Source: an uncultured virus (IMG/VR IMGVR_UViG_3300010355_001052) (Duplodnaviria > Heunggongvirae > Uroviricota > Caudoviricetes). Taken from it: DNA of 62,392 nt. The stretch lies in IMG/VR virus record IMGVR_UViG_3300010355_001052, one strand, 5' to 3'. Under the pieces are notes generated by a model, which made no database searches, had not been told where the DNA came from, and saw only the letters and a list, made by a program, of their open reading frames with translations. This document shows positions 1 to 62,392 of this stretch, in pieces. Position 1 is the first letter of the stretch. The number at the start of each line of letters is the position of its first letter. The translations under genes and the position numbers were made by a program.

Positions 1-3000
1 TATCCTAAAGAGTTCCAATATGCTGCTTGCTGATCTCCTACAAAATTAGATTGTTCAATAGTATAAAGTATATTTTTGATTTCATTATTTATGAGTTCAA
101 TGTTAGTTCCTTGAGGCCATGTTTGTACAAAGGCATCAGCTTTTACTTTTACATTATTATCCCATCTTATTATACTTCCATCTACTTTATATTGACCAGT
201 TTGCTCATCTGCTTTAATTGTCAGATTACCTCCATTAGGAATATCATATTTAATACCACCACCATAACGTGCTATGAGATCAAGGTTTTTAGATTCTTGT
301 GATCTATTGTCTAGACTAATATCTTGGTTATCGTAGTAGATAGTGAATCCGTTTGTTAATTGATCTTTATAACCATAACCAACACCTGGTTGGTTTTCAG
401 TACCAACAATTTTATCTAAATATTCTTGATCAAAATATAATGTTCTTGCTCCAGTATTTGCATTCTTACCAGCAATTGGAGCCATTTCATAACTAAATAC
501 AGGTCTACCCGCTTGATCTGATTTATATCTTGTAGTAAGGTCTCTTGATATAGTATTAAAAAGGGCTAGATATCCTAGTTCATTTTCACCAAATTTGGCA
601 TCATCTAAATTATCTTCAGTAGGTTTACCAAATCCAAATTGTAATTGAGTAGCTTTTTCAGAGAATACTTTAAACTCCGAATTGATTTGTTGCATAATTG
701 GAGATCCCCATTTAGCAGCATCTACCACAGGAAATAATTGTACATTAGCATGAATTTCACTACCACCTTTAAGCCCAAATCCTTGATCAACCATTGACCC
801 TTTAGAGTTAAAAGTTTCATAGAATTTTTCAGTAATTAACTCATAGGCATCTCTAGCATCAGCTAAGATATTTCTATGAGCATCAATATTTTGTTGTTTA
901 TTAGTTTTATATAAACTCAATTTATTAACTGAACTAGCTGTACTCTTACGTTCAACCATCCCAAATCTAGTTGGTATTGATTCAACTTTTTCTCCTATAC
1001 CTAATGGAGTTCCTGTTTCAGGATCAAATGATTCATTATAATATTTTTCATTCTTGTGTTTATTTATAAAGTTGTTTATAAAACTTTCTTCTCCTACAAG
1101 AAATCCATTATTTAAGATTAGATCCGCATCTTTATAATAATCTGGTCTTTTTCCAATATCACCTTTATTTACAAAAGAACTTTGACCTTGGATAGAACTT
1201 ATAATCTGATTATTATTATCAACTACAAATTTTACAGTAGCATCAGTTGCTTGTTTTTGAATATCAATGTTTTGTATTCTTTGAGTGTTTTCTCTGATAA
1301 ATCCTTGGGCCCAACTATTATCACATGTACTACATGGTGTTAAAAGTTCAGTAGTTGTTGCTGTATAAAGTTTATCTAAAAGAGATGGATCTTTAGCAAT
1401 TTCATTTGCTATTTGTTCAACACTAACATTTTTCTGACCGGGTTTACCAGCATTAGCTAAATTGTAAACTTTCTCTACAAATTGTTTAGCACCTGGACTA
1501 GTTCCTTTGGTATTATTAACTGCACGTAATGCATCTTTAAGAAATGCAACTTGATCTTGAGCTTTAAGTGAAAGTAACTCTCTAGCTTTTGCTTGATTTA
1601 ATTCAAATGGTGTACTAATATCTTCTCCTGTAAGAGTGGCAGTAGCATATAATTCATCTGTTTTAAGAATAGGTTCAGCACCTAAACTCATATTAGCAGG
1701 TCCTGCTTCTTTTAAATCAGAGATACCATCTAAGAATCCGTTTTCTAGATTATAATCAAATTGAGCTTTATCTATAGAAAGATCATGTTCAAACTGTAAT
1801 CTTTCTAAATCATTTACTCTATTAATCTCAGCCATTGTCATGGAATTTCTTAATGACAATGATGATTGATGACTAGCAAATGCATATGGATTTTCTTTCA
1901 TAGTCATCTCAGCTCCTTTTAAAGAAAGGACTTGAGCTGCATTAGTAAAATCATATTGTGATAACATATAAGCTGCTGCAGCATCTGCTCTAGATCTTAG
2001 AACATTAATATCATCTCCAGCTGCTGTATTGTTTACAGTATTTTTTGTAGTCTTAATATTATTCTGACTTTCAGAAATAGCAGGTAATGTTTGCTCTAAT
2101 TCAAATAGAGCATCTCTTTCTGCATAAGTAAGACCAGTAGTTTTTTGTTTCTCTAAAAGCTCAGCTCTTCTGGCATTCATTTGATCAGAAGCATTATTTA
2201 TCTGAACTTCTTCTTTCTCAATAGATGCAGTAGCATTTCCTAATAGGTTATTTATATATTCTCTTTCTGCATTTTCAGCTGATCCAAATTCTTCAGCATA
2301 CATCTGAGAAAAATCTTTACGCTTAACATAAGCAGAAGTACTATACATGTCTTTAATTTTAGGATCATTTCCTAATGCATTATTAAATAACGCGTAAAGA
2401 CCTCCTTGAATTAATTCACCATTCTTTTTGGTAATAATCCATTTACCGGTATCAATATCTTGAGTAACATTTAGATCTGCTTCCTTTGCTATTTTAATAG
2501 CTTTTTCATGTACATTAATAAAAGGAGTGAATTCTTTATTACTCATTCCTAATGTTTGTTCTCTAGATGCAGTCTTAAATTCTTCAGCACCATATTGTAG
2601 TGCACGCATACCTTCTTCCCAATACTGACCACCACACTGAGCTTCATCTAAACAATTCTTATAGCTGTCACCTATCTCTATTTGTCTTTGATAGTTCTTA
2701 GTATAGACCATATCTTTTACCATTTCTTTATTCTGGTAAAAGGAATCAAAGACTGTACTAGCTGCATCTACATTTTGTTGTAGGGATAAGTCCATCCCAG
2801 AAATCTTCTTGATGTCATTATCAATCATCTTGAAGAACTCATCTCTCTGAGCATTATTATCCTCACGCAACATAGGTGAATTTAATAATGTACCGTAAGT
2901 CTTACTTAATTGCTTATAGTTTTGATCATATTTAGATTGAGCATTTTGTAATACGTTACCCAGAAAATTATAATCCGGTGTCCAGGGTTGTGCCTGTGGA

Positions 3001-3035
3001 ATGTAATCTGTACTACCTTGAATATACGAAGCCAT
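1..3035 (-). CDS. Large virion cargo/ejection protein, >1000 aa, runs off the window edge and is missing from the ORF track
   Basis: ATG at 3035 reads MASYIQGSTDYIPQAQPWTPDYNFLGNVLQ..., and the same frame is still open at position 1 (...IEQSNFVGDQQAAYWNSLG). Only the ends were translated by hand. It lies downstream of the muzzle gene, as cargo genes do in crAss-like phages. Confidence 0.75.
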   Translation of the reverse strand, partial: MASYIQGSTDYIPQAQPWTPDYNFLGNVLQNAQSKYDQNYKQLSKTYGTLLNSPMLREDNNAQRDEFFKMIDNDIKKISGMDLSLQQNVDAASTVFDSFYQNKEMVKDMVYTKNYQRQIEIGDSYKNCLDEAQCGGQYWEEGMRALQYGAEEFKTASREQTLGMSNKEFTPFINVHEKAIKIAKEADLNVTQDIDTGKWIITKKNGELIQGGLYALFNNALGNDPKIKDMYSTSAYVKRKDFSQMYAEEFGSAENAEREYINNLLGNATASIEKEEVQINNASDQMNARRAELLEKQKTTGLTYAERDALFELEQTLPAISESQNNIKTTKNTVNNTAAGDDINVLRSRADAAAAYMLSQYDFTNAAQVLSLKGAEMTMKENPYAFASHQSSLSLRNSMTMAEINRVNDLERLQFEHDLSIDKAQFDYNLENGFLDGISDLKEAGPANMSLGAEPILKTDELYATATLTGEDISTPFELNQAKARELLSLKAQDQVAFLKDALRAVNNTKGTSPGAKQFVEKVYNLANAGKPGQKNVSVEQIANEIAKDPSLLDKLYTATTTELLTPCSTCDNSWAQGFIRENTQRIQNIDIQKQATDATVKFVVDNNNQIISSIQGQSSFVNKGDIGKRPDYYKDADLILNNGFLVGEESFINNFINKHKNEKYYNESFDPETGTPLGIGEKVESIPTRFGMVERKSTASSVNKLSLYKTNKQQNIDAHRNILADARDAYELITEKFYETFNSKGSMVDQGFGLKGGSEIHANVQLFPVVDAAKWGSPIMQQINSEFKVFSEKATQLQFGFGKPTEDNLDDAKFGENELGYLALFNTISRDLTTRYKSDQAGRPVFSYEMAPIAGKNANTGARTLYFDQEYLDKIVGTENQPGVGYGYKDQLTNGFTIYYDNQDISLDNRSQESKNLDLIARYGGGIKYDIPNGGNLTIKADEQTGQYKVDGSIIRWDNNVKVKADAFVQTWPQGTNIELINNEIKNILYTIEQSNFVGDQQAAYWNSLG

Positions 3036-3096
3036 GCTATAAGTTTATTATGTAAATGTAAAAAAGTTAGATATAATAACAATACACCTTATAAGT

Positions 3097-5514
3097 TTAT
3101 TGGGCACCATATCCAGGATATCCTACTTGTGGAACATCTTCTTGTGATTGTTGCCAAGGATCTGCAGGCATAGACATACCTAGCTGTTTCATAGCAATGT
3201 CTGCAACTTTTGCTGGGTAACCTTTTAATGAAGGATTCTCTTCCATTATCTGATTATACACATCACTGAAAGTTGGAGCTTCACTAGAATCTGGTTTAAG
3301 AGCTCTAGGATCATGGAAATAATACTCACCACCAACAGAAGGATCAACTGCATATTGAGGGAACATTTTATTCATGTTGGCTGTATAATTTTTATTAGTT
3401 ACAGCACTAACATATTGATTAACTAAAGCATCTCTAGCTTGAGATTTACTATTATCAAAGTTCTGATTAACAGTTTGATACTTATCCCAAAGAGTAGTAG
3501 CAAGCTGAGCTTTTTGTTGAGAAGCTTGATTTAAGATATTTGCGTTCTGAGCAGCTTGTTGATTAGATACAGTAACATTTTGATTATTATATCTGCTTAA
3601 TACATCTGCAGCATTCTTTAAAGCTTGACCTTGGATCTGAGCATTACGCGCATTAAAGGATTGAGGTCCAGTAAACTGAGCTAATGTTTGTGCAGCAATA
3701 TTAGATTGTTCAGCGTTAGCAGCTAATTCTCTGGTAGGATCATAGAATGTAACTTCTGGAGTTACAACACCTGGAGTAGCTTGCCATGGGTTATATTTTT
3801 TAATACGAGCTAAGTTACCGGCAGCATGTGCAGTCTTAACTATATCTTGTAACCACCATGGTGAACCAAGATCTGCTGGTTTTTGATCAGGAAGATGTTC
3901 AGCTTTAGTTGGTGTATCTAAAACTTCTTCAGGAGATACAACTACTTCTTCACCTTCTACTATATCATTTACACCGGCTATTTGACCAGCTGTAGTATTG
4001 GTATAATAAGTATCAATTTTTGAGATCTTCTTATCTTGAGCTACACCGGTTTCATCATTAACACCAGTTTGACTAATTACAAATGGTTCAAGAACTGGGA
4101 TTAAACTCTCATCAGTAATCTTACCATTTCTAAAATCATTGATCATATCTCTATAACCAATATATGATGCTTGTTGGAAACCTTTAGTTCTAGCATCTGT
4201 AGGACTTCCTACTCCAGTAGCCACAAATACTTCATCAAGACTCTTATATGGTGAATCTTTACAAGGTGCTGTATTTAATAGTTTACCAGTAGTATTATGA
4301 TAACAGTCATATGAAACACCAGCTTCTTGTAATAAGTTATTAGTTCTAATGTTACGCGTTTGCATCTCAACAAACTGATTAGACAATTCAGCAGGAGTCA
4401 TCTTCTTTAACTCAGCTACAGTGAATCCCATGTTTCTACCTTTGTTACTAGGATTTTCAGCTGCAGCTAAAGTTTTATCATAAAGAAGTTGTTGTACTGC
4501 AGGATTAGAAAAATTAGTAGAGATCAAATTAATATGATCTTCCGGAGACATTTTCTTAGGGGTTGTAGTCTTAGTTGTTGTAGTTGTTGTAGTTCCAGTA
4601 TTCTGAGTTGTTCCTTGACCTTCTGGATATGTTGGTTCCAGTGGTCTTCTTGTAACAGTTTGTTGTTGTTGTGGTGGATTAAGAATACCAATCTTTTTAC
4701 CAAATGTATTTAATACTTCATACTGACCAGTCTGAGCATTGAAAACTACTCTATCAGATTTCTTAGGTTGAACAATTACATTGTCTCCACCGGTTTGGTA
4801 TTTTTTAGCAGCACCACCATATTTCATATTGTCTCCTGCAGGTTGAGCTGGTTGTCCTGCTTGTGGATTCATCTGTATAAAGTCAGCTGGGTTAACTTGC
4901 ATAGACTCAATATAAGGCATAGCTACTACTGGCATTCCAGTAGGAAATCCTTTCATTGACTCTTGTAATAATGCAAGCTTAGCTAACTTCATATTGTTAT
5001 TAGCTATCATACCTTCAGCTGTTTTACGCTGAAGATCATCAGTGTCCGGATCAGCAAGTATTTTTTTATACTCATTTACATCATACTTTTTAGATATGTC
5101 TGCAGGAGTATAGGATCCTTTTTGATTAATACCAAATTGAGCAAGAATCTTTTGATCCTTAATCTTCATGTTTTTAGTGTCGCTGTAGATAAAGGAATCT
5201 TCAGGTAGGTTTAATGGTGTACCTCCTTCACTATGTCTTTTACCACCAATCTTAAAAGTACTAGGTACTCCACCGGCACCAGGTACAGTAGCAGTTTCTC
5301 CTTTTTCAGCTTCTAGATTAGCTTGATTTCTAGGAACAGGTTTTAAAGTAGAGTTCAATTCTACATCTGGTTCAGACATTTGTCCTACCATACCTGGCCA
5401 TGGCATTTGATTATAATTCAAACCTTGTCCAGCTTTTAAACCTTTCAGTTGCATCTTCACATTAAGCCCTGACTGAGCTTGAGGAAGTTTATCTATTCTT
5501 ACTCTTCTTTTCAT
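3097..5514 (-). CDS. Virion cargo/ejection protein
   Basis: 805 aa, Q/N/A-rich, with an N-terminal EAEKGE...GKRHSEGG domain typical of crAss-like internal proteins; synteny supports the call. Confidence 0.6.
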   Translation of the reverse strand: MKRRVRIDKLPQAQSGLNVKMQLKGLKAGQGLNYNQMPWPGMVGQMSEPDVELNSTLKPVPRNQANLEAEKGETATVPGAGGVPSTFKIGGKRHSEGGTPLNLPEDSFIYSDTKNMKIKDQKILAQFGINQKGSYTPADISKKYDVNEYKKILADPDTDDLQRKTAEGMIANNNMKLAKLALLQESMKGFPTGMPVVAMPYIESMQVNPADFIQMNPQAGQPAQPAGDNMKYGGAAKKYQTGGDNVIVQPKKSDRVVFNAQTGQYEVLNTFGKKIGILNPPQQQQTVTRRPLEPTYPEGQGTTQNTGTTTTTTTKTTTPKKMSPEDHINLISTNFSNPAVQQLLYDKTLAAAENPSNKGRNMGFTVAELKKMTPAELSNQFVEMQTRNIRTNNLLQEAGVSYDCYHNTTGKLLNTAPCKDSPYKSLDEVFVATGVGSPTDARTKGFQQASYIGYRDMINDFRNGKITDESLIPVLEPFVISQTGVNDETGVAQDKKISKIDTYYTNTTAGQIAGVNDIVEGEEVVVSPEEVLDTPTKAEHLPDQKPADLGSPWWLQDIVKTAHAAGNLARIKKYNPWQATPGVVTPEVTFYDPTRELAANAEQSNIAAQTLAQFTGPQSFNARNAQIQGQALKNAADVLSRYNNQNVTVSNQQAAQNANILNQASQQKAQLATTLWDKYQTVNQNFDNSKSQARDALVNQYVSAVTNKNYTANMNKMFPQYAVDPSVGGEYYFHDPRALKPDSSEAPTFSDVYNQIMEENPSLKGYPAKVADIAMKQLGMSMPADPWQQSQEDVPQVGYPGYGAQ

Positions 5515-5519
5515 GTTGA

Positions 5520-8015
5520 TTATAGATAAGTGATACTACCACCATTTTTCATTATGAAATCAATTTCCTCTGGACCTAGTTCATAAGAACCACCTTCTTG
5601 GTACATACCCATTCCTGGTTTTTGAATCACATCCATTGAATTAGGATCCATCATACCATTACTCATACCAGTCCAATTGTATCTTCCTTGGTTCTGGATT
5701 CTATTAGCCGGCATAGCCATGAATGTATTATCAGCAAGAGTTAATCTTTGCATCTCTGCTTCTGTTTTTTGTTGCTCTCTATTATTTAATAAAGAAGTAG
5801 CACCGGCAGTTCCTGCTAGTAACCAATTTGCAGAAGCTTCACCATCAAATCCTGGTCTATATTTTCCAACAAAAGTAGTATCATAATAGTTAGGATTAGC
5901 TCCTCCATCTTGATTCTGAACTAAGTCAAAATCAACTTCTTCTTCTGGCATTCTTTTTAAATAAGGACTCTGATCAGCTCTTGGAACATATACATCACTT
6001 CTACGTTCTTGCATATTCTGTTTAAAATTTGCAAATCTATTTTGTAAAGAAGTTCCTTTTCTAGTTTTATCTCTTCTTTGTCTTTCTTCTGGAGTAAGGT
6101 AGTTAGAGTTATCTTGAGTAAAAGGAGGTGTATTAAATGGACCAGATTGAGTTGGAGTAGATCCTTGTGGCATACCTTCTTCTACTGGAACTTGAGTAGT
6201 TTGTCCAGTAACTGGATCAGTGTAAGTTCTAAATGTCATAGATACTTTACGCGGACCTTGACCAAACATTCTACCACGGTACTCATAGTTTTGTAAATAT
6301 GTATTATTTGGGTTATAACCAAACGCCGGCATAGGGTATCCTTTGGTTTTCCACTTCATATGTGGATCCATATTCATAGGAAAATATTGCATTCCTTGAC
6401 CCATACCTTGATCATACCCTTGAGTAGACCATTGTTGTTGTGCATTAGGATCATTATAAGATGGAGTTGAAGATCCAGTAGGAGTAGCAGAACTAGTAGT
6501 TGTTGTAGTTGTAGATGAAGCTTTCTGATTATTAGCAGCAGGTACAGTACTTGTACCGGTACCATTTCCAGTATTCTGTGGAGTACTTCCATTATTAGAA
6601 CCAGATGGAGATGAACCTTGTTTAGGTTCTCCCCAATTTTGAGATTCCCATTGAGCTTGAGCATCTCTATATTTTTGTAGTTGTAATTGGTTTTGTTTTT
6701 CTCTCTCTGCTATTTCAGCCTCTTTATTTTTATACCATTCTTCTTCATCTCTATCATAAACTGATTTCCTTTCTTGCCATTCTGCTTGTCTTCTGTTAGC
6801 TTCAGAAATTTTTTGTCTTTCAGCTTCTTCGCGGCGCATTATCATATTTTCTCTAGCTGGCATAGAACCACCACCTTGAGCTTGAATCATTTTACCTTTC
6901 ATAAAAGGATCAGCTGACATACCTAAGTTCATAGATGCATCATAAAAGTTTTGACCAGCTTCTTGAGCCTGATTACTTAAGTAATTAGATTTATTAGCAA
7001 ACATTCTTTGGTTCATCATATTTGGATTATAACCATAATCCACCATATTCATACCACCACCATATTGAGCAAACATCATTTCTTGAGCAGCACTTACATC
7101 ATCTGCAGCTTCATCAGCAATACTCATCATTGTGTTATTTTTAATCTTATTCATGAATGTTTTAGAATAATTAGCTAAGTAATCATCTTCATCCATCCCT
7201 TCAGAATCAGCATCTCCACCAAATTGTTTCTTAGCCATATTACGGAAAGTAACTGCTAAGTTATATTGACGAGACCCTTTAGGACAACCTGGTCCACCAA
7301 AATTAGCTCCGGAACATTTACCTTCTGTACCTCTACGTTTAATAGAGTCAGTTACTCCTTGGATCCAATTTCCACCTTCTGCCATATTAGCACCACCACA
7401 TTCATAACATGGTTCACCACCAACCATCATTTGAGGAGGTGTCCATGGTGCACCAGCAAAGAAATAGTTAGCAGGAACTTGCTGTGGAAAAGCTTCCGGT
7501 AAATTTGAGCCACCATTTTTATAAAAACCTACAGGTCCTTGAGGAACAAATCCTCTTTCAAAAAACTGTTGTGCAGTTGGTTGTTGAGGAAATGCTTCAG
7601 GAATTCCTCCGTTTTTTTTCTTTTTCATATCAGGTTTATAAAAATGTTTACCTCTAGGGCCAAAAAACATCTCATTTCTTTTCATGAGAAACTCATTAAT
7701 ACTTGTTTTAATGTTCTTATCTGTGTAACGCGGCTTACCTTTTACTAATCCACCTTTTGCTAGTTGAGGATATTCAGTAACTGAATTACCCGGGAATTGA
7801 TATTCACCTCCTGGATACATCATTTGCTCATTACCTTGATCATCAATACCCAATACTGGATATGGAACTCCTTGCATAGTAATATCACCACCCGGTATAC
7901 GCGTTACCTGGCCAGGATATTTCCATTGACCCATAGGATCATAAATAACATCCTTGGGTTTAGAAGTTTTTTTAGCTAGTGGACTAGCTTTAAGTTCTCT
8001 TTTATTGAAACTCAT
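5520..8015 (-). CDS. Low-complexity virion cargo protein with many xxxGG motifs
   Basis: 831 aa, N-terminal GQWKYPG..ITMQGVPYPVLG..MMYPGGEYQFPG domain, M/Q/G-rich, immediately downstream of the muzzle gene. Confidence 0.55.
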   Translation of the reverse strand: MSFNKRELKASPLAKKTSKPKDVIYDPMGQWKYPGQVTRIPGGDITMQGVPYPVLGIDDQGNEQMMYPGGEYQFPGNSVTEYPQLAKGGLVKGKPRYTDKNIKTSINEFLMKRNEMFFGPRGKHFYKPDMKKKKNGGIPEAFPQQPTAQQFFERGFVPQGPVGFYKNGGSNLPEAFPQQVPANYFFAGAPWTPPQMMVGGEPCYECGGANMAEGGNWIQGVTDSIKRRGTEGKCSGANFGGPGCPKGSRQYNLAVTFRNMAKKQFGGDADSEGMDEDDYLANYSKTFMNKIKNNTMMSIADEAADDVSAAQEMMFAQYGGGMNMVDYGYNPNMMNQRMFANKSNYLSNQAQEAGQNFYDASMNLGMSADPFMKGKMIQAQGGGSMPARENMIMRREEAERQKISEANRRQAEWQERKSVYDRDEEEWYKNKEAEIAEREKQNQLQLQKYRDAQAQWESQNWGEPKQGSSPSGSNNGSTPQNTGNGTGTSTVPAANNQKASSTTTTTTSSATPTGSSTPSYNDPNAQQQWSTQGYDQGMGQGMQYFPMNMDPHMKWKTKGYPMPAFGYNPNNTYLQNYEYRGRMFGQGPRKVSMTFRTYTDPVTGQTTQVPVEEGMPQGSTPTQSGPFNTPPFTQDNSNYLTPEERQRRDKTRKGTSLQNRFANFKQNMQERRSDVYVPRADQSPYLKRMPEEEVDFDLVQNQDGGANPNYYDTTFVGKYRPGFDGEASANWLLAGTAGATSLLNNREQQKTEAEMQRLTLADNTFMAMPANRIQNQGRYNWTGMSNGMMDPNSMDVIQKPGMGMYQEGGSYELGPEEIDFIMKNGGSITYL

Positions 8016-11000
8016 TATCTAGGTGAATATAAGTTTTTATTGTTTGTAAGCATTACTAAAATCTTTCTATCCCCTGATACTCTACGTCTTAAGAATACTG
8101 AATTTGTATAATGTCTGAATTTCTTTCTTTGAAACTCTTCCTTATTATAATTCAAGTTGAAAGGATTTAATACGCGAATATAACCATTTGCGCCGGTATT
8201 CCAAATAACTCTTTGAGCAGCAGGGTTAAATTCTCCTCTGTCATCTGTGATATCCCAGAACTGATCAAATCTGTATTTCTGTTCTACCTTAGAGAATAAG
8301 ATATCTATACTATTGAAATTAATAATAGGATAGGATATCATCTCCTGTGGATTGTTCTTAGGTTCTAAGTTAAGACGTAATAATCCGGATACTTGTTCTG
8401 TGTTGTAGACAACAGCTTCATCAAAGTTAAAGTCTAATACGTGGAACCGGTCAAAACAATTTGGAGCGTATTTATATACCTCCATAATGTATTCAATACT
8501 ACGTAGAGTATTAACTGTCTGAGCAGTGTTAACCATGTATTCTACTTCAAATGGATAGTTTAATCCATAGTAATTACAGTAACTATCACATCTTTGGTTA
8601 TGGATCCAGATACCATTATCAAGAGTTGTCATGAAAGTATTCTTACCCGGGATCATTAAATTAGGGTGCCAGTCATGGAATGAAATCCAACTTTTACTTT
8701 TTGGATCATAACTTACTGTCCATGATGCATCCTCAAAATAATTAGGGTCTCCTAGTTTAATATCAAATTGGAATACTCCATCTATAAATACTTGGAAGTC
8801 ATCTGAAGTTACATATTGTACTGTTGTACCTGCTGGTAAATCTTGTCTTACTATAAAGTCACGCTTTGTAAAGTAGACCAAAGAATTCTCATTGTCATAG
8901 ATAGACTGACATCCTATTCCAATTACAGGATTATCTTTAAGAGTAAAGTTTGGAAACTGTTGAGTTAACTTATAAGGTAAGTAAGCCGCAAACCACCATT
9001 TAAGATCTCTCATAGAAATCTCATCTAATTGTCCCTGGTAATTGAAAATCTTACCTTGGTTTTGACTAATCCAAAATAACCCGGCCGGCGTATTAATTAC
9101 TGACAATCTATCTTGACAAGATGCATATTCATATGGTCTATCAACATTTACTATATTTTGTAAAGGTTGTGTAAATAATCCACCATCACCAATAGTTAAC
9201 TTAGTACCAAGATCTGTTTGAAGTTGATCTGTACCTTGGAACTGAACAGGGCTCTCATTTTCAAAGAAGATCATTGCACCACTTTTATTAATTGGTTTGA
9301 TGCAAGTTACTTTAGTTAAAAAGTCTTTATAATTATTTGCTAAGAAGATATACCAGTTATCTCTAGTGCCTTCAAATTGCGCCGGTAAAGAATAAAGAAC
9401 TCTATTAGGTTGATATATGTAACATGTTTCAGCCAGATTAGGATCATAATTATTTATTTGTGCTGAAGCCCATGAAACATAATTGATAAATAACTTACTT
9501 ACACTTAGTGACTGATCATACTTATAGTAGTTAGTTGCCTTAATAAACTTAGTATCGAAGAGAGCTTTAGTATCAGTATATCTATAAGGGTCGTAATGTT
9601 GTTCTGTTTCTAGTGCACCCCAATCTCTAAGATCAACATTGATCTCTGATTCTACATAGAAATCTTTTACACTAGAATTAAATAAATAGAAGTAAGCATT
9701 TCTAACAGATATTCTTAATTGAGAAAGAATTCCACATGTAAGACCATCTAGATTATAATAGTCATTTGGTAATATAACTCCTGCAAAACCTGTGGTAACT
9801 ATATTTGCAATAGAAGCAGTAAAGTCACCAGTCTCAAATTGGTCAAAGTTAGCCCAGAATCTTGGGTAAGGTAACATTTCATTTCTAGTATAATCAAACT
9901 GTGCACCATCTGGTTGACCATATAACCAGTTATAGAAGAAGAAGAAAGTACTCTTTTCTGTATAACGACCTACATAAGTATCTCCACCAAAGATAGTTTC
10001 AGAATTAACCGGGACTAATGTTGTTGGTGGACTTTGCAAGCATGTTGATGCAGGTACTTGCATTACACCATTAATCTGACCGTATTGATTACGTAATCTC
10101 TGTTTCAGAGATACATAATGAGAAGATGCTATTTGAATCCCAGAATGTCCTGCATAAAATAACCCAGCATTTCCTGGAGTTATAGTGTTGGTTACTGGTC
10201 CGGGCCCGATAACATATCCTGCAGCTTGACCAAAAGAAGCTTTAGTAGGGTCAACTAATTGATTTAAATTACCAAAAAGATCGGTTTCTAATAATGGGGT
10301 TACAACAGATGCTTGTATTCTAGTAACATCATTAACTTGAGTATTCTCAATAAATGTATGTGGGAATGCTGGATCCGGAAGTTTAAGCCCTATTGATACA
10401 TTGGTTGATCTATACAAGTTATTGATTCTTACATTTAATCCAAAATCTGTAATTTGTGGACCAATATATTCCTGAGTTTCAATAACTCTTCTCATGTTTC
10501 CTATTACAGGAGCTCTGTATCTATTATACAAACAATGAGAATGATATCTTAAAGCAAAGTCTCTATATCTTACTACTGCTTTAAAGAAATCTAATACAGT
10601 ATCTGTTCCTTGTGTAAAGTAATTAAAGAACATTGGTAGATTAGCAAGAGCAATTAATGGCCCCGGTATTCTATCATAAGCACCATCTTCTTGAATGTAT
10701 TCAGTTAATGTTGTAGAGTAAGCAGTGTTGGCTGAGGCTACGTTAAATGCTGTTTGTAAAGCTTGGTACGTTGGTGCTGTACCAATACCAATAGTATTTT
10801 GAAACAATAAAGCCGCTGGGCTTAATGCTAAATCAGCTGTATTTATAGCAGTTGTTAATCCAGTTAATGTTAAAGGTATAGTACCAATATCTGCTACTTG
10901 AGGTTGTTGACCTTGTGTTCCAGGAATTGGAACTGCAGGAGTAGGTATTAATGCACCTGGTGTAGTTCCAGCAGCTACCCAGAATGTCAGTGGATCCTGT

Positions 11001-13228
11001 GAGTAACCTGGAGTATGAGGTGGTATATAATTAGTAGTTCTTTTACCATTCATTGCTAGAGCAGCAATACCTAAACCGGCAATAGCTGAAAGACCAAATG
11101 CTAAATTTGTTAGAAGTTTCTCTTTAGGGTGTTCTTCTGATTTCTCAAATTTACCTACTACATCCCCATTCATTTCACCATGGACTTTTAATTCTTTAGC
11201 AGAAAGAAAAGGATCAGTGAAGTTAGTATCCGGAGAATGGAACGTAAATAAAAACTTAGAATAAGTTCTTTGTGGAGTATAGTCTGTTTCTGGACTAGTA
11301 CCACTTCCTCCAAATATAGGACAACCAGAGTTTACTGTCTCAGTTGTAGACATAAAAGGATCAGGTCTTCCTATAAATACAGCTGGTTGTAAAGGTGAAG
11401 GAATATCCGGTCCAGTTTCATTATATGGATAATTTGCATATGCACCAACTCTACTAGTAATACCATTTGGTACTTCATAAAGACGCATGTTATTAATAAG
11501 ACCTTTAGCTAAAATTGTCTTATTACCATTACGCGCACCTCTTAGAATTTCATATCCAACTATTCCTGGTACCGGTGTTACACCATCATTTAATACAGGG
11601 AACTTTATATTTTCAAACTTAACACCCATAATCCGGATATTACCGGTATTATTATCTACGTATTCAGTTTGTGCAGATAATCCCATATCTGGGAATCTAT
11701 GATGTCTAATTGGTTTACCACATAGATTATGAGCAATACCTAGTACACCTGGATAAGGTGATATCGCGATATTAGCATCCCATACATCTGGTGAATTATC
11801 TGGGTAAATTTCTGTTGACTCCCAGTAACCCATATAGCCTTCTCCTACCACAACACCACCATCAGGTAATGTTACCGGTGCAATAAGAATATTAGTTGCT
11901 GTGTTGTAAACATTCCAATTAAATGCAGGAAGACCTTCACTTAATTCAGGAGCTGCATCAGCATTTGCTACAGGAAGAAAATCAGGTTCAGGAAATCCAG
12001 TAGATGGATTTACCCAGAATGTACCAGAAGGTCTTCCCGGAATGTGGTAGGATGAGGATTTATCCCCTGTATCATATACCCAACGTATGAAAAAAGGATA
12101 AACCTCATCCCGTAAATAGTTTGTATTATTACCACCTTTACGGTAGTAGTTAGCAGGATATTCTACTGACTGCCACTTAGCTACAATTTGATTAGCTAAA
12201 GGTTGGTAATTAAAGTCTTGTTTTGATGTTGGCCCAACTCTGATTAAGTAATCATTGACATTATACATTGCATCAGTCTTATCTGCAATAGGTGTCATGA
12301 TTGGGAATTCTTCAATAGGTACTGCCGGCCAAGTATTATCTATAGTATCAAAACTTAATGCTGTTTGTCTTGTACTATATGTACCGGCAAGTCTAGCTAC
12401 AGTTTGTTGATTAGTAACAGATATTAGAGCAACTAGTATTTGATCAAAATCTTGATCAACATTAGATAATGTAACATCTAAAGAGCATGCTGCATTTGTA
12501 TGATTAAATAATCCTTGAACATTAGATAGATACCAATCACTTATTTTTTGACTATCAATAGCATAAGCTATTGCTACCATATAGGATCCATTTAGTAATG
12601 TTCCAGCACCAACACCATTGGTAGCATCAATACATGGATACTGAATAAATCGCGCTAATCTAATTGCATCACAATCTAAATTTGAAGTATTATCACAGAT
12701 ATTACAACTGTCTACTACAACACAACTCTGTTCCCAAGGAACCGGGCTATTAGGATTAGTAAACACGTTATCACCAGGATTAGCTACATCTACACTCATT
12801 GCACGGGATGGATTTAAACCATCATCCCAGTACATGTTAAATACACAATCACTAGTCGCGCGTGATACACCTTTTATAAGATTATCTTTTCTAAAGTTAA
12901 GACATGCTGCATTTACTACTGTAGTATATGTGCATGTACTTTCTTCAAATATTCCTATTTCAGAATTAGTATCATCAGTAGAGAATATACCCCATTTATC
13001 ACCAATAAAGTGAGTTACACCAATAATAGTGTAAGGAGCTGCAGTACAAAAAAGATTAGAAGGTTCATTACCTAGTTTACCTAAGTCACCGGTAATAGAG
13101 TTATTAATAGCATTTCGCGCTTGGGTCCATTGATTTTCTGGTAAGTGAAAATCATTTACATCCTCATTAAGACCTTTATCAAATCTTCTTGTTCCTACTG
13201 AACTAGTATTTTGCATTCCTCCAGCCAT
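8015..13228 (-). CDS. Tail stabilisation/muzzle protein (crAss Tstab, P22 gp10-like)
   Basis: 1737 aa; N-terminal FDKGLNED..LPEN.W..ARN, YLRDEVYPF, IFGGDTYV and C-terminal WTVSYDP..W.SFHDW.P motifs; follows the tail ring genes. Confidence 0.8.
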   Translation of the reverse strand: MAGGMQNTSSVGTRRFDKGLNEDVNDFHLPENQWTQARNAINNSITGDLGKLGNEPSNLFCTAAPYTIIGVTHFIGDKWGIFSTDDTNSEIGIFEESTCTYTTVVNAACLNFRKDNLIKGVSRATSDCVFNMYWDDGLNPSRAMSVDVANPGDNVFTNPNSPVPWEQSCVVVDSCNICDNTSNLDCDAIRLARFIQYPCIDATNGVGAGTLLNGSYMVAIAYAIDSQKISDWYLSNVQGLFNHTNAACSLDVTLSNVDQDFDQILVALISVTNQQTVARLAGTYSTRQTALSFDTIDNTWPAVPIEEFPIMTPIADKTDAMYNVNDYLIRVGPTSKQDFNYQPLANQIVAKWQSVEYPANYYRKGGNNTNYLRDEVYPFFIRWVYDTGDKSSSYHIPGRPSGTFWVNPSTGFPEPDFLPVANADAAPELSEGLPAFNWNVYNTATNILIAPVTLPDGGVVVGEGYMGYWESTEIYPDNSPDVWDANIAISPYPGVLGIAHNLCGKPIRHHRFPDMGLSAQTEYVDNNTGNIRIMGVKFENIKFPVLNDGVTPVPGIVGYEILRGARNGNKTILAKGLINNMRLYEVPNGITSRVGAYANYPYNETGPDIPSPLQPAVFIGRPDPFMSTTETVNSGCPIFGGSGTSPETDYTPQRTYSKFLFTFHSPDTNFTDPFLSAKELKVHGEMNGDVVGKFEKSEEHPKEKLLTNLAFGLSAIAGLGIAALAMNGKRTTNYIPPHTPGYSQDPLTFWVAAGTTPGALIPTPAVPIPGTQGQQPQVADIGTIPLTLTGLTTAINTADLALSPAALLFQNTIGIGTAPTYQALQTAFNVASANTAYSTTLTEYIQEDGAYDRIPGPLIALANLPMFFNYFTQGTDTVLDFFKAVVRYRDFALRYHSHCLYNRYRAPVIGNMRRVIETQEYIGPQITDFGLNVRINNLYRSTNVSIGLKLPDPAFPHTFIENTQVNDVTRIQASVVTPLLETDLFGNLNQLVDPTKASFGQAAGYVIGPGPVTNTITPGNAGLFYAGHSGIQIASSHYVSLKQRLRNQYGQINGVMQVPASTCLQSPPTTLVPVNSETIFGGDTYVGRYTEKSTFFFFYNWLYGQPDGAQFDYTRNEMLPYPRFWANFDQFETGDFTASIANIVTTGFAGVILPNDYYNLDGLTCGILSQLRISVRNAYFYLFNSSVKDFYVESEINVDLRDWGALETEQHYDPYRYTDTKALFDTKFIKATNYYKYDQSLSVSKLFINYVSWASAQINNYDPNLAETCYIYQPNRVLYSLPAQFEGTRDNWYIFLANNYKDFLTKVTCIKPINKSGAMIFFENESPVQFQGTDQLQTDLGTKLTIGDGGLFTQPLQNIVNVDRPYEYASCQDRLSVINTPAGLFWISQNQGKIFNYQGQLDEISMRDLKWWFAAYLPYKLTQQFPNFTLKDNPVIGIGCQSIYDNENSLVYFTKRDFIVRQDLPAGTTVQYVTSDDFQVFIDGVFQFDIKLGDPNYFEDASWTVSYDPKSKSWISFHDWHPNLMIPGKNTFMTTLDNGIWIHNQRCDSYCNYYGLNYPFEVEYMVNTAQTVNTLRSIEYIMEVYKYAPNCFDRFHVLDFNFDEAVVYNTEQVSGLLRLNLEPKNNPQEMISYPIINFNSIDILFSKVEQKYRFDQFWDITDDRGEFNPAAQRVIWNTGANGYIRVLNPFNLNYNKEEFQRKKFRHYTNSVFLRRRVSGDRKILVMLTNNKNLYSPR

Positions 13229-14304
13229 TATCTAATAAGTCTTTCTCCCATAAAGTTATTAGGGTTCTTATCCCACTGATACCAAGGGTAACTCTTAAAC
13301 ATATCATAGTATCTAGCATATTGAGCTTTGCGGTTAGCAGCCCATACACGTTTCATTTCTGCAAAGTTAGGTGTATTAACAATACTTAATGCATTATTTC
13401 TTGCACCTCTTAATCTAGCTTCAACAAGCTGAAGTTTTTTATCTACATTTTCATCATTCATGATGAGGTTCTCAAGGATCCTTTGTTTCATGGCATATTC
13501 ATAATACTCATTAAGCATGTCATGATCAGGAACCAAGAGATTACCATCATCATCTTCCATCATACCCTGGTAATTAATATAAACCTTGCCGGTTTTAAAT
13601 GATGTAAATAAGTAACCATTTTGAATCCAAGCTTGATTGTGAGTGTTCATATAAAGATTAGGACACCCGCATTCTACATCTTGAGGATTCTCTAGTATTC
13701 TTAATGGTAAAAGTATTTTATAATGATTGGTTTGAGTACTATTTACAATTTGTACTAATTCATATTCATCACCTTTGCAGTTCATGAATACTCTAGGTTT
13801 AATACATGAATCTCCAAAAGGTACTAATGGGTTATATGGTCCGGCAGAACATGCTGCAGGAACTACTGGAGTAGAACATCCGCATGGAGTAGGTGCACAT
13901 GAATTACAGGTACCACAACCACAGCTTTGACATTTAACACAATTAACTACTCCATCTGTACAAGCACTAATATATGCTGGAGTTTCTTGATATGTAGGTA
14001 TTACTTTTCTTTCTTCAATATGAGTTCCTTGAGGGAATACTGTATGAACAGATCCTTCATCACAAATCATAGCATAATTTAAAACAAAGAAATTATCTGG
14101 AAGTTTAACTCTTCCCTTCTCTACATCAAGAAGAGCTTCCTTAGTCATCATGATCCTTAGACCAAGATCATAATTTACCCGCTTAGCTACTTTAATAAGT
14201 TGATGAGGTTCAATAAAATTTTCAAGATCTAAGTTCTGAAAATCCATAGATACCTCTGATAATAAGTCATCAAAAGTTCTGTATTTTATAGTGTAATTAT
14301 ACAT
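13228..14304 (-). CDS. Tail ring/tubular protein with a Cys-rich insertion
   Basis: C-terminal FKTGKVYINYQG...DDDGNLLVPD motif of crAss Ttub/ring proteins; sits directly upstream of the muzzle gene. Confidence 0.7.
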   Translation of the reverse strand: MYNYTIKYRTFDDLLSEVSMDFQNLDLENFIEPHQLIKVAKRVNYDLGLRIMMTKEALLDVEKGRVKLPDNFFVLNYAMICDEGSVHTVFPQGTHIEERKVIPTYQETPAYISACTDGVVNCVKCQSCGCGTCNSCAPTPCGCSTPVVPAACSAGPYNPLVPFGDSCIKPRVFMNCKGDEYELVQIVNSTQTNHYKILLPLRILENPQDVECGCPNLYMNTHNQAWIQNGYLFTSFKTGKVYINYQGMMEDDDGNLLVPDHDMLNEYYEYAMKQRILENLIMNDENVDKKLQLVEARLRGARNNALSIVNTPNFAEMKRVWAANRKAQYARYYDMFKSYPWYQWDKNPNNFMGERLIR

Positions 14305-14997
14305 TTATCTTTCTATTATAAATTCCTTAAATGTAATTTTTTTAAGAATCTGTCTAGGTTTACCATAGTAAAATTTATGAATTAAAGTATCTCTTTTTAA
14401 TCCTAGAAAATCTTCCACTTCTCTTTTACTATTGAAAGTAATTATCTTATTATCTGGTAAAGTTACTTTTACAATTTTACCTTTGGACCTAGTACCTCTT
14501 CTTGTTTTTTGGTAATCTTTTAAAGCTTGAAGAGTTTTGATACTCATGGGTCTGGGTATACCTTTTGTAGCAATACTCCTAGCTAATTTATGAGCTTCTG
14601 TTTGAGATCTTCCTAATAAGGATCCAGGATTACCCCTTCTAGCATCTGCTTTTCTTTTTTGAGCTTCAGGTGTTAATGTTAATAGTGAAAAATCTCCACC
14701 CTGGGAAAAATTGTATCCGCAATTTCTATCTGTAGATTTATATAATTTAATCCAGTGTATTTCTCTTTCATTAAGTAACTCTTCTAAACATTCTTCTATA
14801 GGTGTAATTAAAAGAGTATGAGTACAATTAAATGCTCTTTGTAATTTTATGTTTGTATGATTTCCTCTTTTAAGAGCTGCTAAATGTTCTTTACTTCTTT
14901 TTTGATAATTTCTTGTTTGACCTATATAGATAAGTCCTCTATCTTTATTCAAAATAGAATAAATACATGATCCTGTATATGTATTATTTAAAATCAT
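14305..14997 (-). CDS. Free-standing GIY-YIG homing endonuclease
   Basis: CIYSI...IYIGQT...R.KEH...H.N..LQ.AF...E.HWI...GYN catalytic motifs plus a basic NUMOD-like C-terminal region. Confidence 0.85.
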   Translation of the reverse strand: MILNNTYTGSCIYSILNKDRGLIYIGQTRNYQKRSKEHLAALKRGNHTNIKLQRAFNCTHTLLITPIEECLEELLNEREIHWIKLYKSTDRNCGYNFSQGGDFSLLTLTPEAQKRKADARRGNPGSLLGRSQTEAHKLARSIATKGIPRPMSIKTLQALKDYQKTRRGTRSKGKIVKVTLPDNKIITFNSKREVEDFLGLKRDTLIHKFYYGKPRQILKKITFKEFIIER

Positions 14998-15668
14998 GAC
15001 CGCAGAGGAGATTGTTTATCATCTAAACTTTCATTAGGCATTTGTACAAACATACCTAAGTCTTTCATAACTAGTTGTTCTATTTCAGCAAATAGATATT
15101 CCGGAATATGAAATAAATGATCTTGCTTTAATTGACAATCATCACCATCACATTTAAGATAATCTACATTTGCAGTCCAAAGACCTTCTACTAAAACACC
15201 TTCCCATTCAATATTAGGAAAATATAAGTATCCATCTAAGTACCAGTAGTACTTTGTCTTATTGTATTTAGCGTTTGTGGAATTAGCAATACTAGTATAA
15301 ATAGAAGGGTAAGTTCTATATACTTCAATTGATCTATCTAAAGATGTAATACTTCTAAATAGCGGACCATATGAGCCTTCTAATACATCAGGTATTTTAT
15401 CTTTAGTTCTTCTAATAGTACATCCTGTTCTTATACCAGTACAACAGGCTTCTACTTTGTCTACTTCAATTAACTCAATACATGGGATAGTTTCAAATAG
15501 TGATTGAAACCGCATGATCTTATTTTCATTATCCTGGCGCTTAATTAAAAGCTTAGAATACTTAAGTATTAAACTATATAAAAATCTATCTGTAATAAAA
15601 GGATCTTCTTTTACAGCTTTTAATAAGTTTCTTACTCTTGATATACTATCTCCTACTGTAGTACTCAT
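14994..15668 (-). CDS. Tail ring / head-tail adaptor protein
   Basis: 224 aa with KYYWYLDGYLYFPN; position matches crAss tail ring genes. Confidence 0.6.
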   Translation of the reverse strand: MSTTVGDSISRVRNLLKAVKEDPFITDRFLYSLILKYSKLLIKRQDNENKIMRFQSLFETIPCIELIEVDKVEACCTGIRTGCTIRRTKDKIPDVLEGSYGPLFRSITSLDRSIEVYRTYPSIYTSIANSTNAKYNKTKYYWYLDGYLYFPNIEWEGVLVEGLWTANVDYLKCDGDDCQLKQDHLFHIPEYLFAEIEQLVMKDLGMFVQMPNESLDDKQSPLRS

Positions 15669-16246
15669 ATCTCAAATTCATTATATTCTTCTGTAATAAC
15701 TGGGGTATTTTTAATTGCCCATTCCTTTTGTTTACTCTTATGAAAAATTTTAGATATACTTTTCATATTGTCAACCTGTAAATACATCTTCCAGTTATCC
15801 GGATAAGATGCAGATACAGCTCTTGAGAATTTTCTATTAGCTTCAAATTGCCAAAGATCTCTATGTTGGAACTTATACTTAATTGCAAAATTTGTATAGA
15901 AAATTTTAGCTAAATAATTATCTGACTCAAAATTTCTATGTCTTACTCTTTGTTCAACCTCTGTAGATAATCTATAATCTACATTGAATTTTTTAGGTGA
16001 AGGGCAAGTCCCAATAAAAACATAACCTAGTGTCTCAGGAAACTCTACACCATCTCTTGTATTTATTACAGCATTCCAAAGTAACTCATTGTATGTTTCA
16101 ATTATCTCTCTTAAACTAGAATCAGAGAGTTCCTTATACTTAGGGAACTGTCTTCTAAATTTTCTGAAAAAAGATTCATCAAGTAAAGTAGTTCTTTCTA
16201 CACGGTATCTAGGAGCATTAAGATTTGGTTTTTTGATCTTTAGCAT
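15665..16246 (-). CDS. IHF/HU-like DNA-binding protein (crAss gene-53-like)
   Basis: GVEFPETLGYVFI HU-like turn, basic composition, conserved position upstream of the ring genes. Confidence 0.5.
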   Translation of the reverse strand: MLKIKKPNLNAPRYRVERTTLLDESFFRKFRRQFPKYKELSDSSLREIIETYNELLWNAVINTRDGVEFPETLGYVFIGTCPSPKKFNVDYRLSTEVEQRVRHRNFESDNYLAKIFYTNFAIKYKFQHRDLWQFEANRKFSRAVSASYPDNWKMYLQVDNMKSISKIFHKSKQKEWAIKNTPVITEEYNEFEI

Positions 16247-16320
16247 GATGATGAGATATTCTAATTACAATATACAAAAAATTTTTGAAAGTTTAAAGAT
16301 AAACTTTTATTAGTTAAACG

Positions 16321-16388
16321 CAAAGACCCGGGTTTTATCCCGGGCCTCTACCTGTCAGTCACGCTATACCAACAAACCGTGACATTTT
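16321..16388 (-). ncRNA. Putative 3'-UTR small RNA: seed hairpin followed by an intrinsic terminator
   Basis: RNA reads GUCACG-GUUUGUUGGUAUAG-CGUGAC UGACAG, then GGCCCGGG-AUAAAA-CCCGGGUC-UUUG. It is complementary to several late-gene leaders (see findings). Confidence 0.6.
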
Positions 16389-16391
16389 ATC

Positions 16392-17567
16392 TTATGGACA
16401 TCCTGGAGTTGTTGCAACAGTAACATTTGCTTCTGCTGCCCAATACCATGAATTATCTGTAGCACATACACTTTGTGGAACTCCAACAACAACATTTACT
16501 GTAAGTAATTCACCTGTTGTACAGCTTGTATAATTAACATCTGCATCACTACCTACTGCTGTGAATTGTACAGTTACACACTCATAGCAACATCCACCTG
16601 CTACTACTGTCCATCCTGTTGATGGAGTAGGTGTTGTAGGACTACATTTTTTATATATAAATCCAAGATCTTGAGGATCTACCATACCAATTGGGTTACT
16701 ATCACAGTCATTACCAAAATCAAATGTTGGACATTGACCTAGATTTGCTTCAGCTGTTGCTCTTAAAAAAGGACTTGTAGCAACAGTTACTGTAGGTAAA
16801 GAAGAATATCCAGAACCAGTATTTGTTACTACTATGTATTGAATCTCTCCAGTATTTACTGTGTCAACAGTAATAATTACACCAGCACCTGATCCACCTA
16901 GGTTTACGTTATTAAACTCAAATGTATCTGCTCCTGCGTATCCTGTACCTGGAGCTGTATTAGAAGCAGAAATTGCAACTGCAGTAATTACACCTAAAGT
17001 TACAGTAACATTTAGTAACGCACCTACACCGGCACCAACTAAGTTAACAGCAGGTACATTAAAGAAAGTAGCTGAACCACCTCCATTATAACCGGTACCA
17101 CCATTTGTAATAGTAAAAGTTTTAAGACCACCATCTCCTACTACACCATAAGCAGCTGCTGCAGTACCACCTCCACCAACAATTGTTAATGCTGGGTTAC
17201 TACCTACAGTATATCCTCCACCAGAAGTAAGTAATGTATATGATGGAATATCAACAGTACTACATACTACATCCCATTTATCACATGTTGGATCTGGAGT
17301 AAATATTACTGAGAAAGCAATTCTATCAGTCAATGAACCTTCTACTTGACATACAGCCTGTACATAACCATCAAAGATTACTTGATCACATGTATCATTA
17401 TCAACCGTTACTGGTATAATTGCTTGACATGCTGCTCCATTACCGGCGCATATTACTATTGTTGTACAGTCATAGGCTCCCGCGCCTCCTGTTCTCCAAC
17501 ATACACGGTGACCACCAATGTAGTTGCTTATAAAGTTTACTGTAATTGTTCCTGGAACTGGTGCCAT
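16392..17567 (-). CDS. Cys-rich virion protein with GSGY/GTGY beta-repeats
   Basis: Repeats SGGGYT, GGTGYN, PGTGYA and TGSGYSSLPTVTV resemble baseplate/fibre repeats. Confidence 0.5.
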   Translation of the reverse strand: MAPVPGTITVNFISNYIGGHRVCWRTGGAGAYDCTTIVICAGNGAACQAIIPVTVDNDTCDQVIFDGYVQAVCQVEGSLTDRIAFSVIFTPDPTCDKWDVVCSTVDIPSYTLLTSGGGYTVGSNPALTIVGGGGTAAAAYGVVGDGGLKTFTITNGGTGYNGGGSATFFNVPAVNLVGAGVGALLNVTVTLGVITAVAISASNTAPGTGYAGADTFEFNNVNLGGSGAGVIITVDTVNTGEIQYIVVTNTGSGYSSLPTVTVATSPFLRATAEANLGQCPTFDFGNDCDSNPIGMVDPQDLGFIYKKCSPTTPTPSTGWTVVAGGCCYECVTVQFTAVGSDADVNYTSCTTGELLTVNVVVGVPQSVCATDNSWYWAAEANVTVATTPGCP

Positions 17568-17579
17568 CTTAATTAGTTT

Positions 17580-17921
17580 TTATATTGGTTTAGTGGTAAT
17601 AACAAGGGTAACTGATGTACAAGTTGATGCTGGACAGACAGCTGTAACTCTTACATAATATGTTGTATTTGGAAGTAAAACTCCAATAGTATCTGTAGGG
17701 TTAGGACCATTAGGTACAACAGGATTTAAAGTCCATAATGCTGCACCAACAACTTTATATTCAACAAAATATTGAATAGGAAACACAAGTTGTGTCCATG
17801 AAAGTTTAATTGTATACGGAGTAATTTCAGTGGATTTAAAATCTAGTGGAGATCCACAGACATCATCCATTGTTAGACACCCGGGTCCACAAGAATTAGT
17901 TCCAAAAGTTTCACATGCCAT
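17580..17921 (-). CDS. Fibronectin type III domain virion protein
   Basis: IKLSW...YFVEYK...W...LLPNTTYYVRVTAVC is the FN3 signature. Confidence 0.7.
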   Translation of the reverse strand: MACETFGTNSCGPGCLTMDDVCGSPLDFKSTEITPYTIKLSWTQLVFPIQYFVEYKVVGAALWTLNPVVPNGPNPTDTIGVLLPNTTYYVRVTAVCPASTCTSVTLVITTKPI

Positions 17922-17932
17922 AACTATTTATC

Positions 17933-18790
17933 TTATAAAGGGTGACCAATTCTACATATCATTTCCCATTCTACTGAAAAAGTATATGTTCCAGCTTTAA
18001 CATGGGGGTGTACTTGTTGACAAAAAATTAGACCATTAGATGCACTTCCTCTACCTGAAGAATCAAATTCTGAGTTAGCTAATGGAGTATCTCCTGGTAC
18101 AGAAATTCCTCTAGCAATTGATACAGTAGATGCTTGATTAACTCCTAAAAAATCTGGAAATAAAGAAGTAATTGTTCCAGTTTGAGTAGGAAACCATTGA
18201 CTACCACCAATCGGAATAGGTGCTAAAATAAGAGAAAAATCTAATGCTTTATCAACATCTAATTGATTAAATCCACCAGTAGTTGCTACTGTAACATTTA
18301 AATTAGCTCTAACTTTTACAGCAGCTGTATCATATGATAAAACTTTATATGATACTGAAACTGACTGAGTATTTGTTGTTATACCATTATTTACAACAAA
18401 AGATGTAATCTCAGGATCAGCATCTGTATATGTAACCCAAGGATCATTAGGAATTACTGGAGCAGGTAAAGGTGTAGTAAAGATTGTACCATCAGTCATT
18501 GTGATAACTAAGTCATTTCCTACTGTAGTTACACTTTGTATTGTTACACCACTACCACCACTTACATTACTAATAGCTAATGAGATCTTTTGAAGGATAT
18601 CACATAGTCTATCACCGGTTTGAATATTCAAATCAGCAATACCATCACCATCATGAACTACACAACAATCACTAAATGTCTCAGAACATGGATCCGGATT
18701 AGGACATTCTGGAGTATCATGAATACAAGGTGGTTGAGTAGTTAACCCTGTATCAAGACATCCACATTTTTTAGTTTTACAAGTACTCAT
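17933..18790 (-). CDS. Cys-rich tail fibre/spike protein
   Basis: Cys-rich N-terminal attachment domain (SDCCVVHDG..I..GDRLCDIL, similar to the neighbouring gene), GNDLVITMTDGT repeat and a beta-rich tip. Confidence 0.5.
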   Translation of the reverse strand: MSTCKTKKCGCLDTGLTTQPPCIHDTPECPNPDPCSETFSDCCVVHDGDGIADLNIQTGDRLCDILQKISLAISNVSGGSGVTIQSVTTVGNDLVITMTDGTIFTTPLPAPVIPNDPWVTYTDADPEITSFVVNNGITTNTQSVSVSYKVLSYDTAAVKVRANLNVTVATTGGFNQLDVDKALDFSLILAPIPIGGSQWFPTQTGTITSLFPDFLGVNQASTVSIARGISVPGDTPLANSEFDSSGRGSASNGLIFCQQVHPHVKAGTYTFSVEWEMICRIGHPL

Positions 18791-18792
18791 GT

Positions 18793-20331
18793 TTAAGGTA
18801 TTGATAAGGCTGCAGATACAGCACTAGGTGCTGGACATGTAGGTGGGTTAGTTGATACTGAAGTAAATGGACAAACATTAGGGTCACATGTAGGACATGC
18901 TGTAGGTTGAATTACTAATCTTACTTTGTAATTTGTTCCTGCACCTAATCCAACAAATGTTCCTGATACTGTTTGAACACCATTAATTATTTGAATCTGA
19001 TTAGACAACATTGTTGCACCAGTAATATCCCATAATTGAATATTATAAGTGTAATCACCAAGTTGACTACTGAAACTATAAGCAATACTTCCTTGTGTAG
19101 TTTGATAAGTCACTGAAGGACAAGATGAACTATTAACAACTATGTATGATAAATATGATTTACAAGTAGCATTAGTTGCTGAATTAGCAAGACATGGTTC
19201 AATTTCTACTGTTAAATCTAATGATGTATTAATAGGAGTGTTCTCAAGATTAAGTGGATAACCTGTTGGGTTATTCAAATAACTGATAAGATTCATATTA
19301 AATGTAGCGGATCCTCCAGCTGAATCTGTAACTGTTACTTTTGTACCGGTTGGAAAGCATTCAGCAAATCCAGTTGGGACAGTTCCTGTTACAAAAACAT
19401 TTAAGGTATTTATATTAAGGTTAGCAAATAGGTTAAGTTCAATACCATCACATCCGGTTGGACAACAATTTAATTGAATAGTTTTTACAGCTTGTCTTAA
19501 ATCTGAAAGAGTCAGCCACATATTTCCTATGGACTGAGATAAGTTATTTACTGCAGAAGCCCAACCTGGAATAGAAGCCATGGTTCCTCCTGAGTTATTT
19601 AACTGTTTTTCCTGATTTAATCCGGAAGGTTGTTTTGCTACATTAATATAAAGAGCATCTGGCATACCAGTAGCAGCGCGTAATTCTACAAACTGTTGTT
19701 CTGTAGCCTCAAGTACAGCAATCATCTCTTGAGGTACTGCAGGTAAAACACCTTTAGGTACTAGAGTTGGTAATACTAAAACTGGAGGTGGAGCATCTTC
19801 TAATGTTACAATACGCTCTTCATGATTAGCTAAAGTTCTTTGTTGTGCTCCAATGTTCTGAGCATTATTACAAATTCTGTTACCTATAGCAGTTACATAA
19901 TCTTGTAATTGCATTGTTGTAACTGTATCCCCAAGTTCATTTACATAATAAAAACATGGAGCAATTGCCATTACACAATCAGGACAACCTCCATTACCAT
20001 TGACCGGAGGAACCGGTGGTGTTACTGTACCATCACAATTTGGAATACAACCAGTGCATTGTTCCAACTTACATACTCGTTCCATAAGGAACTGTATAAG
20101 TTGTTTGAAATCATCTGGTTTACAAGAAGTTAAATTAAAGCATGAAAGGTCATATGTGTTAATATCAAGCGTAGTTAATATATCACATACTTCTGTAGCT
20201 AGTTTAAAAACTACATCTGTTACAGTGTCCCCTTTACAAAGAGCTAAACAAGGAATATCTGGACCTTGCCAGATCACACAATTTGATGTAGTATAATTAC
20301 ATCCAGGTTCGTCGCTATTGAGTGGTTTCAT
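18793..20331 (-). CDS. Cys-rich tail fibre/hub protein with coiled coil and FN3-like C-terminus
   Basis: SNCVIWQGPDIPCL N-terminus, coiled segments and GLGAGTNYKVRL. Confidence 0.5.
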   Translation of the reverse strand: MKPLNSDEPGCNYTTSNCVIWQGPDIPCLALCKGDTVTDVVFKLATEVCDILTTLDINTYDLSCFNLTSCKPDDFKQLIQFLMERVCKLEQCTGCIPNCDGTVTPPVPPVNGNGGCPDCVMAIAPCFYYVNELGDTVTTMQLQDYVTAIGNRICNNAQNIGAQQRTLANHEERIVTLEDAPPPVLVLPTLVPKGVLPAVPQEMIAVLEATEQQFVELRAATGMPDALYINVAKQPSGLNQEKQLNNSGGTMASIPGWASAVNNLSQSIGNMWLTLSDLRQAVKTIQLNCCPTGCDGIELNLFANLNINTLNVFVTGTVPTGFAECFPTGTKVTVTDSAGGSATFNMNLISYLNNPTGYPLNLENTPINTSLDLTVEIEPCLANSATNATCKSYLSYIVVNSSSCPSVTYQTTQGSIAYSFSSQLGDYTYNIQLWDITGATMLSNQIQIINGVQTVSGTFVGLGAGTNYKVRLVIQPTACPTCDPNVCPFTSVSTNPPTCPAPSAVSAALSIP

Positions 20332-20386
20332 TATTCTCTTGTTCTAAATTAATATACATAATTTTTTTCATATAAGCAAATAAGAT

Positions 20387-22162
20387 CTAATAATCTAATA
20401 TTGCTGATACACTACTAGGTGCTAAACAATATACAGGAGTAAATACTTGTAATATAGCTTCTACACATGTTGGAGGACAACACTCTTGTAAATAACATTT
20501 ACAAAGAGCCGGATCATAAATAGCTTTAAAGTCCAGTAATGTCTTTTTAATCTCCCAATTAATCCAATCATTTTCACAACATATAGTTAGACCATATCTA
20601 GCTACTAACATTTGTGAATACATGCTATCAGCAAAATTGCAGTTAATTCTTTCAGTGTATTCCGGAGAACAACCTGCAGTATAGTATCCTGGTTTTACTC
20701 TTCTTGGATGTAATTCTAATGGAGGAGGAAGTGGTACCGGTGGTAAACAAGCTACGCATGTAGCAAAACTTTCTATTACCTCTGATACACAAACTGATCC
20801 TGTACAAGTTAAAGATTCTATTACTTGCCAGCATGTATCAGGACATTCTGATAGTTTAACTACTTGTCCTACATATTGTAGGAAATCATCACTAGTGACA
20901 ATTGTATTTGTAACATCTGTACAATCTATTAGAACATAACATTTAAGTGCACATTCTTGACATGTATCATAGATGTTTAGAAAAGGAAGAGTTATTGATC
21001 CTTCACAACCTTGGGTTTCTGTAATAGAAAAACAGGTGCATTCTGTGAGGTCAGGGTTTGATATCTCACCCGGGCAGATTCTTATAACATCTCCTACATA
21101 AAGACTTAAGTCATTATTAACTACAATTGGGTCTAAAGAACCGGTACAAGGAGTTAATGTATAGCATGTATCTCTGAAATAAGTCCATACAGCATTTACC
21201 CCATTAGGTTGTACTTCAGAAAGTACTCCTGAAAGGGCTCCATTGTTTGTAGATAATATACTTGAGTCCTGACTAAAGAATCCATTCTGATTAAAATAAA
21301 ACTGACCAGCTAATTGATTAGGAAATCCTATACCTCCAATATCTAATATGGACCATCCAGATCCACCATTAATTGACTTAACGCGTTCTCCTAAACTACC
21401 AAATCCCCATAGCTCTTGGTCATTAATCCATGTAAGATGTTTACCATTACGCTGAACAAAATGATAAACATTATTCCAAGTAATACCACCATTTAAAGAT
21501 TGGAATATAGCAGGTTCCCCTAGAACTACAATAGTTTGCTGATCAGATGAAAGATGAATTCCACGCGCATTTACTAACTGATCTAGTACACCATCATAAA
21601 TTATATTACCGCTATTTAAGATAGACCAGGTAATACCACCATCAATGGTTTTAGCTACATGTGCTTCTAACCCTACTACACCAATAGTTGGTGTAATAAA
21701 ATGTAATGATAATACATCCGGAATCTTTGGAGCAGATAATGGAAAAGGCGGTAATGCTGGAAGTTGACTAGTTAAATTAAAGGTAAGACCTCCATCCGTA
21801 CTAATTGCTACATAACCATTATGACCTGAGACCATAATGTTATTTGAATCTAATACATGTACTTCATACCAGTTTAATAATCCTTGTACAGTATTATTTT
21901 GATAATTTCCACCCGGGATATACCAAGTAGCTCCAGCATCAGTAGAAACATAAATACCAAAAACAGATCCTGAAGAAGCACCACGTCCTACAGCAAAAAC
22001 TTTATCTCCATTATCTGGATCAGTTTCTACATCAAATAAAGGATATGAAGAAGTATTGGGTATAGTTAATGCTACTGAAACATCAACCCAAGGAGTAGTT
22101 AAATCAACTAGTTTCCTTACAGTACCCTTATCTCCAACAGTATATGTTTTTGCTATAATCAT
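20387..22162 (-). CDS. Virion protein with BNR/Asp-box beta-propeller (YCF48-like) and Cys-rich C-terminal domain
   Basis: Repeated STDAGATW, STDGGLTF, TIDGGITW, SLNGGITW and SINGGSGW Asp-boxes. Confidence 0.65.
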   Translation of the reverse strand: MIIAKTYTVGDKGTVRKLVDLTTPWVDVSVALTIPNTSSYPLFDVETDPDNGDKVFAVGRGASSGSVFGIYVSTDAGATWYIPGGNYQNNTVQGLLNWYEVHVLDSNNIMVSGHNGYVAISTDGGLTFNLTSQLPALPPFPLSAPKIPDVLSLHFITPTIGVVGLEAHVAKTIDGGITWSILNSGNIIYDGVLDQLVNARGIHLSSDQQTIVVLGEPAIFQSLNGGITWNNVYHFVQRNGKHLTWINDQELWGFGSLGERVKSINGGSGWSILDIGGIGFPNQLAGQFYFNQNGFFSQDSSILSTNNGALSGVLSEVQPNGVNAVWTYFRDTCYTLTPCTGSLDPIVVNNDLSLYVGDVIRICPGEISNPDLTECTCFSITETQGCEGSITLPFLNIYDTCQECALKCYVLIDCTDVTNTIVTSDDFLQYVGQVVKLSECPDTCWQVIESLTCTGSVCVSEVIESFATCVACLPPVPLPPPLELHPRRVKPGYYTAGCSPEYTERINCNFADSMYSQMLVARYGLTICCENDWINWEIKKTLLDFKAIYDPALCKCYLQECCPPTCVEAILQVFTPVYCLAPSSVSAILDY

Positions 22163-22365
22163 TAGGTGTTGTTATTACTAACAGGTTTTGTATAAAGAAC
22201 TGACACAACTGTAGGCGCTGTAATATTTTTAGGTTGAGTAGTATTCTTTTTTAATGCAGCTTCATAAGAAGCAAGACACATAGTACAGACTGCTGTACCA
22301 TTTGATGCTGATCTCTTTTGACATCCGCATGTTAATTTACTTTTACAATTTGTGCAAGTACTCAT
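22162..22365 (-). CDS. Small Cys-rich (CxxC...CGC...CxxC) protein
   Basis: Six Cys in the first 30 aa; abuts the downstream gene. Confidence 0.6.
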   Translation of the reverse strand: MSTCTNCKSKLTCGCQKRSASNGTAVCTMCLASYEAALKKNTTQPKNITAPTVVSVLYTKPVSNNNT

Positions 22366-22387
22366 ATTATGTTGGTTTATTAGTTGC

Positions 22388-22948
22388 TTAACAAGTAGAG
22401 CAGCTACTACAAGTAATCTTACTTAGTAGTTTTAAGGCATATCTGTATGTATCCATACCTTTGCTTGGTTGATGACAGAATTCAACATAAGCTTTTGCTG
22501 CTAATAAATATTGTTGTATTAAACGAATTTCATTTAATAGGTTTTTCACTTTTTCTGGAGGATCACAAGTTCCAAGATCTAAATCACAATAAACAGCTTG
22601 AATCTTATTAAGAGCACAAGTTATTCTTAAGTGATTATATTCTACATAAACTAGGTCATTTGGTGATACACTATATCTTATGATATAGATACCATCCGGT
22701 AAATCAGTATAAGATGTACCACAGTTAGTGGTTTGTAATTCTAGATCACATGCTGTTAGGTTAAGATTAAACCCGGGAGCAATAGTAGTATCTGTAAATT
22801 GAACTGGAATCTTAAATCCAGGGAGTGTTATCTGTAATAGAGGACAGATTGGTTGACTAAGTGGATTATAAATTGAAGTGTCCACAACGCGTAGAATGCA
22901 TTTGTTTAATGTATCCGGAGCCTCTAGACTTAATACGTGCTGTGCCAT
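22388..22948 (-). CDS. Conserved virion/tail hub protein
   Basis: DLPDGIYIIRYSVSP motif and Cys-rich C-terminus; structural context. Confidence 0.5.
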   Translation of the reverse strand: MAQHVLSLEAPDTLNKCILRVVDTSIYNPLSQPICPLLQITLPGFKIPVQFTDTTIAPGFNLNLTACDLELQTTNCGTSYTDLPDGIYIIRYSVSPNDLVYVEYNHLRITCALNKIQAVYCDLDLGTCDPPEKVKNLLNEIRLIQQYLLAAKAYVEFCHQPSKGMDTYRYALKLLSKITCSSCSTC

Positions 22949-22974
22949 TTTTAATTAATGTAACTAAATTAATA

Positions 22975-23013
22975 AAAAAAGGGAGAGGAGAAAATTGAAT
23001 CTCACTCTCCCTT
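22975..23013 (-). terminator. Intrinsic terminator
   Basis: AAGGGAGAG...CTCTCCCTT stem followed by a T-run on the minus strand, after the 465-aa gene. Confidence 0.7.
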
Positions 23014-23034
23014 ATATTTTAGATAGGAAACTTA

Positions 23035-24432
23035 TTAGTCAGCTACAATAGTGCAACGTACACAGCTTTGAGTTTCTAGAGATACACAGTTTGGACAATC
23101 AGCCAACCATGCATTTAAGAAAGTTTCAAGAGCAGCGTTACCTACCGGCACTAATGGGTTAGCTTCTGATACAATGATCTCTAACATGTAACGGTCATTG
23201 TCAAATACCCCAGTTGGGTTATTGAAACGTGGAACACTGTGTAGGATAAAGTAACGTGTGTAAAGCGCATTACGGTTTACAGCACCAAGGATCTGATCTC
23301 CTTGAGTGATCTCCCTGATACGAATATCAGTAGCAAAGAAGTTTTGTAAGTAAGACTGAGATAAAATCAAGTCACGAACTACTTGTTCTCCAAAGCCCAT
23401 TCCTTGTACACCACGGCAGTCATTGTATACACAAAGACCTTCAAATACACATGGGTCACCATTGTAATCTACCAATGAAGCATAGATACGTACTGGTTCT
23501 TTTTCAAAGAAGTCAGTAATTTGGAATGAACAGTTACCAAATTTAGTCTCAACATAAGCTCCAAATAAACGAAGACCTGCTTGACATGTTGTTGGAAGAG
23601 CATCAGTCCAAAGAGCAGCTTGAGGAGAAGCAGGGTAAAGATCCCAATATTGTGCTGGAGTAACGGGAGTGTTAGTTCCATCATAAGTTACAGTTGTTCC
23701 TGGAGCATACCAAGCAACACCAGTGTAATCATAAACTACTGGAGCAACAAAATCTTTTAGATAGTTATTGATTACCAATTGTTTTGCCCACTCAATATAA
23801 ACTAAAGTAGGATCTACTGCAGTTGGAGTAGGACCTGAACAACATCCTGTGTAAGCAGAAAGTGTTTGGTAAGCGTTGTGATTCAATGCACGTAATGCAG
23901 GTGAACCTTTAACATCAATTCTTAAGTAGTATGTTTCTCCACATAAGAATGTATAGCAGCAATTTGCTTGTACAGTTCCTGATTGGAAGTTATCTACCGG
24001 AAGACCTGGAACAGCAGTTTGAGGTGTATAACCAATTGAGATTACAGCTTGTTGAGGAACACAAGTTGTCACTTTATATACGTTTTGTACATAACGTGGG
24101 TTAATCATTTTTGACTTATTAGACTCTTGGTACCCTCCGTGGAAAGGACCAATTTTATCTTTAGCCATCAATGATGCTGCAGCCAAGTAAATTGGGCAAC
24201 ATGTGTTACTACCAAAGTAAGCAGTATTAATTGACAAATTAGTTTTTGGATCAAAGAATCCATAAGATCCCGGTCCATAAATAGTATTTGCGGCACCAAT
24301 TGTGTTAGCAAGAGCTACTGTTGGAATACCAGCTGCAGTAATGAATCCATTAGTCATATTGACATTTGGATTTACCGCTGTTGTTTGCGTTCCTAAGAAA
24401 ACTTTGGTAAACGCGTGATTAAAATAAGCCAT
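23035..24432 (-). CDS. Abundant structural protein, probably auxiliary capsid protein (crAss gene-73-like)
   Basis: Own promoter and terminator, codon usage resembling the MCP gene, C-terminal YFILHSVPRFNNPTGVFDND motif and synteny. Confidence 0.55.
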   Translation of the reverse strand: MAYFNHAFTKVFLGTQTTAVNPNVNMTNGFITAAGIPTVALANTIGAANTIYGPGSYGFFDPKTNLSINTAYFGSNTCCPIYLAAASLMAKDKIGPFHGGYQESNKSKMINPRYVQNVYKVTTCVPQQAVISIGYTPQTAVPGLPVDNFQSGTVQANCCYTFLCGETYYLRIDVKGSPALRALNHNAYQTLSAYTGCCSGPTPTAVDPTLVYIEWAKQLVINNYLKDFVAPVVYDYTGVAWYAPGTTVTYDGTNTPVTPAQYWDLYPASPQAALWTDALPTTCQAGLRLFGAYVETKFGNCSFQITDFFEKEPVRIYASLVDYNGDPCVFEGLCVYNDCRGVQGMGFGEQVVRDLILSQSYLQNFFATDIRIREITQGDQILGAVNRNALYTRYFILHSVPRFNNPTGVFDNDRYMLEIIVSEANPLVPVGNAALETFLNAWLADCPNCVSLETQSCVRCTIVAD

Positions 24433-24509
24433 CTGTGATTAGGTTTTAATTAATAAATAAACATATAATAATATAGTCAATTTTATTTAGACTACCAAAA
24501 ATTTTTCAA

Positions 24510-24935
24510 TTATTTTAAAAAAGTTAATTTGTAACAAGTTGAGTTAATTAAACTTTTTATTTCATCAAGTACATTAACAATTTCTGAATAGGGTAATGCA
24601 GCTTGTTCTCTATCAATTTCATCACGTAATGATTTAAGATAAGTACAACAAGCTTCTGCTGTCTTTAATCTTGGTAAAGAACATTGATCAGGAAAATCCA
24701 TAATTCTACCTGTAACTCCTTGATATTGCTCTACAACACTATCTACAAAATCACCCACTTCTTCATAATAATCACCTAATGCTCTATGTGCAGCATATGA
24801 CCCAGTACCAGTTATAGCAAGATGGGCCATGTGAATTATAGTTATTGAGTTTAATAAATTAAATGCTAAAGCTTCACAACCAGCTTTCATTGGTCTTTTT
24901 AAAGTAGCATTACTATCTAATTTTAATTGTCTCAT
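24510..24935 (-). CDS. Phage ferritin/Dps-like protein
   Basis: H..HL....SYAAHRALGDYYE.....D..VEQYQG...YKLTFLK four-helix-bundle pattern. Confidence 0.7.
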   Translation of the reverse strand: MRQLKLDSNATLKRPMKAGCEALAFNLLNSITIIHMAHLAITGTGSYAAHRALGDYYEEVGDFVDSVVEQYQGVTGRIMDFPDQCSLPRLKTAEACCTYLKSLRDEIDREQAALPYSEIVNVLDEIKSLINSTCYKLTFLK

Positions 24936-25639
24936 TAGTTATTTCCTTCAGTTGATTGAGTTTGTCTTTGTAGTTGGTTCATAGATTCAATGTCACCAGC
25001 TATAATTTTAGCACATTCATCAATTAATAATTCAACTAAGTCATCTTTAAACTGACATTCTACATTTGCTGCTGGGATAATACCTGTATAAGGATCACGT
25101 ACACCAGCAATTTCTATTCTTATAGGTTGTCTGTAATAAGTTAATTTAGCATTTAGAATCTCAAATTCATTATTTGTATAAATCCGGATTCTATTATTCT
25201 CCATTGTTGTAAATGTTTCTGCCCACTCAAAACTAGGTTTTTTATTTACATCTCTAAGAAGCTCATCAACGTTTGCTACCTCAGCTAAATAAATTACCAT
25301 TGGTCTTGGATCAGGACAACATTTACTTGTTGCACTTGCTGATATTCTTTTCCATTGAAGATAATCAGCTGGAAAACTTACAGATTCAAAAAAGATCTGT
25401 TTGTTATTCATACTAATAGGTACTGTAATAAGTAGAGGTTGTAAATCATCAATCCTTCTAGTAGACTGCTCATCACCCTCTTTTACTATATTCAGACCAT
25501 GAAGGTTTCTACGGCACCAGTCTACTTGGCCCTTATTAAAAGCTTCAACAATTTGCCAGTCCTGAATATTGTCATAGTCATTGCTGGCAAGCTTGTTGAG
25601 TCTTTGTCTAACCTTTATTAATATGGTTGAATTAAGCAT
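24935..25639 (-). CDS. Head-tail connector / ring protein (crAss gene-74-like)
   Basis: Helical N-terminus LNKLASND...FNKGQ, with EQSTRRIDDL and LTYYRQP motifs; synteny. Confidence 0.6.
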   Translation of the reverse strand: MLNSTILIKVRQRLNKLASNDYDNIQDWQIVEAFNKGQVDWCRRNLHGLNIVKEGDEQSTRRIDDLQPLLITVPISMNNKQIFFESVSFPADYLQWKRISASATSKCCPDPRPMVIYLAEVANVDELLRDVNKKPSFEWAETFTTMENNRIRIYTNNEFEILNAKLTYYRQPIRIEIAGVRDPYTGIIPAANVECQFKDDLVELLIDECAKIIAGDIESMNQLQRQTQSTEGNN

Positions 25640-25643
25640 TTAC

Positions 25644-25823
25644 TTATTTCTTTTTAGCACCACCAGCTTTGAAAGATGGTTTTTTACCTAAAGATTTACC
25701 AGCACTAACACCTTTATAGATATCTTTTCCTGTTGTAGCTTTAACTACAGTTTTGTTTATAGATGATTTAGTTACACCTCCAGATTGCATTTTCTTTGCA
25801 CCACCTGATTTCATTTTTGACAT
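25644..25823 (-). CDS. 59-aa Lys/Gly-rich basic microprotein (below ORF-track cutoff)
   Basis: MSKMKSGGAKKMQSGGVTKSS...PSFKAGGAKKK*, packed between neighbouring genes. Confidence 0.65.
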   Translation of the reverse strand: MSKMKSGGAKKMQSGGVTKSSINKTVVKATTGKDIYKGVSAGKSLGKKPSFKAGGAKKK

Positions 25824-25843
25824 AATGTATAGATTTTAAAAGT

Positions 25844-25996
25844 TTACTTTTTCTTTGGCACATCACATGCCGCTTTATTTAATCCACCTGTATAACGAGT
25901 TGGATTTTGTACTACTACCGGTGAAGGATTTTTTCCACCTGTATATCTGGTTGGGTTCATTACCACTTCCGGACATTTATTTTTTCCTGTTGCCAT
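25844..25996 (-). CDS. 50-aa microprotein with duplicated NPTRYTGG (below ORF-track cutoff)
   Basis: MATGKNKCPEVVMNPTRYTGGKNPSPVVVQNPTRYTGGLNKAACDVPKKK*. Confidence 0.65.
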   Translation of the reverse strand: MATGKNKCPEVVMNPTRYTGGKNPSPVVVQNPTRYTGGLNKAACDVPKKK

Positions 25997-26007
25997 TTTA
26001 TATTAGT

Positions 26008-27024
26008 TTATTGATGCCAGTACTTTTCTACTTTAGTAGTTAAATCAAGTAGAACATTGTCATTTAATGGGTTCTTTAAAAAGGCAATACAATCAGATAC
26101 ATTACGCCCCATCATAACACTTGAATCAATATGGTAAATGAAACCATCAGATTTTAATGCAATGAATTTATAGAATGTAGCATCTTTAATAATTGATTTA
26201 ATTTTTAAAGTCTCCATATCCAAAGCTGAAGAATCAATAAATGATTCAGCTGCTCTTTTCAAGTTAGTCTCAACTCCTTCACCATTGATGAATTTATCCA
26301 TGTTGTCATAGATAATATCATTTGGTGTAGATTTTTTATATTGAACACTATTACCATCTACCACTTTGGCTACATAGAATAGTTTATTCTGATTCTTGTT
26401 AAACAATTTCTCTAGTTCAGAAAGAGCTTTATTTTTAAGTTTCTTAACCTCAGTCTTAGTAGATACAGTATCAACATACTTATCTAAGAAGAATTTAGGA
26501 GATACGGCCGCGCTTCTTGCAGCTTCATAACTAGTTGCAATCATTGAGAATCCACCTGCTTCAATAGCATATAATTTAATTAAATCATATGGATCTTTAG
26601 CTGGGTCAATTAAAACTTGCTGATTCCCACAACGTATTACTATTCTATTCCAGAATTCATTGTTATCTGGTTTAAGTAGTTTTACTTTATTCCAAAAATC
26701 AGGATCTGCAATATCTATAATATTTGCAGCAAGCTCTTTCTCTAGTTGAGCTACTACTGTTCTGATTTCTTTAACTTTTGCTTCACGTAATTCAGTATCT
26801 TGAATAAGTTTTACTTCTGGAGCAAATTCATTTAATCCGGTAATATAACGCTGTATACCATTACGGTCAATACATGCTAATTGTTCCTCATGAAACACAC
26901 CATCATATAATGACATGTTGTATTTCTCTAACCCTAGATTACTAGAATTAGGATCAAAGTAAGGTTTAATGGAAATAGTTCCACTCTTTACATCATAAGG
27001 TGTTGATACAATTGTTAAGCTCAT
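26008..27024 (-). CDS. Conserved crAss-like protein downstream of MCP (gene-75-like)
   Basis: 338 aa; assigned from synteny directly after the MCP gene. Confidence 0.5.
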   Translation of the reverse strand: MSLTIVSTPYDVKSGTISIKPYFDPNSSNLGLEKYNMSLYDGVFHEEQLACIDRNGIQRYITGLNEFAPEVKLIQDTELREAKVKEIRTVVAQLEKELAANIIDIADPDFWNKVKLLKPDNNEFWNRIVIRCGNQQVLIDPAKDPYDLIKLYAIEAGGFSMIATSYEAARSAAVSPKFFLDKYVDTVSTKTEVKKLKNKALSELEKLFNKNQNKLFYVAKVVDGNSVQYKKSTPNDIIYDNMDKFINGEGVETNLKRAAESFIDSSALDMETLKIKSIIKDATFYKFIALKSDGFIYHIDSSVMMGRNVSDCIAFLKNPLNDNVLLDLTTKVEKYWHQ

Positions 27025-27065
27025 AATTAGTTATTGTTGGTTGGTTATTATTGACTGACAAATTT

Positions 27066-27098
27066 AAAAAAAAGGGGAGAGATTTTACCTCTCCCCTT
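27066..27098 (-). terminator. Intrinsic terminator after MCP
   Basis: AAGGGGAGAG/CTCTCCCCTT stem with a T8 run on the minus strand. Confidence 0.8.
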
Positions 27099-27105
27099 AC
27101 TATTA

Positions 27106-28731
27106 TTAGAATGATCCTCCAGTGATTGGGTTTCTCATTACAATTTTTAGGACTTTAGTTGGATCCTTCACCCAGATTGCAGGCATGGTTTGTGTCATCA
27201 TTACACGGTAACCATTGAACTGACCTGAAGATTGGAAGCCTTGGCTTCTTCCCATGTAATCCATAGTACCATTTTGATACCACCATTTTAATTGATTATC
27301 CCAAGATAATTTCAACATGAAAATGTTATCATTACCTGTATCAGTAATATCAAAAATGATAAAACTGTATGATGATAACGGGTTACCATCAATGATAGGG
27401 TTCTCAATATCATTTGTATGTAGGTTATCAAATGCCGGGTTCAATACAAATTTCACATTTGCCAAGAAAGGAATAACATAACTTGTGAACGCGAATCCAA
27501 AGTTAAGATCCATAGCAGAACCTGAAATAGCACCAATACCTGCATTGTTAGAAGCCTGAATTACAAGACCTGAGTTTACAGCTTCACGTTTAATAGCTTC
27601 ATTTACTAAACGCATACCACCCATACCTGTTTGAACAATCAATTGTCTCTTAGGATCTGGACCTTGGAATTCCACACGACCAGCGTAGAAGTTGTAGATC
27701 TCTCCACGGAATAACTCCAATGAGAAGTTAGACTTGTTGTATACTCTTTTGAAAGAGTTATCCAACTGTTTCCATAGACCCACAGATAAACGCATATCAT
27801 CTGGACCATCTTGTTTAATACGTCCACCATGACCCCACATTAAGTAAGATTCAATGTCTGTAGCAATTTTAGTCAAGTGAGCTGCTTCCATTGTAGTAAG
27901 GAAAGTACGTGTTAAAGTACCATTCCCAATAGCACGCTTAAGATAATCTTTACCCATTTTGTTTGCCATATCCTCAATCTTAGTGATTGATGGATCCATG
28001 GTTTTATCAAAATTTCTCCAGATCTCAGTAACCGGAACTGTACCGTCAGCATTCATACCACCTTTTAACATCATGTCAGCTTTAGAGCTGATAGAGTAAT
28101 GTACGTGAGCCTCAGCACCACCTACGAAGTTGTAGAATTCACGGAATCCAGCTTTAGTCTGAATATCAGAGAATCTCTCACCATACTCTCCACGGGCAGA
28201 ACCTTTACGGAATAGTTTAGTTTGAGGAGTTAGATACTTGTTATCAAGGAACTTGTAGTTGTCGTTGTTTACCAACTGAACTGTATAGATAAATCCATCC
28301 CCTAAAGGTAGAATATCATCAGCAGTGATATACATCTCAACACCGTTGTATTTGTCATAAGTGATGATATCACCATGTCCAAAATCACGCTTGTTAACTT
28401 TAATTTTGAAGGTTGTACCATCAACACCTTTTGCAAGGTTACCTGGTTCAATATCTTCAACAATATAGGCTAGATCCTGAGATACAGGAGTTTGCCATTT
28501 ATACTCACCTCTGGCATTATCTACCATGATGATGTTTTTACCACCAAATGATGAAAGTTGATACAGAGGCATCTCTACCTTCTGTGTCATAGCCCAGATA
28601 TCCACCGGACCTAAGTCCATTGGCTCTGCGTCTTTCAGCATGTTCACTAGGTGGTAAGAATCTACGTGGGAACTTGCATTGTAGTTCGTGTCACGTAGAA
28701 AGAGACCATTGTTTAAAACTGGAGTGCTCAT
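27106..28731 (-). CDS. Major capsid protein
   Basis: 541 aa, order terminase-portal-scaffold-this gene, high-expression codon bias, strong terminator, GLWKQL and WVKDPTK motifs of crAss-like MCPs. Confidence 0.85.
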   Translation of the reverse strand: MSTPVLNNGLFLRDTNYNASSHVDSYHLVNMLKDAEPMDLGPVDIWAMTQKVEMPLYQLSSFGGKNIIMVDNARGEYKWQTPVSQDLAYIVEDIEPGNLAKGVDGTTFKIKVNKRDFGHGDIITYDKYNGVEMYITADDILPLGDGFIYTVQLVNNDNYKFLDNKYLTPQTKLFRKGSARGEYGERFSDIQTKAGFREFYNFVGGAEAHVHYSISSKADMMLKGGMNADGTVPVTEIWRNFDKTMDPSITKIEDMANKMGKDYLKRAIGNGTLTRTFLTTMEAAHLTKIATDIESYLMWGHGGRIKQDGPDDMRLSVGLWKQLDNSFKRVYNKSNFSLELFRGEIYNFYAGRVEFQGPDPKRQLIVQTGMGGMRLVNEAIKREAVNSGLVIQASNNAGIGAISGSAMDLNFGFAFTSYVIPFLANVKFVLNPAFDNLHTNDIENPIIDGNPLSSYSFIIFDITDTGNDNIFMLKLSWDNQLKWWYQNGTMDYMGRSQGFQSSGQFNGYRVMMTQTMPAIWVKDPTKVLKIVMRNPITGGSF

Positions 28732-28769
28732 TCTGTTACGGGGTTTTTAGTTATTAATTTAATTTATTA

Positions 28770-29996
28770 TTATCGTTTAAAGAAATCCTTTGTTGCTCTA
28801 GGAATTCTATTATTTGGTCTTGCTTCAACTTCTTCATCTTCTACATGAGAAGCAATTTTTGCTTTCTCTTCAGATTTTAATTTACGTACTGTATCTGCTA
28901 CTACTTCTTTTTTAGTGATCTCACGTACTCTATTTTTGTATCCATCTGGATCAGCAAGAAGCCAAAGTGCCTCTGCAACTAATCCATGATTAGGTTCTAC
29001 AAATTGATATTTTTCTAGTAAGTGACCAAGAAGGTTAGTTTGTTTTCCGGAAACTGATGGGTAATTAGGTTGTACTAATCCGGAGAAAAGAAGATTCTGT
29101 GTTTTTTTGTCTAGTTTAAGACCGTTGAGTTCAGCTGGCTCAAGTGTTTTGTAGATGTTATCCATATACATTTGAGCTTGTTTACCTTGCTGATCTCTTA
29201 ACTTAGCTTGTTGCTGAAGTTTATATTGAACTTGTTTTTCAGATAAAGCATCTAATTTTGGTTTAAACTTATTAGCTTTTGCTTCAAGTTCTCCTCTATC
29301 ATCCCAACCATCAATCTCTTCCTCAATTTCTTCAGCTGTACCAAAGTTAGTAGATTGAAGATAACTACGTACTATATTTTTTTGATCATGTTCATTAGTA
29401 GGATCAAGAGCTTTTACCTCTTCTACTGCAGCTAAAGTTCTAAAAAGACCTTTTAAATCTTGTCCACCTTCAGCTAAATATTTACCGGCATATTGAACTT
29501 CTTCCGGTAAATTACTCCAGAACTCTGTAGCTACTTCATCTCTGAGTCTATTTTTTTTATCCTCATCATTAGCTTCAAAAAGCTCCTGGAAATCTTGAAC
29601 TGTATATTTCTCTAATGGTTTATCATCATCAAATGGTACAAGAAGCTTTTTCTCAATTAGTGAATTAGCTAATTCAATTAAACCATTTTTTTCTACTTTA
29701 GGTCTACCGGTATTAGCTTTTTGTGTATCATCATCATTGATTAAATCATCAATCTCTGATGAACTAACTGGTGTAATTTTAATTTCACCATTCTCATCTA
29801 ATTCTGTAGTTGTAGCAGCGGGTGGTGTATCTTCCTCTTTTTTATTTAAGAAAGATAAATCCTCACCAGAAGGTTGACTAAAAATATTCTTTTTAGGTTC
29901 TTCTGGTAACATGACACTTGCAGCACCCGGATTAAGGATTGCCTCAAGATCTAAATCTTGTATTTCTACAACGGTATCTTCTAAAGGTTTACTCAT
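28770..29996 (-). CDS. Acidic scaffolding-like protein (crAss gene-77-like)
   Basis: D/E-rich disordered N-terminus and coiled coil; lies between portal and MCP. Confidence 0.65.
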   Translation of the reverse strand: MSKPLEDTVVEIQDLDLEAILNPGAASVMLPEEPKKNIFSQPSGEDLSFLNKKEEDTPPAATTTELDENGEIKITPVSSSEIDDLINDDDTQKANTGRPKVEKNGLIELANSLIEKKLLVPFDDDKPLEKYTVQDFQELFEANDEDKKNRLRDEVATEFWSNLPEEVQYAGKYLAEGGQDLKGLFRTLAAVEEVKALDPTNEHDQKNIVRSYLQSTNFGTAEEIEEEIDGWDDRGELEAKANKFKPKLDALSEKQVQYKLQQQAKLRDQQGKQAQMYMDNIYKTLEPAELNGLKLDKKTQNLLFSGLVQPNYPSVSGKQTNLLGHLLEKYQFVEPNHGLVAEALWLLADPDGYKNRVREITKKEVVADTVRKLKSEEKAKIASHVEDEEVEARPNNRIPRATKDFFKR

Positions 29997-30127
29997 AACT
30001 GTTTTGGTTTTGTTGGTTGGTTATTGACTGACAGCTTTATATAATGTAACAAATTTATAGAAATAAACTTTATAAATTTACTAAATAAATCCCCCTATTA
30101 AAAATAGTTGGCATTATATAGCTAACT

Positions 30128-32914
30128 CTATTTCTTTTTACTATTTTGTTCTTTTTTCTTAGCAGCTTGTTTACTATCAAATTGGTTTTTATTTTCTCTT
30201 GCAATTTGTACATCCATCTCTTTCATAGCTACTTGCGCCTGGATTTTCTCTTTAGCTAAGATGTTTTTCTCAGCAGCAACGCGGGATTTAGTATGTTCTT
30301 TTTGTTGATCAAAAGACATAGTTTGCTGAAACTCTTCACTAGATTTAATAGTTTCCATTTGATCCATGAAGTCTGACTGAGCATTAGCATTAAGATCTTG
30401 CATAGCACCATATCCTGAAGCTTTAATCTCAGCCACAAGAAGATCTTTTCTACGGTCTTTTTCTGCTTCCATAGTTTCATGATCAAGTTGCATTTGCTTT
30501 TCTTGTGTGCGTTGTTCAATCTCCATTTGTTTCATTTTCTCTTCATGCTCTAGTTCTTGTTGACGTTGAGCTTGAGTTTTCTTCTCTGTTGCTTTTAATA
30601 CAGAATTTAATTCAGATAAAGATTCAGCTTGCATTACATTACCTAAATCATAGATACTAGCACCAGTAGTATTATTGTTTACTACTAAACTCTTCATTTG
30701 TTCTATAATAGCTCTATGATTAGCTCTAGTAGTAGTATAAACATTTAGATCGCGTAGTAATAAATCTGTACCATTTATCTCAAAGTTTACCTTCTCTTCT
30801 GTAGAAGTCATGTACTGTAAACGTAGAGAAGGTTTTTTAGACTGATAATACTGAGCTAAGTCAGTTCTCATTTGGTGAACTCTTGGCATCAAGTAATCAC
30901 AGTGCTGAATAAAGTAAGTCTCTGTTTGTGCATATGAACCAGTTACAGCTTGCTCTATTCCTTTAGCCGTTTCTGTCTGACCTATTTGTTGACCTAATCT
31001 TTGTGGTGTAATACCTATTACCTCAAAACATTGTTGCTTAAAGTATGTTGCTAGTTGTATCCTTGAGAGCATTCTTTGTGTCTGCTCTAGATTTAAAGTT
31101 TGGAAATGCTGGAAGTTTAAAGCGTTTTCTGTGTTTGTAATAGAGGTATCCAGCGGTAACATCTGGAAATTTTTCATTGCCACATATGCTTTAGCCAGGT
31201 TGTTTTTACCCCAGTCTTCATTCATAGAATGTCTAGGTAATGCATTTTGGTCTAATAGAATAACAGTACCAAGTTCATCTACTAAGATATCAGCAATCTG
31301 GTTGTTTACAATGTTATATCCAATTTGGAATGGCTTCATTAAATCAACCATGGCTGTAGATCTAGTATTTCTATCAGAGAATACTGCACCTTCTACAGGA
31401 AGTTTACAACCATAAAGTGTATTGTCACCTTTAAACTGAAACTTAAGTGGACCAATCTTATTACGATCTATACCTAGATACATTGGACTAACTCCACCGG
31501 GACTATTCATACCCCAGAAAGATGGATGATTAGGACCAATCTTGATACCACCCCAAACTTCATTAATCCAGATCCAGTCTATGTGCTCACCAAAAATCAA
31601 ATTGTCTTTGGTTTTATTTTTAAATAACTGTGTATTGTAAACTGGTTTATCTGTGATCTTATATGATTCATCAACTATGTCTACCATAGTCTCACCATTC
31701 TCAGTAATCTTAGTAAGATGTCCCACTTTACGTTGAGATTTCCAGTAAGCAGTAGTTACGCGTAATAAGAATGAAGTACCCATTGGAGCATAATCTTCTC
31801 CTTCTGCCATGATCCAGTTAATGATATCTCCACCAGGGGCAACAGAGTTATCCCACATAGAAGTATATTGACGGTATGCTAAACCAGGCATGTTAGTATT
31901 CCAATCATGAGATTTAGTAGCATCATAATAACTACCATCATTTTGATACCCTTGTAAAGGATATCCTGCAGATCTTACCGGATAAATTGCTTCTAGAGAT
32001 TCTAACTGGTCAGTTGTCATCATGTAACCAAATCTGTCTATTACATCAGCAATAGTCATCATGTCTATTCTACCTACCCAGTTTCCTTGAGAAGTGTATC
32101 TAGCATCTGGAGATTTGTGGTAGAAAGTCAACACCGGGTTCCATAACTCTACTTCATAATCATCATCCCCCATTTTAAAATGCCAGAACTCACGGTCTGT
32201 AATTAACATGTCCCGGAATCCTCTCTCTTCTAACTCATCCATGCGGAATCTGTCTTCATCAATTTTCATTTGATGAGCAGCCCATTGTTCACACATGCTG
32301 CGGTAATCTTTATTAAAGAAAGACTGTATTTCAGGAAGAGACTTAAGATTTTCTGGTGAAGTTTGTTGCTTCATTTGTTCTTGAACTTCAGGATCATTAG
32401 GGTCTAATCCTTGTTCCAACATCGCGTTTAGTAATTTTTGCTCTGCCTTAGTTAATAGAACTTGTTCTACTTGAGCTCTTTTCATCTCAAGTTGTTCATT
32501 ATAAGAGTACTCATCTACACCACGGAATACAGTTTTAGTATTACGTTTAGAGAATTCTGCAGTAAGAACATTAATAACATTAGGAATAATAGGGTAAAAC
32601 TTAAGCTCTAATGCTGTAATATCATCTTGAGTTAAGGTTTCTACAAGATCTCGCATCTCATTATCTTCCTCAACTATGTAGTCATTTTTATCAATTACAC
32701 CTTTGGCTAATTTATAATTCTTCATTAGCCGGCGCGCATTTCTTCTGATTTGTTTAAGACCATTCCACTCTAGCCAGTCTAAATTCCAAGCAGTCCATTC
32801 TGGGTCCTTCTCAGATCTAGGTAGAAATTGTATTGGTTGGGTAATACTACCCATACGGTTATAGCTGGCTTTTTTACCAGCTTTAAGATCCATTGCATTT
32901 AATACAAGTCCCAT
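30128..32914 (-). CDS. Portal protein
   Basis: 928 aa, follows terminase; YPIIPNVINVLTAE and GITPQRLGQ motifs plus a long C-terminal coiled coil. Confidence 0.85.
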   Translation of the reverse strand: MGLVLNAMDLKAGKKASYNRMGSITQPIQFLPRSEKDPEWTAWNLDWLEWNGLKQIRRNARRLMKNYKLAKGVIDKNDYIVEEDNEMRDLVETLTQDDITALELKFYPIIPNVINVLTAEFSKRNTKTVFRGVDEYSYNEQLEMKRAQVEQVLLTKAEQKLLNAMLEQGLDPNDPEVQEQMKQQTSPENLKSLPEIQSFFNKDYRSMCEQWAAHQMKIDEDRFRMDELEERGFRDMLITDREFWHFKMGDDDYEVELWNPVLTFYHKSPDARYTSQGNWVGRIDMMTIADVIDRFGYMMTTDQLESLEAIYPVRSAGYPLQGYQNDGSYYDATKSHDWNTNMPGLAYRQYTSMWDNSVAPGGDIINWIMAEGEDYAPMGTSFLLRVTTAYWKSQRKVGHLTKITENGETMVDIVDESYKITDKPVYNTQLFKNKTKDNLIFGEHIDWIWINEVWGGIKIGPNHPSFWGMNSPGGVSPMYLGIDRNKIGPLKFQFKGDNTLYGCKLPVEGAVFSDRNTRSTAMVDLMKPFQIGYNIVNNQIADILVDELGTVILLDQNALPRHSMNEDWGKNNLAKAYVAMKNFQMLPLDTSITNTENALNFQHFQTLNLEQTQRMLSRIQLATYFKQQCFEVIGITPQRLGQQIGQTETAKGIEQAVTGSYAQTETYFIQHCDYLMPRVHQMRTDLAQYYQSKKPSLRLQYMTSTEEKVNFEINGTDLLLRDLNVYTTTRANHRAIIEQMKSLVVNNNTTGASIYDLGNVMQAESLSELNSVLKATEKKTQAQRQQELEHEEKMKQMEIEQRTQEKQMQLDHETMEAEKDRRKDLLVAEIKASGYGAMQDLNANAQSDFMDQMETIKSSEEFQQTMSFDQQKEHTKSRVAAEKNILAKEKIQAQVAMKEMDVQIARENKNQFDSKQAAKKKEQNSKKK

Positions 32915-32915
32915 A

Positions 32916-35111
32916 TTATTTTATATTTTTAAAAGCACTTCTAGGAGGTCCTTGTCTATAATTAGTACCAGACCTTCCCATATTCTTAAACAAACTCTTC
33001 TCTAATTTAAACAAATTTGCGGACTTTTCCAAGTGTTTCTTGTCTGTAGTCTCTAGTCTTTTTCTATAACCACGGTTTGCTTGTTGTACTTTAGCAAAAG
33101 AAATTAGTGCTGCTAAAGATACTAATCTATCCACGTTGACACCATCTGCATAACCTTCCATCTCTACTAAGGCCATCATATCTGGTATCCTTTCTATTCC
33201 ATAAGTTGTCCTAACTATAGTACCATCTTCTTTAGTCTCATGATCAATTTCTTCTTGAAGAAACTGGATTAAATAACTAAGTAAGTGAGCTTTAAAAAGA
33301 TTACCGGTATTCTTCCAACCATATTCTTGATATACGTTATTATTAGAACCTAAGTCTTTTAAGAACAAAATTTGATTCTTAGGTACAAGATATTTTTGTT
33401 TCTTCTTGGCAATCATGTACTGGATAAAAAGAGAGATGTTATTCTCTACAATTGTCCAGGCATTATACCACTCAATGATCATCTCTAGTACTTCATGAGT
33501 TTTCTGGAGATCATCATATCTACCACACCAAGCAGCTACAAGTTTATCTTTTTCTATGAAACTTTCTGTTTTATCACCATCTAGTCTAGTTACCTCTACT
33601 GGATTCTTATAAACATAAATAGAACAAAGAGATTCAGAAGTAGTAGTTTTTCCTTCTGAGACCGGATCCACAGAAGCAAAATATGTACCCCACTCAGCAT
33701 TCTTATCTGGTCTTTCCCATACTACTAAGACACCTGTTTTATCTTCTGTTTTCTTTGTAATAGGAAACTCCATGATAGGTAGCTTGGTAGTTATTTTAGC
33801 TTCTATCTTGCCGGTTGCATCATGAGAAAGATTGATAAACTCATAAGCATAATCTTTATCTGTTATTCTTCTTTTTTGAGCAGCTACTAAATGCTGAGGG
33901 AATAAAGAGATTGTTCTATGTGCAAAAGCTTCAGCTATATTACGCGGGCGCTGAGAGATCCTTAATTGATAAATATTTGGTTCTAATGTTTTCTTTTCAT
34001 GTGCTCTAATTTCATCAAGAGATTTTAGAGCTTCTTCTACCATGGAATTACCAAACTCATCTATAAAAGGCGGCATTGACCATTGCTCTGGAATAAATAA
34101 ACCGGCTAAAGCTATTGTACCTTTATCATCAATTAGATCAGTTTCTACAGGATAGATATCATTCTCTACTGGATACTTGATCATAGTTTCTAGAGGCTTA
34201 CATGAATCTAATTCCCCTACTGATCCTGCCGCTATAAAAATACCGGTTACAATATTACCCATTTGGAGTGCCGGCATAAGGTACTCTTTAGTCTTATCCA
34301 TTGTAGGAGCAATCCCAGCTTCCTCATAAAAGAAAATTCTACAATCACCCCCAACCCCTGCTGTTGGATCCTGATCTAGAGTCATACCTTGAATTACACC
34401 TTTACCTCCTATAATCTCAGGTCTTCCATTAACCTCTTCTTCAATTTGCTGTTGCCACATCAGAATCTTATTAGGATTCATAGGACGGTACCAAGCAGTC
34501 TTACTATCTAAGAATGATTTATATTCACTTAAAAATCTCCATGTTCCTTTATCATTGATCTTATCTTTAAGAGAGGACCCCATTTTTAAAATAGGAGTTT
34601 CTTCAAACCATATCTGATTGATCAATTTAGCAGCATGAAAATAAGAAGAAGCTATCTGTCTTTTCTTAAGAATAGCACAATGTTTAAAATTGAGTTCTGC
34701 TAATAGCTCATAAAGAGCCATGTGATATTGCGTATCCCAAACTTGTGGGAAGGCAAACTTTTTCTTCATTTTATCATTGATTGGAAGAAAATTTAACCAC
34801 ATGTAATATTCTCGGGCAAGATACCATGTTTTACCATTAGCTCTAAAGATTGCACCATATCTACATTTTTTCTTCTGATCTTCCCAATAGTCTCTATAGT
34901 CTTTAGAACCTTCTTTAGAAATACAGTAATAACCTCTACTGTCGTATATTCTAGCTTGTTCATTAAATACATGAGTAGTCTCATCCCATGCATATTGTCC
35001 CGGTACTTTAAATAGGGTTAGAATAAAAGCTGCAAATTCTTCTCTTGTAGAAAAACTTGTTTCTGTCCAATTACCTTTTTCCCATGTAGGGACAACTATA
35101 AAATTATCCAT
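32916..35111 (-). CDS. terL: Terminase large subunit
   Basis: KKRQIASSY Walker A-like motif, FFYEEAG Walker B, RNase-H-like SVDPV...ENN...DRL nuclease domain. Confidence 0.9.
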   Translation of the reverse strand: MDNFIVVPTWEKGNWTETSFSTREEFAAFILTLFKVPGQYAWDETTHVFNEQARIYDSRGYYCISKEGSKDYRDYWEDQKKKCRYGAIFRANGKTWYLAREYYMWLNFLPINDKMKKKFAFPQVWDTQYHMALYELLAELNFKHCAILKKRQIASSYFHAAKLINQIWFEETPILKMGSSLKDKINDKGTWRFLSEYKSFLDSKTAWYRPMNPNKILMWQQQIEEEVNGRPEIIGGKGVIQGMTLDQDPTAGVGGDCRIFFYEEAGIAPTMDKTKEYLMPALQMGNIVTGIFIAAGSVGELDSCKPLETMIKYPVENDIYPVETDLIDDKGTIALAGLFIPEQWSMPPFIDEFGNSMVEEALKSLDEIRAHEKKTLEPNIYQLRISQRPRNIAEAFAHRTISLFPQHLVAAQKRRITDKDYAYEFINLSHDATGKIEAKITTKLPIMEFPITKKTEDKTGVLVVWERPDKNAEWGTYFASVDPVSEGKTTTSESLCSIYVYKNPVEVTRLDGDKTESFIEKDKLVAAWCGRYDDLQKTHEVLEMIIEWYNAWTIVENNISLFIQYMIAKKKQKYLVPKNQILFLKDLGSNNNVYQEYGWKNTGNLFKAHLLSYLIQFLQEEIDHETKEDGTIVRTTYGIERIPDMMALVEMEGYADGVNVDRLVSLAALISFAKVQQANRGYRKRLETTDKKHLEKSANLFKLEKSLFKNMGRSGTNYRQGPPRSAFKNIK

Positions 35112-35292
35112 TAGTGTTTTCTTTTAGAATAAAATCTACAATATCTTGATGTTTACAAGAAGCAAAATGTGTAACTGAATATTTATCATTAAAAAATTTT
35201 ACAGAATCTTCTCTTTTAAATGCATACCAATATCCTTGATATGGATTAAAGTGAAAGAGCCATTCATATAATGCATCTTTATTACTGGTCAT
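35104..35292 (-). CDS. Small hypothetical protein
   Basis: 62 aa; overlaps the HNH stop and the terL start. Confidence 0.6.
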   Translation of the reverse strand: MTSNKDALYEWLFHFNPYQGYWYAFKREDSVKFFNDKYSVTHFASCKHQDIVDFILKENTNG

Positions 35293-35938
35293 ACGAATAT
35301 TTAAAATTAATAGGTGTGTAAAGATTAAGATATCTTCGTACTGAACTGTAAGACAACTTTAAGTATTCAGCTAATTCTTTAGCACAGCTGAATTTTTTAC
35401 CAGTTGTATAACAGGTTACAGATTTAGCTTTGTAACAATTACCATAACTAAGACTAGAACTAATTTTTTGATTAGTTTCTTTTGTAGGTTTATAGTTTTG
35501 TCTTGATTTCTTCCACTTCTCTAATTGATCTGGTGTAAGATGCTTACCAAAAAAAGGATGTAAATTTCCTTTCTTCCCATACATAGGATGGAGCTTACCT
35601 TGTCTTTCAGGTTTAGGAATTCCTTTTCTGAACTTACTGTATCCTACCTTAGCTTCAGCAAAAGATCTACTAGAAGGAATATATCTTTCTTGATTTTCAC
35701 TTTTTACTCGGCACATCATATAAAAAGCAAAGACTACTTTACTGTTTTCAGGATACATTCTAGCTAATAACCAATGAGCTAGAAAATGTTCTCTAGCAGT
35801 TAGTTTAACAATATTATCCTTACTGTTATTACCACCTAAACACTTTGGATTAATATGATGTTTTTCATAGTAACTTTCAATAGGAAGTCTATTAGTAGCT
35901 TTTTCTATTAATTGATTATATAACTTACTGTAATTCAT
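35282..35938 (-). CDS. HNH homing endonuclease with NUMOD3-type repeats
   Basis: YYEKHHINPKCLGG.N..DN.V.LTAREHFLAHWLL core and HPMYGK/HPFFGKH repeats; probable start at MNYSKLY (35938). Confidence 0.85.
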   Translation of the reverse strand: MNYSKLYNQLIEKATNRLPIESYYEKHHINPKCLGGNNSKDNIVKLTAREHFLAHWLLARMYPENSKVVFAFYMMCRVKSENQERYIPSSRSFAEAKVGYSKFRKGIPKPERQGKLHPMYGKKGNLHPFFGKHLTPDQLEKWKKSRQNYKPTKETNQKISSSLSYGNCYKAKSVTCYTTGKKFSCAKELAEYLKLSYSSVRRYLNLYTPINFKYSYDQ

Positions 35939-35942
35939 ATAG

Positions 35943-36455
35943 TTACTGGTCGTACGCTTTTCTTTTATCACCCCTTACACGAGCTTTATGTTCATCTAAT
36001 TCTTCTTGTACTATTTTCTCAAGTTGTTTAAACTCACTAATAGTTTTACCAGTACTTTTCATAGAAGAAACAAGTGCTGATAAGTTACCATCTTTACCTG
36101 CAGTAATTCCTTCAGTTCTACCAAATTTACCTAATTTTTCCAGAAGAATTTTTTGATCTTGGTAATATCTGTATGTAGGACTTGTTGTAAAGAATGACAT
36201 TTTTTCCATGGCCCTGAGCATTACAGGATCCTCCAGAGTATATTCACCTGGGAAATCTTCTAATAGAATTTCTTCTTTGTCTTCCTCTGGTACATTACAA
36301 TAAGGTCCTTTTGGTGCATGCAAAAAATGTAAAAAATTAAATGCAGGAATAGGATCCTCATAATAATCATAGATGGCTTTGAATTCTGGAATAGCTAGGC
36401 AATTATGATTTATAACCACCTTACCATTTTCTATGTCAAATATATCTGGAGTCAT
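35943..36455 (-). CDS. Conserved crAss-like protein upstream of terL (terminase small subunit candidate)
   Basis: 170 aa, helical, ends in RVRGDKRKAYDQ; position upstream of terL. Confidence 0.45.
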   Translation of the reverse strand: MTPDIFDIENGKVVINHNCLAIPEFKAIYDYYEDPIPAFNFLHFLHAPKGPYCNVPEEDKEEILLEDFPGEYTLEDPVMLRAMEKMSFFTTSPTYRYYQDQKILLEKLGKFGRTEGITAGKDGNLSALVSSMKSTGKTISEFKQLEKIVQEELDEHKARVRGDKRKAYDQ

Positions 36456-37276
36456 TATTTATTTTTATTTTCTTGTAACCAAATAATCATATTTCTAACC
36501 TCTGTCTTTAAGAAAGGTACTTCATATGGTATAACAGTTTTCACTATTGATTGACCATTAGAATCTTTTTTATTAATAGGATACCCAAATTCATCTTCAC
36601 CATCTTTTTCAAAAATGACATGATGTAACATCATCTTACCTGGTTTATGTCTTGGGTTATGTTTAAGCATCATATACATATACGCGCTTAATTGTAAAGA
36701 GTAATGATTAAAGTTGCAATCATCAAGATGAGCACATGGTCCCAACATCTTTTTAGTTGTACCATCCCAAGATCTGAAACCTTCTTTTCTGATTTCTTTA
36801 TTTGTTTTATAGTCAATGATATCAATTACATCTTTAACTACTTCAACTCTATCTGATTGTCCACATAGACCTGCAGATTTCAGAAAAATAAAATGTTCCG
36901 GATAAATACCTTCTGTAAGCCTTTGTTCAGGAGAGTGCTTAACACCATCCATAATTATAGGTTTAATAATAGGAATTGCTATACCAGATCTTTGTAAAGT
37001 ATCTAATTCTATTAAATCAGATTCACGCTGATCATGATAAAAAGTACCGGCATTTACTGCTCTATCTGTTTCACTAGCCCAGTGTTCCTGAATTTTTTCA
37101 GGTGGAATACCATACCATTTAGATTTTTTATTTTTAGAAGATTTAATTGATTGTGCTACAGGATCAAATTTTTCTTTAAATAATCCTACAAGAGTACTTA
37201 CACTAATCCAGTCTATTCTTTCATCTGGATCTAGACTTTCATACTTGTGATTCTCGGCTTTAAATATAACTGACAT
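36455..37276 (-). CDS. PD-(D/E)XK nuclease (Cas4/exonuclease-like)
   Basis: GTFYH...E...GQSD...IIDYKT...YSLQLSAY motifs. Confidence 0.8.
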   Translation of the reverse strand: MSVIFKAENHKYESLDPDERIDWISVSTLVGLFKEKFDPVAQSIKSSKNKKSKWYGIPPEKIQEHWASETDRAVNAGTFYHDQRESDLIELDTLQRSGIAIPIIKPIIMDGVKHSPEQRLTEGIYPEHFIFLKSAGLCGQSDRVEVVKDVIDIIDYKTNKEIRKEGFRSWDGTTKKMLGPCAHLDDCNFNHYSLQLSAYMYMMLKHNPRHKPGKMMLHHVIFEKDGEDEFGYPINKKDSNGQSIVKTVIPYEVPFLKTEVRNMIIWLQENKNK

Positions 37277-37288
37277 TGTTTAAGATTT

Positions 37289-37546
37289 TTAGTTTCTATT
37301 TTTCCACAGCTTCTCTATTTCTTCAATAGTAATCTGTGGGTCTTTCATGCGCTCTTTTAATGTGAATCTTACTACATCACAGAATTTTTCTTCTTTGGGA
37401 ACTACTACTGCAGGAGCCAAACCATTTAATTCAGATAATATTCTTTGACCATGACACGTAGGACAAATATTATAAATACTGCTAGTATATCCTGTTGCTA
37501 AGATTCTTCCTTCACCATTACATATGGGACATTTTTGCCAACTCAT
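37289..37546 (-). CDS. Small DnaJ-type zinc-finger protein
   Basis: CPICNGEG...CPTCHGQ motifs. Confidence 0.6.
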   Translation of the reverse strand: MSWQKCPICNGEGRILATGYTSSIYNICPTCHGQRILSELNGLAPAVVVPKEEKFCDVVRFTLKERMKDPQITIEEIEKLWKNRN

Positions 37547-37860
37547 TTTTTCCAGAATTTTAGTTTATCTACAAATGCTTCAATTCCCACTTTGATTTTT
37601 TCTTTCTCATCTAAAATACTTTTGACTACTTCTAGATTTTCTAGATCTTCAGAATCAATCATATTATTTAGATTGATAGATTCTTCTTCACTTAATACTT
37701 TTATTTTTTTAAGAGTTTTTACTCTTTGTCTTGCATCATATCTACCTTCACTTAAATCCATTATAACAAATCTATAAGATTCAACTGATGTTGTAGCAGT
37801 AGGATTAGCTACATCGATTCCAGACATACCTTGTGTCCAAAAACTATTGCTCGGGCTCAT
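37543..37860 (-). CDS. Hypothetical protein
   Basis: Overlapping, tightly packed ORF in the operon. Confidence 0.55.
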   Translation of the reverse strand: MSPSNSFWTQGMSGIDVANPTATTSVESYRFVIMDLSEGRYDARQRVKTLKKIKVLSEEESINLNNMIDSEDLENLEVVKSILDEKEKIKVGIEAFVDKLKFWKK

Positions 37861-38170
37861 AACCTATTTCTTTATAAAGTTTATCTTCTTCATCTTGATC
37901 CATAATAGCTGGCCACTTAGGACCATCCGGATGTGTACATTCTGAAGAAAGAGATCTTGTTTTAAATGCTAGTTTACACCCGCAATCTCCACAACAAGGT
38001 TGTGTACCAGGTACCATACATTTGGAACCTTCAAGATCTATAATGGGACATGCTTTACAGATCATCATTCTCTCTGCAGCTATTTTCTCAACAAGATCTT
38101 TTTTGAATATTGAGTTAGTAATACCTTCAAAGATCTGTTTCCGGTGTGTCCATATTTGTTTCAAACTCAT
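37844..38170 (-). CDS. Cys-rich small protein
   Basis: ERMMICKACP...CGDCGCKL.FKTRS...C....KW pattern. Confidence 0.55.
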   Translation of the reverse strand: MSLKQIWTHRKQIFEGITNSIFKKDLVEKIAAERMMICKACPIIDLEGSKCMVPGTQPCCGDCGCKLAFKTRSLSSECTHPDGPKWPAIMDQDEEDKLYKEIGYEPEQ

Positions 38171-38534
38171 TGCGCTTAATTTTTTTGTCCTTTTTCTTAG
38201 CTAGATTTTCATCTACCATTTTCTGCATATTCTCTACTTTATCTAATCTAGCTTGAATATCTCTAATAACAGCAAATTTTTGAAAAGTAGCATCCTCTTG
38301 ATTACCGAATCTTTGTAGATACCTCTTGTAAGTATCTTGAACTTCTTTTATTTTCCAATCTTTAATAGTAAATGTACCCATTCCATTTACCTTGATATTT
38401 GGAGATTTGAGGTCTACCAACGCTTTTCTTAAGTCTTTCCAGAAAAAAGAAGTTATATCATTAACTAAATCTTCATCAACTTTTAATTTATCAGCAGTTT
38501 GCTTGATAAATTCTTTAGGCTTTTTGGGATTCAA
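38127..38534 (-). CDS. IHF/HU-like protein (crAss IHF-54-like)
   Basis: IKQTADKL...IKVNGMGTFTIK is an HU/IHF signature. Confidence 0.65.
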   Translation of the reverse strand: MNPKKPKEFIKQTADKLKVDEDLVNDITSFFWKDLRKALVDLKSPNIKVNGMGTFTIKDWKIKEVQDTYKRYLQRFGNQEDATFQKFAVIRDIQARLDKVENMQKMVDENLAKKKDKKIKRNEFETNMDTPETDL

Positions 38535-38943
38535 CGTGTATGAATTTATAGTTTAATAGAATATTACCTGTAGTCTGAATTTTAAGATCAGGATTTAAAC
38601 TTATTTTCTTACGCCCACGACCTTCTTTAAGAAGGAGTTTTTCTCTCTCGATCTTAATAAGTACATTCCTAATGGTTTGTGGTGAGGATTCTGGCTGTTT
38701 CTCTTTAACCTTATCTGGGTTAACCTTCCAAGTTTTTAACTTTTCAGCTAATCTTTTATCAGCCATATCATTACAAAAGTCTGTTTGTTCAGTAGGTCCT
38801 GATAGACCTAAACTGACTAAACATTCTAATTCCAGATCACTTAGTACAATATTGTTTATTGAACAGTGAGTGATCAGCTGGAACCTGATGATATCATCAA
38901 GTCCCATCTGAACCTTTTTATCTACTACATTTACTTGTGCCAT
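38515..38943 (-). CDS. Winged-helix protein (RepL-like candidate)
   Basis: SPQTIRNVLIKIEREKLL...ISLNP; position next to IHF as in crAss-like phages. Confidence 0.4.
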   Translation of the reverse strand: MAQVNVVDKKVQMGLDDIIRFQLITHCSINNIVLSDLELECLVSLGLSGPTEQTDFCNDMADKRLAEKLKTWKVNPDKVKEKQPESSPQTIRNVLIKIEREKLLLKEGRGRKKISLNPDLKIQTTGNILLNYKFIHVESQKA

Positions 38944-38968
38944 GTTGGTATATGACTAACAGTATTAA

Positions 38969-39571
38969 TTAAAAATCTATTCCTTCTTCTAGAAGTGTAT
39001 AAGTAAATGAATCACCATGACCTTCATTTATATTTCTCTTTGCTATAGAAAGCACAAATGCTAAGTCTTTTTTATACCGGTGCACTTGACATGCAGCTGA
39101 GTTAGGACCTACTTTCCCAGAATCATAACCATGATGTTGATTAACCCCAAAGTACCCTTCTTGGATAGATTTAGGATCAAAGTTCATGATATTGTTTTTA
39201 TCCCGGTCACGGTATAATTTTACTTTACCACCAGTCTGAACAAAAGCTTCATATTTGTTTTTACCATGACCACCAATTTTCCAAACTCCTTTATATTGAC
39301 CTCTAGCAAGAATTCCACATCCTGCTGGGTTAAGTAGTTTTTGTGTCATGTAATAAAGACCAGGGTCAGTAGTAAATTGATCATCTACCCAGATCATATT
39401 TTGACCATTCTCTTGCCAGCATAATACAAAGAAATCATCCCAGTTATCTACTTGACGGTTCTTTGATCTAATACCAATCATATTGACATTCATCTCACCG
39501 GTGAAGAATTTAAAACCAGCTTTAGTTACAGCTGCTTTTACTTTGTTGTAGGATAAATCACTTTTTATCAT
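38969..39571 (-). CDS. Candidate endolysin, L,D-transpeptidase-like Cys peptidase
   Basis: IGIR...DD...TTDPG...GQY...NQHH...SAACQV resembles the H...SxGC catalytic motif. Confidence 0.5.
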   Translation of the reverse strand: MIKSDLSYNKVKAAVTKAGFKFFTGEMNVNMIGIRSKNRQVDNWDDFFVLCWQENGQNMIWVDDQFTTDPGLYYMTQKLLNPAGCGILARGQYKGVWKIGGHGKNKYEAFVQTGGKVKLYRDRDKNNIMNFDPKSIQEGYFGVNQHHGYDSGKVGPNSAACQVHRYKKDLAFVLSIAKRNINEGHGDSFTYTLLEEGIDF

Positions 39572-39846
39572 ACTGTTTCAGTCTTAAGTTTTTTAGCTAA
39601 TTTTTCAATGTTCTTAGTTTGAACATCTTTTTCCTCTTTAGGTTGAGTCTCAGCTACCATATTAGCAAGTCTAATATTCATAGTTACTCTTCTACATCTA
39701 GCTTCTTCAATATCTGCTAGGAGAGTTTCATATCTTGACTGGAGCTCAAGTAAAGGATTTTGAAGAGTATAATACTCAGTCATACGCTTACGCATCGCCT
39801 CTACTTCTGCAGGGGTCATTTCTCTTTCATCTGTTGGTTGTGACAT
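39568..39846 (-). CDS. Coiled-coil hypothetical protein
   Basis: 92-aa ORF preceded by a TACATTTG promoter-like element. Confidence 0.6.
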   Translation of the reverse strand: MSQPTDEREMTPAEVEAMRKRMTEYYTLQNPLLELQSRYETLLADIEEARCRRVTMNIRLANMVAETQPKEEKDVQTKNIEKLAKKLKTETV

Positions 39847-39967
39847 AATTTAAACTTTAATTAGTTATATCACAAATGTAATATAAAAAGTTTAAACTTA
39901 TATTATGTATAAATAAAAAAAGTCCTGGCGGTTACCAAGACTTTTTAACTATTTAAAAATGAAGAGT

Positions 39968-40681
39968 TTATCTAGAAACAACTGTAGGCCAAGCATAATT
40001 CCAATAATCCACCATAGCATTGTTATCTATAGTAATGTATCCAATTTTTCTTAACCAGAATTCATCAGGCTCCCCTACTACAGATGTAGGAACAAAAGCT
40101 ACATATTCTGTATTTACTCCAATAGATTTATCATAAGGTACTTTTACTGTGTTCCATTGATTAGCAAAAGTAGCTGGATCACTAGTTGGAGGAACTACCA
40201 AAACTGTATTATCAGCTCCTCTTAATGGACCGGTATAAAGAAACATACCACAGCTGTCTAACCAGAAAGTTTCAAATAATGGATCTACAATATAAGGTAG
40301 TAATGATACCGGATCTAAAAGTACATATGCACCATGGATAGCTCCTTGTAATTCCAACCATTCATCATTGTTAGTTGCTAATACACTACCTACTCCAAAT
40401 TGGCGATTACTTCTATTAGTAAAATAAAGTGATTCTACATCTCTTCCAAGAATTGTTTTATATGCCCAACCTGAATTAGGACCATTTGGTCTTCTTACTG
40501 AAGGATTACTAATGTTTTCTTCTTTACCATGGATACCAGCTAATAAATCAAATACAGCAGTAACCGGATCATTTACTTGACCAGGACGGAAACTATTATT
40601 AAGTTCCAACTGAGATTTATAAGGAATTAGACTTAATCTAATTGCTTGTGCTGCTGGATATATTTTATTAATTGCGGCCAT
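39968..40681 (-). CDS. Hypothetical protein, probably virion-associated
   Basis: 237-aa ORF with its own late-type promoter and terminator. Confidence 0.55.
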   Translation of the reverse strand: MAAINKIYPAAQAIRLSLIPYKSQLELNNSFRPGQVNDPVTAVFDLLAGIHGKEENISNPSVRRPNGPNSGWAYKTILGRDVESLYFTNRSNRQFGVGSVLATNNDEWLELQGAIHGAYVLLDPVSLLPYIVDPLFETFWLDSCGMFLYTGPLRGADNTVLVVPPTSDPATFANQWNTVKVPYDKSIGVNTEYVAFVPTSVVGEPDEFWLRKIGYITIDNNAMVDYWNYAWPTVVSR

Positions 40682-40737
40682 GCTTTTCTGTTTTATTATA
40701 TCTATAATATAAGTAAATTCTAGGAGAATTCCAAGAA

Positions 40738-41049
40738 CTAATCATTATGATGATCTCTCTTATCTTCCAATTGAATTTTTACAAGTTGTTCTACACTAGC
40801 TGATAGTTTACCAACTGTACTGGCTAAATTGCGTAATTCTAATTGAGTAGTTTGTTCAATTCTCTTTACATCACTATCCAATTGTAACTTAATAAGTTCA
40901 ATAGCTCCTTTGTTTTTACCAGCATCAATGACAGCTTGTTTAGCATCATTATGTACTATCTTAAGAAAGTAACCTATAATAGCAAATAGTATTAAGATTA
41001 CGGCACCAGCTACTCCTAATAAAAAAGTATATAAATCTTCTACGGTCAT
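40738..41049 (-). CDS. Holin-like single-TM coiled-coil protein
   Basis: N-terminal hydrophobic helix followed by a coiled coil; near the candidate endolysin. Confidence 0.45.
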   Translation of the reverse strand: MTVEDLYTFLLGVAGAVILILFAIIGYFLKIVHNDAKQAVIDAGKNKGAIELIKLQLDSDVKRIEQTTQLELRNLASTVGKLSASVEQLVKIQLEDKRDHHND

Positions 41050-41525
41050 GATTTACGTGATTGAAAGTATTGTTTCTTTAATTCCTTATGAGCCTGGGTA
41101 TAATTCCAAGCATCTGTTGCATGTTGTTTTTGTCCAAAGAAAAAACTTAATACACTACTAAAACCTCTTCCAAACCAATTCAGCTTACCATCAATTTCTA
41201 ATTTACCAGTACTTGCTGATACAGTAATATTTTTTTCTGTAAAAGTTGTGTGCTCTTCTGCAGTAATTAGATCCTCTATAATCTCACCATTGACATTCCA
41301 ACAAAGATCCATAGCAAAAGCTATTTCATAAAGTACATGTCCTAATGCTGCACAGAAACCATCAACAAGTCTCCACCAGAATTTAAAGAATGCTTTCCAG
41401 TCTTTACCGGTAACAGATAACCAGATTGAATATCCTAGAGAATAAAGAGTACCTATTGTAATGATTAGTACACTAACTAAGGTTGCCCACAGGAGAGACC
41501 AGATTCCTACACCTAATTCTTTCAT
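41046..41525 (-). CDS. Membrane protein, possibly lysis-related
   Basis: Hydrophobic N-terminus; TVSASTGK...H C-terminal motif. Confidence 0.45.
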   Translation of the reverse strand: MKELGVGIWSLLWATLVSVLIITIGTLYSLGYSIWLSVTGKDWKAFFKFWWRLVDGFCAALGHVLYEIAFAMDLCWNVNGEIIEDLITAEEHTTFTEKNITVSASTGKLEIDGKLNWFGRGFSSVLSFFFGQKQHATDAWNYTQAHKELKKQYFQSRKS

Positions 41526-41527
41526 AA

Positions 41528-42100
41528 TTAAACATCAGTTAAAATAGTAATAATTTCTGTAGCAATTTGTTGGGTCATATAAGGTTTAACACCAACTGTG
41601 TTTTGAACAGCTGTTGTTAAAGGAGTAATAGGGCCCTGGATGTAAATACCAATTTGAGTATTCAATGAACCTACCAAATCATACCCATATAACAATCCTT
41701 GATCCTTACCATATATGTCTTGCATGGTAGTTAAAACATAATCTTTTACAACACCTATAATGTTACTACGTTTTTTTTCTCCAAAACCAAATCTCTCATA
41801 AGGTAGGATTTCTTTGAAGAAAGGAATAGAATAACCTATTTGGTCATCAATAGTATACCAATTTACAGTGTCATAAATAGCTACATAAACCCCATCAACA
41901 AATTCATAAGAATAAACTTTGTCTAAAATCAAATCAGAAAAGACACCCTCAGAATATTCTCTGTAGTACTCAATCTTATCAATCAAGCCTTTAGTCATAT
42001 ACTGTTTTGGGTATAAACCAAGATGATCAAAATCAATCATTTCAGGTGTAGTAATACCTGAATTACCCACTGAATCTATTTGAAATATTTTTAAGTTCAT
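41528..42100 (-). CDS. Hypothetical protein (fibre-associated)
   Basis: Translationally coupled to the upstream fibre-like gene. Confidence 0.5.
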   Translation of the reverse strand: MNLKIFQIDSVGNSGITTPEMIDFDHLGLYPKQYMTKGLIDKIEYYREYSEGVFSDLILDKVYSYEFVDGVYVAIYDTVNWYTIDDQIGYSIPFFKEILPYERFGFGEKKRSNIIGVVKDYVLTTMQDIYGKDQGLLYGYDLVGSLNTQIGIYIQGPITPLTTAVQNTVGVKPYMTQQIATEIITILTDV

Positions 42101-42963
42101 TATGAATATCTTTTAAATACAGTAACTTTTGCTATTCTAATTGCACTACCAGTTGCAGGTGCAGCGGCTGCATTACCTAAATAAAAACCAGCTTGCAATC
42201 CGTTGGTTGCAGCAGGAGGAATTACACCTCTTACAGATCCTCCTGGTACATTTGCCATGTTTGTAAGTGTTGTCAGTAAAACATTGTCTCTGTAAACTCT
42301 GACTTCACTAAGCACATTATCATAAACAATTTTATATGATCTCCAGGTAACATTGTCATAAGGTACTCCTAAGTCAACAATAGTATTTGCCGTAGGACCA
42401 TTGTAGGTAGATCGCGCAATAAGAAACAAATTAGTTATAAGGCCTGGATTAAAACCACTAGCATTATTTGGATCACGCATGATTGCTAAAGCATTACCCA
42501 TTGCACTTAAGGGAGTAAAAGCATTTCGATTTATCCAACCAAGAATTTGTACACAATTAGTAGGACTAGGAACACCATTCCATCTTGCTTGACAAAAATA
42601 AACTGATTCAATAGCATCTATAAGTGATGGCATATATTGAAAACCACTACCAGTTACTAAAGATACTCTTGCATTTGTGGCTGTTCCCAATGTAGCAAGT
42701 GCCATTCCTGGAGAAATACCAGATTCACTTACTTGAGTATAAACAACAGTACTTCCTGCTCCTGAAACACTACCGCTCCAACCTACTGGTAAACTACCTG
42801 TGTCAAAATTGGTAATCTGAACATATTGTCTTTCATCAGCAAAAAAGGGAATACCTTCTCCAACATCAGCCATTGTGGCAATAGGATTACTGGTTGATGG
42901 GTTATTAGCTGCATATAATCCATCAGAGATGTTACCATCTAATTGTTGATCTATCCCTACCAT
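42100..42963 (-). CDS. Receptor-binding/fibre protein with a lectin-like beta-sandwich
   Basis: AANNPSTSNPIATMADV linker, then beta-rich WRSYKIVYD...VRVYRDNVLL. Confidence 0.45.
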   Translation of the reverse strand: MVGIDQQLDGNISDGLYAANNPSTSNPIATMADVGEGIPFFADERQYVQITNFDTGSLPVGWSGSVSGAGSTVVYTQVSESGISPGMALATLGTATNARVSLVTGSGFQYMPSLIDAIESVYFCQARWNGVPSPTNCVQILGWINRNAFTPLSAMGNALAIMRDPNNASGFNPGLITNLFLIARSTYNGPTANTIVDLGVPYDNVTWRSYKIVYDNVLSEVRVYRDNVLLTTLTNMANVPGGSVRGVIPPAATNGLQAGFYLGNAAAAPATGSAIRIAKVTVFKRYS

Positions 42964-42964
42964 A

Positions 42965-43618
42965 TTACACTAAATAAGAAATTAATATTGTAGTATTAGG
43001 TCCAGTTTGGTAAGATACCGCACCTATTGTATCAGTTTCACCAGTAGCAGTATATGTCAATGTAATACCATTAGGTATTGCTACTCCACCAATCTGACCA
43101 TTAGCACCTGATACACGCATACTTAATTGCTTAGCACCTGCTACTGTATTAGCAAGGGGTGTATTAGCTGGAATCAATTGTAATGTTGGAGTGCGTGAAA
43201 CAGCTGCATTGACAGTATTATTAATAGCTGTAACTTGAGTAAGAATATTATCAAGAACAAATTGAGGATTAACAAACTGTAATGGTCCAACTGGAACTAC
43301 TACTGCACCAGAAGCATCGTAATAAACAGGTGGTCCAAATACATGGTTTACATTGTCCCAAATTCTAATTTGAATATAGGTAGGGCAATTAGCAGGACAT
43401 CCTACACCACCAAGATCTACAACAAGAACTTGTTCAAACTCTTGTCCATTTTGAAGAGCAGCCAGTACTTGTAATCCAGTAGCTTCAGTAAAAAGACCAG
43501 CACCTCCACCACCACCGGTGATAGAATCATTGATAATTTTTAACATTTGTAAAGCTCCTAGCTGAAAAGGAAAGTTATTCCCTTTATTACCATTGTCTTT
43601 TAAATTTCCTACACTCAT
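42965..43618 (-). CDS. Virion fibre/decoration protein
   Basis: MSVGNLKDNGNKGNNFPFQ N-terminus; beta-rich and Gly-rich. Confidence 0.45.
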   Translation of the reverse strand: MSVGNLKDNGNKGNNFPFQLGALQMLKIINDSITGGGGGAGLFTEATGLQVLAALQNGQEFEQVLVVDLGGVGCPANCPTYIQIRIWDNVNHVFGPPVYYDASGAVVVPVGPLQFVNPQFVLDNILTQVTAINNTVNAAVSRTPTLQLIPANTPLANTVAGAKQLSMRVSGANGQIGGVAIPNGITLTYTATGETDTIGAVSYQTGPNTTILISYLV

Positions 43619-43624
43619 AGTTTT

Positions 43625-43942
43625 TTATTTTTCACCAGTAGCAGCTTCTAATAATCTGTGGGCATTAGCATACATGATTGTAGAAGAGAATACTTTTCTA
43701 ATACGCTCTTTAATAAATGTTGCCTCATCAAGAGTTAATTCCATTACATCACCTCTAGCTTTTTGAGCTCTTTCAGCAAGATCCCATTTCTTTAACATTT
43801 CTTTACCATCTTCACCTTTGTCAGCCTCAATAGTTGCTGTAAGAGCTGTGATGATAATGTCTACAAAAAGAATTTCTTTTCCAGCTTCTTTAAGCTCAGT
43901 TCCATCTATCCCACGGATAGGATCATTCATTGTTACTTTCAT
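43625..43942 (-). CDS. Tail-fibre chaperone-like small protein
   Basis: Helical 105-aa protein downstream of the fibre gene. Confidence 0.4.
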   Translation of the reverse strand: MKVTMNDPIRGIDGTELKEAGKEILFVDIIITALTATIEADKGEDGKEMLKKWDLAERAQKARGDVMELTLDEATFIKERIRKVFSSTIMYANAHRLLEAATGEK

Positions 43943-43965
43943 ATTGTTGGTTTATAAATTATAGA

Positions 43966-44334
43966 TTAGGCAGAAATAATGGTAGCATTACCGGATCCTA
44001 TACCCGGATGTGAACTATCACCATTTTCAATGATATCTTTATACATTTCTTGTAAAGCACTTGCTGACAAACTTGCTAAAGGTACATCATATACATATTT
44101 AGATACAGGATACTGAACCATTTCACCTCTAACAATGACTTGAGAATCAACTGCAGATCTCCATTTAGCAAAGTTTTCATAGATATTGGAGTCAAATCCT
44201 ACATCATACTTTACTTCTACTACACCATTTACAAGTTCTTTTCTTGTAATGATTGTAACATTGATATTAAGAACAGATCCTGCTCCTACTTGCGCACCTC
44301 CTTTAGAGGTAGTTCCTACATTAATTTGTATCAT
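43966..44334 (-). CDS. Hypothetical fibre-associated protein
   Basis: Directly follows the 720-aa fibre gene. Confidence 0.5.
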   Translation of the reverse strand: MIQINVGTTSKGGAQVGAGSVLNINVTIITRKELVNGVVEVKYDVGFDSNIYENFAKWRSAVDSQVIVRGEMVQYPVSKYVYDVPLASLSASALQEMYKDIIENGDSSHPGIGSGNATIISA

Positions 44335-44346
44335 ATTTTTTAATAA

Positions 44347-46509
44347 TTAAAGTTTAATCCAAACACCATTTTCTCTTCCCCAGAATCCAACTGATATAAA
44401 GGTACCATTTGTATCTGTTACATATACCACCATTGAATCTTCAGCAGTTAAAGCACTTGCCTGAGCAGATGTCATACCACCACCAAGTTTAATAGGAGCT
44501 TTTGTTGTAGTAGAAAAATCAGTTAATGCATTCAGACTTGGTGTTATAGTACCAAAACCATTGCTCGCTTGTCCAGCTGATACATATCCATAGTTATTTG
44601 TTCCAATAGTATTACTTTGAATCATCATACCATATGTATTAGTAATTGCCCCACCAGTTACATTTGTTGGAGTTCTTACTAAAATACCAATCATGTTTGT
44701 AATAGTTCCACCACCTACTTCTCCGTAAGTAACATCAATACCACCATAATTAGTTATTACACCATCTCTTACTTGAGATAATGCTTGTACAGCAAATGCA
44801 TTACTTATTGTAGCATTACCAATTAGCCAATTCATTGCAGTAAAACCATTCATCATATTAAGGGACCCATTCCCATCATTACGAGTTTGAAAATAGGCTG
44901 CTCTAATTTCAGCAGAGTTAACTGAACTTAATCTATATAAACGAGTAGTCATTGTACTGGCATTATTACCAGTAGATCCTGGATTATTATAAGTTTGATC
45001 AAAAACAACTGTGTTTGTATAATCAGTAGTGATAGTTGCATCAAGACGTAATTTTTCTGCATTAGCAAATCCACCAGTAAGTGAATTGATACCAATAGCT
45101 AATCCACCACTATCAACAAATCTTGCTAATTCAGAACCACCAGAATTTTTCCAAATTTGACTGTTAGTAGCTGCTGTAGATCCAACACCTGTTATTGTAA
45201 CTTTTGTAGATGCTGTATCAGATCCCCCAAATCCCCAATTACCTGTAGGTCCATCTATTGTACCAGCTAAAATACCTAGGTTATTGGTATAAAAATCAAA
45301 TTGAGTAGTATCAGTAGAAATATTTAAGTAAGCTGTTGCAACATCTGTAACAATAAGTTCAGCAAAACTATCAACAGTACCTCCAATTGTATGGGTAGTT
45401 CTGAAACCCATACTTACTAAATTCTCAGTATTTACTGCAAGGTAATCTGTAGTACCATCAGGAAAGAAAATTACAGAATCTTGTGGATCAGATGTTCTAA
45501 GAAAGAAACCTCCTCCATCAGTAAGTTGTAGAGAACCTTGTAAAGAAGCAAACTGAAAAATAAGATCACTTCCTAGAGTAACAGTTCTTACTCCGGTTGT
45601 AGAGCCATTAGCTGTATAAAATGTAGGAATAGCAAGTTGAGTTGCAAGATCAGTATACGTTGTTACTTTAATTATACCAGCAGGTGTTGAAAACAAAACA
45701 CCATCAGCAGGTGTAGGTGTTGTTGTAACTAAACCAAATGCCTGAGATGCTAATTTTTCACCATAAGAACTTGCTGATAGTCCAGTAAACAGAGTCCCAT
45801 CAGTCCAATACATTGCAGAATGTATTGTTCCAGGAGCAAAGAAATTATCCCCAGTATAATGACAAACTTGATCAGTAAGTGATTGAGTCATCATTATTGT
45901 TTCACTTCCACCTGTTCCAGTTTGCACAGTAGCAAATGAATTATTAGCTGCAGTTGTTAAATTAGCAGCCCACCCATCTTGACCAAATCCTACTGGGTCT
46001 GCACCAAATCCAGCAATTAAATTTATTGGACCATTTGAATATGTAAACAATGTTGTTCCATTTGCAAAAGTAAGAATATCAGTAAGAGTAGCTACACGAT
46101 TTGTTCCAACTGTACCATTTGCTGAATAGAGTGTATCAGGAAGATCAGAAAGTAAAGCAATAGTACCTGATTGATTTGGAAGACTCCAAGTTTGGTTACC
46201 AGTTAAAGCTAATGTAGTAAGTCCTCCTGAGAAAGCTCCACTATTAAAAGTGACATTATCACCATTAGAAATAACAATGTTATTACCTCCAGTTACATTA
46301 CCTAAAGCAAGTGTTTGAGCTAATGTTTGATTACCTGATGCAAGAGCCATAAGATCCAGAACACTGATAGCCATGTTCTCATACTGAGTGCCATCACGTT
46401 GTACACCCATTTTCTTACCAATGAGAATTAAATCTTTGGCTAGGTCTACTTGAGCAGAACTCAAAAGACCATGCTCAGCAATTATACCTGGGAAGTTTAC
46501 TATATCCAT
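44347..46509 (-). CDS. Tail fibre/spike protein
   Basis: QTLAQTLALGN, LPNQSGTIALLSDL and YSANGT/YTANGS repeats, T/G/N-rich beta-helix-like body, C-terminal VYVTDT...GFWG...W.KL cap. Confidence 0.65.
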   Translation of the reverse strand: MDIVNFPGIIAEHGLLSSAQVDLAKDLILIGKKMGVQRDGTQYENMAISVLDLMALASGNQTLAQTLALGNVTGGNNIVISNGDNVTFNSGAFSGGLTTLALTGNQTWSLPNQSGTIALLSDLPDTLYSANGTVGTNRVATLTDILTFANGTTLFTYSNGPINLIAGFGADPVGFGQDGWAANLTTAANNSFATVQTGTGGSETIMMTQSLTDQVCHYTGDNFFAPGTIHSAMYWTDGTLFTGLSASSYGEKLASQAFGLVTTTPTPADGVLFSTPAGIIKVTTYTDLATQLAIPTFYTANGSTTGVRTVTLGSDLIFQFASLQGSLQLTDGGGFFLRTSDPQDSVIFFPDGTTDYLAVNTENLVSMGFRTTHTIGGTVDSFAELIVTDVATAYLNISTDTTQFDFYTNNLGILAGTIDGPTGNWGFGGSDTASTKVTITGVGSTAATNSQIWKNSGGSELARFVDSGGLAIGINSLTGGFANAEKLRLDATITTDYTNTVVFDQTYNNPGSTGNNASTMTTRLYRLSSVNSAEIRAAYFQTRNDGNGSLNMMNGFTAMNWLIGNATISNAFAVQALSQVRDGVITNYGGIDVTYGEVGGGTITNMIGILVRTPTNVTGGAITNTYGMMIQSNTIGTNNYGYVSAGQASNGFGTITPSLNALTDFSTTTKAPIKLGGGMTSAQASALTAEDSMVVYVTDTNGTFISVGFWGRENGVWIKL

Positions 46510-46578
46510 GATGAGAATAATTATTATCTATATACAATATAATAAATTATTCTGATAATAGCAAGAAAAAAAATTTAG

Positions 46579-46649
46579 TTGCCTGAGAAGGGATCGAACC
46601 TCCATTCTATGGACCAAAACCACATGTACTGCCATTATACGATCAGGCA
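46579..46649 (-). tRNA. tRNA-Gln(UUG)
   Basis: TGCCTGA/TCAGGCA acceptor stem, TGTGG-TTTTGGT-CCATA anticodon arm, GGTTCGATCC T-arm. Confidence 0.85.
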
Positions 46650-46660
46650 TTATAATCTGT

Positions 46661-46732
46661 TACTCTGAAGGGATTTGAACCCCTAGTCTTCTGATCCGTA
46701 GTCAGAAATGTTATCCAGTTACACCACAGAGC
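46661..46732 (-). tRNA. tRNA-Arg(ACG)
   Basis: GCTCTG/CAGAGT acceptor stem, TCTGA-CTACGGA-TCAGA anticodon arm, GGTTCAAATCC T-arm. Confidence 0.85.
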
Positions 46733-46736
46733 AATG

Positions 46737-46811
46737 TGGGTGATAGAAGAGGATTGAACTCTTGACCTCCGGCTCCACAAACCGGCGCTCTACCTACTGA
46801 GCTATAGACCC
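46737..46811 (-). tRNA. tRNA-His(GUG) with a mispaired acceptor stem
   Basis: Canonical D arm (GCTC/GAGC), CCGGT-TTGTGGA-GCCGG anticodon arm and T-arm. The acceptor strands GGGTCTA and CTATCAC pair poorly. Confidence 0.65.
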
Positions 46812-46848
46812 AAAAAAAATCCCTGAGCTTTTTAAACCCAGGGACTTT
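46812..46848 (-). terminator. Terminator-like hairpin just upstream of the tRNA cluster
   Basis: GTCCCTGGG...CTCAGGGAT followed by a T-run. Confidence 0.6.
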
Positions 46849-46966
46849 ATTGTATTAACCAAACTATTTGAACAATACTCAATAAGGAATCCCCGGGGAC
46901 CTAAATAAGGACAACCAGCAATAACTAAAGAGTAATGAGAAATTCATCATGGTGTAAAGATAATAC

Positions 46967-47473
46967 TTAAATTTCAATCTCAGCAATTTTTTCAATAATT
47001 TTTTCATATTGCTCTTTTGTAATTTTCTTATTCTTGAAATAGAGCATGTCATCATCCTTCTCATCTTTACCTATAGCAAGTAACTTATTGTAACCAGAAG
47101 TACTCATTATAAAATGATAAGTTGCAATTTTTAAAGTTTTAAGTGCAAATTCAGGATGCTCAACTTCTCTCTTAAGAATTTCCTTGTGGAATACATCCTC
47201 AAGTTCCCGGAGCTGATCAAGACTTATATCATACACCAACCTCATTACTTCTTCAGGTTGAAAATAGAAACTTGGTAAAGGAGAAATGCTAAGATCTGTT
47301 GTACCATCTTTTACAGAAGGCTTGAAAGACATAGTACATACATTACTAGTATGCCCAAATCTTTCCACAAATTGTCTTGCTATCTTGTCACGTACATCAT
47401 CTGAATGTTCTGCATGTACTAGGATAATGGGATTATTACCTCCATCAAGGTCAAAGGTTACTCTACTTTTCAT
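46967..47473 (-). CDS. Hypothetical protein
   Basis: 168-aa ORF with TATATTTG (host-type -7 element) upstream at 47517-47524. Confidence 0.6.
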   Translation of the reverse strand: MKSRVTFDLDGGNNPIILVHAEHSDDVRDKIARQFVERFGHTSNVCTMSFKPSVKDGTTDLSISPLPSFYFQPEEVMRLVYDISLDQLRELEDVFHKEILKREVEHPEFALKTLKIATYHFIMSTSGYNKLLAIGKDEKDDDMLYFKNKKITKEQYEKIIEKIAEIEI

Positions 47474-47527
47474 ACTTGTTTTTTTAGTCCCGGGCTTAAT
47501 TGCTCACAGGCTATCACAAATATAAAA

Positions 47528-47926
47528 TTATTTTTTCTTTTCCCAAATGAAATTTAAAAAGTTCCGGGTGAAGTAACCAAGATGATAAGCATATATCTCA
47601 TCTGAATCATCACTAAGTCTAATGTCCCGGTGATGCCTCAAAAAAAGATCTACTGAATGAAATAACTCATGAGTCAAAGTACCATAATCAAAAGCATCAG
47701 ATTCCCATTTATAAAAAACAATCACAGCTATTCCCGGATCCTCTAATATAAATGTACAAGCATGCTTCTTACTGTTTGCCCTAATGTCCACCATCAAAGA
47801 ATTAATGTCCTTAATGTTATATCTTAAGTTATTCTTCTTCAAAGCCTGAACTATCTCCCGCTTAGTAGGAACATTTATACAAAGAGCAATAGAATATAAA
47901 AAAGTCTTTTCTTCTACTACATACAT
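47528..47926 (-). CDS. Zincin-like metallopeptidase
   Basis: LTHELFH (HExxH) followed by DEIYAY. Confidence 0.65.
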   Translation of the reverse strand: MYVVEEKTFLYSIALCINVPTKREIVQALKKNNLRYNIKDINSLMVDIRANSKKHACTFILEDPGIAVIVFYKWESDAFDYGTLTHELFHSVDLFLRHHRDIRLSDDSDEIYAYHLGYFTRNFLNFIWEKKK

Positions 47927-48301
47927 AAAAATAAGTGTTGGTATAAAGTAAAGATAGTAACTTCTAATTTATCCCACCTAAAATAAATAGGAATTTACTG
48001 TGTGGATTAAAGAGGTGGGGGTGATCTATAATTTGCCCCCGGGTCATTTACAAAAAGGGGTGTACCCCCATGATGTTGTGGTAGAGGAAGGGAAATTCCC
48101 AGGTGCTATAGGAAAAAGCATTCTTTTTTCTAGAAAATGTTTCACTCTGGGAGAGGCACTGCTCGTCTGCTCTGCAGACCTCGCAGCAGACCAAGACATC
48201 TGATGATGTCAGAGGAGCAGAGCAGAGACATGTTCTTATCTACATCTCATGGTATGTTATCTATAATATATAGCCCATCATTCACATTAAAAATATACAC
48301 T

Positions 48302-48466
48302 ATGAAAACTTTCCACAAATTTGTACAAGCAGCACTAAAAGACGGAGCTAAATTCAATTTAGATAAAGATGAAATATCTGATTATATCTATATGCTTCTC
48401 GTTGACCACTTATACTGGGAGCAATATGATAACCTGTTATATGTGAATGATGATCTGCCCTTTTAG
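48302..48466 (+). CDS. 54-aa early microprotein (start MKTFHK)
   Basis: ATG 19 nt after motif copy 1, followed by the TGCCC-TTTTA-GGGCA terminator. Confidence 0.65.
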   Translation: MKTFHKFVQAALKDGAKFNLDKDEISDYIYMLLVDHLYWEQYDNLLYVNDDLPF

Positions 48467-48504
48467 GGCATTTCATTTTTTTCTTATAACCCATTATTTA
48501 GGCT

Positions 48505-48571
48505 AAAGAATATATCCTGTAATCCGGTAATTAGCCGTAAGTATACCACACGTAAGTTGGGTATATTCTTT
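48505..48571 (+). ncRNA. Small structured RNA occupying a cassette slot
   Basis: Follows motif copy 2; AAAGAATATATCC/GGGTATATTCTTT stem then a T-run; contains no ORF. Confidence 0.5.
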
Positions 48572-48609
48572 TTTTATTTATAGCCCATTATTTAGGCTAA
48601 AAACATATT

Positions 48610-48786
48610 ATGAAAAGAACTAATAGTATTGGTAAGATTATGTTGGTGACATTACTTATCGCGTTTGTTGCATCTGTAATAATAGAGGTTATTGAAACAA
48701 TATACGGAGCTGATGTGATATTCACATTTGCACTGATCTGTATTCCAATAGTCTTTGTGTGGATAGCTTCTACAACAAAAGCCTAA
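48610..48786 (+). CDS. 58-aa two-TM membrane microprotein
   Basis: MKRTNSIGKIMLVTLLIAFVASVII...ALICIPIVFVWIASTTKA*, between motif and terminator. Confidence 0.65.
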   Translation: MKRTNSIGKIMLVTLLIAFVASVIIEVIETIYGADVIFTFALICIPIVFVWIASTTKA

Positions 48787-48852
48787 ATAACGGGGAGCTT
48801 ATGCTCCTCTTATTTTTTGCTTATAGCCCATTATTCTTTCTAAAAATGTATT

Positions 48853-49011
48853 ATGAAAGCACTACCAAGAACAAAAGAGATGATTGATAATCAGCTCACA
48901 GAGACACAGATTATTAACTATAACAACGGAATGAAGATTAAAAGAATCTTCGGGAATCCACAGCAACCGCAGGTACCAACTGCTATTGAGTGGTTAGTTC
49001 CTAAGTTATAA
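48853..49011 (+). CDS. 52-aa early microprotein
   Basis: MKALPRTKEM...IEWLVPKL*, followed by a GGGC-TTCG-GCCC terminator. Confidence 0.65.
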   Translation: MKALPRTKEMIDNQLTETQIINYNNGMKIKRIFGNPQQPQVPTAIEWLVPKL

Positions 49012-49077
49012 AGGATAGGGCTTCGGCCCATTTCCTTTTTAATCTATAGCCCATTATTTTGCCTAAAACTTTATACT

Positions 49078-49347
49078 ATGACAACACTAGAAAAATTCAA
49101 CAAGATTCCTGTATACGGGAAACCTGTTACTTACGGTAATTTGTACTTCATTAAATGGAGAATGACTCTTGAGAAAGCTAGAGCATTTTACAAAAAACTG
49201 GTTGCTCAACATCCTAATCTAAAGCGTGACATTATGTTCCATGTAACTATGAAACAACATGTTATTATTGGAGGAAGATTTGATGCAAAATCCGGAATCA
49301 ATGAATCAGCAAAATTGATACTAATGCAATTACCAAAGGGGAGTTAA
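49078..49347 (+). CDS. Early hypothetical protein
   Basis: Motif-ORF-terminator cassette. Confidence 0.7.
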   Translation: MTTLEKFNKIPVYGKPVTYGNLYFIKWRMTLEKARAFYKKLVAQHPNLKRDIMFHVTMKQHVIIGGRFDAKSGINESAKLILMQLPKGS

Positions 49348-49400
49348 TCCCCTTTGTTTCTTTTACTTATAACCCATTACTTAATGTAAAACTTTAATAT

Positions 49401-49511
49401 ATGAGCTTCTTAATTATCTACAAAATGGCTGTTCACTCTAATGAGGGTGACAGAAAAGCAATAAGAGCTGAGCTTGAAAGATTATTGAACACAAGACTTG
49501 GTATTAAGTAA
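49401..49511 (+). CDS. 36-aa early microprotein
   Basis: MSFLIIYKMAVHSNEGDRKAIRAELERLLNTRLGIK*, within a cassette. Confidence 0.55.
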   Translation: MSFLIIYKMAVHSNEGDRKAIRAELERLLNTRLGIK

Positions 49512-49569
49512 TGGACTTTGGTCTGTTACTTTTTTTTCTTTTAGCCCATTATTTTTATTAAAATTTATT

Positions 49570-49821
49570 ATGGCAAAAGAAGATAGAGTAATTATAAAAA
49601 AAGAATTAACATCATTTCTTACTGCAGCACGCCTTGCTTTAAACGAGGCTGAAGTACAAGACATGAAAGCATTTTGTATTAGACAAAGTTCAAGTGTTAA
49701 AGAAGGTGAGGATAAATGCAGAAACTATTTATGTCAAACTGTAAGTTGGTTATTACACCATCATTTAAAAAAAGAAATTGACTTAAGAACAGGATGTATT
49801 ATCAGAAAAGCCAAAGAATAA
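49570..49821 (+). CDS. Early hypothetical protein (start MAKEDR)
   Basis: ATG after motif copy 7; terminator AAGGGAG-TAAT-CTCCCTT. Confidence 0.7.
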   Translation: MAKEDRVIIKKELTSFLTAARLALNEAEVQDMKAFCIRQSSSVKEGEDKCRNYLCQTVSWLLHHHLKKEIDLRTGCIIRKAKE

Positions 49822-49973
49822 GGGAGTAATCTCCCTTTTTCTTTTTACTTAAGTTCTCCTCATAACCCAGCATTCATATTGCTGATAGTTCAAGTCATAG
49901 TATTTTTCCCAGGATCCTGTAATAAGGATTTTGGGTTTTGGTATCTAGCCCATTATTGATTCTAAAAAATATT

Positions 49974-50240
49974 ATGAAACGTGTTGACCTAGATGTATTC
50001 TCTAAACTGTCTGATGACAGTCAGGAGAAAGTTGTACAGATTATTCATATTGCTCAGATCCTTGAGAAGAAGGGTGTAGCTCCTCTTTCAGAGGAAGACT
50101 TTGATGAGTTATATGACAGAGATGTGCAGTACCTGCAAAACTTAGCAATTACTAATGCACATAGATTTGGAGTGCAAGCTCCACCAAGACCTAATGCTCA
50201 GAGACCACAACAACGTGAGTATCCTGATTGCCCAGATTAG
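49974..50240 (+). CDS. Early hypothetical protein (start MKRVDL)
   Basis: ATG after motif copy 9; terminator AGGAGAG-TGAT-CTCTCCT. Confidence 0.7.
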   Translation: MKRVDLDVFSKLSDDSQEKVVQIIHIAQILEKKGVAPLSEEDFDELYDRDVQYLQNLAITNAHRFGVQAPPRPNAQRPQQREYPDCPD

Positions 50241-50437
50241 GTCAGAGTAAATAGGAGAGTGATCTCTCCTTTTTTTTGTGTCTCCACTCCGTGGATCAGG
50301 GAGACTGAACATATGATTATCAGATAGTTAAAAATCTACTTTCTACAACAAATAATTTCTCCTCTATCCCAAGTTCTCTTCATAACCCATTATTAACTAT
50401 GTAGCGATATTGCTATATCAATTAAAAACCAATTTGT

Positions 50438-50887
50438 ATGAGCAAATTAAAATTAACAAAAATCAACCAGTACAGAACTGCAAAAGGAGTTTTGATGAAC
50501 ACTTACCGTGTTACTGGTAGCAAAGAAGCTGTTGCACAGTATGTGGCTGACCAAGCTTCAGTAGTCCGTAAAAACGGACAAACAGGTGCTAGTTTTGAAA
50601 TTGAGGGTGACCCAACTTCAGCTCCGCTGTATTGGTCTCAAGACCTTGGTGAGGAAATCTCACGCGGTAAGCAAGGAGGCTGGTTCATCAATGATGAACT
50701 TCAGGACGTGCTTATGTCACAAGCACAACGTGAGCGTGCACGCGGTAATGATGCTGTTGCTGACGCAATGATCTCTGCAATTGTTGCTGAGAAAGTAGCT
50801 AAAGCAAAAGCCATGCTGGCTTTCCGCTCTACACCAGCTCCGGTTACTTCTCCTGTCGGAGACAGCGCTGAGCTTGGTACTGTGTAG
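50438..50887 (+). CDS. Highly expressed early protein of unknown function
   Basis: Codon bias like the MCP gene; motif copy 10 upstream and a terminator downstream. Confidence 0.7.
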   Translation: MSKLKLTKINQYRTAKGVLMNTYRVTGSKEAVAQYVADQASVVRKNGQTGASFEIEGDPTSAPLYWSQDLGEEISRGKQGGWFINDELQDVLMSQAQRERARGNDAVADAMISAIVAEKVAKAKAMLAFRSTPAPVTSPVGDSAELGTV

Positions 50888-51428
50888 TGCTACGCACAAA
50901 GAAATATGGGGAGTGTCTTACGACACTCTCCTATTTTCTTTTTACTCTTTCAGAGAAATACATTTAACTTGTCGCGCGTAGCGCGTAGTACCCATTGCAG
51001 AGTGCAGTTACCAGATGTTAGACTTATTAACATGTGTGTGTTGAAAATAAAAAATAAAGAAATTGAATTGAATTCATTGATTATTAAAAATAAAACAGCT
51101 AACTTTACCCTGTAGAAGGAATAAAACAACTCTAGATTAAAGAAAAAGATCAAAGGAGTTAACTACTTAATCTCAACTTAATCATTAAAGTAAAGATTTA
51201 AGTAAAGAGTGTAAGTACTTGATTAACAAGACTTATTATCCCCCCTCACCAAATCATCCCTTTTCCAGATCAGCATAGAGGTCATCTAATAGTACTCATT
51301 ACGGCACTATATAGCTAACTGACCTTGAGTAACTCAATTAGCGTTTCTTTTTAATTAGGTTCTACAGCAGTAGCTGGTGGGTATCACTATATCCTAATCA
51401 ATCTTGTCTAACTTAATTACCATATAAT

Positions 51429-51632
51429 ATGGAGAAAATATTGATCTTCTTGATCATACTCTTTTTAGGTTATAGATATATGACTCAATCAGAGAAGGTA
51501 AATCATTATGAAGAATTTGAGTATCACATGATCCTTGATGGTAATTCAATCATAATAGAGAGTGACTTAGGTCAGTGTGATACAATACATGCTGATAGTC
51601 TGAACTCTTATCTTATCCAGGACAATCTTTAA
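51429..51632 (+). CDS. Small membrane-anchored protein
   Basis: N-terminal hydrophobic helix. Confidence 0.55.
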   Translation: MEKILIFLIILFLGYRYMTQSEKVNHYEEFEYHMILDGNSIIIESDLGQCDTIHADSLNSYLIQDNL

Positions 51633-51649
51633 AATACCCTAATCTAGTG

Positions 51650-52595
51650 TTTGCCGAGCTAGAATGCATACAGAAGCTGCATCTTTAGGTATCGGCTAAA
51701 TCTTTAAGTAGTTTAAAATAGTTTAAATGCTCCAAAGTGGGCCATTAATCATTAAGTATAGAGTAAACACTTCCACTAACCAGGAAGTTGAGGGAAACTT
51801 GAGAGGTTAATCTAGATACCTAGGTAACTAGAAGACTGGTTTAAGAGAGATTGCTGAAAAACATTTAGTGTAAATACACTATCTAAAACCTTATATCTGT
51901 GGTGGATAAGGGAACAGATAACTCATTTGAATAATACTACTTTAATCTTAATAAGTGCGGTGTACCCTACTTTGAATGGTGTGCTATCCTGTAAGTTACA
52001 GGCGTTTGCTGGTGTTCAGATAACCAGCTTCTTTTAATTATAGTCTTCAAAGTGGATGGACAGGTTCCAAGTTTCTCCAAGAGTTTACCACTAGAGAAGA
52101 AGATTAATCTAAATGATCCAGGACATGCTAAAGGGTATGTTGAAACCTGAGAAGGTTGAATTAAAGGGACATTGGGCTGTAATTATTTCATTTATCAAAG
52201 AACCTCCAGATCCTGGTTTGAGCAATGACTATACTATATATAAAGTATAGAGTGCTGTCGGGATCTTGGGTTCTTTTAATACTTCTTTCATCACTAACCC
52301 CACTAATACATTAGATTGTATTGTCGCGTTACCATGGAAGAGTTAATGTGAACAGTTGTGACGAAGTATAGCTCAGGCATGGGTCGGTGAAACTCCGTTA
52401 AATGAAGTTACAGCTGAACACATTTATTTGTATTTTTTATCTAACATAGCCTAGGTGTACCAAGGCCATTTACTGACAAATGATTTGTTCAGGATCTACA
52501 CCAAACTTATGAACTAAGTAGTGTTCAGGGGCTGAGATACTGGTTGGAATACCGCGACTATCTCTTAAATGAAATTCCTGCATAATCAGGGTGTA
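51650..52595 (+). ncRNA. About 950-nt non-coding block of successive structured RNA domains
   Basis: No long ORF. Closed domains at 51650-51700, 52035-52185 (TAATTATAGTC/GGCTGTAATTA), 52197-52276 and 52345-52424 (CAGTTGTGAC/GTTACAGCTG), plus others. Confidence 0.5.
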
Positions 52596-52628
52596 TTATT
52601 TTACTAACAATCTAAAACTTAAGATCGT

Positions 52629-53315
52629 ATGACACAGTTAAAGAAATGCCCAATAGTTATGCTTCCTACTAAAGAAGAAGCAAAGAATAGACTATGGACT
52701 CACCCTGATGGTAAATTACATTATAATCCTTATCCTTATGGAAGGATAGATAAAGCTTATCACCTCTACATCTTATCAGATGAACCTATTAAAGAAGGTG
52801 ATTATGCTGTTATAAAAGACTCAAAAACTGGTCTTAAAGAAACAGTTATTAAAGTAACTGCAACAGCATTAAGATATCTAAATGAAGAAGATAAGAAAAT
52901 CATTGCTACAACAGATACTTCATTAATGATTGGTTTTACTAATCCAAATGTAAATTCTATTTCTTTACCTCAACCATCACAATCTTTTATTGAGAAATAC
53001 ATTGAAAGATATAATGCTGGTGATCCTATTACTCATGTAATGGTAGAGTATGATGAAAGATTACCAGATAATCTACCTGTAAATACTGGTGGTAAAACTG
53101 TTAGTTTTTCAATGCAATTAGTATTAAAAGTAAATCCTAAAGACAACACTATTACTATCAGATCAGTAAAAGATACTTGGAGTAGAGAAGAGCATATTGC
53201 TGGTATTCTAAAATTCCAAACTGATCTTGATAACTACAGAAAAAGTTGTCATTACGGTCCTAATAAAAATGAAGAACAGAAATGGACTGAAAAATGGTTT
53301 GAAGAAAACCTTTAA
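52629..53315 (+). CDS. Conserved Bacteroidota-phage hypothetical protein
   Basis: HLYILSDEPIKEGD...KKIIATTD...LPQPSQSFIEKY...LKVNPKDNTITI motifs. Confidence 0.7.
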   Translation: MTQLKKCPIVMLPTKEEAKNRLWTHPDGKLHYNPYPYGRIDKAYHLYILSDEPIKEGDYAVIKDSKTGLKETVIKVTATALRYLNEEDKKIIATTDTSLMIGFTNPNVNSISLPQPSQSFIEKYIERYNAGDPITHVMVEYDERLPDNLPVNTGGKTVSFSMQLVLKVNPKDNTITIRSVKDTWSREEHIAGILKFQTDLDNYRKSCHYGPNKNEEQKWTEKWFEENL

Positions 53316-53320
53316 AAACT

Positions 53321-53526
53321 TAAACTACCTGCTGAAGATAAACAGTAACAAAACTTGAATAATAGTACCCGAGGATATGTAATTATGGGTTAACTTGCTA
53401 CTGCTAGTGTATGTATCATTGTTACAATCCTGCTAAGAGGATGTTGTTTATTGTAAGATATTTGCTGGAGGAGACACTCAACGAAAACGTAGCAAGTATT
53501 CCACTTAGAAATGGACAGGTAGTTTA
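53321..53526 (+). ncRNA. Pseudoknotted structured RNA
   Basis: 11-bp closing stem TAAACTACCTG/CAGGTAGTTTA with a crossing 9-bp pairing ACTTGCTAC/GTAGCAAGT. Confidence 0.55.
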
Positions 53527-53534
53527 TTTATCAT

Positions 53535-53604
53535 TGAGTAGTGGTGGTTCCATGTCTTTTAAATAAGATTTCTGTGACCTGGGTCGTATGGCTATCACTA
53601 CTCA
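53535..53604 (+). ncRNA. Stem-closed small RNA domain
   Basis: TGAGTAGTGGTGG/CTATCACTACTCA stem. Confidence 0.4.
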
Positions 53605-53840
53605 TTTTATCATTTAAGAATCTAATTAAGCTAGTTTATGAACAGCAACAATCCAGAGAAGACCCGTAGGTGGAACGTCTGGAAGTAAGAGGTGTGATTC
53701 CTTATTATGGATGTGCCTATAACAGGATACTAGCATGTTATATAATATACCTTAGTACTGAGGGAATTATCATTGCAGTGGTGAAACAAAGCCTGTTTTA
53801 TTTTTTTCCTAATCACATTATTAACTTAAAACTCATCAGT

Positions 53841-54086
53841 ATGGGAGACTGTGCAGAAGATCTTATCAATGGTGTTTGTGACGCACAAGGAGATTATACT
53901 CCTAGTTTCAAACCTAAACGTAGATACAGAAAAGATACACCGGCTGAAGCTAAGATCCGGAGTATTAGAAAAGAATTAGCTATTCTTATTCAGAAAAAAC
54001 AATTAGAGAATGATTCTCAGCCAGTTAATAATGCCAGAAAAGAGATTAATCTTAAATATGGTAAAGGTTGGAGAGAAGAATTTTAG
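53841..54086 (+). CDS. Hypothetical protein (start MGDCAED)
   Basis: ATG after an A-rich leader; the upstream GTG extension overlaps structured RNA. Confidence 0.65.
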   Translation: MGDCAEDLINGVCDAQGDYTPSFKPKRRYRKDTPAEAKIRSIRKELAILIQKKQLENDSQPVNNARKEINLKYGKGWREEF

Positions 54087-54108
54087 TCATTAACCTAAAC
54101 TCATTATT

Positions 54109-54249
54109 ATGAGATCACTAGAAGAATTAGAAGAACAGATTAAAGCTAAAGATAAACTAATAAAGCATCAGAAAGAGGTCATTACAATGTTAACTGCTGT
54201 ATTAATATCAACTTCTATTCTTATTGGATTTTACTCATTAATTAATTAA
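54109..54249 (+). CDS. 46-aa coiled-coil plus TM microprotein
   Basis: MRSLEELEEQIKAKDKLIKHQKEVITMLTAVLISTSILIGFYSLIN*. Confidence 0.55.
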   Translation: MRSLEELEEQIKAKDKLIKHQKEVITMLTAVLISTSILIGFYSLIN

Positions 54250-54255
54250 ACCATT

Positions 54256-54426
54256 ATGAAACTTGAAAAAGGTAATACACTAATAGTTCAAGAGAATTTT
54301 AGTATTACAAAAAAAAGATGTCAAGTCACAATAGTTGAGGTTAATGATCAAGATTTTTCTTGTCTAGTAAGATATAATACCGGATATGAAGAATGGCTTC
54401 CTATTAGTGCATTTGAAGGTTATTAA
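54256..54426 (+). CDS. 56-aa SH3/Tudor-like microprotein
   Basis: MKLEKGNTLIV...TIVEVN...LVRYNTGYEEWLPISAF*. Confidence 0.5.
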   Translation: MKLEKGNTLIVQENFSITKKRCQVTIVEVNDQDFSCLVRYNTGYEEWLPISAFEGY

Positions 54427-54510
54427 AGATCCTGTCAGGCTAAGCCAACAGAGAGTCAAATCGCGCCTGTATTGTTCAATTCCCATTGGTAGTATGGGCG
54501 CGAGGACTCA

Positions 54511-54910
54511 GTTAATGCACCACAACTCACGTAGATATAAAGACTTCTTAATAGAATAAGGTAGGAATACCGCAAGTAACCTGAATTAAGGGAAGTTGTA
54601 TAGAATAAAAGTGTTGACTCTTATTAGAGTTTATGTCTTGAAAGCAGACACCAATACAGGCTAAAGGCTCTTCTATATGATGATGGAATACTATTCTTAT
54701 TAAGATGTGAAACTACCTGATTAATAATTGTTAAAACTATAAGTGATGTACTTATAGGTTGCTTTATTGCAAAACCTCTAATCAGCTCCCAAGGGTGAGC
54801 AATTACAATAGTGTAAGTCCCGTGTTCTAAGTTGTCATAGTCTTAGTAAACACATATAAACTGAGTACATCTATGAGTGGAATACTATTATAACTGAGTT
54901 GCAGAGGGAC
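54511..54910 (+). ncRNA. Twister-ribozyme-like RNA with large peripheral insertions
   Basis: GT-TAA-TGCA-CC ... TCCCAAGG ... TGCA-GAGGG-AC supplies P1, L1, P2, T1 and T2 in the correct order. Confidence 0.55.
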
Positions 54911-54914
54911 AAAA

Positions 54915-54979
54915 TGGTTTACGACACAATCTCTTTGGAGAGGAGGGTCTGAGAATGGGTTCGAGTCCCTAGTAAACCA
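54915..54979 (+). other. tRNA-like element
   Basis: TGGTTTAC/GTAAACCA acceptor-like stem and GGG-TTCGAGT-CCC T-arm; no canonical D or anticodon arm. Confidence 0.45.
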
Positions 54980-55014
54980 CTAAATAATCAAATAATATTT
55001 AAAACAAGACAGTT

Positions 55015-55110
55015 ATGAATTACAGGATTCTAGTAAACATTTGTATAAAATGTAAGAATAAACTTGCCATAATTGATGATAAGTATTGTCAATTTTGTGC
55101 ACCAAAATAA
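55015..55110 (+). CDS. 31-aa zinc-ribbon microprotein
   Basis: CIKC...CQFC motifs. Confidence 0.4.
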   Translation: MNYRILVNICIKCKNKLAIIDDKYCQFCAPK

Positions 55111-55131
55111 TTAATACTAACTTATAACATT

Positions 55132-55548
55132 ATGAAAAAAGAATTTGTGCCTTATGAACAAGCATTAGCTCTTAAAGAATTAGGATTTGATAAACTTTGT
55201 ATAGCTCATTACAGACAAGGAACTACTTTGGTTGCACTTGGTCATGGGATAGCAGGTCTTTCATATAGTGATTTTAAAGATGAAGGTCAGGTACTAGCAC
55301 CAACATTTTCACAAGCATTTAGATGGTTTAGAGAGAAGTATGGTTTACTTTCCTGGATACAAAATATGGGAGATTTAAACCCAGAAGGTTTTACTTGGTA
55401 TATTCAAAGTATAAAAGGAATTGTATTAAATGAATACTCTGAGCCAAAGTTTAAAGATTGGTGTATGTCATTTAAATCTCCTGAAGAAGCTGAACTTGCC
55501 TGTCTAATTAAATTAATTGAAATATGTCGTACACAGAAATCCATCTAG
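55132..55548 (+). CDS. Conserved Bacteroidota-phage protein
   Basis: EFVPYEQALALKELGFD...APTFSQAFRWFREKY...EEAELACL.KLIE motifs. Confidence 0.7.
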   Translation: MKKEFVPYEQALALKELGFDKLCIAHYRQGTTLVALGHGIAGLSYSDFKDEGQVLAPTFSQAFRWFREKYGLLSWIQNMGDLNPEGFTWYIQSIKGIVLNEYSEPKFKDWCMSFKSPEEAELACLIKLIEICRTQKSI

Positions 55549-55898
55549 GAAAACTTAAAAAAGTAGAGTTAAAAGAAAATTATACTCTAGAAGATTGCTT
55601 CAAAGAAAAATTATCAGAAAAAGGTATACTTGATTTACCAGGTCATTATAGCAATTGGGAAGAATGCTTTAAAGATCAATTCAATGAAAAATACTTTGTT
55701 GTAGGAGACAGCATTTGGGAAGCAATAGAACATCAAGAAATTGAAGATGATGGTGATATCTATGATCTTAAAGAAAACTCAGATGGTACATTGTCATTTG
55801 TTATGAAATTCTACAATGGAGGAACCTGTTTATCTGAGTGTTTAGAAGAAGAACTAGAAAAACACATTAAAGAAAAGAACAATCCTGAACAAAATTAG
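55524..55898 (+). CDS. Acidic hypothetical protein
   Basis: FYNGGTCLSE motif; overlaps the previous ORF. Confidence 0.65.
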   Translation: MSYTEIHLGKLKKVELKENYTLEDCFKEKLSEKGILDLPGHYSNWEECFKDQFNEKYFVVGDSIWEAIEHQEIEDDGDIYDLKENSDGTLSFVMKFYNGGTCLSECLEEELEKHIKEKNNPEQN

Positions 55899-55943
55899 TG
55901 AGAGAACATCATCTTAGGATCATGGCAGACTCACCTAATGGAT

Positions 55944-56014
55944 AACCTGTTAGTATAGGGGCAGTATACCGGCCTACAAATCCGGGGACAGAGGTTCGAC
56001 TCCTCTACAGGTTA
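55944..56014 (+). tRNA. Atypical tRNA, anticodon ACA (Cys?)
   Basis: AACCTGT/ACAGGTT acceptor stem, CCGG-C-CTACAAA-T-CCGG anticodon arm, AGAGG-TTCGACT-CCTCT T-arm. Confidence 0.6.
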
Positions 56015-56042
56015 CAATTATTAATCTTAAAACCTTATTATT

Positions 56043-56270
56043 ATGAAACTTGAATTACTTATGAATCTTGAATTTCATGTTAGCTTCTTATTTGTTATGC
56101 TGTGTGGAGGAGCCCTTGTAGGATTTCTTATGACTGTTACAAATAATGAAGAAGAACCTGAATATCCTATGTGGATCAATATCTACTACAGTATGATCTT
56201 GTCTTTTTTAATGTTCTTATTTGGAGAATTCATATACTGGGGACTTGCTCTTATTGATTATCTTCTCTAA
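56043..56270 (+). CDS. Two-TM membrane protein
   Basis: Two hydrophobic helices. Confidence 0.6.
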   Translation: MKLELLMNLEFHVSFLFVMLCGGALVGFLMTVTNNEEEPEYPMWINIYYSMILSFLMFLFGEFIYWGLALIDYLL

Positions 56271-56275
56271 AATAT

Positions 56276-56403
56276 TGCCACAATATGCGGAAAAGGTTGA
56301 GTTAAGACAACATGTAAAAAGACAGTATGGCGTTGCCGATACTGATTCAGGTTAGTGCAGTTCTGACCTGGCGTGGGAACCACTGCAAGCCTCTATTGTG
56401 GCA
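56276..56403 (+). ncRNA. Multi-stem junction RNA
   Basis: TGCCACAATA/TATTGTGGCA closing stem enclosing four hairpins. Confidence 0.55.
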
Positions 56404-56422
56404 TACTTATTAAATTAAATTT

Positions 56423-56722
56423 ATGCGTAAAAGTACAATGATTGAATTACCTCAAGAACTTGAGGCATTAAACAAAGATGGTAAATATGATGAAATCATA
56501 GCTGAAGCTAAAGCTGGTGAATATCATGATTACAAAAATCAAAAGTATACCTGTGGTAAGGTAGCCGTAGTAGAAAAACTAAATGAATTCCCGGAGCTTA
56601 ATCACATTAGAAACGCTGTTATTAATGGTGACTATGATGAGTCTCCTGATGAAGATGACAAAGAAATGATGCGTAAAGATCTAGGTGATAACCCTGAGTT
56701 AGCTAAACTACTTGGGTTATAA
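56423..56722 (+). CDS. Acidic hypothetical protein
   Basis: AKAGEYHDYK and INGDYDES motifs. Confidence 0.7.
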   Translation: MRKSTMIELPQELEALNKDGKYDEIIAEAKAGEYHDYKNQKYTCGKVAVVEKLNEFPELNHIRNAVINGDYDESPDEDDKEMMRKDLGDNPELAKLLGL

Positions 56723-56736
56723 TTAATTACTAAAAA

Positions 56737-56929
56737 ATTGGTAGTAAAATTACAGAAGTATCACACAATCTATCCCATGTGCCCATATGCAAGAGTAATC
56801 GGTGCGTGGTTGTGGGAAGAGACTGCTGGCGGTCAGAATGGATTAAGTCCTACAACAGAGTAGGATTAGAAAATAGCGAGCCCATCCGTACTAGGCCCTG
56901 AAGGGTAAACAAAAGTGTGAGCTACCAAT
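56737..56929 (+). ncRNA. Multi-stem structured RNA, about 190 nt
   Basis: ATTGGTAGT/GCTACCAAT and TCACAC/GTGTGA closing stems; internal AGTCCTAC/GTAGGATT and CCC-TGAA-GGG hairpins. Confidence 0.55.
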
Positions 56930-56952
56930 ATTTATTATTAAAAAATTAAATT

Positions 56953-57504
56953 ATGTCATCAGTAAATTATTTTGATAAAAGAAGAGTGTATGGTATGCCA
57001 TCTTATTATCCCCCTTCCCCTCCTAACTATATAAGACTTTCTTGTGGTGTTTGTGGAGATAATTTTCCTACTACAGTGGATAGAGTTACTGGTAAACCAG
57101 AAGCTTATTTATGTGTAGATTGTAAAGACAAACTAGATAAAGATCCTCTAGTAGAAGGTGTTGAACTAAACCAAGAAGTTGATGAATTGCTACAAGAAGC
57201 AGAAGATCATTTTAATGGTGTAGTAAGACCAAAAAAGATTAAAGAAACACCACTTGAAGAACTTGACAGAGCTCCTTGGGCTAGTAAGCCTAGTGAGGAG
57301 TTTAAAACTGTTCAAGATGCTATTGATCAGTTTGAACAAGATAGACAAGATTCTTTTTCTAATATGAATCAAAGACCACAGCCACAATCACAATCACAAG
57401 ATCAAAAACCTAAAAAGAATCATGATTGGTGGAAAATCTTTGGTATCATTCTTATTACAGCAGTTGTTACAGCATTCTTCACAACCTTATTTCATGTGTT
57501 ATGA
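56953..57504 (+). CDS. Zn-finger protein with C-terminal TM anchor
   Basis: CGVC...CVDC motifs and a C-terminal hydrophobic helix. Confidence 0.65.
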   Translation: MSSVNYFDKRRVYGMPSYYPPSPPNYIRLSCGVCGDNFPTTVDRVTGKPEAYLCVDCKDKLDKDPLVEGVELNQEVDELLQEAEDHFNGVVRPKKIKETPLEELDRAPWASKPSEEFKTVQDAIDQFEQDRQDSFSNMNQRPQPQSQSQDQKPKKNHDWWKIFGIILITAVVTAFFTTLFHVL

Positions 57505-57707
57505 GTAGTTATGTAAGTTCATTCAGAGAACTATATTCTAAAGGTACTACATTATCTGTGTCATATGCAAAACAATCTTATGATTATTTTGATCCTACAA
57601 CATACACTATAAAACGTCATGTAGAAATGGTTCATGATAATATAGAAAAAGAGCTTAAAAAACTTGAAACTTACTTAACTCTTGAATCATTAATTAAACC
57701 TAAGTAA
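57501..57707 (+). CDS. Microprotein, shared C-terminal helix family (start MSSYV)
   Basis: ATGA overlap with the upstream stop; ends DNIEKELKKLETYL. Confidence 0.6.
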   Translation: MSSYVSSFRELYSKGTTLSVSYAKQSYDYFDPTTYTIKRHVEMVHDNIEKELKKLETYLTLESLIKPK

Positions 57708-57708
57708 A

Positions 57709-57927
57709 ATGGAAATAGGAGATCATGATCCATATAGACATACTTACATATGTTTATTATGTGGTCATAATAGAGGTATGCACAAAGCTAGAACTCTAGA
57801 ATGTCCTGGTACCTGGAAAAATACTTTTCAAAATCAATATTTTTTACTTTCTAATATTGAAAAGTATGAAGAAGAAATTAGTAAAATGCTTATAAAAGCC
57901 CGTATTTATTATGCAGGAAGGTGTTGA
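57709..57927 (+). CDS. Microprotein, CxxC-H-C plus shared C-terminal helix
   Basis: CLLCGH...H....C; EEEISKMLIKA. Confidence 0.6.
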   Translation: MEIGDHDPYRHTYICLLCGHNRGMHKARTLECPGTWKNTFQNQYFLLSNIEKYEEEISKMLIKARIYYAGRC

Positions 57928-58180
57928 AGAATATAACCTAAAAATGAGTTCAGTTTGTGTTAATTGTAGAAAAACGTATGGTTACCATTATAGTTCAAGA
58001 TTTAATGGGAAAGAAGTAATATCTTGTAGACCTATGCGATATGGAGAACTTTATGTAGGTACATATTTTTCTACAGAATTAGATGAAGCTCAACTACAAC
58101 ATGAAATTGAAAGAAATCTAATACGGATCAGACATGCTCTTCTTACACATGTAAAGCATAATGGACAGACAAATAGATAA
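57911..58180 (+). CDS. Microprotein, CxxC-H-C plus shared C-terminal helix
   Basis: CVNC...H...C; QHEIERNLIRI. Confidence 0.6.
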   Translation: MQEGVEEYNLKMSSVCVNCRKTYGYHYSSRFNGKEVISCRPMRYGELYVGTYFSTELDEAQLQHEIERNLIRIRHALLTHVKHNGQTNR

Positions 58181-58355
58181 AATTGATCCTTATATATGGG
58201 ATGAAAAAGTTTTAATGAAGCTATTAAAGGATATGATGTTACTTGAAAAGGGTCGTCCACGGTTAAATAAGGAAGATCCTGATTCCATCAAAAATGAAAT
58301 TGATACTCTATTAAAAAAAGCTGAAGAAAAGCTTGGAAAAAACAGTAAAAAATAA
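58161..58355 (+). CDS. Microprotein with shared C-terminal helix
   Basis: IKNEIDTLLKKAEEKL. Confidence 0.6.
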   Translation: MDRQIDKIDPYIWDEKVLMKLLKDMMLLEKGRPRLNKEDPDSIKNEIDTLLKKAEEKLGKNSKK

Positions 58356-58358
58356 GAT

Positions 58359-58541
58359 ATGGCAAAACTATATGTTGGTTTCAATCTAGTAAAAGATTTT
58401 GTAAATGAAAAAATTTACGAGTTTAGTTCTGAGTGGTTAGATCATGTTATGGAGATGCTTTTTGAATCTATTGAAAGAAGCTTAAGAAAACTAACAGAAG
58501 AACATAGTAAACTCCCATCACATAAAGAATCTTATCTATGA
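58359..58541 (+). CDS. Microprotein with shared C-terminal helix
   Basis: FESIERSLRKLTEE. Confidence 0.55.
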   Translation: MAKLYVGFNLVKDFVNEKIYEFSSEWLDHVMEMLFESIERSLRKLTEEHSKLPSHKESYL

Positions 58542-58750
58542 AACTTGATACAAGATGTCCTTTGTGTAAAGGTGATCAAATACATGTATCCAATAATAAT
58601 TGGTATTTATGTCCTAAATGTGAACCTATTACATTAATACATTTTTGTAATAATTCTATAGAGTTCTATTTAACAACAGCTGAAAAAATTATGAAACAAA
58701 AGCAAGCATCAATAATTGCTAGTGTTTTAAACCACAAAAAATTAACTTAG
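58538..58750 (+). CDS. Zn-ribbon microprotein with shared C-terminal helix
   Basis: CPLC...CPKC; NSIEFYLTTAEKIM. Confidence 0.6.
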   Translation: MKLDTRCPLCKGDQIHVSNNNWYLCPKCEPITLIHFCNNSIEFYLTTAEKIMKQKQASIIASVLNHKKLT

Positions 58751-58751
58751 T

Positions 58752-59114
58752 ATGGAGAATTATCTTGACTATTTTAATAAAATGAAAGTTGGAGAAAAAG
58801 TCTATGGAAGTTTAGTTTTAATTAATGATGAAAGAAGAAGAGTACATGGATGTTTATATAAACATTCACTAAGTGAATACTATTTTCTACATGAAGATAG
58901 TTTTTATGATGGAGCTAAACCAGGTAGAACACTTTCTACATCATATTCATATTCATGGGGAATTTCTCCAGATCCAGATAGAGTAGATGAAGATTGTGAA
59001 AATTTTTCTTTTCAAATTGATATATCCTATATTGAGATGGAAATTCATTTCTTATTAAAACAAGCAGAAACAAATTTATATTACCAAGCAAATTTATTAA
59101 CAACTAAAACTTAA
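58752..59114 (+). CDS. Hypothetical protein with shared C-terminal helix
   Basis: YIEMEIHFLLKQAETNL. Confidence 0.6.
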   Translation: MENYLDYFNKMKVGEKVYGSLVLINDERRRVHGCLYKHSLSEYYFLHEDSFYDGAKPGRTLSTSYSYSWGISPDPDRVDEDCENFSFQIDISYIEMEIHFLLKQAETNLYYQANLLTTKT

Positions 59115-59119
59115 ACCTT

Positions 59120-59521
59120 ATGAAACTAAAATCAATTCTTCTAGTAGCAGTAATATCATTATTAGCTATTAGCTGTAGTCCAGAGTATGGACCAAACTCA
59201 TCAGAACAAGATCTTGTAGGGGATTGGAAACTGAATCAAACTATATCCTATTACAATGGAGTAGCTGGTCCACCTGAATCATTTAGTGATCCGGTAAACT
59301 GCCACCTAAACCTGAAATCTTCTGCTTACAATGAAGATTATTTAAATGTTACTCATGGTCTGAGTTGTACACCAGTTAACGCCTATTGGAGATTAGAAGA
59401 TGGTGTACTCAACCTTAGTGGTATAATGTACCAGATAATCTCACAGTCTTCTTCTGAATTAGTAATCCAGTATGGTAGTACAAGTGCAGATTTAGCTATT
59501 AAATACTACTTATCTCTTTAA
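59120..59521 (+). CDS. Lipoprotein with lipocalin-like beta-barrel
   Basis: Signal peptide II with lipobox LAIS-C, and LVGDWKL motif. Confidence 0.65.
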   Translation: MKLKSILLVAVISLLAISCSPEYGPNSSEQDLVGDWKLNQTISYYNGVAGPPESFSDPVNCHLNLKSSAYNEDYLNVTHGLSCTPVNAYWRLEDGVLNLSGIMYQIISQSSSELVIQYGSTSADLAIKYYLSL

Positions 59522-59524
59522 ATC

Positions 59525-59971
59525 ATGAAAATTACACTTGCCAAAGCTCTTAAGCTTAAAAATAAAAAAGTTTCTGTTATTAACAAATTAAAGGAACGAA
59601 TAATGGAGAACAATTCTTATAATTCTAAGAATGTACCTTCATATAACTCAAGTAGATTACTTGAGGAATACAACAAGGAAGTTGAATCATTGGTTAATCT
59701 TAAAGTGGCAATTAATACAGCTAATGTTAAGATTACCGGTAGTATTCTCCAACTTTCTGAAATTAAAACTAAGATCATCATGCTCAGAAGTTTAAATACT
59801 AAAGAAGGTGAGCAAACTTATGGTTATGGTTCTAATAGAACTACTGATGTTTTAACAGCAACTATTACAGAAATACAAGCTGACAAAATGGTAGAAGAAT
59901 TAGAATTACAACTAGAAACTATTCAGGATTCTATTGATTATTTCAATGCAACTACTGAAATAGAAATCTAA
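59525..59971 (+). CDS. DIP1984/septicolysin-like coiled-coil protein
   Basis: TLAKALKLKN...N...LKVAINTAN...IQDSIDYFNATTEIEI matches the family pattern as recalled. Confidence 0.6.
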   Translation: MKITLAKALKLKNKKVSVINKLKERIMENNSYNSKNVPSYNSSRLLEEYNKEVESLVNLKVAINTANVKITGSILQLSEIKTKIIMLRSLNTKEGEQTYGYGSNRTTDVLTATITEIQADKMVEELELQLETIQDSIDYFNATTEIEI

Positions 59972-59977
59972 AAATCT

Positions 59978-60163
59978 TGACAGTACTTTGATAGAAATTA
60001 ATTATGATTAAATATGTTACATTCCGTCCTTATGGACTTCTAGCTAGCGATGATGATAATGTGTAAAAACTTAAAACTTAAGGACTAAAACATCAATCTT
60101 CAACTTTCAAAACTTATCTTACATATTTTAATTATTAATTAGTACTATTGATAAGTACTGTCA
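59978..60163 (+). ncRNA. Long hairpin RNA with seven heptamer repeats in its loop
   Basis: TGACAGTACTT/AAGTACTGTCA stem plus nested stems; heptamer repeats at 60066-60114. Confidence 0.6.
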
Positions 60164-60181
60164 TTTTTTAAAACATTGATT

Positions 60182-60418
60182 ATGGCTAAAAAAAAGACCA
60201 CAATTCTTACGTGGAACAAAATCAAAAAAGGAGGGGAATTACCTGATTTTTATAAAAGAGTTTTCATTAAATCATCACATGAATACATCACTATAGGGTG
60301 TTTAAGTGAAGAATATTATGATCACGAAGGTAAAGCAACCTGGATATGGATTGATCTAGACAGACAATCTATAGATTTACCAAAATACTGGGCTGAAATT
60401 CCTAAATCAAATGAGTAA
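60182..60418 (+). CDS. DUF551-like small protein
   Basis: WNKI....LP...V....YWAEIP pattern. Confidence 0.5.
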   Translation: MAKKKTTILTWNKIKKGGELPDFYKRVFIKSSHEYITIGCLSEEYYDHEGKATWIWIDLDRQSIDLPKYWAEIPKSNE

Positions 60419-60713
60419 ATCAGAATCTGAAATTGTCTTAACTTTATTATGTGCTAGTCAAGTTTTACATGAAGCCATGGATGATTTACAGCATACTAAA
60501 TTTTACAAACAAAGTCTTAAGCAAGCTGCTAAAAGACTTGAAGAAGAACTTACTAAAGTATGTGACCCCATAATCAAGAAAGTACATCATGAAGATGAAG
60601 AAATCTTTAACTTGATCATGGAAGGTATTGAAAAGGTAAGTAAAAAACTAGCAACAATGGATCCAGCAACAATTGCTAAGGTTGCATTAATACTAGAAGA
60701 AGAATATGAATGA
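60411..60713 (+). CDS. Hypothetical helical protein
   Basis: Overlapping operon ORF. Confidence 0.6.
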   Translation: MSKSESEIVLTLLCASQVLHEAMDDLQHTKFYKQSLKQAAKRLEEELTKVCDPIIKKVHHEDEEIFNLIMEGIEKVSKKLATMDPATIAKVALILEEEYE

Positions 60714-60909
60714 ACATGTCAAAAATATCTGTAAATTATTAGATGAAACTGGTAAAAGATGTAGATATGTTGGTATTACAAAAAATGGTTGGTCTTGTTT
60801 TAAAGCTGATCCTAAATTAAAAATTCAAATTGATAAATCTTGGGCAACAGGTCATACAGCTAAAGGTGACAATTGTGAAGGAGTTAAAAAGTTACACAAA
60901 CAAAAATAA
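60706..60909 (+). CDS. Small Cys-containing protein
   Basis: C...CRY...C...GDNCEG pattern. Confidence 0.55.
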   Translation: MNEHVKNICKLLDETGKRCRYVGITKNGWSCFKADPKLKIQIDKSWATGHTAKGDNCEGVKKLHKQK

Positions 60910-60915
60910 ATAATT

Positions 60916-61152
60916 ATGACTATAGATGAAATACAAATAGGTAAGTGGTACACCATTGTAAGATATGGTCAGGATTCTAAAGACTCTTCTGAACTTAATT
61001 ACATTAAAGGAAGATGTGTTGGAATTAAAGGAAAAGACGTATCACTAAAATTTTTCGCGAATACAGGATATCCCTGGAGAACAACACAAGTAGTTCATGT
61101 AACTACAATTTTATCAGAAACCGGAAGACCCGGATTCATGTCTAATTATTAA
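60916..61152 (+). CDS. Hypothetical SH3-like protein
   Basis: Operon ORF with beta-rich composition. Confidence 0.5.
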   Translation: MTIDEIQIGKWYTIVRYGQDSKDSSELNYIKGRCVGIKGKDVSLKFFANTGYPWRTTQVVHVTTILSETGRPGFMSNY

Positions 61153-61156
61153 TCTT

Positions 61157-61315
61157 ATGAAACCAAAAATATTTATTGAAGGATCAAGAGGTAATTGGCG
61201 TACAAGATTTACAATTGGAGTTCAAACATTTACTGTATGTCAAGAAAGAACTAAAAAAGAAGCTCTTTGGTATTGTAAAATGTTGAAAATAGCATTTAAA
61301 AATCTAAAATCTTAA
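61157..61315 (+). CDS. 52-aa microprotein
   Basis: MKPKIFIEGSRGNWRTRFTIGVQTF...LKS* fills the gap between neighbouring ORFs. Confidence 0.55.
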   Translation: MKPKIFIEGSRGNWRTRFTIGVQTFTVCQERTKKEALWYCKMLKIAFKNLKS

Positions 61316-61317
61316 TT

Positions 61318-62046
61318 ATGTCAAATCCAAAAGAATTAGGTCATCTAACACACATGACCTTAAAAATTGACTTACCCATACCAATGGATTTTGATATGGA
61401 ATACAATAAACTAGTATTACTATGTGGTACAAATGGATCCGGTAAAAGTCTTGTACTTAAATTAAGCTGGCTCTTTAATACAGTCATGAGTCTTGGTTTA
61501 GGTAAAAAACTGATGGGTCTTACAAAAACAAGTTTTGAAGGTTTAGTCCAGTTCACATTTGATAACACATTTGATAACCAAAATTTTAATGGTATGATCA
61601 AAGCTGAATATGAAAATGGAAATATTGTAATAGGTTTAGATCATGGTAAAGTTCTTTCATTAGAGATAATCACAGCAGATACAGTAAACTCTGTACCTAC
61701 ACCTATCTTTATGTCTACTGAAATGAGAACATTTGATCAGATTAAAAGGTTTTTTCAGTTAAGTAAATTATCTAAAATTGAAGATGATATACTTAATTAC
61801 TATAAACTTTATGATGTTACTTATGTTGAGTTCTTGAAGAAAAAGATTAACGGTAGTTACATTTTGTCTGAAGATTTTAAGGATAAACTTAAAGCCTTTG
61901 ATTTAGGAAAATATGATATTCAGTCAATACAAATGACCAATGATACCATGTATTTTACTAATTCTAAAGAAGAGCAAATTGAATTAACTACTCTTTCTAA
62001 AGGTGAACAAAGCCTTCTTAACATGTTTTTAGGAGGCGGAGCTTAA
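61318..62046 (+). CDS. ABC-type (AAA_15/21-like) ATPase lacking its C-terminal Walker B
   Basis: Walker A GTNGSGKS and signature LSKGEQ; the protein ends 11 residues after the signature. Confidence 0.6.
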   Translation: MSNPKELGHLTHMTLKIDLPIPMDFDMEYNKLVLLCGTNGSGKSLVLKLSWLFNTVMSLGLGKKLMGLTKTSFEGLVQFTFDNTFDNQNFNGMIKAEYENGNIVIGLDHGKVLSLEIITADTVNSVPTPIFMSTEMRTFDQIKRFFQLSKLSKIEDDILNYYKLYDVTYVEFLKKKINGSYILSEDFKDKLKAFDLGKYDIQSIQMTNDTMYFTNSKEEQIELTTLSKGEQSLLNMFLGGGA

Positions 62047-62267
62047 TGGGAGATAACCTACATATGACAGCAGAAGATCACCTTCTACAGCAACATGAAG
62101 AGTATATCTCTCAAATATTAGAATCTGGTCAACCATTATGGTTGTTAAATCTATACTCATTAGAACCAGAAGAAAGAGAAGGATTAAGACTAGGTTATAT
62201 GGTCTTTGATCCTGAAGTAGAAGACCGTGATAATTCAAATAAACAGTGGGATGGAAACACAATATAA
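62046..62267 (+). CDS. Acidic hypothetical protein
   Basis: TAATG coupling to the ATPase stop. Confidence 0.55.
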   Translation: MGDNLHMTAEDHLLQQHEEYISQILESGQPLWLLNLYSLEPEEREGLRLGYMVFDPEVEDRDNSNKQWDGNTI

Positions 62268-62392
62268 CTTTTTCCCTTTTAATTTAACTGAAGCTCGTGA
62301 CGGCACACCAGTTAAAAAATGGGTTTATAAAAACAAATGTGTAGTTGAAAATACAATTGGAGGATTTAGAACATTCCTTTGTGGATATGTTG

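Follow-up and report, generated by a model that had tools for sequence, protein, structure and literature searches.

Genomic setting and layout of the 3′ UTR element

The window analysed here is a stretch of 62,392 nt of DNA from an uncultured virus (IMG/VR record IMGVR_UViG_3300010355_001052), in which, according to the list of open reading frames, the minus strand is the coding strand for all genes from position 1 to approximately 47.9 kb. The terminase, portal and major capsid genes are those of a crAss-like phage, and downstream of the 3′ UTR element that is the subject of this analysis Pfam recognised two crAss ring proteins (2 and 1) as well as the muzzle protein. The features framing this element are:

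32916–35111, minus strand: terminase large subunit (crAss-like phage)
30128–32914, minus strand: portal protein (crAss-like phage)
27106–28731, minus strand: major capsid protein (crAss-like phage)
27072–27098, minus strand: strong intrinsic terminator (12-bp stem, then a T run) downstream of the major capsid gene, lying between the leaders discussed below and the 3′ UTR element
16392–17567, minus strand: 391-aa gene whose 3′ UTR carries the element (open reading frame list; stop codon TAA at 16394–16392)
16269–16306, minus strand: conserved promoter-like block AAGTTTAT..TTTAAA-17-TATATT, assigned to the next gene (193 aa), after which come the ring and muzzle genes

The 391-aa gene belongs to the tail-fibre region. 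Its product showed a weak similarity to virion structural proteins (PHROG, 5e-11), and a search of viral contigs for relatives of this protein returned two fragments, both from the same phage; related phages carry a different gene at this position. Since the next operon has a conserved promoter of its own, a transcription-unit boundary is placed at the element. A second hairpin followed by a T run was found near 22.95 kb.

The element spans positions 16312–16391 of the minus strand and reads, in the direction of the genes, TAA, 8 nt, GUCACG, GUUUGUUGGUAUAG, CGUGAC, UGACAG, a GC-rich hairpin and UCUUUGCGUUU. Its parts are:

16378–16383, minus strand: 5′ arm of hairpin 1, GUCACG (sequence, consensus fold, covariation)
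16364–16377, minus strand: loop GUUUGUUGGUAUAG, antisense of the ACCAACA leader tag, with the core GUUGGU invariant in the family
16358–16363, minus strand: 3′ arm of hairpin 1, CGUGAC, whose UGAC also occurs in the antisense of GUCAGUCA
16352–16357, minus strand: single-stranded tail UGACAG, antisense of leader CUGUCA (sequence, predicted unpaired probability)
16316–16351, minus strand: GC-rich terminator-type hairpin (16351–16320) with the core GCCCGGG/CCCGGGU, the loop AUAAAA and an interrupted U-rich tail (RNAfold, covariation)

RNAfold predicted both hairpins, with −32.7 kcal/mol over 80 nt, and the stem of hairpin 1 has 6 bp. The loop has a mean unpaired probability of 0.72, and the UGACAG tail one of 0.71. 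The loop GUUUGUUGGU stands against the leader tag AACCAACA as a G/U-rich seed against a C/A-rich element preceding start codons, and the loop variant GGUAUAG complements UAUACC leaders. The GC-rich hairpin is conserved and covarying, and its U tract UCUUUGCGUUU is interrupted in the window while the T runs of the relatives are longer; because of this interruption, the hairpin was not flagged by a simple terminator scan. On the plus strand, positions 16352–16383 read CTGTCAGTCA-CGCTAT-ACCAACAAAC, a two-part motif (CTGTCAGTCA..TATACCAACAAAC) that recurs on the gene-sense strand at 30011–30034, 27035–27060 and 38943–38962, the last copy with one T-for-C change. The description of the sequence given in the original prediction, namely the element itself, its orientation opposite to the leader sites, the seed sites and the two helices at 38943, was found to hold throughout. 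Searching the window against Rfam gave no family at gathering score except tRNAs, and within 16150–16550 nothing better than E 3.9 was obtained and the GcvB covariance model was not matched.

The leader tag and its predicted pairing

The loop of hairpin 1 is the exact complement of a tag, (A)AACCAAC(A), located from a few to approximately 30 nt before start codons. The leaders considered in the window are:

30011–30034, minus strand: leader of a 408-aa scaffold-like gene (start codon at 29996), with CUGUCAGUCA (30034–30025), AUA and ACCAACCAACA (30021–30011); tag conserved in relatives
27035–27060, minus strand: leader of a 338-aa gene following the major capsid gene, with UGUCAGUCA..ACCAACCAACA
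38943–38962, minus strand: leader of a 142-aa gene, where CUGUUAGUCA-UAUACCAACA extends into the AUG and lies within a 25-nt gap that follows the preceding stop codon
22370–22376, minus strand: seed-only ACCAACA, separated by 4 nt from the downstream AUG of a conserved 67-aa open reading frame (22162–22365)
43945–43951, minus strand: seed-only ACCAACA before a 105-aa gene
47936–47945, minus strand: seed site UAUACCAACA before a 132-aa gene
39832–39838, minus strand: ACCAACA within codons 3–5 of a 92-aa gene

The assignment of the 408-aa gene as scaffold-like is suggested by its position and its highly charged sequence; none of the 408-, 338-, 142- and 67-aa targets belonged to a family in Pfam or PHROGs. 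The copy at the 142-aa gene offers two helices, one of 10 Watson–Crick pairs and one of 10 pairs including a single G-U, and its final A is the A of the ATG. The match inside the 92-aa gene may be due to chance.

The frequency of ACCAACA was compared with background in several ways. The word occurs 21 times on both strands, compared to 10.2 ± 3.1 in shuffled sequence, and none of 100 shuffles reached 21. Among the 11 gene-sense copies, six fall within −40 to +15 of the 60 open reading frame starts, where 0.28 would be expected (P 5e-7), and the observed count was matched by none of 2000 shuffles of the upstream stretches, so the enrichment at start regions that the original prediction had called for is present in the window. 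The other half of the motif, TGTCAGTCA, was not enriched when one mismatch was allowed (13 copies versus 16.8 expected); after each of its three exact occurrences, ACCAACA is found no more than 20 nt away. Composition was controlled for by pooling 886 start regions from seven genomes, in which AACCAAC (38 occurrences) and ACCAACA (28) top the 35 possible orderings of four A and three C, with a median of 5, and in which AAACCAA was found 56 times compared to a median of 13. By 7-mer enrichment in individual genomes, AAACCAA or AACCAAC ranked first in G054 and G013 and third in G033, and between 9th and 41st in the others, after words composed of A and T only. Shine–Dalgarno-like words were not enriched upstream of starts (4–11%, compared to 9–14% in the coding background). 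Together with the letter-order controls, the enrichment identifies the loop complement as a sequence-specific tag of start regions, as had been proposed. The tag sites are predicted to be accessible, with unpaired probabilities of 0.85–0.98.

The position of the tag relative to transcription signals varies between genes. Leaders of the 408-type in relatives carry a conserved TGnTATATT box 5–12 nt before GTCAGTCA, and the tag should therefore begin at or near the 5′ end of these mRNAs. In the 338-aa leader, a box resembling TAnnTTTG, the −7 box of Bacteroidota, overlaps the tag, so that part of GUCAGUCA may lie upstream of the transcript start. A 25-nt intercistronic gap also holds the two-part tag, both ahead of the 142-aa gene and, in G003, ahead of the orthologue of 138 aa. 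The two parts stand 3 to 10 nt apart, and this variability, together with a gap that leaves no room for a promoter, fits a role at the RNA level; the intercistronic copy likewise speaks against the tag being a promoter element.

When pairing with the 3′ UTR was scored by plain RNAduplex, the tagged leaders were not singled out, as many unrelated 50-nt windows reached −30 to −36 kcal/mol by stringing small helices together. The leaders stood out only by a fold-aware cofold score, ddG, which charges for opening the structure of each RNA and was computed for 81 starts:

408-aa leader: −21.4 kcal/mol, rank 1 of 81
142-aa leader: −16.9 kcal/mol, rank 2 of 81
338-aa leader: −15.2 kcal/mol, rank 3 of 81
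next best start of the 81: −10.2 kcal/mol; median −3.2 kcal/mol
67-aa open reading frame: −7.0 kcal/mol

The other seed-only sites, those of the 105- and 132-aa genes included, were outside the best 14 by ddG. The original prediction had listed at least seven targets; three of these stand as strong candidates, with both parts complementary and favourable ddG values, whereas the remaining four match over the 7–10-nt seed only and have weak ddG. Across genomes, the scaffold-like leader was the best predicted partner in five of the seven tested, and the 408 orthologue was the top start region in G003, G002, G054 and G013. In G033 and G027, the 408-type leader was not among the top start regions and paired with its own 3′ UTR no better than shuffled sequence (z −0.1 and +0.3).

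The same orthologous genes are tagged in the relatives: those that follow the portal gene and the major capsid gene, the ~60-aa open reading frame (tagged in all seven genomes listed) and the ~120–140-aa gene. Compensatory changes between seed and leaders, for which the original prediction had suggested looking, were not seen. The core of the loop never varies and so leaves no place for them, and beyond the 6–8-nt core no systematic pattern emerged: the base 5′ of GUUGGU and the base after ACCAAC do not covary consistently across relatives, G004 and G054 having an A 5′ of GUUGGU and yet ACCAACA or ACCAACC in the head-gene leaders.

Conservation, structure and strand of the element

Because the 391-aa protein has relatives in the same phage only, the comparison with other phages was anchored on the 338-aa protein, which yielded 74 loci at 50–100% identity. 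In G002, G003 and G004, an inverted copy of the motif lies approximately 11–13 kb downstream of the 338-aa gene, with none nearer than 10 kb, and the layout of stop codon, hairpin, tail and terminator hairpin is kept. The promoter-like block of the next gene is also kept in close relatives; no conserved promoter is found upstream of the element, since the upstream gene differs between relatives. In GenBank phages, a DNA search gave a lone 85-base match, and nothing was matched by the 338-aa protein. Among cultured phages, Leptolyngbya phage Lbo-JY46 comes closest in its capsid protein (28% identity); the 36 kb of it that were examined contained terminator-like matches only and no copy of the element, and leaders without the tag.

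A broad motif scan of viral contigs returned mostly chance matches. A stricter pattern gave 48 loci, of which 20 were GC-rich coding matches, excluded by eye before alignment, and 28 had the layout of the element; the 23 distinct loci among the latter were used to make a covariance model (R1), which was run on the contigs of 50 relatives. At E ≤ 0.01, 30 of the 50 were matched, and strong matches (E < 1e-4) were obtained once each in 23 contigs, the one in G047 covering the terminator only. All nine records that are at least 90% complete contain the element, eight of them through a model match that includes the loop and G047 through pattern search and inspection, its true copy being GGAGG-UUUGUUGGUU-CCUCC. 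There is one copy per genome, directly before a terminator and with a GUUGG core complementing the tag of a few head genes. The position in a 3′ UTR and the sharing of the terminator with the mRNA are common to all aligned copies, and hairpin 1 precedes the terminator hairpin by 6–10 nt in each of them. We count the copy in the window among a conserved family of ‘anti-leader’ hairpins that occurs in a clade of uncultured crAss-like phages.

The stems of hairpin 1 are wholly unlike between lineages (GUCACG/CGUGAC, GUCGCAG/CUGUGGC, AGAGGG/CCCUCU and GGAGG/CCUCC), while the loop is UUUGUUGGUUU-like throughout and its core GUUGGU is unchanged in 41 distinct copies. Distant relatives thus keep the loop UUU(U)GUUGGUUU on a stem that has been replaced and is still paired. 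In a set of 42 distinct rows, aligned by fitting to the model and hence biased toward structure, 98.5% of 607 cells were paired and 14 of 15 pairs varied on both sides; none of 500 shuffles was as good, and slid controls reached 33–54% paired. In the terminator hairpin, nine pairs covary and 65 G-U cells are compatible with the sense strand alone. For a comparison of the two strands, the spurious match at 27020–27114 was excluded, leaving 41 rows:

Hairpin 1: gene-sense strand 204 Watson–Crick, 23 G-U and 6 unpaired cells; other strand 28 unpaired
Terminator hairpin: gene-sense strand 301 Watson–Crick, 65 G-U and 2 unpaired cells; other strand 66 unpaired

As the G-U pairs fit the gene-sense strand only, this result argues against both a DNA site and an antisense transcript. 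The covariance model, the covariation and the strand comparison support the RNA of the original prediction, in that its structure is conserved on the gene-sense strand and its G/U-rich loop does not vary, and on this comparative evidence we have high confidence that the element is a real, conserved and structured 3′ UTR RNA.

A second region of complementarity is more restricted in its distribution. In the sub-clade of the window, UGACUGACAG, which comprises the tail and the 3′ stem arm, mirrors CUGUCAGUCA, with GUCAGUCA as a second tag situated at the 5′ end of the leaders or close to it, and the 3′ UTR is the best non-self complement of the 5′ segment of the 408-aa leader among 41,582 windows. 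Tails of the UGACUGAC type accompany GTCAGT leaders in seven of eight genomes, the exception being G033, a 96%-complete record that keeps UGACUGAC and has no GTCAGT leader; the 16 genomes without such a tail have no GTCAGT leader either. This co-occurrence probably represents only one or two evolutionary events. When leaders were combined with the 3′ UTRs of different sub-clades, those of sub-clade A scored −26.2 with their own 3′ UTRs compared to −19 with those of B or C, and those of sub-clade B scored −18.8 with their own compared to −14.1 with A and −15.0 with C. Leaders of sub-clade C showed no preference for any 3′ UTR, and their seemingly extended complementarity was matched or beaten by 17 of 300 shuffles in G018.

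Interpretation and alternative explanations

The reading we favour, with moderate confidence, is that the element acts as an antisense ‘anti-leader’ RNA which is carried in a 3′ UTR and would pair with leaders that have no Shine–Dalgarno sequence. Transcripts of the 391-aa gene would end in the loop-bearing hairpin, the free UGACAG tail and the terminator hairpin, and either this terminal part of the tail-fibre mRNA or a piece of ~75 nt released from it by cleavage would meet the leaders in trans. First contact would be made by the loop, after which the duplex could spread to the second helix, opening the short stem and concealing the sites at which ribosomes load on the 408-, 338- and 142-aa genes. 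The expected outcome is lowered translation, that is, repression rather than stabilisation, and the output of head proteins would thereby be coupled to the expression of the tail-fibre operon. The model presumes that the RNA accumulates and that the pairing takes place in the cell.

Since a strong terminator follows the capsid gene and tagged leaders extend out to 47.9 kb, action in trans appears likelier than the closing of a 13.7-kb transcript upon itself. Such cis pairing, in which a leader and the 3′ UTR of one long late transcript would close a loop of 10–14 kb, would agree with leaders and 3′ UTR sharing strand and direction of transcription, and with the element lying ~11–13 kb downstream of the leaders both in the window and in relatives. 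It is nevertheless improbable, given the intervening capsid-gene terminator, the additional hairpin and T run near 22.95 kb, and the further tagged leaders at 38.9–47.9 kb, which would set a single 3′ end against several 5′ ends. A less remote alternative, though still an unlikely one, is that the hairpin is recognised by a protein, in the nascent RNA or in the mature one, for instance by a factor setting terminator read-through into the ring and muzzle genes, by a nuclease or by a 3′-end stabiliser, and that the complementarity to leaders is secondary. The 11-nt loop is invariant even where head leaders match only 7 nt (G033 and G027), which would suit protein binding, as would the constant 6–10-nt distance to the terminator hairpin and the transcription-unit boundary marked by the promoter of the next operon. 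A protein site would, however, leave unexplained why, of all sequence-specific words, the exact complement of the loop leads in start regions and why a second, lineage-specific complementary segment follows in the order of an antiparallel duplex; moreover, no candidate RNA-binding protein was identified.

The identical two-part TGTCAGTCA..ACCAACA in both orientations could also point to a motif acting in the DNA, either as a site for a regulator or recombinase that is read in either orientation or as the relic of an inverted duplication of ‘terminator + leader’. The RNA model likewise matches the plus strand at 27020–27114 with 23.7 bits, where a terminator followed by a tag gives the same layout in mirror image. 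An orientation-independent DNA site, a possibility that the original prediction had itself named, fits poorly with the 3–10-nt variation of the spacer, with distant relatives keeping only the loop while the stem covaries, and with G-U pairs that suit one strand only. An inverted duplication could explain the origin of the motif, but not its conservation across ~50–77% protein identity, and we regard the DNA-level reading as very improbable. Inversion of the Gin/Hin type was rejected, as the genes between 16.35 and 30.03 kb are co-directional and distant relatives keep the loop only; none of the 24 + 12 proteins searched against Pfam and PHROGs matched a recombinase family. Finally, the plus-strand copy could drive, as a promoter or leader, a transcript that runs antisense to the end of the 391-aa gene, by analogy with the 408-type tags of relatives, which lie 5–12 nt after TGnTATATT and close to the transcription start. 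This seems hardly credible, because the GC-rich terminator hairpin sits where the −10 box would be, a 9-codon open reading frame alone follows in the window and none in the relatives, the wobble pairs favour the opposite strand, and a scan for sigma-70-type promoters was negative on the plus strand here.

An anti-leader RNA of the kind favoured here would have partial precedents. Bacteria possess 3′ UTR-derived base-pairing sRNAs of the CpxQ, SroC, DapZ and MicL type, and the phage element resembles these in its position, flanked by a stop codon and the terminator of its mRNA, and in having a conserved single-stranded seed complementary to several mRNA start regions. It differs from them in being a phage product that is predicted to act on late genes of that phage, in presenting its seed in a hairpin loop and in having no evident Hfq-type module. 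UTR-derived sRNAs are among the entries of the Bacteroides thetaiotaomicron transcriptome map (PMC7366714). The sRNA GcvB has been described as silencing C/A-rich (ACA) elements that enhance translation (PMC3879156); the phage RNA is similar in that a G/U-rich seed is predicted to pair with a C/A-rich element upstream of starts, and by analogy the leader element itself probably promotes ribosome loading. Unlike GcvB, to which it shows no homology (no Rfam match), it is part of a 3′ UTR rather than a free-standing gene, and its targets lack a Shine–Dalgarno sequence. In the antisense RNAs of CopA/CopT, hok/sok and RNA I/RNA II, pairing begins at a hairpin loop, and the phage element shares with these systems the loop-displayed seed and the unstructured target, as well as a second helix that is predicted to require opening of a short stem. 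Those RNAs are cis-encoded, fully complementary and directed at one target. The phage RNA, in contrast, is trans-encoded, and its complementarity, which is short and divided in two, extends to several targets.

Few known phages are as abundant as the crAss-like ones, and to our knowledge almost nothing has been established about the control of their late gene expression. Our literature searches found no description of an sRNA in these phages or of a motif of the (A)AACCAAC(A) type, and the available sections of the crAss001 transcriptome paper give timing classes only (PMC8375218). If the proposed pairing is correct, crAss-like phages would possess a base-pairing RNA of their own with a small, conserved regulon, and (A)AACCAAC(A) would constitute a phage-specific ribosome-loading tag in place of the Shine–Dalgarno sequence. 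In hosts whose translation makes no use of Shine–Dalgarno sequences, an orthogonal translation switch could then be built from tag and anti-tag.

An extension of the anti-leader model, and in our view a doubtful one with little chance of being right, is a two-way cross-talk between mRNAs, in which the highly abundant leaders of the head genes would pair with the nascent 3′ UTR by the terminator and so set read-through into the ring and muzzle genes, while the 3′ UTR would mask the scaffold-like tag. This would amount to a phage-autonomous RNA circuit balancing head and tail production with no protein regulator. The leaders of sub-clade B offer a match of this kind, as their 5′ segment GUAGAGAUAC faces GUGUUUCUAC in the apex of the terminator hairpin; in G013 this pairing ranks 21st among 82,730 windows, a result that is suggestive only.

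Possible origin of the 3' UTR element, and its terminator apex in relatives

The covariance model of the 3' UTR element, the RNA that follows the 391-aa gene and consists of an anti-leader hairpin and a terminator-type hairpin, also matched 27020-27114 on the plus strand (23.7 bits, E 6.5e-5), a stretch that holds the capsid-gene terminator and the leader of the 338-aa gene, both of which are read from the other strand. Because of this match, the element looks like a mirror image of the junction at which a terminator is followed by the tag, a likeness that hints at an inverted duplication as its origin. In another sub-clade of relatives (contigs G009, G013, G017, G011, G028, G016 and G010; loci L272, L274, L275, L277, L271, L282 and L281), the terminator hairpin located 3' of the anti-leader hairpin carries the apex GUGUUUCUAC. 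The leader of the scaffold-like gene has the complement of this apex, GUAGAGAUAC, at its 5' end, two of the pairs being G-U.

Promoter-like and repeated motifs

A late promoter-like block was found at two sites:

30035-30072 (-), upstream of the gene after portal
16269-16306 (-), upstream of the 193-aa gene

The block opens with AAAGTTTAT(T)T, which is followed by TAAAYTTG or TTTAAA and finally by TG-n-TATATT, and is conserved in relatives (L005-L076) at about 50-77% protein identity.

Five exact and four one-mismatch copies of the 9-mer TAGCCCATT lie within 48271-50391, amid small rightward ORFs, and every copy is on the plus strand. In start regions, sub-words of TAGCCCATT belong to the most strongly enriched 7-mers, and the 9-mer may be an early promoter or regulatory repeat. 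The rightward arm contains CCTGTCAG-GCTAA-GCCAACAGA at 54411-54450 (+), a stretch loosely resembling the two-part tag (the motif complementary to the tail, 3' stem arm and loop of the element), which was picked up only by the non-discriminating duplex scan.

Nearest cultured relative and other genes

Judged by the capsid protein, the nearest cultured relative is Leptolyngbya phage Lbo-JY46 (GenBank PP438436.1, locus L336), with 28% identity across 99% of the protein. Since this is a cyanobacterial phage, a Bacteroidota host should not be assumed for the clade.

Further genes in the window were the following:

14305-14997 (-), gene resembling GIY-YIG homing endonucleases (Pfam PF01541, 6.8e-12), flanked by the tail ring protein 2 and ring protein 1 genes
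46578-46804 (-) and 55944-56015 (+), tRNA genes for Gln, Arg and Cys
46747-46804 (-), third, partial tRNA-like stretch, called by Rfam alone

What the first reader, a model, noticed from the sequence alone, without database searches (positions are those of the whole stretch)
54511..54910. Expanded (about 400 nt) twister-like self-cleaving ribozyme
Seen: the twister core elements appear in order. P1 is GT/AC, L1 is UAA (54513-15) opposite GAGGG (54904-08), P2 is TGCA/TGCA and L4 is TCCCAAGG (54787-94). The CCC of L4 can pair with GGG (T1), and its GG can pair with the CC after P2 (T2, replacing the usual GC/GC). The core is separated by large well-paired insertions: TCTTAATA-GAATA/TATTC-TTATTAAGA, CTATAAGT/ACTTATAG, CTGATTA/TAATCAG and AATAGT/ACTATT. 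Established: twister ribozymes are normally about 50-80 nt. Inference: an unusually large twister cleaving at U54513/A54514 to process the ncRNA/tRNA-like transcript. P1 is only 2 bp and P4 is irregular.
Basis: partly seen in the sequence, partly recalled or inferred. Interest (0 to 1): 0.8.

Follow-up and report, generated by a model that had tools for sequence, protein, structure and literature searches.

The report
Oversized twister ribozyme in a phage
A 400-base gene-free stretch of this wastewater phage has the layout of a twister, a small RNA that cuts itself, but carries a large extra folded domain inside its catalytic loop and belongs to a big phage-only branch of twisters that the standard RNA catalogue does not detect.

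Summary
At least 99 distinct relatives in phage contigs share one architecture: P1, U|AA, P2, P4, loop UCCCAAGG, a P5 hairpin, P2', GAGGG, P1'. P2, P4, P5 and P1 covary. So does the T1 pseudoknot: CCA in the loop always goes with UGG in 5 of 5 cases. Most relatives are compact, about 100-160 nt. Twenty, including the window, carry a conserved two-helix domain of 68-257 nt inside loop L4, and the window's is the longest.

Rfam's twister models do not hit the family, although in the same search they find a canonical twister. T2 and the loop-closing pair differ from the canonical form. Cleavage is untested. RNA-library contigs from several studies cover only 54526-54904, which is a weak hint of a discrete processed RNA. 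A tRNA-processing role is not supported.

Verdict: probably an expanded self-cleaving twister, a new variant of a known kind. Earlier notes of this scan describe an uncatalogued phage twister-like RNA on other DNA. I could not show that it is the same family.

The parts
54453..54509 (+). Very stable hairpin ending 4 nt before the predicted cleavage site. It would form the 3' end of the upstream cleavage product.
   Evidence: MFE -34.7 kcal/mol for 54428-54512, z-score -5.35, and 0 of 200 shuffles fold as well. Across 94 family copies the 50 nt upstream fold better than two control windows.
54511..54512 (+). P1 5' strand (GU), pairing with AC 54909-10. Only 2 bp in this copy.
   Evidence: In 56 compact homologues the innermost P1 pair forms in 45 of 56 and has many pair types.
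54513..54515 (+). L1 5' side, U|AA. The scissile bond is predicted between U54513 and A54514.
   Evidence: The residue before the cut is U in 94 of 99 family members. The AA was required by my parser, but it is also seen in nearly all raw listings.
54516..54520 (+). P2 5' strand UGCAC, pairing with G54898 and UGCA 54900-03. U54899 is bulged.
   Evidence: P2 is 100% paired in 56 homologues, and 3 of its 5 pairs show compensatory changes. Pair types are listed.
54521..54525 (+). C54521, the candidate T2 partner of G54793, followed by the junction ACAA.
   Evidence: C at this position in 98 of 99 members. The junction is AUU, ACAA or AUAA in 94 of 99.
54526..54530 (+). P4 5' strand CUCAC, pairing with GUGAG 54795-99 across the insertion.
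   Evidence: RNAalifold on 20 expanded homologues. 99.3% paired, with all 5 pairs covarying, in 56 compact homologues. 14 pair-type combinations.
54531..54786 (+). 256-nt domain inserted in loop L4. It consists of helix P4a (GUAG 54531-34 with CUAC 54713-16); a conserved internal loop (AUAUAAAG 54535-42 opposite GAAA 54709-12); a long branched arm (54543-54708); and helix P4b (CUGAUUA 54717-23 with UAAUCAG 54779-85, enclosing hairpins). C54786 follows.
   Evidence: Alignment of 20 expanded copies. P4a covaries: GC in 12 and AU in 8 at one pair, and GUAG/CUAC versus GUGG/CCAC in 19 of 20. P4b has 6-10 contiguous pairs in 19 of 20, with different sequences. Insert lengths range from 68 to 257 nt, and the window's is the longest.
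54787..54794 (+). L4 core UCCCAAGG. CCC 54788-90 forms T1 with GGG 54906-08. GG 54793-94 is the candidate T2 partner.
   Evidence: T1 is 99.4% paired, and 5 of 56 carry the compensatory CCA/UGG. When L4 was left free in the search, 5 of 5 CCAAAGG copies had GAUGG.
54795..54799 (+). P4 3' strand GUGAG.
54800..54896 (+). P5 hairpin. The base helix is CAAUUACAAUAGU 54800-12 with ACUAUUAUAACUG 54884-96, and includes one A-C mismatch (54802/54894). The interior is variable.
   Evidence: P5 is 94.6% paired in 56 homologues and predicted in the expanded set. Its length ranges from 40 to 182 nt in 99 members.
54897..54903 (+). Invariant linker A54897 and the P2 3' strand GUUGCA (U54899 bulged).
   Evidence: The linker is A in 99 of 99 members. 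GUUGCA occurs in 7 of 99 and GUGCA in 77 of 99 (76 with UGCAC, 1 with UGCAU opposite).
54904..54910 (+). L1 3' side GAGGG (G54904 is the candidate catalytic guanine; GGG forms T1), then the P1 3' strand AC.
   Evidence: GA followed by GGG in 87 of 99, and the compensated GA followed by UGG in 5.
54916..54979 (+). Adjacent 64-nt tRNA-like element: an acceptor-like 7-bp stem and a T-arm-like GGGUUCGAGUCCC. It is not part of the ribozyme and not a family feature.
   Evidence: The fold is. ARAGORN and the Rfam tRNA model at E up to 10 do not call it. Its T-loop-like motif lies within 250 nt of only 1 of 95 family copies, the window's own contig.

Best explanation
Window 54511-54910 is an expanded member of a large, uncatalogued clade of type-P1 twister-class self-cleaving ribozymes found in phages.

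Shown by comparison:
- The RNA folds into P1, P2, P4 and P5, with the T1 pseudoknot between CCC of loop L4 and GGG of the GAGGG strand.
- The window's copy, like 19 others, carries a conserved two-helix domain (256 nt here) spliced into L4. It sits between the P4 5' strand and the U of UCCCAAGG.

Inferred from what is established for twisters (review PMC5408937):
- The double-pseudoknot core places A54514 and G54904 at the scissile phosphate.
- The transcript cuts itself between U54513 and A54514. This gives an upstream RNA that ends in a 2',3'-cyclic phosphate four bases after a very stable hairpin (54453-54509). It also gives a downstream RNA that starts with a 5'-OH buried in the folded ribozyme.

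Inferred role: the cut splits the polycistronic transcript of the small plus-strand genes into pieces with independent stability. It leaves the roughly 400-nt ribozyme body as a stable RNA. The inserted domain points away from the core and probably stabilises or modulates folding. Its specific role is unknown.
For: 1. Compact homologue. L020 has the same core with no L4 insertion and a 6-bp P1.

2. Family size. 99 distinct parsed members share one architecture.

3. Covariation on 56 compact members:
- P2 is 100% paired, with 3 compensatory pairs.
- P4 is 99.3% paired, with all 5 pairs compensatory.
- T1 is 99.4% paired, with CCA/UGG in 5 members.
- P5 is 94.6% paired.
- The inner P1 pairs form in 75-80%, with many pair types.
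- Whole structure: 0 of 500 shuffles reach the observed pairing, and slid controls reach at most 47%.

4. Expanded set of 20. RNAalifold independently predicts P2, P4 across the insert, P4a and P5. P4a and P4b covary.

5. Match to the Rfam twister-P1 consensus printed. The order is the same, and UAA, UCCCAAG and GAGGG are identical. The canonical twister hit in L122 shows the same CCA/UGG variant of T1.

6. The family covariance model R1 hits the window only here: 54757-54916, 32 bits, E 2e-6.

7. Weak hint from RNA libraries. Whole contigs with no differences and no loose ends cover 54526-54904 (X3) and 54528-54903 (X4). X5 starts at 54526. The DNA runs X1 and X2 hold 1.00 and 0.98 of the stretch's sampled words.

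8. The 50 nt upstream of family copies are unusually structured: median -9.3 against -6.5 and -6.4 kcal/mol, p about 1e-4 and 7e-6.
Against: - No Rfam twister model (RF03160, RF03154, RF02684) reports the window or any family copy, even at E up to 10. Conversely, my family model R1 does not hit the canonical twister at L122:101-169. Membership therefore rests on motif and architecture, not on a score.
- T2 differs from the canonical GC/GC and cannot be tested by covariation, because it is invariant. In most members the first C pairs locally instead: C-G in 52, U-A in 3 and U-G in 1 of 56.
- The loop-closing pair is variable, not the near-invariant G-C of canonical twisters.
- This copy has weak points: a 2-bp P1, a bulged U in P2, an A-C mismatch in P5, and the largest insert in the set.
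- No cleavage data exist. The RNA contigs start at 54526-54531, not at 54514. A run that is probably DNA (X8) has a contig with similar limits (54531-54812), so contig ends may reflect the assembly rather than RNA ends.
- My searches fixed parts of the core (L4 and the P5 start; the P2 5' strand and the P5 start). My parser required AA and complementary P2 and P4. The invariance of those parts, and the pairing of P2 and P4 in parser-selected rows, are partly by construction.
Confidence: 0.7

Rival explanations
1. A twister-derived structured RNA that no longer cuts itself. The roughly 400-nt folded RNA is itself the product, a stable phage non-coding RNA. Host nucleases make its ends, for example RNase P at the adjoining tRNA-like element on the 3' side.
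For: - This copy has only a 2-bp P1, a bulged P2 and a 256-nt insert in the catalytic loop.
- The RNA contigs cover just the body and stop 11-12 nt before the tRNA-like element.
- Some relatives have a damaged T1, with GAGGA, GAGAG or GAAGG.
Against: - All positions that are catalytic in twisters are retained in the window and in 87 of 99 relatives: U|A, GA, the T1 triplets and UCCCAAG.
- Purifying selection on the cleavage-site dinucleotide is hard to explain without cleavage.
- The env22 twister also has only two Watson-Crick P1 pairs (PMC5408937, passages read).
Confidence: 0.17
2. A convergent double-pseudoknot RNA with another function, such as ligand or protein binding, that only resembles twister.
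For: - Neither Rfam's twister models nor my family model link the two groups by score.
- T2 and the L4-closing pair differ.
- About a quarter of copies lie 31-46 nt upstream of a same-strand ORF, like a leader.
Against: - 14 of the 15 most conserved L1 and L4 letters of the Rfam consensus are identical and in the same order. The helices sit in the same places, and the same T1 variant occurs. This is unlikely by convergence.
- Canonical twisters, a pistol-like hit and GOLLD sit in the same kind of phage regions.
Confidence: 0.08
3. Part of another known large RNA: GOLLD, ROOL, a group I intron or tmRNA.
For: - It is a 588-nt ORF-free structured gap in a phage, next to a tRNA-like element.
- GOLLD lies beside family copies in two other phages.
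Against: - No such family hits the window, either at gathering score over the whole window or at E up to 10 on 54300-55150.
- In L031 the GOLLD match (31-430) ends about 240 nt before the twister-like element, so the two are separate.
- ARAGORN finds no tmRNA.
Confidence: 0.02

Closest known systems
Twister self-cleaving ribozyme, type P1 (Rfam RF03160; features as reviewed in PMC5408937 and PMC6154101)
   Same: - Open P1, U|AA at the cut, P2, P4, loop UCCCAAG, GAGGG strand, and a T1 pseudoknot CCC/GGG that shows the same CCA/UGG covariant.
- An A immediately before the P2 3' strand.
- Found among phage genes.
   Different: - Not detected by the Rfam models.
- P5 is always present, against 1% of annotated twisters. 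P3 is almost always absent, against 78% present (PMC6154101, passage read).
- P2 has five pairs rather than four.
- L2 has C(C) and L4 ends in GG instead of GC/GC, so T2 is altered or reduced.
- The pair closing L4 is variable, and an extra U follows it on the 5' side. In 20 of 99 members a 68-257-nt domain sits at that spot instead.
Twister-sister ribozyme (Rfam RF02681)
   Same: Vaguely similar helices and loops, and an A 3' of the cut (PMC5408937, passage read).
   Different: Twister-sister has no pseudoknots and is cut on the other strand. This family has a covarying T1 and the twister L4 sequence. Rfam gives no hit.
Self-cleaving ribozymes (hammerhead, twister) near phage genes in bacteria, suggested to process polycistronic transcripts (review PMC6765202, passages read)
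   Same: It lies inside an operon of small phage genes, and cleavage would separate cistrons.
   Different: - That biological role is itself unproven.
- This clade was found almost only on phage contigs. The 8 complete copies in species-representative genomes are all on MAG contigs.
- A strong hairpin is often placed just upstream of the cut.
GOLLD and ROOL, large ornate phage RNAs (Kretsch et al. 2025, PMC12286853, section on GOLLD read)
   Same: Large, highly structured non-coding RNA in phages that accumulates as RNA. GOLLD lies beside family copies in L031 and L144.
   Different: There is no sequence or model similarity. This RNA has a recognisable ribozyme core.

Membership tests
Twister ribozyme (RF03160, RF03154, RF02684) | Essential stems P1, P2 and P4 in this order, supported by covariation | tested here: met
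   (56 compact members): P2 is 100% paired, P4 99.3%, and the inner P1 pairs 75-80%, all with compensatory changes. (20 expanded members): P2 is predicted, and P4 is predicted across the insert. The window has all three, but its P1 is only 2 bp.
Twister ribozyme | Pseudoknot T1 between L4 (CCC) and the 3' side of L1 (GGG) | tested here: met
   99.4% paired. 5 of 56 members have CCA with UGG. With L4 left free in the search, 5 of 5 CCAAAGG copies have GAUGG. The five may stem from a single event.
Twister ribozyme | Pseudoknot T2 between a conserved GC in L2 and a GC bulged from L4 | tested here: inconclusive
   Here L2 reads C-C and L4 ends in GG. The C54521-type pair with G is invariant (56 of 56), so it carries no information. 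The first C covaries with the base before the P2 3' strand instead (C-G 52, U-A 3, U-G 1), and L022 has GU at the L4 end.
Twister ribozyme | At least ten nucleotides more than 97% conserved in L1 and L4, with a conserved A 3' of the cut and a less conserved U 5' of it | tested here: met
   Against the Rfam consensus printed, UAA, UCCCAAG and GAGGG are identical, and only the last L4 letter differs (G for C). The residue before the cut is U in 94 of 99 members. Caveat: parts of these motifs were fixed by my search patterns and parser.
Twister ribozyme | P2 of four Watson-Crick pairs, and a near-invariant G-C pair closing L4 | tested here: not met
   P2 has five covarying pairs. The pair closing L4 is C-G, A-U or U-A, followed by an extra U or by the inserted domain.
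Twister ribozyme | Score at or above the Rfam gathering threshold of a twister model | tested here: not met
There is no twister hit, even at E up to 10, on the window or on 20 homologous loci. Positive control in the same search: the canonical twister at L122:101-169 scores 48.5 bits, E 1e-8. The long P5 and the L4 insertion are not modelled by RF03160.
Twister ribozyme | Site-specific self-cleavage giving a 2',3'-cyclic phosphate and a 5'-OH | not testable with these tools
   There is only a weak hint. RNA-library contigs of several studies begin at 54526-54531 and end at 54903-54904 with no loose ends.
GOLLD RNA (RF02032) | Match to the conserved 3' region model | tested here: not met
   No hit in the window. 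Sub-threshold hits occur beside family copies in L031 and L144 only.
tRNA (for 54916-54979) | Cloverleaf recognised by ARAGORN or by Rfam RF00005 | tested here: not met
   Searches report nothing there. The fold shows an acceptor-like stem, a 4-bp hairpin and a 3-bp T-arm-like hairpin.

The most novel reading that the evidence does not exclude
The domain spliced into the catalytic loop L4 is a functional module rather than ballast. It has a conserved AUAUAAAG/GAAA internal loop and two covarying helices. It could make this twister a regulated (allosteric or partner-dependent) ribozyme, or it could turn the cleaved roughly 400-nt RNA into a stable phage non-coding RNA with a job of its own. In the second case self-cleavage would serve as the maturation step that defines the RNA's 5' end.
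Probability: 0.2. Interest if true: 0.8.

Novelty: new variant of a known kind. Interest (0 to 1): 0.68.

Why it matters
Twisters are textbook small ribozymes of about 50-80 nt, and their biological role is still unknown. Three points follow from this finding.

1. A large phage-borne clade escapes the Rfam models, so surveys that rely on those models undercount twisters in viruses.
2. The twister fold appears to tolerate a 70-260-nt structured domain inside the loop that builds its active site. It also seems to tolerate a remodelled T2 and P2. This bears on how the fold works and on engineering twister-based switches.
3. The recurrent layout makes the long-standing 'transcript processing' hypothesis directly testable. 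A strong hairpin comes first, then the cut, then the folded ribozyme, often 30-45 nt ahead of a gene. RNA-library contigs cover just the ribozyme body. The hypothesis can be tested with this locus and its compact relatives.

Tried and rejected
- **Initial prior.** I first expected a group I intron, tmRNA, or a GOLLD- or ROOL-like RNA with a tRNA-like 3' end. I rejected this because there is no Rfam or ARAGORN support.
- **Annotated phages.** blastn of the region and megablast of 10 kb around it found no match.
- **The window's own assembly** is not held. The nearest record, G001, is 100% identical over the RNA and so is not independent.
- **Cross-detection by covariance models failed both ways.** Rfam twister models do not hit the family. 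The family model R1 does not hit the canonical twister in L122. R1 aligns only the 3' part of the window's copy, because it cannot span the L4 insert.
- **tRNA-processing role.** ARAGORN found 1 doubtful tRNA in 60 loci. A T-loop-like motif lies near 1 of 95 copies.
- **Promoter and terminator scan of 53600-55400.** Counts were no higher than in shuffles.
- **MFE of the whole gap.** It is only mildly better than shuffles (z -2.31), and P5 alone is not better (z 0.21). Single-sequence folding was uninformative. Comparison with relatives was decisive.
- **The insert's loop motif as a free-standing module.** Near compact copies it is rare. The script flagged 5 of 79, of which 2 are clear.
- **RNA libraries.** No contig in X3 or X4 covers the flanking ORFs (53900-54493 and 54926-55500), and none bridges 54513/54514. 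Missing cover in contigs proves nothing, so it is not used as evidence.
- **Literature searches** found no description of this variant: GOLLD with twister; twister, ribozyme, bacteriophage, tRNA; twister-like; twister ribozyme, phage, metagenome, new variant. The primary twister papers, Roth 2014 and Weinberg 2015, are not held. Their alignments may already contain some compact P5-bearing members.
- **Earlier notes of this scan, looked up by sequence.** Nothing was found.

Full report
**Setting**

The window is a phage. Terminase, portal and major head protein genes lie on the minus strand. A run of small plus-strand ORFs follows from about 50 kb. The finding sits in a 588-nt gap without ORFs, 54427-55014. 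Rfam at gathering thresholds finds only four tRNA matches in the whole window. A permissive scan of 54300-55150, with E up to 10, finds no twister, GOLLD, ROOL, intron or tRNA. ARAGORN finds no tRNA or tmRNA there. My prior for the twister reading was therefore low.

**Observation**

All motifs are at the stated coordinates:
- GU 54511-12 with AC 54909-10.
- UAA 54513-15.
- UGCA 54516-19 with UGCA 54900-03.
- UCCCAAGG 54787-94.
- GAGGG 54904-08.

**Homologues change the picture**

The nearest held record is identical over the RNA and so uninformative. I fetched loci around relatives of the flanking proteins, and nhmmer then found one diverged match, L020. Read directly, L020 has the same core in compact form. 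It runs: a 6-bp P1, U|AAUGCACC, ACAA, CUCAC, UUCCCAAGG, GUGAG, a long hairpin, A, GUUGCA, GAGGG. In the window, about 256 nt sit between CUCAC and UCCCAAGG.

Three motif scans of viral contigs followed:
- The 3' motif gave 12 stretches, 3 of them chance hits in coding sequence.
76 of its 124 instances have UGCAGAGGG within 400 nt.
About 33 of its 109 distinct hits are family members.

A parser that required AA and complementary P2 and P4 strands returned 139 rows, of which 107 were distinct. I dropped 8 visibly mis-parsed loci. That left 99 members: 79 compact and 20 expanded, counting the window's near-identical contig L029.

**Structure**

I tested the proposed structure, with T1 and T2 written as pseudoknots, on 56 compact members. 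These were 56 of the 79, chosen for P5 of at most 100 nt (alignment A1). Results:
- 87.7% of cells pair, against 79.5% in shuffles (0 of 500 shuffles reach it). With slid partners the figure is 30-47%.
- P2 is 100% paired, and 3 of its 5 pairs have compensatory changes.
- P4 is 99.3% paired, and all 5 pairs have compensatory changes.
- P5 is 94.6% paired.
- T1 is 99.4% paired, with C-G replaced by A-U in 5 sequences.
- The inner P1 pairs form in 45 and 42 of 56, with five or more pair types. The outer P1 pairs are weak.

The T1 covariant comes from the search in which L4 was free. All 5 copies with CCAAAGG have GAUGG. It may be one inherited event.

For the 20 expanded members (alignment A2), RNAalifold independently predicts P2, P4 closing over the insert, a helix P4a and P5. 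P4a has G-C in 12 and A-U in 8 at one pair. A script shows P4a as GUAG/CUAC or GUGG/CCAC in 19 of 20. It also shows a second helix, P4b, with 6-10 contiguous pairs of differing sequence in 19 of 20.

The insert is therefore a conserved module. It consists of P4a, an internal loop (AUAUAAAG opposite GAAA), a variable arm, and P4b, followed by C and the L4 core. Insert lengths range from 68 to 257 nt, and the window's is the longest.

**Is it a twister?**

The review PMC5408937 (passages read) defines the class as follows:
- Stems P1, P2 and P4, with P0, P3 and P5 optional.
- Pseudoknots T1 and T2.
- At least ten nucleotides more than 97% conserved in L1 and L4.
- A conserved A after the cut.
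- A four-pair P2.
- A near-invariant G-C pair and a U-A pair that extend P4.

The Rfam twister-P1 consensus is printed. Against these, the family compares as follows:
- It has the same order of elements.
- UAA, UCCCAAG and GAGGG are identical.
- T1 covaries, and the same variant is seen in a canonical twister (L122:101-169).

It differs in five ways:
- P5 is universal, and P3 is absent in all but one or two members. In annotated twisters P5 is present in 1% and P3 in 78% (PMC6154101, passage read).
- P2 has a fifth covarying pair.
- L2 and L4 read C-C and G-G instead of GC and GC.
- The L4-closing pair varies.
- An extra U, or the insert, follows the L4-closing pair on the 5' side.

No Rfam twister model reports any family copy at E up to 10. 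In the same run they do find the canonical twister in L122. My family model R1 hits the window only at 54757-54916 (32 bits, E 2e-6). It does not hit the canonical L122 twister.

I therefore call this a twister-class variant on architecture and motif evidence, not a scored member.

**Mechanism (inferred)**

As in solved twisters, T1 and P2 would stack and bring A54514 and G54904 to the scissile phosphate. The cut falls between U54513 and A54514. A very stable hairpin ends four bases upstream (z -5.35). Across 94 copies the upstream 50 nt are more structured than control windows: median -9.3 against -6.5 and -6.4 kcal/mol. 41% fold at -10 kcal/mol or better, against 16-18% of controls. Many of these hairpins look like terminators whose U-tract doubles as the P1 5' strand.

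After cleavage the upstream RNA would end just past a protective hairpin. The downstream RNA would begin with a 5'-OH inside a compact fold. In about a quarter of copies a same-strand ORF starts 31-46 nt downstream. This fits the published, unproven suggestion that such ribozymes split polycistronic transcripts (PMC6765202, passages read).

**RNA evidence (weak)**

Of 24 runs that hold part of the stretch, 15 are recorded as RNA. I laid four runs on 53900-55500:
- X3 gives a whole contig at 54526-54904, with 0 differences.
- X4 gives a whole contig at 54528-54903, with 0 differences.
- X5 starts at 54526.
- X8, which is probably DNA, covers 54531-54812.

None of these contigs has a loose end at those outer limits. 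The DNA runs X1 and X2 hold 1.00 and 0.98 of the sampled words. These limits lie 12 nt inside the predicted cut and 11-12 nt before the tRNA-like element. They are compatible with a discrete RNA of about 400 nt, but contigs cannot prove ends, and the X8 contig warns that the assembly may set them.

**Context and distribution**

- tRNAs are not a family feature. One doubtful tRNA was found in 60 loci, and a T-loop motif near 1 of 95 copies.
- In species-representative genomes, 8 complete copies were found among 37 pattern instances, plus 3 seen with only the 5' half. All lie on MAG contigs and none in isolate genomes.
- GOLLD sub-threshold matches lie beside family copies in L031 and L144. A canonical twister lies about 105 nt upstream of the family copy in L122.

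**Novelty**

My four literature searches found no description of this variant. The primary twister papers are not held, so some compact members may already be in their alignments. Earlier notes of this scan (e1-5990305, e1-6114237) mention an uncatalogued twister-like phage RNA with P5. A look-up by sequence found nothing, so I cannot say it is the same family.

To my knowledge, and by recall only, a structured domain inside L4 is new. The same applies to the altered T2 and P2.

Noticed in passing
window 54916-54979: A 64-nt tRNA-like element directly after the ribozyme. It has a 7-bp acceptor-like stem (GGUUUAC/GUAAACC), a 4-bp hairpin, and a T-arm-like GGGUUCGAGUCCC followed by A-CUA. ARAGORN and Rfam do not call it. 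It is unique to this phage among 95 family loci. It might be an RNase P handle that sets the 3' end of the ribozyme RNA.
   Followed up: partly
window 54453-54509, and the 50 nt upstream of 94 family copies: A very stable hairpin ends 4 nt before the predicted cut. Family-wide, upstream hairpins are enriched, and many are terminator-like with a U-tract that doubles as the P1 5' strand.
   Followed up: partly
L031:31-430 and L144:348-619 (minus strand): Sub-threshold but significant matches to the GOLLD model RF02032 (90.4 bits, E 7e-23; 67.7 bits, E 2e-16) lie beside family copies in other phages.
   Followed up: no
L122:101-169 and L122:274-418: A canonical small twister-P1 (48.5 bits, with the CCA/UGG variant of T1) sits about 105 nt upstream of a copy of the new family. 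These are two different twisters in tandem.
   Followed up: no
L141:90-147: A weak match to the pistol ribozyme model (25.4 bits, E 0.19) lies upstream of a family copy.
   Followed up: no
window 55944-56015: ARAGORN calls a tRNA-Cys with the anticodon ACA. To my knowledge, and by recall only, this is an unusual anticodon for Cys.
   Followed up: no
window 46747-46804 (minus strand): Rfam reports a partial tRNA match (model positions 8-63, 46.1 bits) next to two full tRNAs. ARAGORN does not call it.
   Followed up: no
L211 (about 150 nt upstream of its copy) and L103 (about 260 nt downstream): A free-standing hairpin carries the same loop motif as the L4 insert (GUAGAUAUAA...GUGAAACUAC). The insert's core may therefore be a mobile RNA module.
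   Followed up: partly
L048, L074, L095, L101, L147, L291: Two family copies lie within a few hundred bases of each other in the same locus.
   Followed up: no
window 54725-54779, run X5: An RNA-library contig of a relative replaces 53 nt inside helix P4b's loop with 76 other letters. This fits the view that this loop is freely variable.
   Followed up: no

Follow-up and report, generated by a model that had tools for sequence, protein, structure and literature searches.

The TRAP protein forms a ring of 11 subunits that reads 11 GAG/UAG triplets, placed 2-3 nt apart, in the trp leader of Bacillus, and HutP is similar. In the type III toxin-antitoxin systems (ToxIN, CptIN, and TenpIN), the antitoxin RNA consists of repeats of about 34-45 nt and is encoded upstream of the toxin gene. 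The partner RNAs of Ro60 (Rsr), namely Y RNA and YrlA, are encoded beside their protein; their ends pair into a long stem that encloses a functional loop, and they include a tRNA-like module. CsrB and RsmZ present GGA motifs in hairpin loops at irregular spacing and are not linked to the gene of the protein that they bind. The tRNA cluster of phage T4 encodes stable RNAs (species 1 and 2, rnaC/rnaD), which are structured non-tRNA molecules of unknown function. These two RNAs are not known to have a partner protein.

The locus described here occupies positions 59525-60163 of a 62,392-nt stretch of DNA (the window) from an uncultured virus of the Caudoviricetes (IMG/VR record IMGVR_UViG_3300010355_001052). 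Its setting is an A+T-rich stretch with small same-strand ORFs, which is typical of a large phage. A 148-aa ORF on the + strand (59525..59971, with a TAA stop codon at 59969-59971) is followed, after a gap of 6 bases, by a structured RNA element of 186 nt on the same strand, which runs from closing stem to closing stem (59978..60163). The fold has a long closing stem made of a 5′ arm (59978..60022) and a 3′ arm (60116..60163). The outermost segments of the two arms, TGACAGTACTT (59978-59988) and AAGTACTGTCA (60153-60163), are 100% complementary; pairing continues along the remaining arm segments, where it includes G-U pairs and is interrupted by one bulge. The stem encloses a small hairpin, GTCC-TTAT-GGAC (60026..60037), a GAU/GA repeat segment, TAGCTAGCGATGATGATAATGTG (60042..60063), and seven phased CAA/UAA-type units of 7-8 nt (60064..60113), which read TAAAAACT TAAAACT TAAGGAC TAAAACA TCAATCT TCAACTT TCAAAAC and form a YCAAnnn/YAAnnnn array; all of these features are on the + strand. 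An earlier note, made from this one sequence, had described the stem arms, the hairpin, and the heptamers at 60066-60114, and all of them are present as it quoted them. Two features go beyond that note, namely the 6-nt spacing of the GAU/GA units and the location of many copies of the module within tRNA arrays. A run of six T residues read from the sequence directly 3′ of the stem (60164..60169, + strand) is possibly the 3′ end of the transcript, and the next ORF starts at 60182. The identical 148-aa protein is also recorded on contigs of up to 124 kb, and a blastn search of the region against named phages gave no match.

To which family does the protein belong? The NCBIfam profile NF038048 (DIP1984_fam) matches residues 5-145 with an E-value of 1.3e-9 and 38.4 bits (cut-off 70), and the Pfam profile DUF6847 (PF20935) matches with 26.7 bits (cut-off 27). 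Since both matches are significant and yet fall below the curated cut-offs, the protein represents a distant branch of DIP1984/DUF6847. An AlphaFold2 model built with 14 homologs (pLDDT 94.5) predicts, in order, a strand, a helix (residues 5-29), a long helix (42-88), a beta-hairpin, a helix (116-143), and a final strand. Together these elements form a bundle of three helices, one end of which carries a small beta-sheet. The sole clear structural match of this model is 3kdq, a Corynebacterium diphtheriae protein of unknown function, with E 2.9e-4 and TM 0.74 for chain 3kdq_A in Foldseek and with Z 13.1, rmsd 3.7, and 142 of the 148 residues aligned in VIA (next best Z 8.7). As far as the predicted model tells, the protein is a member of the DIP1984/DUF6847 fold. 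Thus, the resemblance to DIP1984 proposed in the earlier note holds as a distant relationship, as seen from NF038048, DUF6847, and the 3kdq fold. The window protein shares with the family the predicted fold, the length, and a full-length profile match. It differs in scoring under both cut-offs, in belonging to a mostly viral branch, and in having an RNA of a different class.

The charge of the protein is unevenly distributed. Residues 1-30 carry a net charge of +7 (median +6 across 88 homologs) and residues 116-148 a net charge of -9; this basic/acidic dipole is also found in the 88 homologs, and the pI of the protein is 6.4, near neutral overall. The invariant or near-invariant polar residues are K10, K12, N30, K60, E79, K81, Q134, D138, and N141. 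A profile search recovered 1,824 cluster representatives (50% identity) at E <= 0.001, and the nearest ESM Atlas clusters of the protein are 86-98% viral. PADLOC gave no meaningful match and no defence or anti-defence family for the protein, and a sequence search of the PDB with the family profile gave only chance-level matches to ribosomal proteins. No longer fused forms of the protein were found, which is weak evidence, and the four longer representatives of the family have no additional Pfam domain. A tblastn search of one homolog against plasmids gave no match. When NF038048 was run against three MAG genomes that hold homologs, nothing appeared at E <= 0.001, which reflects the limit of its sensitivity and not absence. 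In the non-subscription literature searched in full text for DIP1984, DUF6847, 3KDQ, and septicolysin, only annotation mentions were found, with no function or RNA. Family members on Acinetobacter plasmids carry the annotation 'septicolysin' (PMC3358182).

What can be seen in the window itself is as follows. A 221-nt region has a folding energy of -42.7 kcal/mol compared with -28.4 +/- 3.9 in 200 shuffles (z -3.63), and none of the 200 shuffles was as good. YAA motifs recur at a lag of 7 nt six times against 0.8 expected (0 of 1000 shuffles), and Tandem Repeats Finder reports only 2.3 copies of AAAACTT. The array is degenerate, and its periodicity would be weak evidence when taken from one sequence; it is the comparative data that make it solid. 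In the minimum-energy folds of single sequences, some of the array is base-paired to the GAU segment, and it is therefore possible that not all of the array is unpaired. The family consensus leaves it single-stranded by prediction. At gathering score, Rfam 15 returned only tRNA and tmRNA matches in the window and 31 homolog loci, and a permissive Rfam scan of 59900-60250 returned chance-level snoRNA and miRNA matches far under threshold. A consensus scan for promoters and terminators, which is uninformative for the window, found no terminator at 59978-60169. The element was also considered as an intrinsic terminator, that is, a short G+C-rich hairpin with a U-run; the closing stem is A+T-rich and encloses about 90 nt, although T6 follows, and this candidate was rejected.

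Is the RNA conserved together with the gene? Homolog loci were collected from viral contigs (33), species-representative genomes (14, all of them MAG contigs), and metagenomes (80, one of which is the twin of the window). A search of the viral contigs with the single sequence of the locus found none, and an alignment-based search found the loci. When the 230-340 nt after each stop codon were folded, nearly all homolog loci showed the same design, which consists of a long closing stem, at least one hairpin, and a repeat region rich in A. The design spans 22% to 67% G+C, phages, and several bacterial phyla. The sequence of the closing stem is unrelated between clades, and the hairpins at the place of GTCC-TTAT-GGAC likewise differ in sequence. 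The earlier note had named homologs lacking a downstream stem with heptamer periodicity as the observation that would count against its reading, and the homologs do have both.

Three rounds of covariance modelling produced a model, R3, that matches 28 of 39 sources (47 loci minus 9 exact duplicates, plus the window) and 30 of the 80 metagenome loci. Each match lies on the strand of the gene (+), directly downstream of it, with one match per locus. In the window, the single match covers 59986-60153 (70.8 bits, E 3e-9). When run over two MAG genomes in full (8.7 and 1.9 Mb), R3 finds a single match in each, which is the known locus. The G+C-rich Verrucomicrobial versions were not detected by R3 even with the filters off. 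They therefore rest on the MAFFT alignment of 31 representatives, in which a common core is aligned, on the core profile, and on single-sequence folds. The core profile was built from 31 seed sequences and replaced a strict chain-of-YAR metric, which was too strict for degenerate arrays. After 22 loci that were duplicates or had less than 250 nt downstream were set aside, 105 non-redundant loci on phage, metagenome, and MAG contigs could be assessed. With matches required to lie on the + strand within 400 nt of the stop codon at E <= 0.01, the core profile recognises 88 of them. For the loci outside the seed, the counts are 59 of 75 at E <= 0.01 and 68 of 75 at E <= 1. Both strands of 482,630 nt contained no off-target match at E <= 0.01. 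The window has a single match (60045-60116, E 1.2e-8). Among the 17 loci (of 105) that miss the threshold, several are weakly caught by R3; L067 and L078 visibly carry a variant that has UAA units and into which a hairpin is inserted, and the element of L111 looks different. Since many loci come from few clades, these counts are not counts of independent events.

The linkage was also recovered without reference to the protein. A protein-blind degenerate DNA pattern run over the viral contigs gave 17 matches, of which 14 are recognised by the core profile. In each of these 14 cases the gene precedes the element on the same strand, and 10 of the 14 lie on contigs new to the set; the remaining three are chance matches inside unrelated coding DNA. 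The uncultured huge phages LR756500 and LR756511 in GenBank both carry the pair of gene and RNA. No other protein gene is conserved beside the pair across the homolog loci. These data show that the RNA is genuine, has structure and periodicity, is specific to one strand, and occurs in strict linkage with the gene. The gene and the RNA almost certainly constitute a dedicated RNA-protein module.

The periodicity was quantified across the family. In 30 representatives, 42 pairs of CAA occur at a lag of 7 nt against 2.9 expected (z 24.7); the lag of 8 nt has z 10, harmonics appear at 14/15 and 21/22, and there is almost nothing between them. The consensus of 85 non-redundant cores is aacTGATnntGATnncGAatgTCAAAactCAangtTCAAntncTCAAAAntCAancnTcAAanCtcAAaaCTCA. 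In these cores, G5, G11, and G17 (spacing 6) are 96-100% conserved, as are the A residues at 31, 38, 46, 53, 60, and 67 (spacing 7 or 8), and the bases between the conserved positions drift with the G+C content of the genome. From this spacing, the array can be described as about 11 units of U-(G/C)-A-(U/A). The GAU/GA segment of the window corresponds to the conserved UGAUnnnGAUnnnGA block of the core. The number of CAA-type units varies with the lineage and is about 7-8, and the spacing of the units is imperfect (6, 7, and 8 nt). Thus, a fixed ring size is not implied. Two candidate resemblances of the array were set aside, namely a mimic of a Rho-binding site, since the invariant base is A and not C, and a mimic of the anticodon loop, since the base after CAA gives no support. 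Pairing of UUGA in the GAU segment with UCAA in the array was predicted by RNAalifold in one clade and was absent on a wider alignment, and this candidate was also rejected. Because the bases of UUGA and UCAA are invariant, covariation does not provide a test of this pairing.

The stem, on the other hand, can be examined by covariation. Compensatory changes occur in all 24 stem pairs in model-fitted alignments, and 88-92% of the stem cells are paired compared with 39-54% when partners are slid, with 0 of 500 shuffles reaching the observed values; these numbers are generous, since the alignments are fitted to the model and the sequences are related. RNAalifold independently predicted the same helices and left the core unpaired. 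Could the element act as DNA, for example as an inverted-repeat mobile element, a replication origin, or a recombination site? It does consist of a long inverted repeat around an A+T-rich centre with short direct repeats, and in the window both strands fold about equally well. Nevertheless, the stem tolerates G-U and U-G pairs (76) and not A-C and C-A pairs (13), and pairing is kept through compensatory changes. Furthermore, the element has a fixed place on the strand of the gene and occurs once per genome. An explanation at the DNA level is therefore extremely improbable. Of 27 elements, 18 have the more stable fold on the + strand (Wilcoxon p 0.014). Terminator-like hairpins that follow the element do not decide the strand, since they are about equally common on both (28 of 83 on the + strand and 26 of 83 on the - strand).

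Another explanation that keeps the RNA is that the element is the cis-acting 3′ end of the mRNA and works independently of the protein. In that case, the stem and the U-run would end transcription and block 3′ exonucleases, and a host factor such as an RNA chaperone or a ribonuclease would read the array and set the stability or translation of the transcript. The position of the element fits this explanation, because it starts 0-7 nt after the stop codon on the same strand in the AT-rich loci, T6 follows the stem in the window, and the + strand terminator-like hairpins lie about 40 nt past the core in the 28 loci. A protective 3′ structure would also be sensible after processing in the tRNA arrays described below. 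However, about 11 phased motifs with invariant bases, kept from 22% to 67% G+C, are needless for a stabiliser, and the element is found only with one gene family, with no off-target match and one match per whole genome.

The canonical members of the family bear on the same question. A canonical DIP1984 gene above the cut-off was found in 15 genomes of a sample of 301 from one phylum. The CAA-heptad core profile has no match at the canonical loci. Instead, 14 of 16 canonical Bacillota loci have another conserved RNA-like element on the same strand, with GAGGGYGGG located 165-246 nt after the stop codon. Thus, the branches of the DIP1984 family seem to carry different RNA partners, and a different RNA at the canonical genes points to a family-specific partner and not to a generic 3′ end. 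The possession of a same-strand conserved RNA-like element is itself a likeness between the canonical members and the branch of the window. Given all these observations, I regard the cis-acting 3′ end as a serious but unlikely explanation.

The genomic neighbourhood of the module was analysed for tRNA genes. It was found that 41 of 113 non-redundant loci have tRNA genes in their 1.2-2.5-kb flanks, and that 145 of the 146 flanking tRNAs are on the strand of the gene. The gene closely follows a tRNA in 16 loci, where 28-47 nt separate the end of the tRNA from the start codon; 19 loci have a tRNA ending within 150 nt of the start, and 14 of these are tRNA-Ile. On the other side, a tRNA begins directly behind the element in 24 loci, and 16 of these are tRNA-Phe. 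Much of the adjacency represents one conserved arrangement (tRNA-Ile, gene, RNA, tRNA-Phe) and so probably one clade, and other clades have other tRNAs beside the module. The nearest tRNA in the window is 3.5 kb upstream of the module. At a single locus (L041), a TROVE (Ro60-like) gene lies directly upstream; it is the only locus with such a neighbour.

These contexts raise the possibility that the RNA is a decoy or sponge for another factor, such as a tRNA-directed nuclease, a tRNA-modifying enzyme, or a host RNA-binding protein, with the DIP1984-like protein only assembling or stabilising it. A unit of 7 nt has the length of an anticodon loop, and the same-strand tRNA genes, their close placement before the gene and just after the element, and the TROVE neighbour at L041 are in line with a decoy. 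On the other hand, the adjacency is mostly the one arrangement of probably one clade, the copy in the window is remote from tRNA genes, the base after CAA is not consistently a purine, unlike position 37 of the anticodon loop, and the protein has no match to a defence or anti-defence family. A decoy of this kind is quite unlikely in my estimation.

It was proposed in the earlier note that the pair is a TRAP-like or type III toxin-antitoxin-like protein-RNA module in which an oligomeric ring or filament would bind one heptamer per subunit. This reading is supported in part. The conserved two-part pair stands, and membership of either class does not. A pair resembling toxin-antitoxin systems, in which the RNA sequesters several copies of a harmful protein in a type III-like manner but is built differently, might be suggested by the RNA bearing repeats and by the occurrence of a stand-alone two-part module with no conserved neighbours in phages, MAG contigs, and metagenomes, and also by the 'septicolysin' annotation of the Acinetobacter plasmid members (PMC3358182). 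Like the type III systems, the module has one protein gene with an adjacent repeat RNA and is mobile between phages and bacteria. However, Pfam, NCBIfam, and PADLOC show no family of the ToxN/AbiQ/CptN/TenpN type, and the model is helical with no fold of a ToxN-like endoribonuclease. The units are of about 7 nt (6-8 nt) and not about 35 nt; they are inside a clamp stem downstream of the gene, with no terminator between RNA and gene. The embedding in phage tRNA arrays is also unlike addiction modules. A toxin-antitoxin-like function is thus very unlikely, and the type III assignment itself is dropped.

The comparison with TRAP gave a different result for membership and for analogy. Both systems have single-stranded RNA with about 11 short motifs at set spacing, for which an oligomer with one site per subunit is the natural reading. 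However, the module protein is predicted to be a helical bundle and TRAP is a beta-sandwich, the period of the module is 6-8 nt and that of TRAP is 5-6 nt, and the motif of the module is U-S-A-W. The array is clamped by a stem and is encoded 3′ of the gene for the protein itself; the TRAP triplets are located in the leader of a regulated operon. The module protein has no Pfam match to the TrpBP or HutP families. Since both the fold and the motif differ, the module is not a TRAP system, and a TRAP-like mode of action may be regarded as a reasonable analogy.

The remaining systems resemble the module in part. The Ro60-Y RNA pair shares the long end stem, the gene beside the RNA, the tRNA-like contexts, and, at L041, the TROVE gene upstream. 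It differs in that the partner of the module is not a TROVE protein, that no Rfam Y RNA matches, and that the loop is a periodic A-rich array. The T4 RNAs rnaC/rnaD, compared by description, are similar in being structured RNAs in a phage tRNA array that are presumably freed by tRNA-processing enzymes. CsrB and RsmZ, which titrate a protein, resemble the module in carrying many copies of a short motif on one RNA, and they differ from it in the hairpin-loop setting and irregular spacing of their motifs and in being unlinked to the gene of the protein. In summary, the module does not qualify as a TRAP/HutP system, a type III toxin-antitoxin system, or a Ro60-Y RNA pair, and it matches none of the families in Rfam 15.

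How might the module work? The DIP1984-like gene would be co-transcribed with the RNA of about 186 nt, and the 5′ and 3′ ends of the RNA would zip into the long stem, which may serve as a clamp and protect the ends. The clamp stem would hold out an unpaired strand of about 70 nt bearing about 11 motifs, first three GAU/GA motifs at 6-nt spacing and then seven or eight (Y)CAA motifs at 7-8-nt spacing. Copies of the protein may line up side by side on the array, roughly one protomer per unit, to give a particle of defined size; the basic N-terminal helix, which is conserved, and the conserved polar residues would make the contacts. In the many relatives located inside same-strand tRNA arrays, the transcript would probably be excised by the tRNA-processing enzymes. 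The protein as binder of the array, the stoichiometry of one protomer per unit, and the downstream function are what I infer from the sequences, contact being suggested by the linkage of gene and RNA. That the clamp stem displays a phased array to which several protomers of the neighbouring protein bind, about one per unit, has in my judgement an even chance of being correct. Two points speak against this reading. A pI of 6.4 and a C-terminal helix with a net charge of -9 are atypical for a protein that coats RNA, and a host factor or another phage factor could read the motifs.

A more extended proposal can be formulated. The module may be a widespread, undescribed RNP, present in large phages and some bacteria, in which about eleven protomers of a DIP1984-fold protein polymerise on a clamped U-S-A-W array (three units of 6 nt plus eight of 7 nt) encoded 3′ of the gene for that protein. 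The RNP would be made from tRNA operons by tRNA-processing enzymes. Its role would lie in the conflict over tRNAs, where it could serve, for instance, as a decoy for enzymes that take hold of 7-nt anticodon loops, and the branches of the family would have co-evolved with different RNAs. This proposal in its entirety is decidedly unlikely.

The large DIP1984/DUF6847 family has had a crystal structure since 2009 and no assigned function, and it is now a testable RNA-protein system. The design of the RNA, in which a clamp stem displays about 11 phased motifs, is unusual and gives studies of binding, stoichiometry, and structure a direct point of entry. That the module often lies in phage tRNA arrays suggests a connection with tRNA biology or with the conflict between phage and host, an active area in which few non-tRNA RNAs have been characterised.

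As canonical DIP1984 genes, those scoring above the NCBIfam cut-off were taken, 16 loci in Bacillota genomes (L132-L145, L152 and L153). It was found that another conserved, foldable element follows these genes on the same strand. The motif GAGGGYGGG lies 165-246 nt past the stop codon in 14 of the 16 loci, often with CUACC..GYRCUG about 28 nt upstream of it. The CAA-heptad core, which consists of the GAU segment and the phased 7-8-nt units, was not found at these Bacillota loci.

Within the core of the window and its homologs, the UUGA of the GAU segment is complementary to the UCAA of the heptad units (window 60042-60113), and RNAalifold pairs the two in one clade. Both sets of bases are invariant across the window element and its homologs. 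Since they never vary, their conservation speaks neither for nor against the UUGA-UCAA pairing. In the G+C-rich phage locus L013 (2965-3260), some 250 nt separate the stop codon from the heptad core, and the insert between the two contains a stem-flanked sequence resembling a tRNA T-arm (GGTTCGATTCC), which is called as a tRNA by neither ARAGORN nor Rfam.

The module, that is, the DIP1984-like gene with the RNA directly downstream, is embedded in dense tRNA arrays on the same strand at L083, L091, L107, L064, L037, L080, L096 and other loci; at L083, it lies within an array of 11 tRNAs in 2.8 kb. One recurrent arrangement at such loci is tRNA-Ile(GAU), gene, RNA and tRNA-Phe(GAA). Several of the contigs with such arrays, though catalogued as bacterial MAGs, look phage-like. 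In the window, ARAGORN assigns 55944-56015 to a tRNA-Cys whose anticodon, ACA, is unusual; this stretch is confirmed as a tRNA by Rfam (53.4 bits). A partial Rfam tRNA match (minus strand, 46747-46804; model positions 8-63, 46.1 bits), where ARAGORN calls no tRNA, adjoins tRNA-Arg and tRNA-Gln and possibly marks a tRNA that is truncated or unusual. The window also has a 242-aa ORF (61318-62046) with weak P-loop ATPase matches (AAA_15, ABC_tran) under the curated cut-offs.

A TROVE-domain (Ro60-like) gene lies immediately 5′ of the DIP1984-like gene at a single locus, L041 (748-2358), with tRNA-Leu genes farther upstream. In a 595-kb uncultured phage (LR756511; L129:1836-1950), a short lysine-rich ORF of about 28 aa with a KK-repeat separates the DIP1984-like gene from the RNA element. 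At L034, two GIY-YIG/NUMOD3 homing-endonuclease genes (1567-2352 and 4434-5075) flank the module. The contig is filed as a Eubacteriales MAG, and this arrangement suggests that it is phage DNA.
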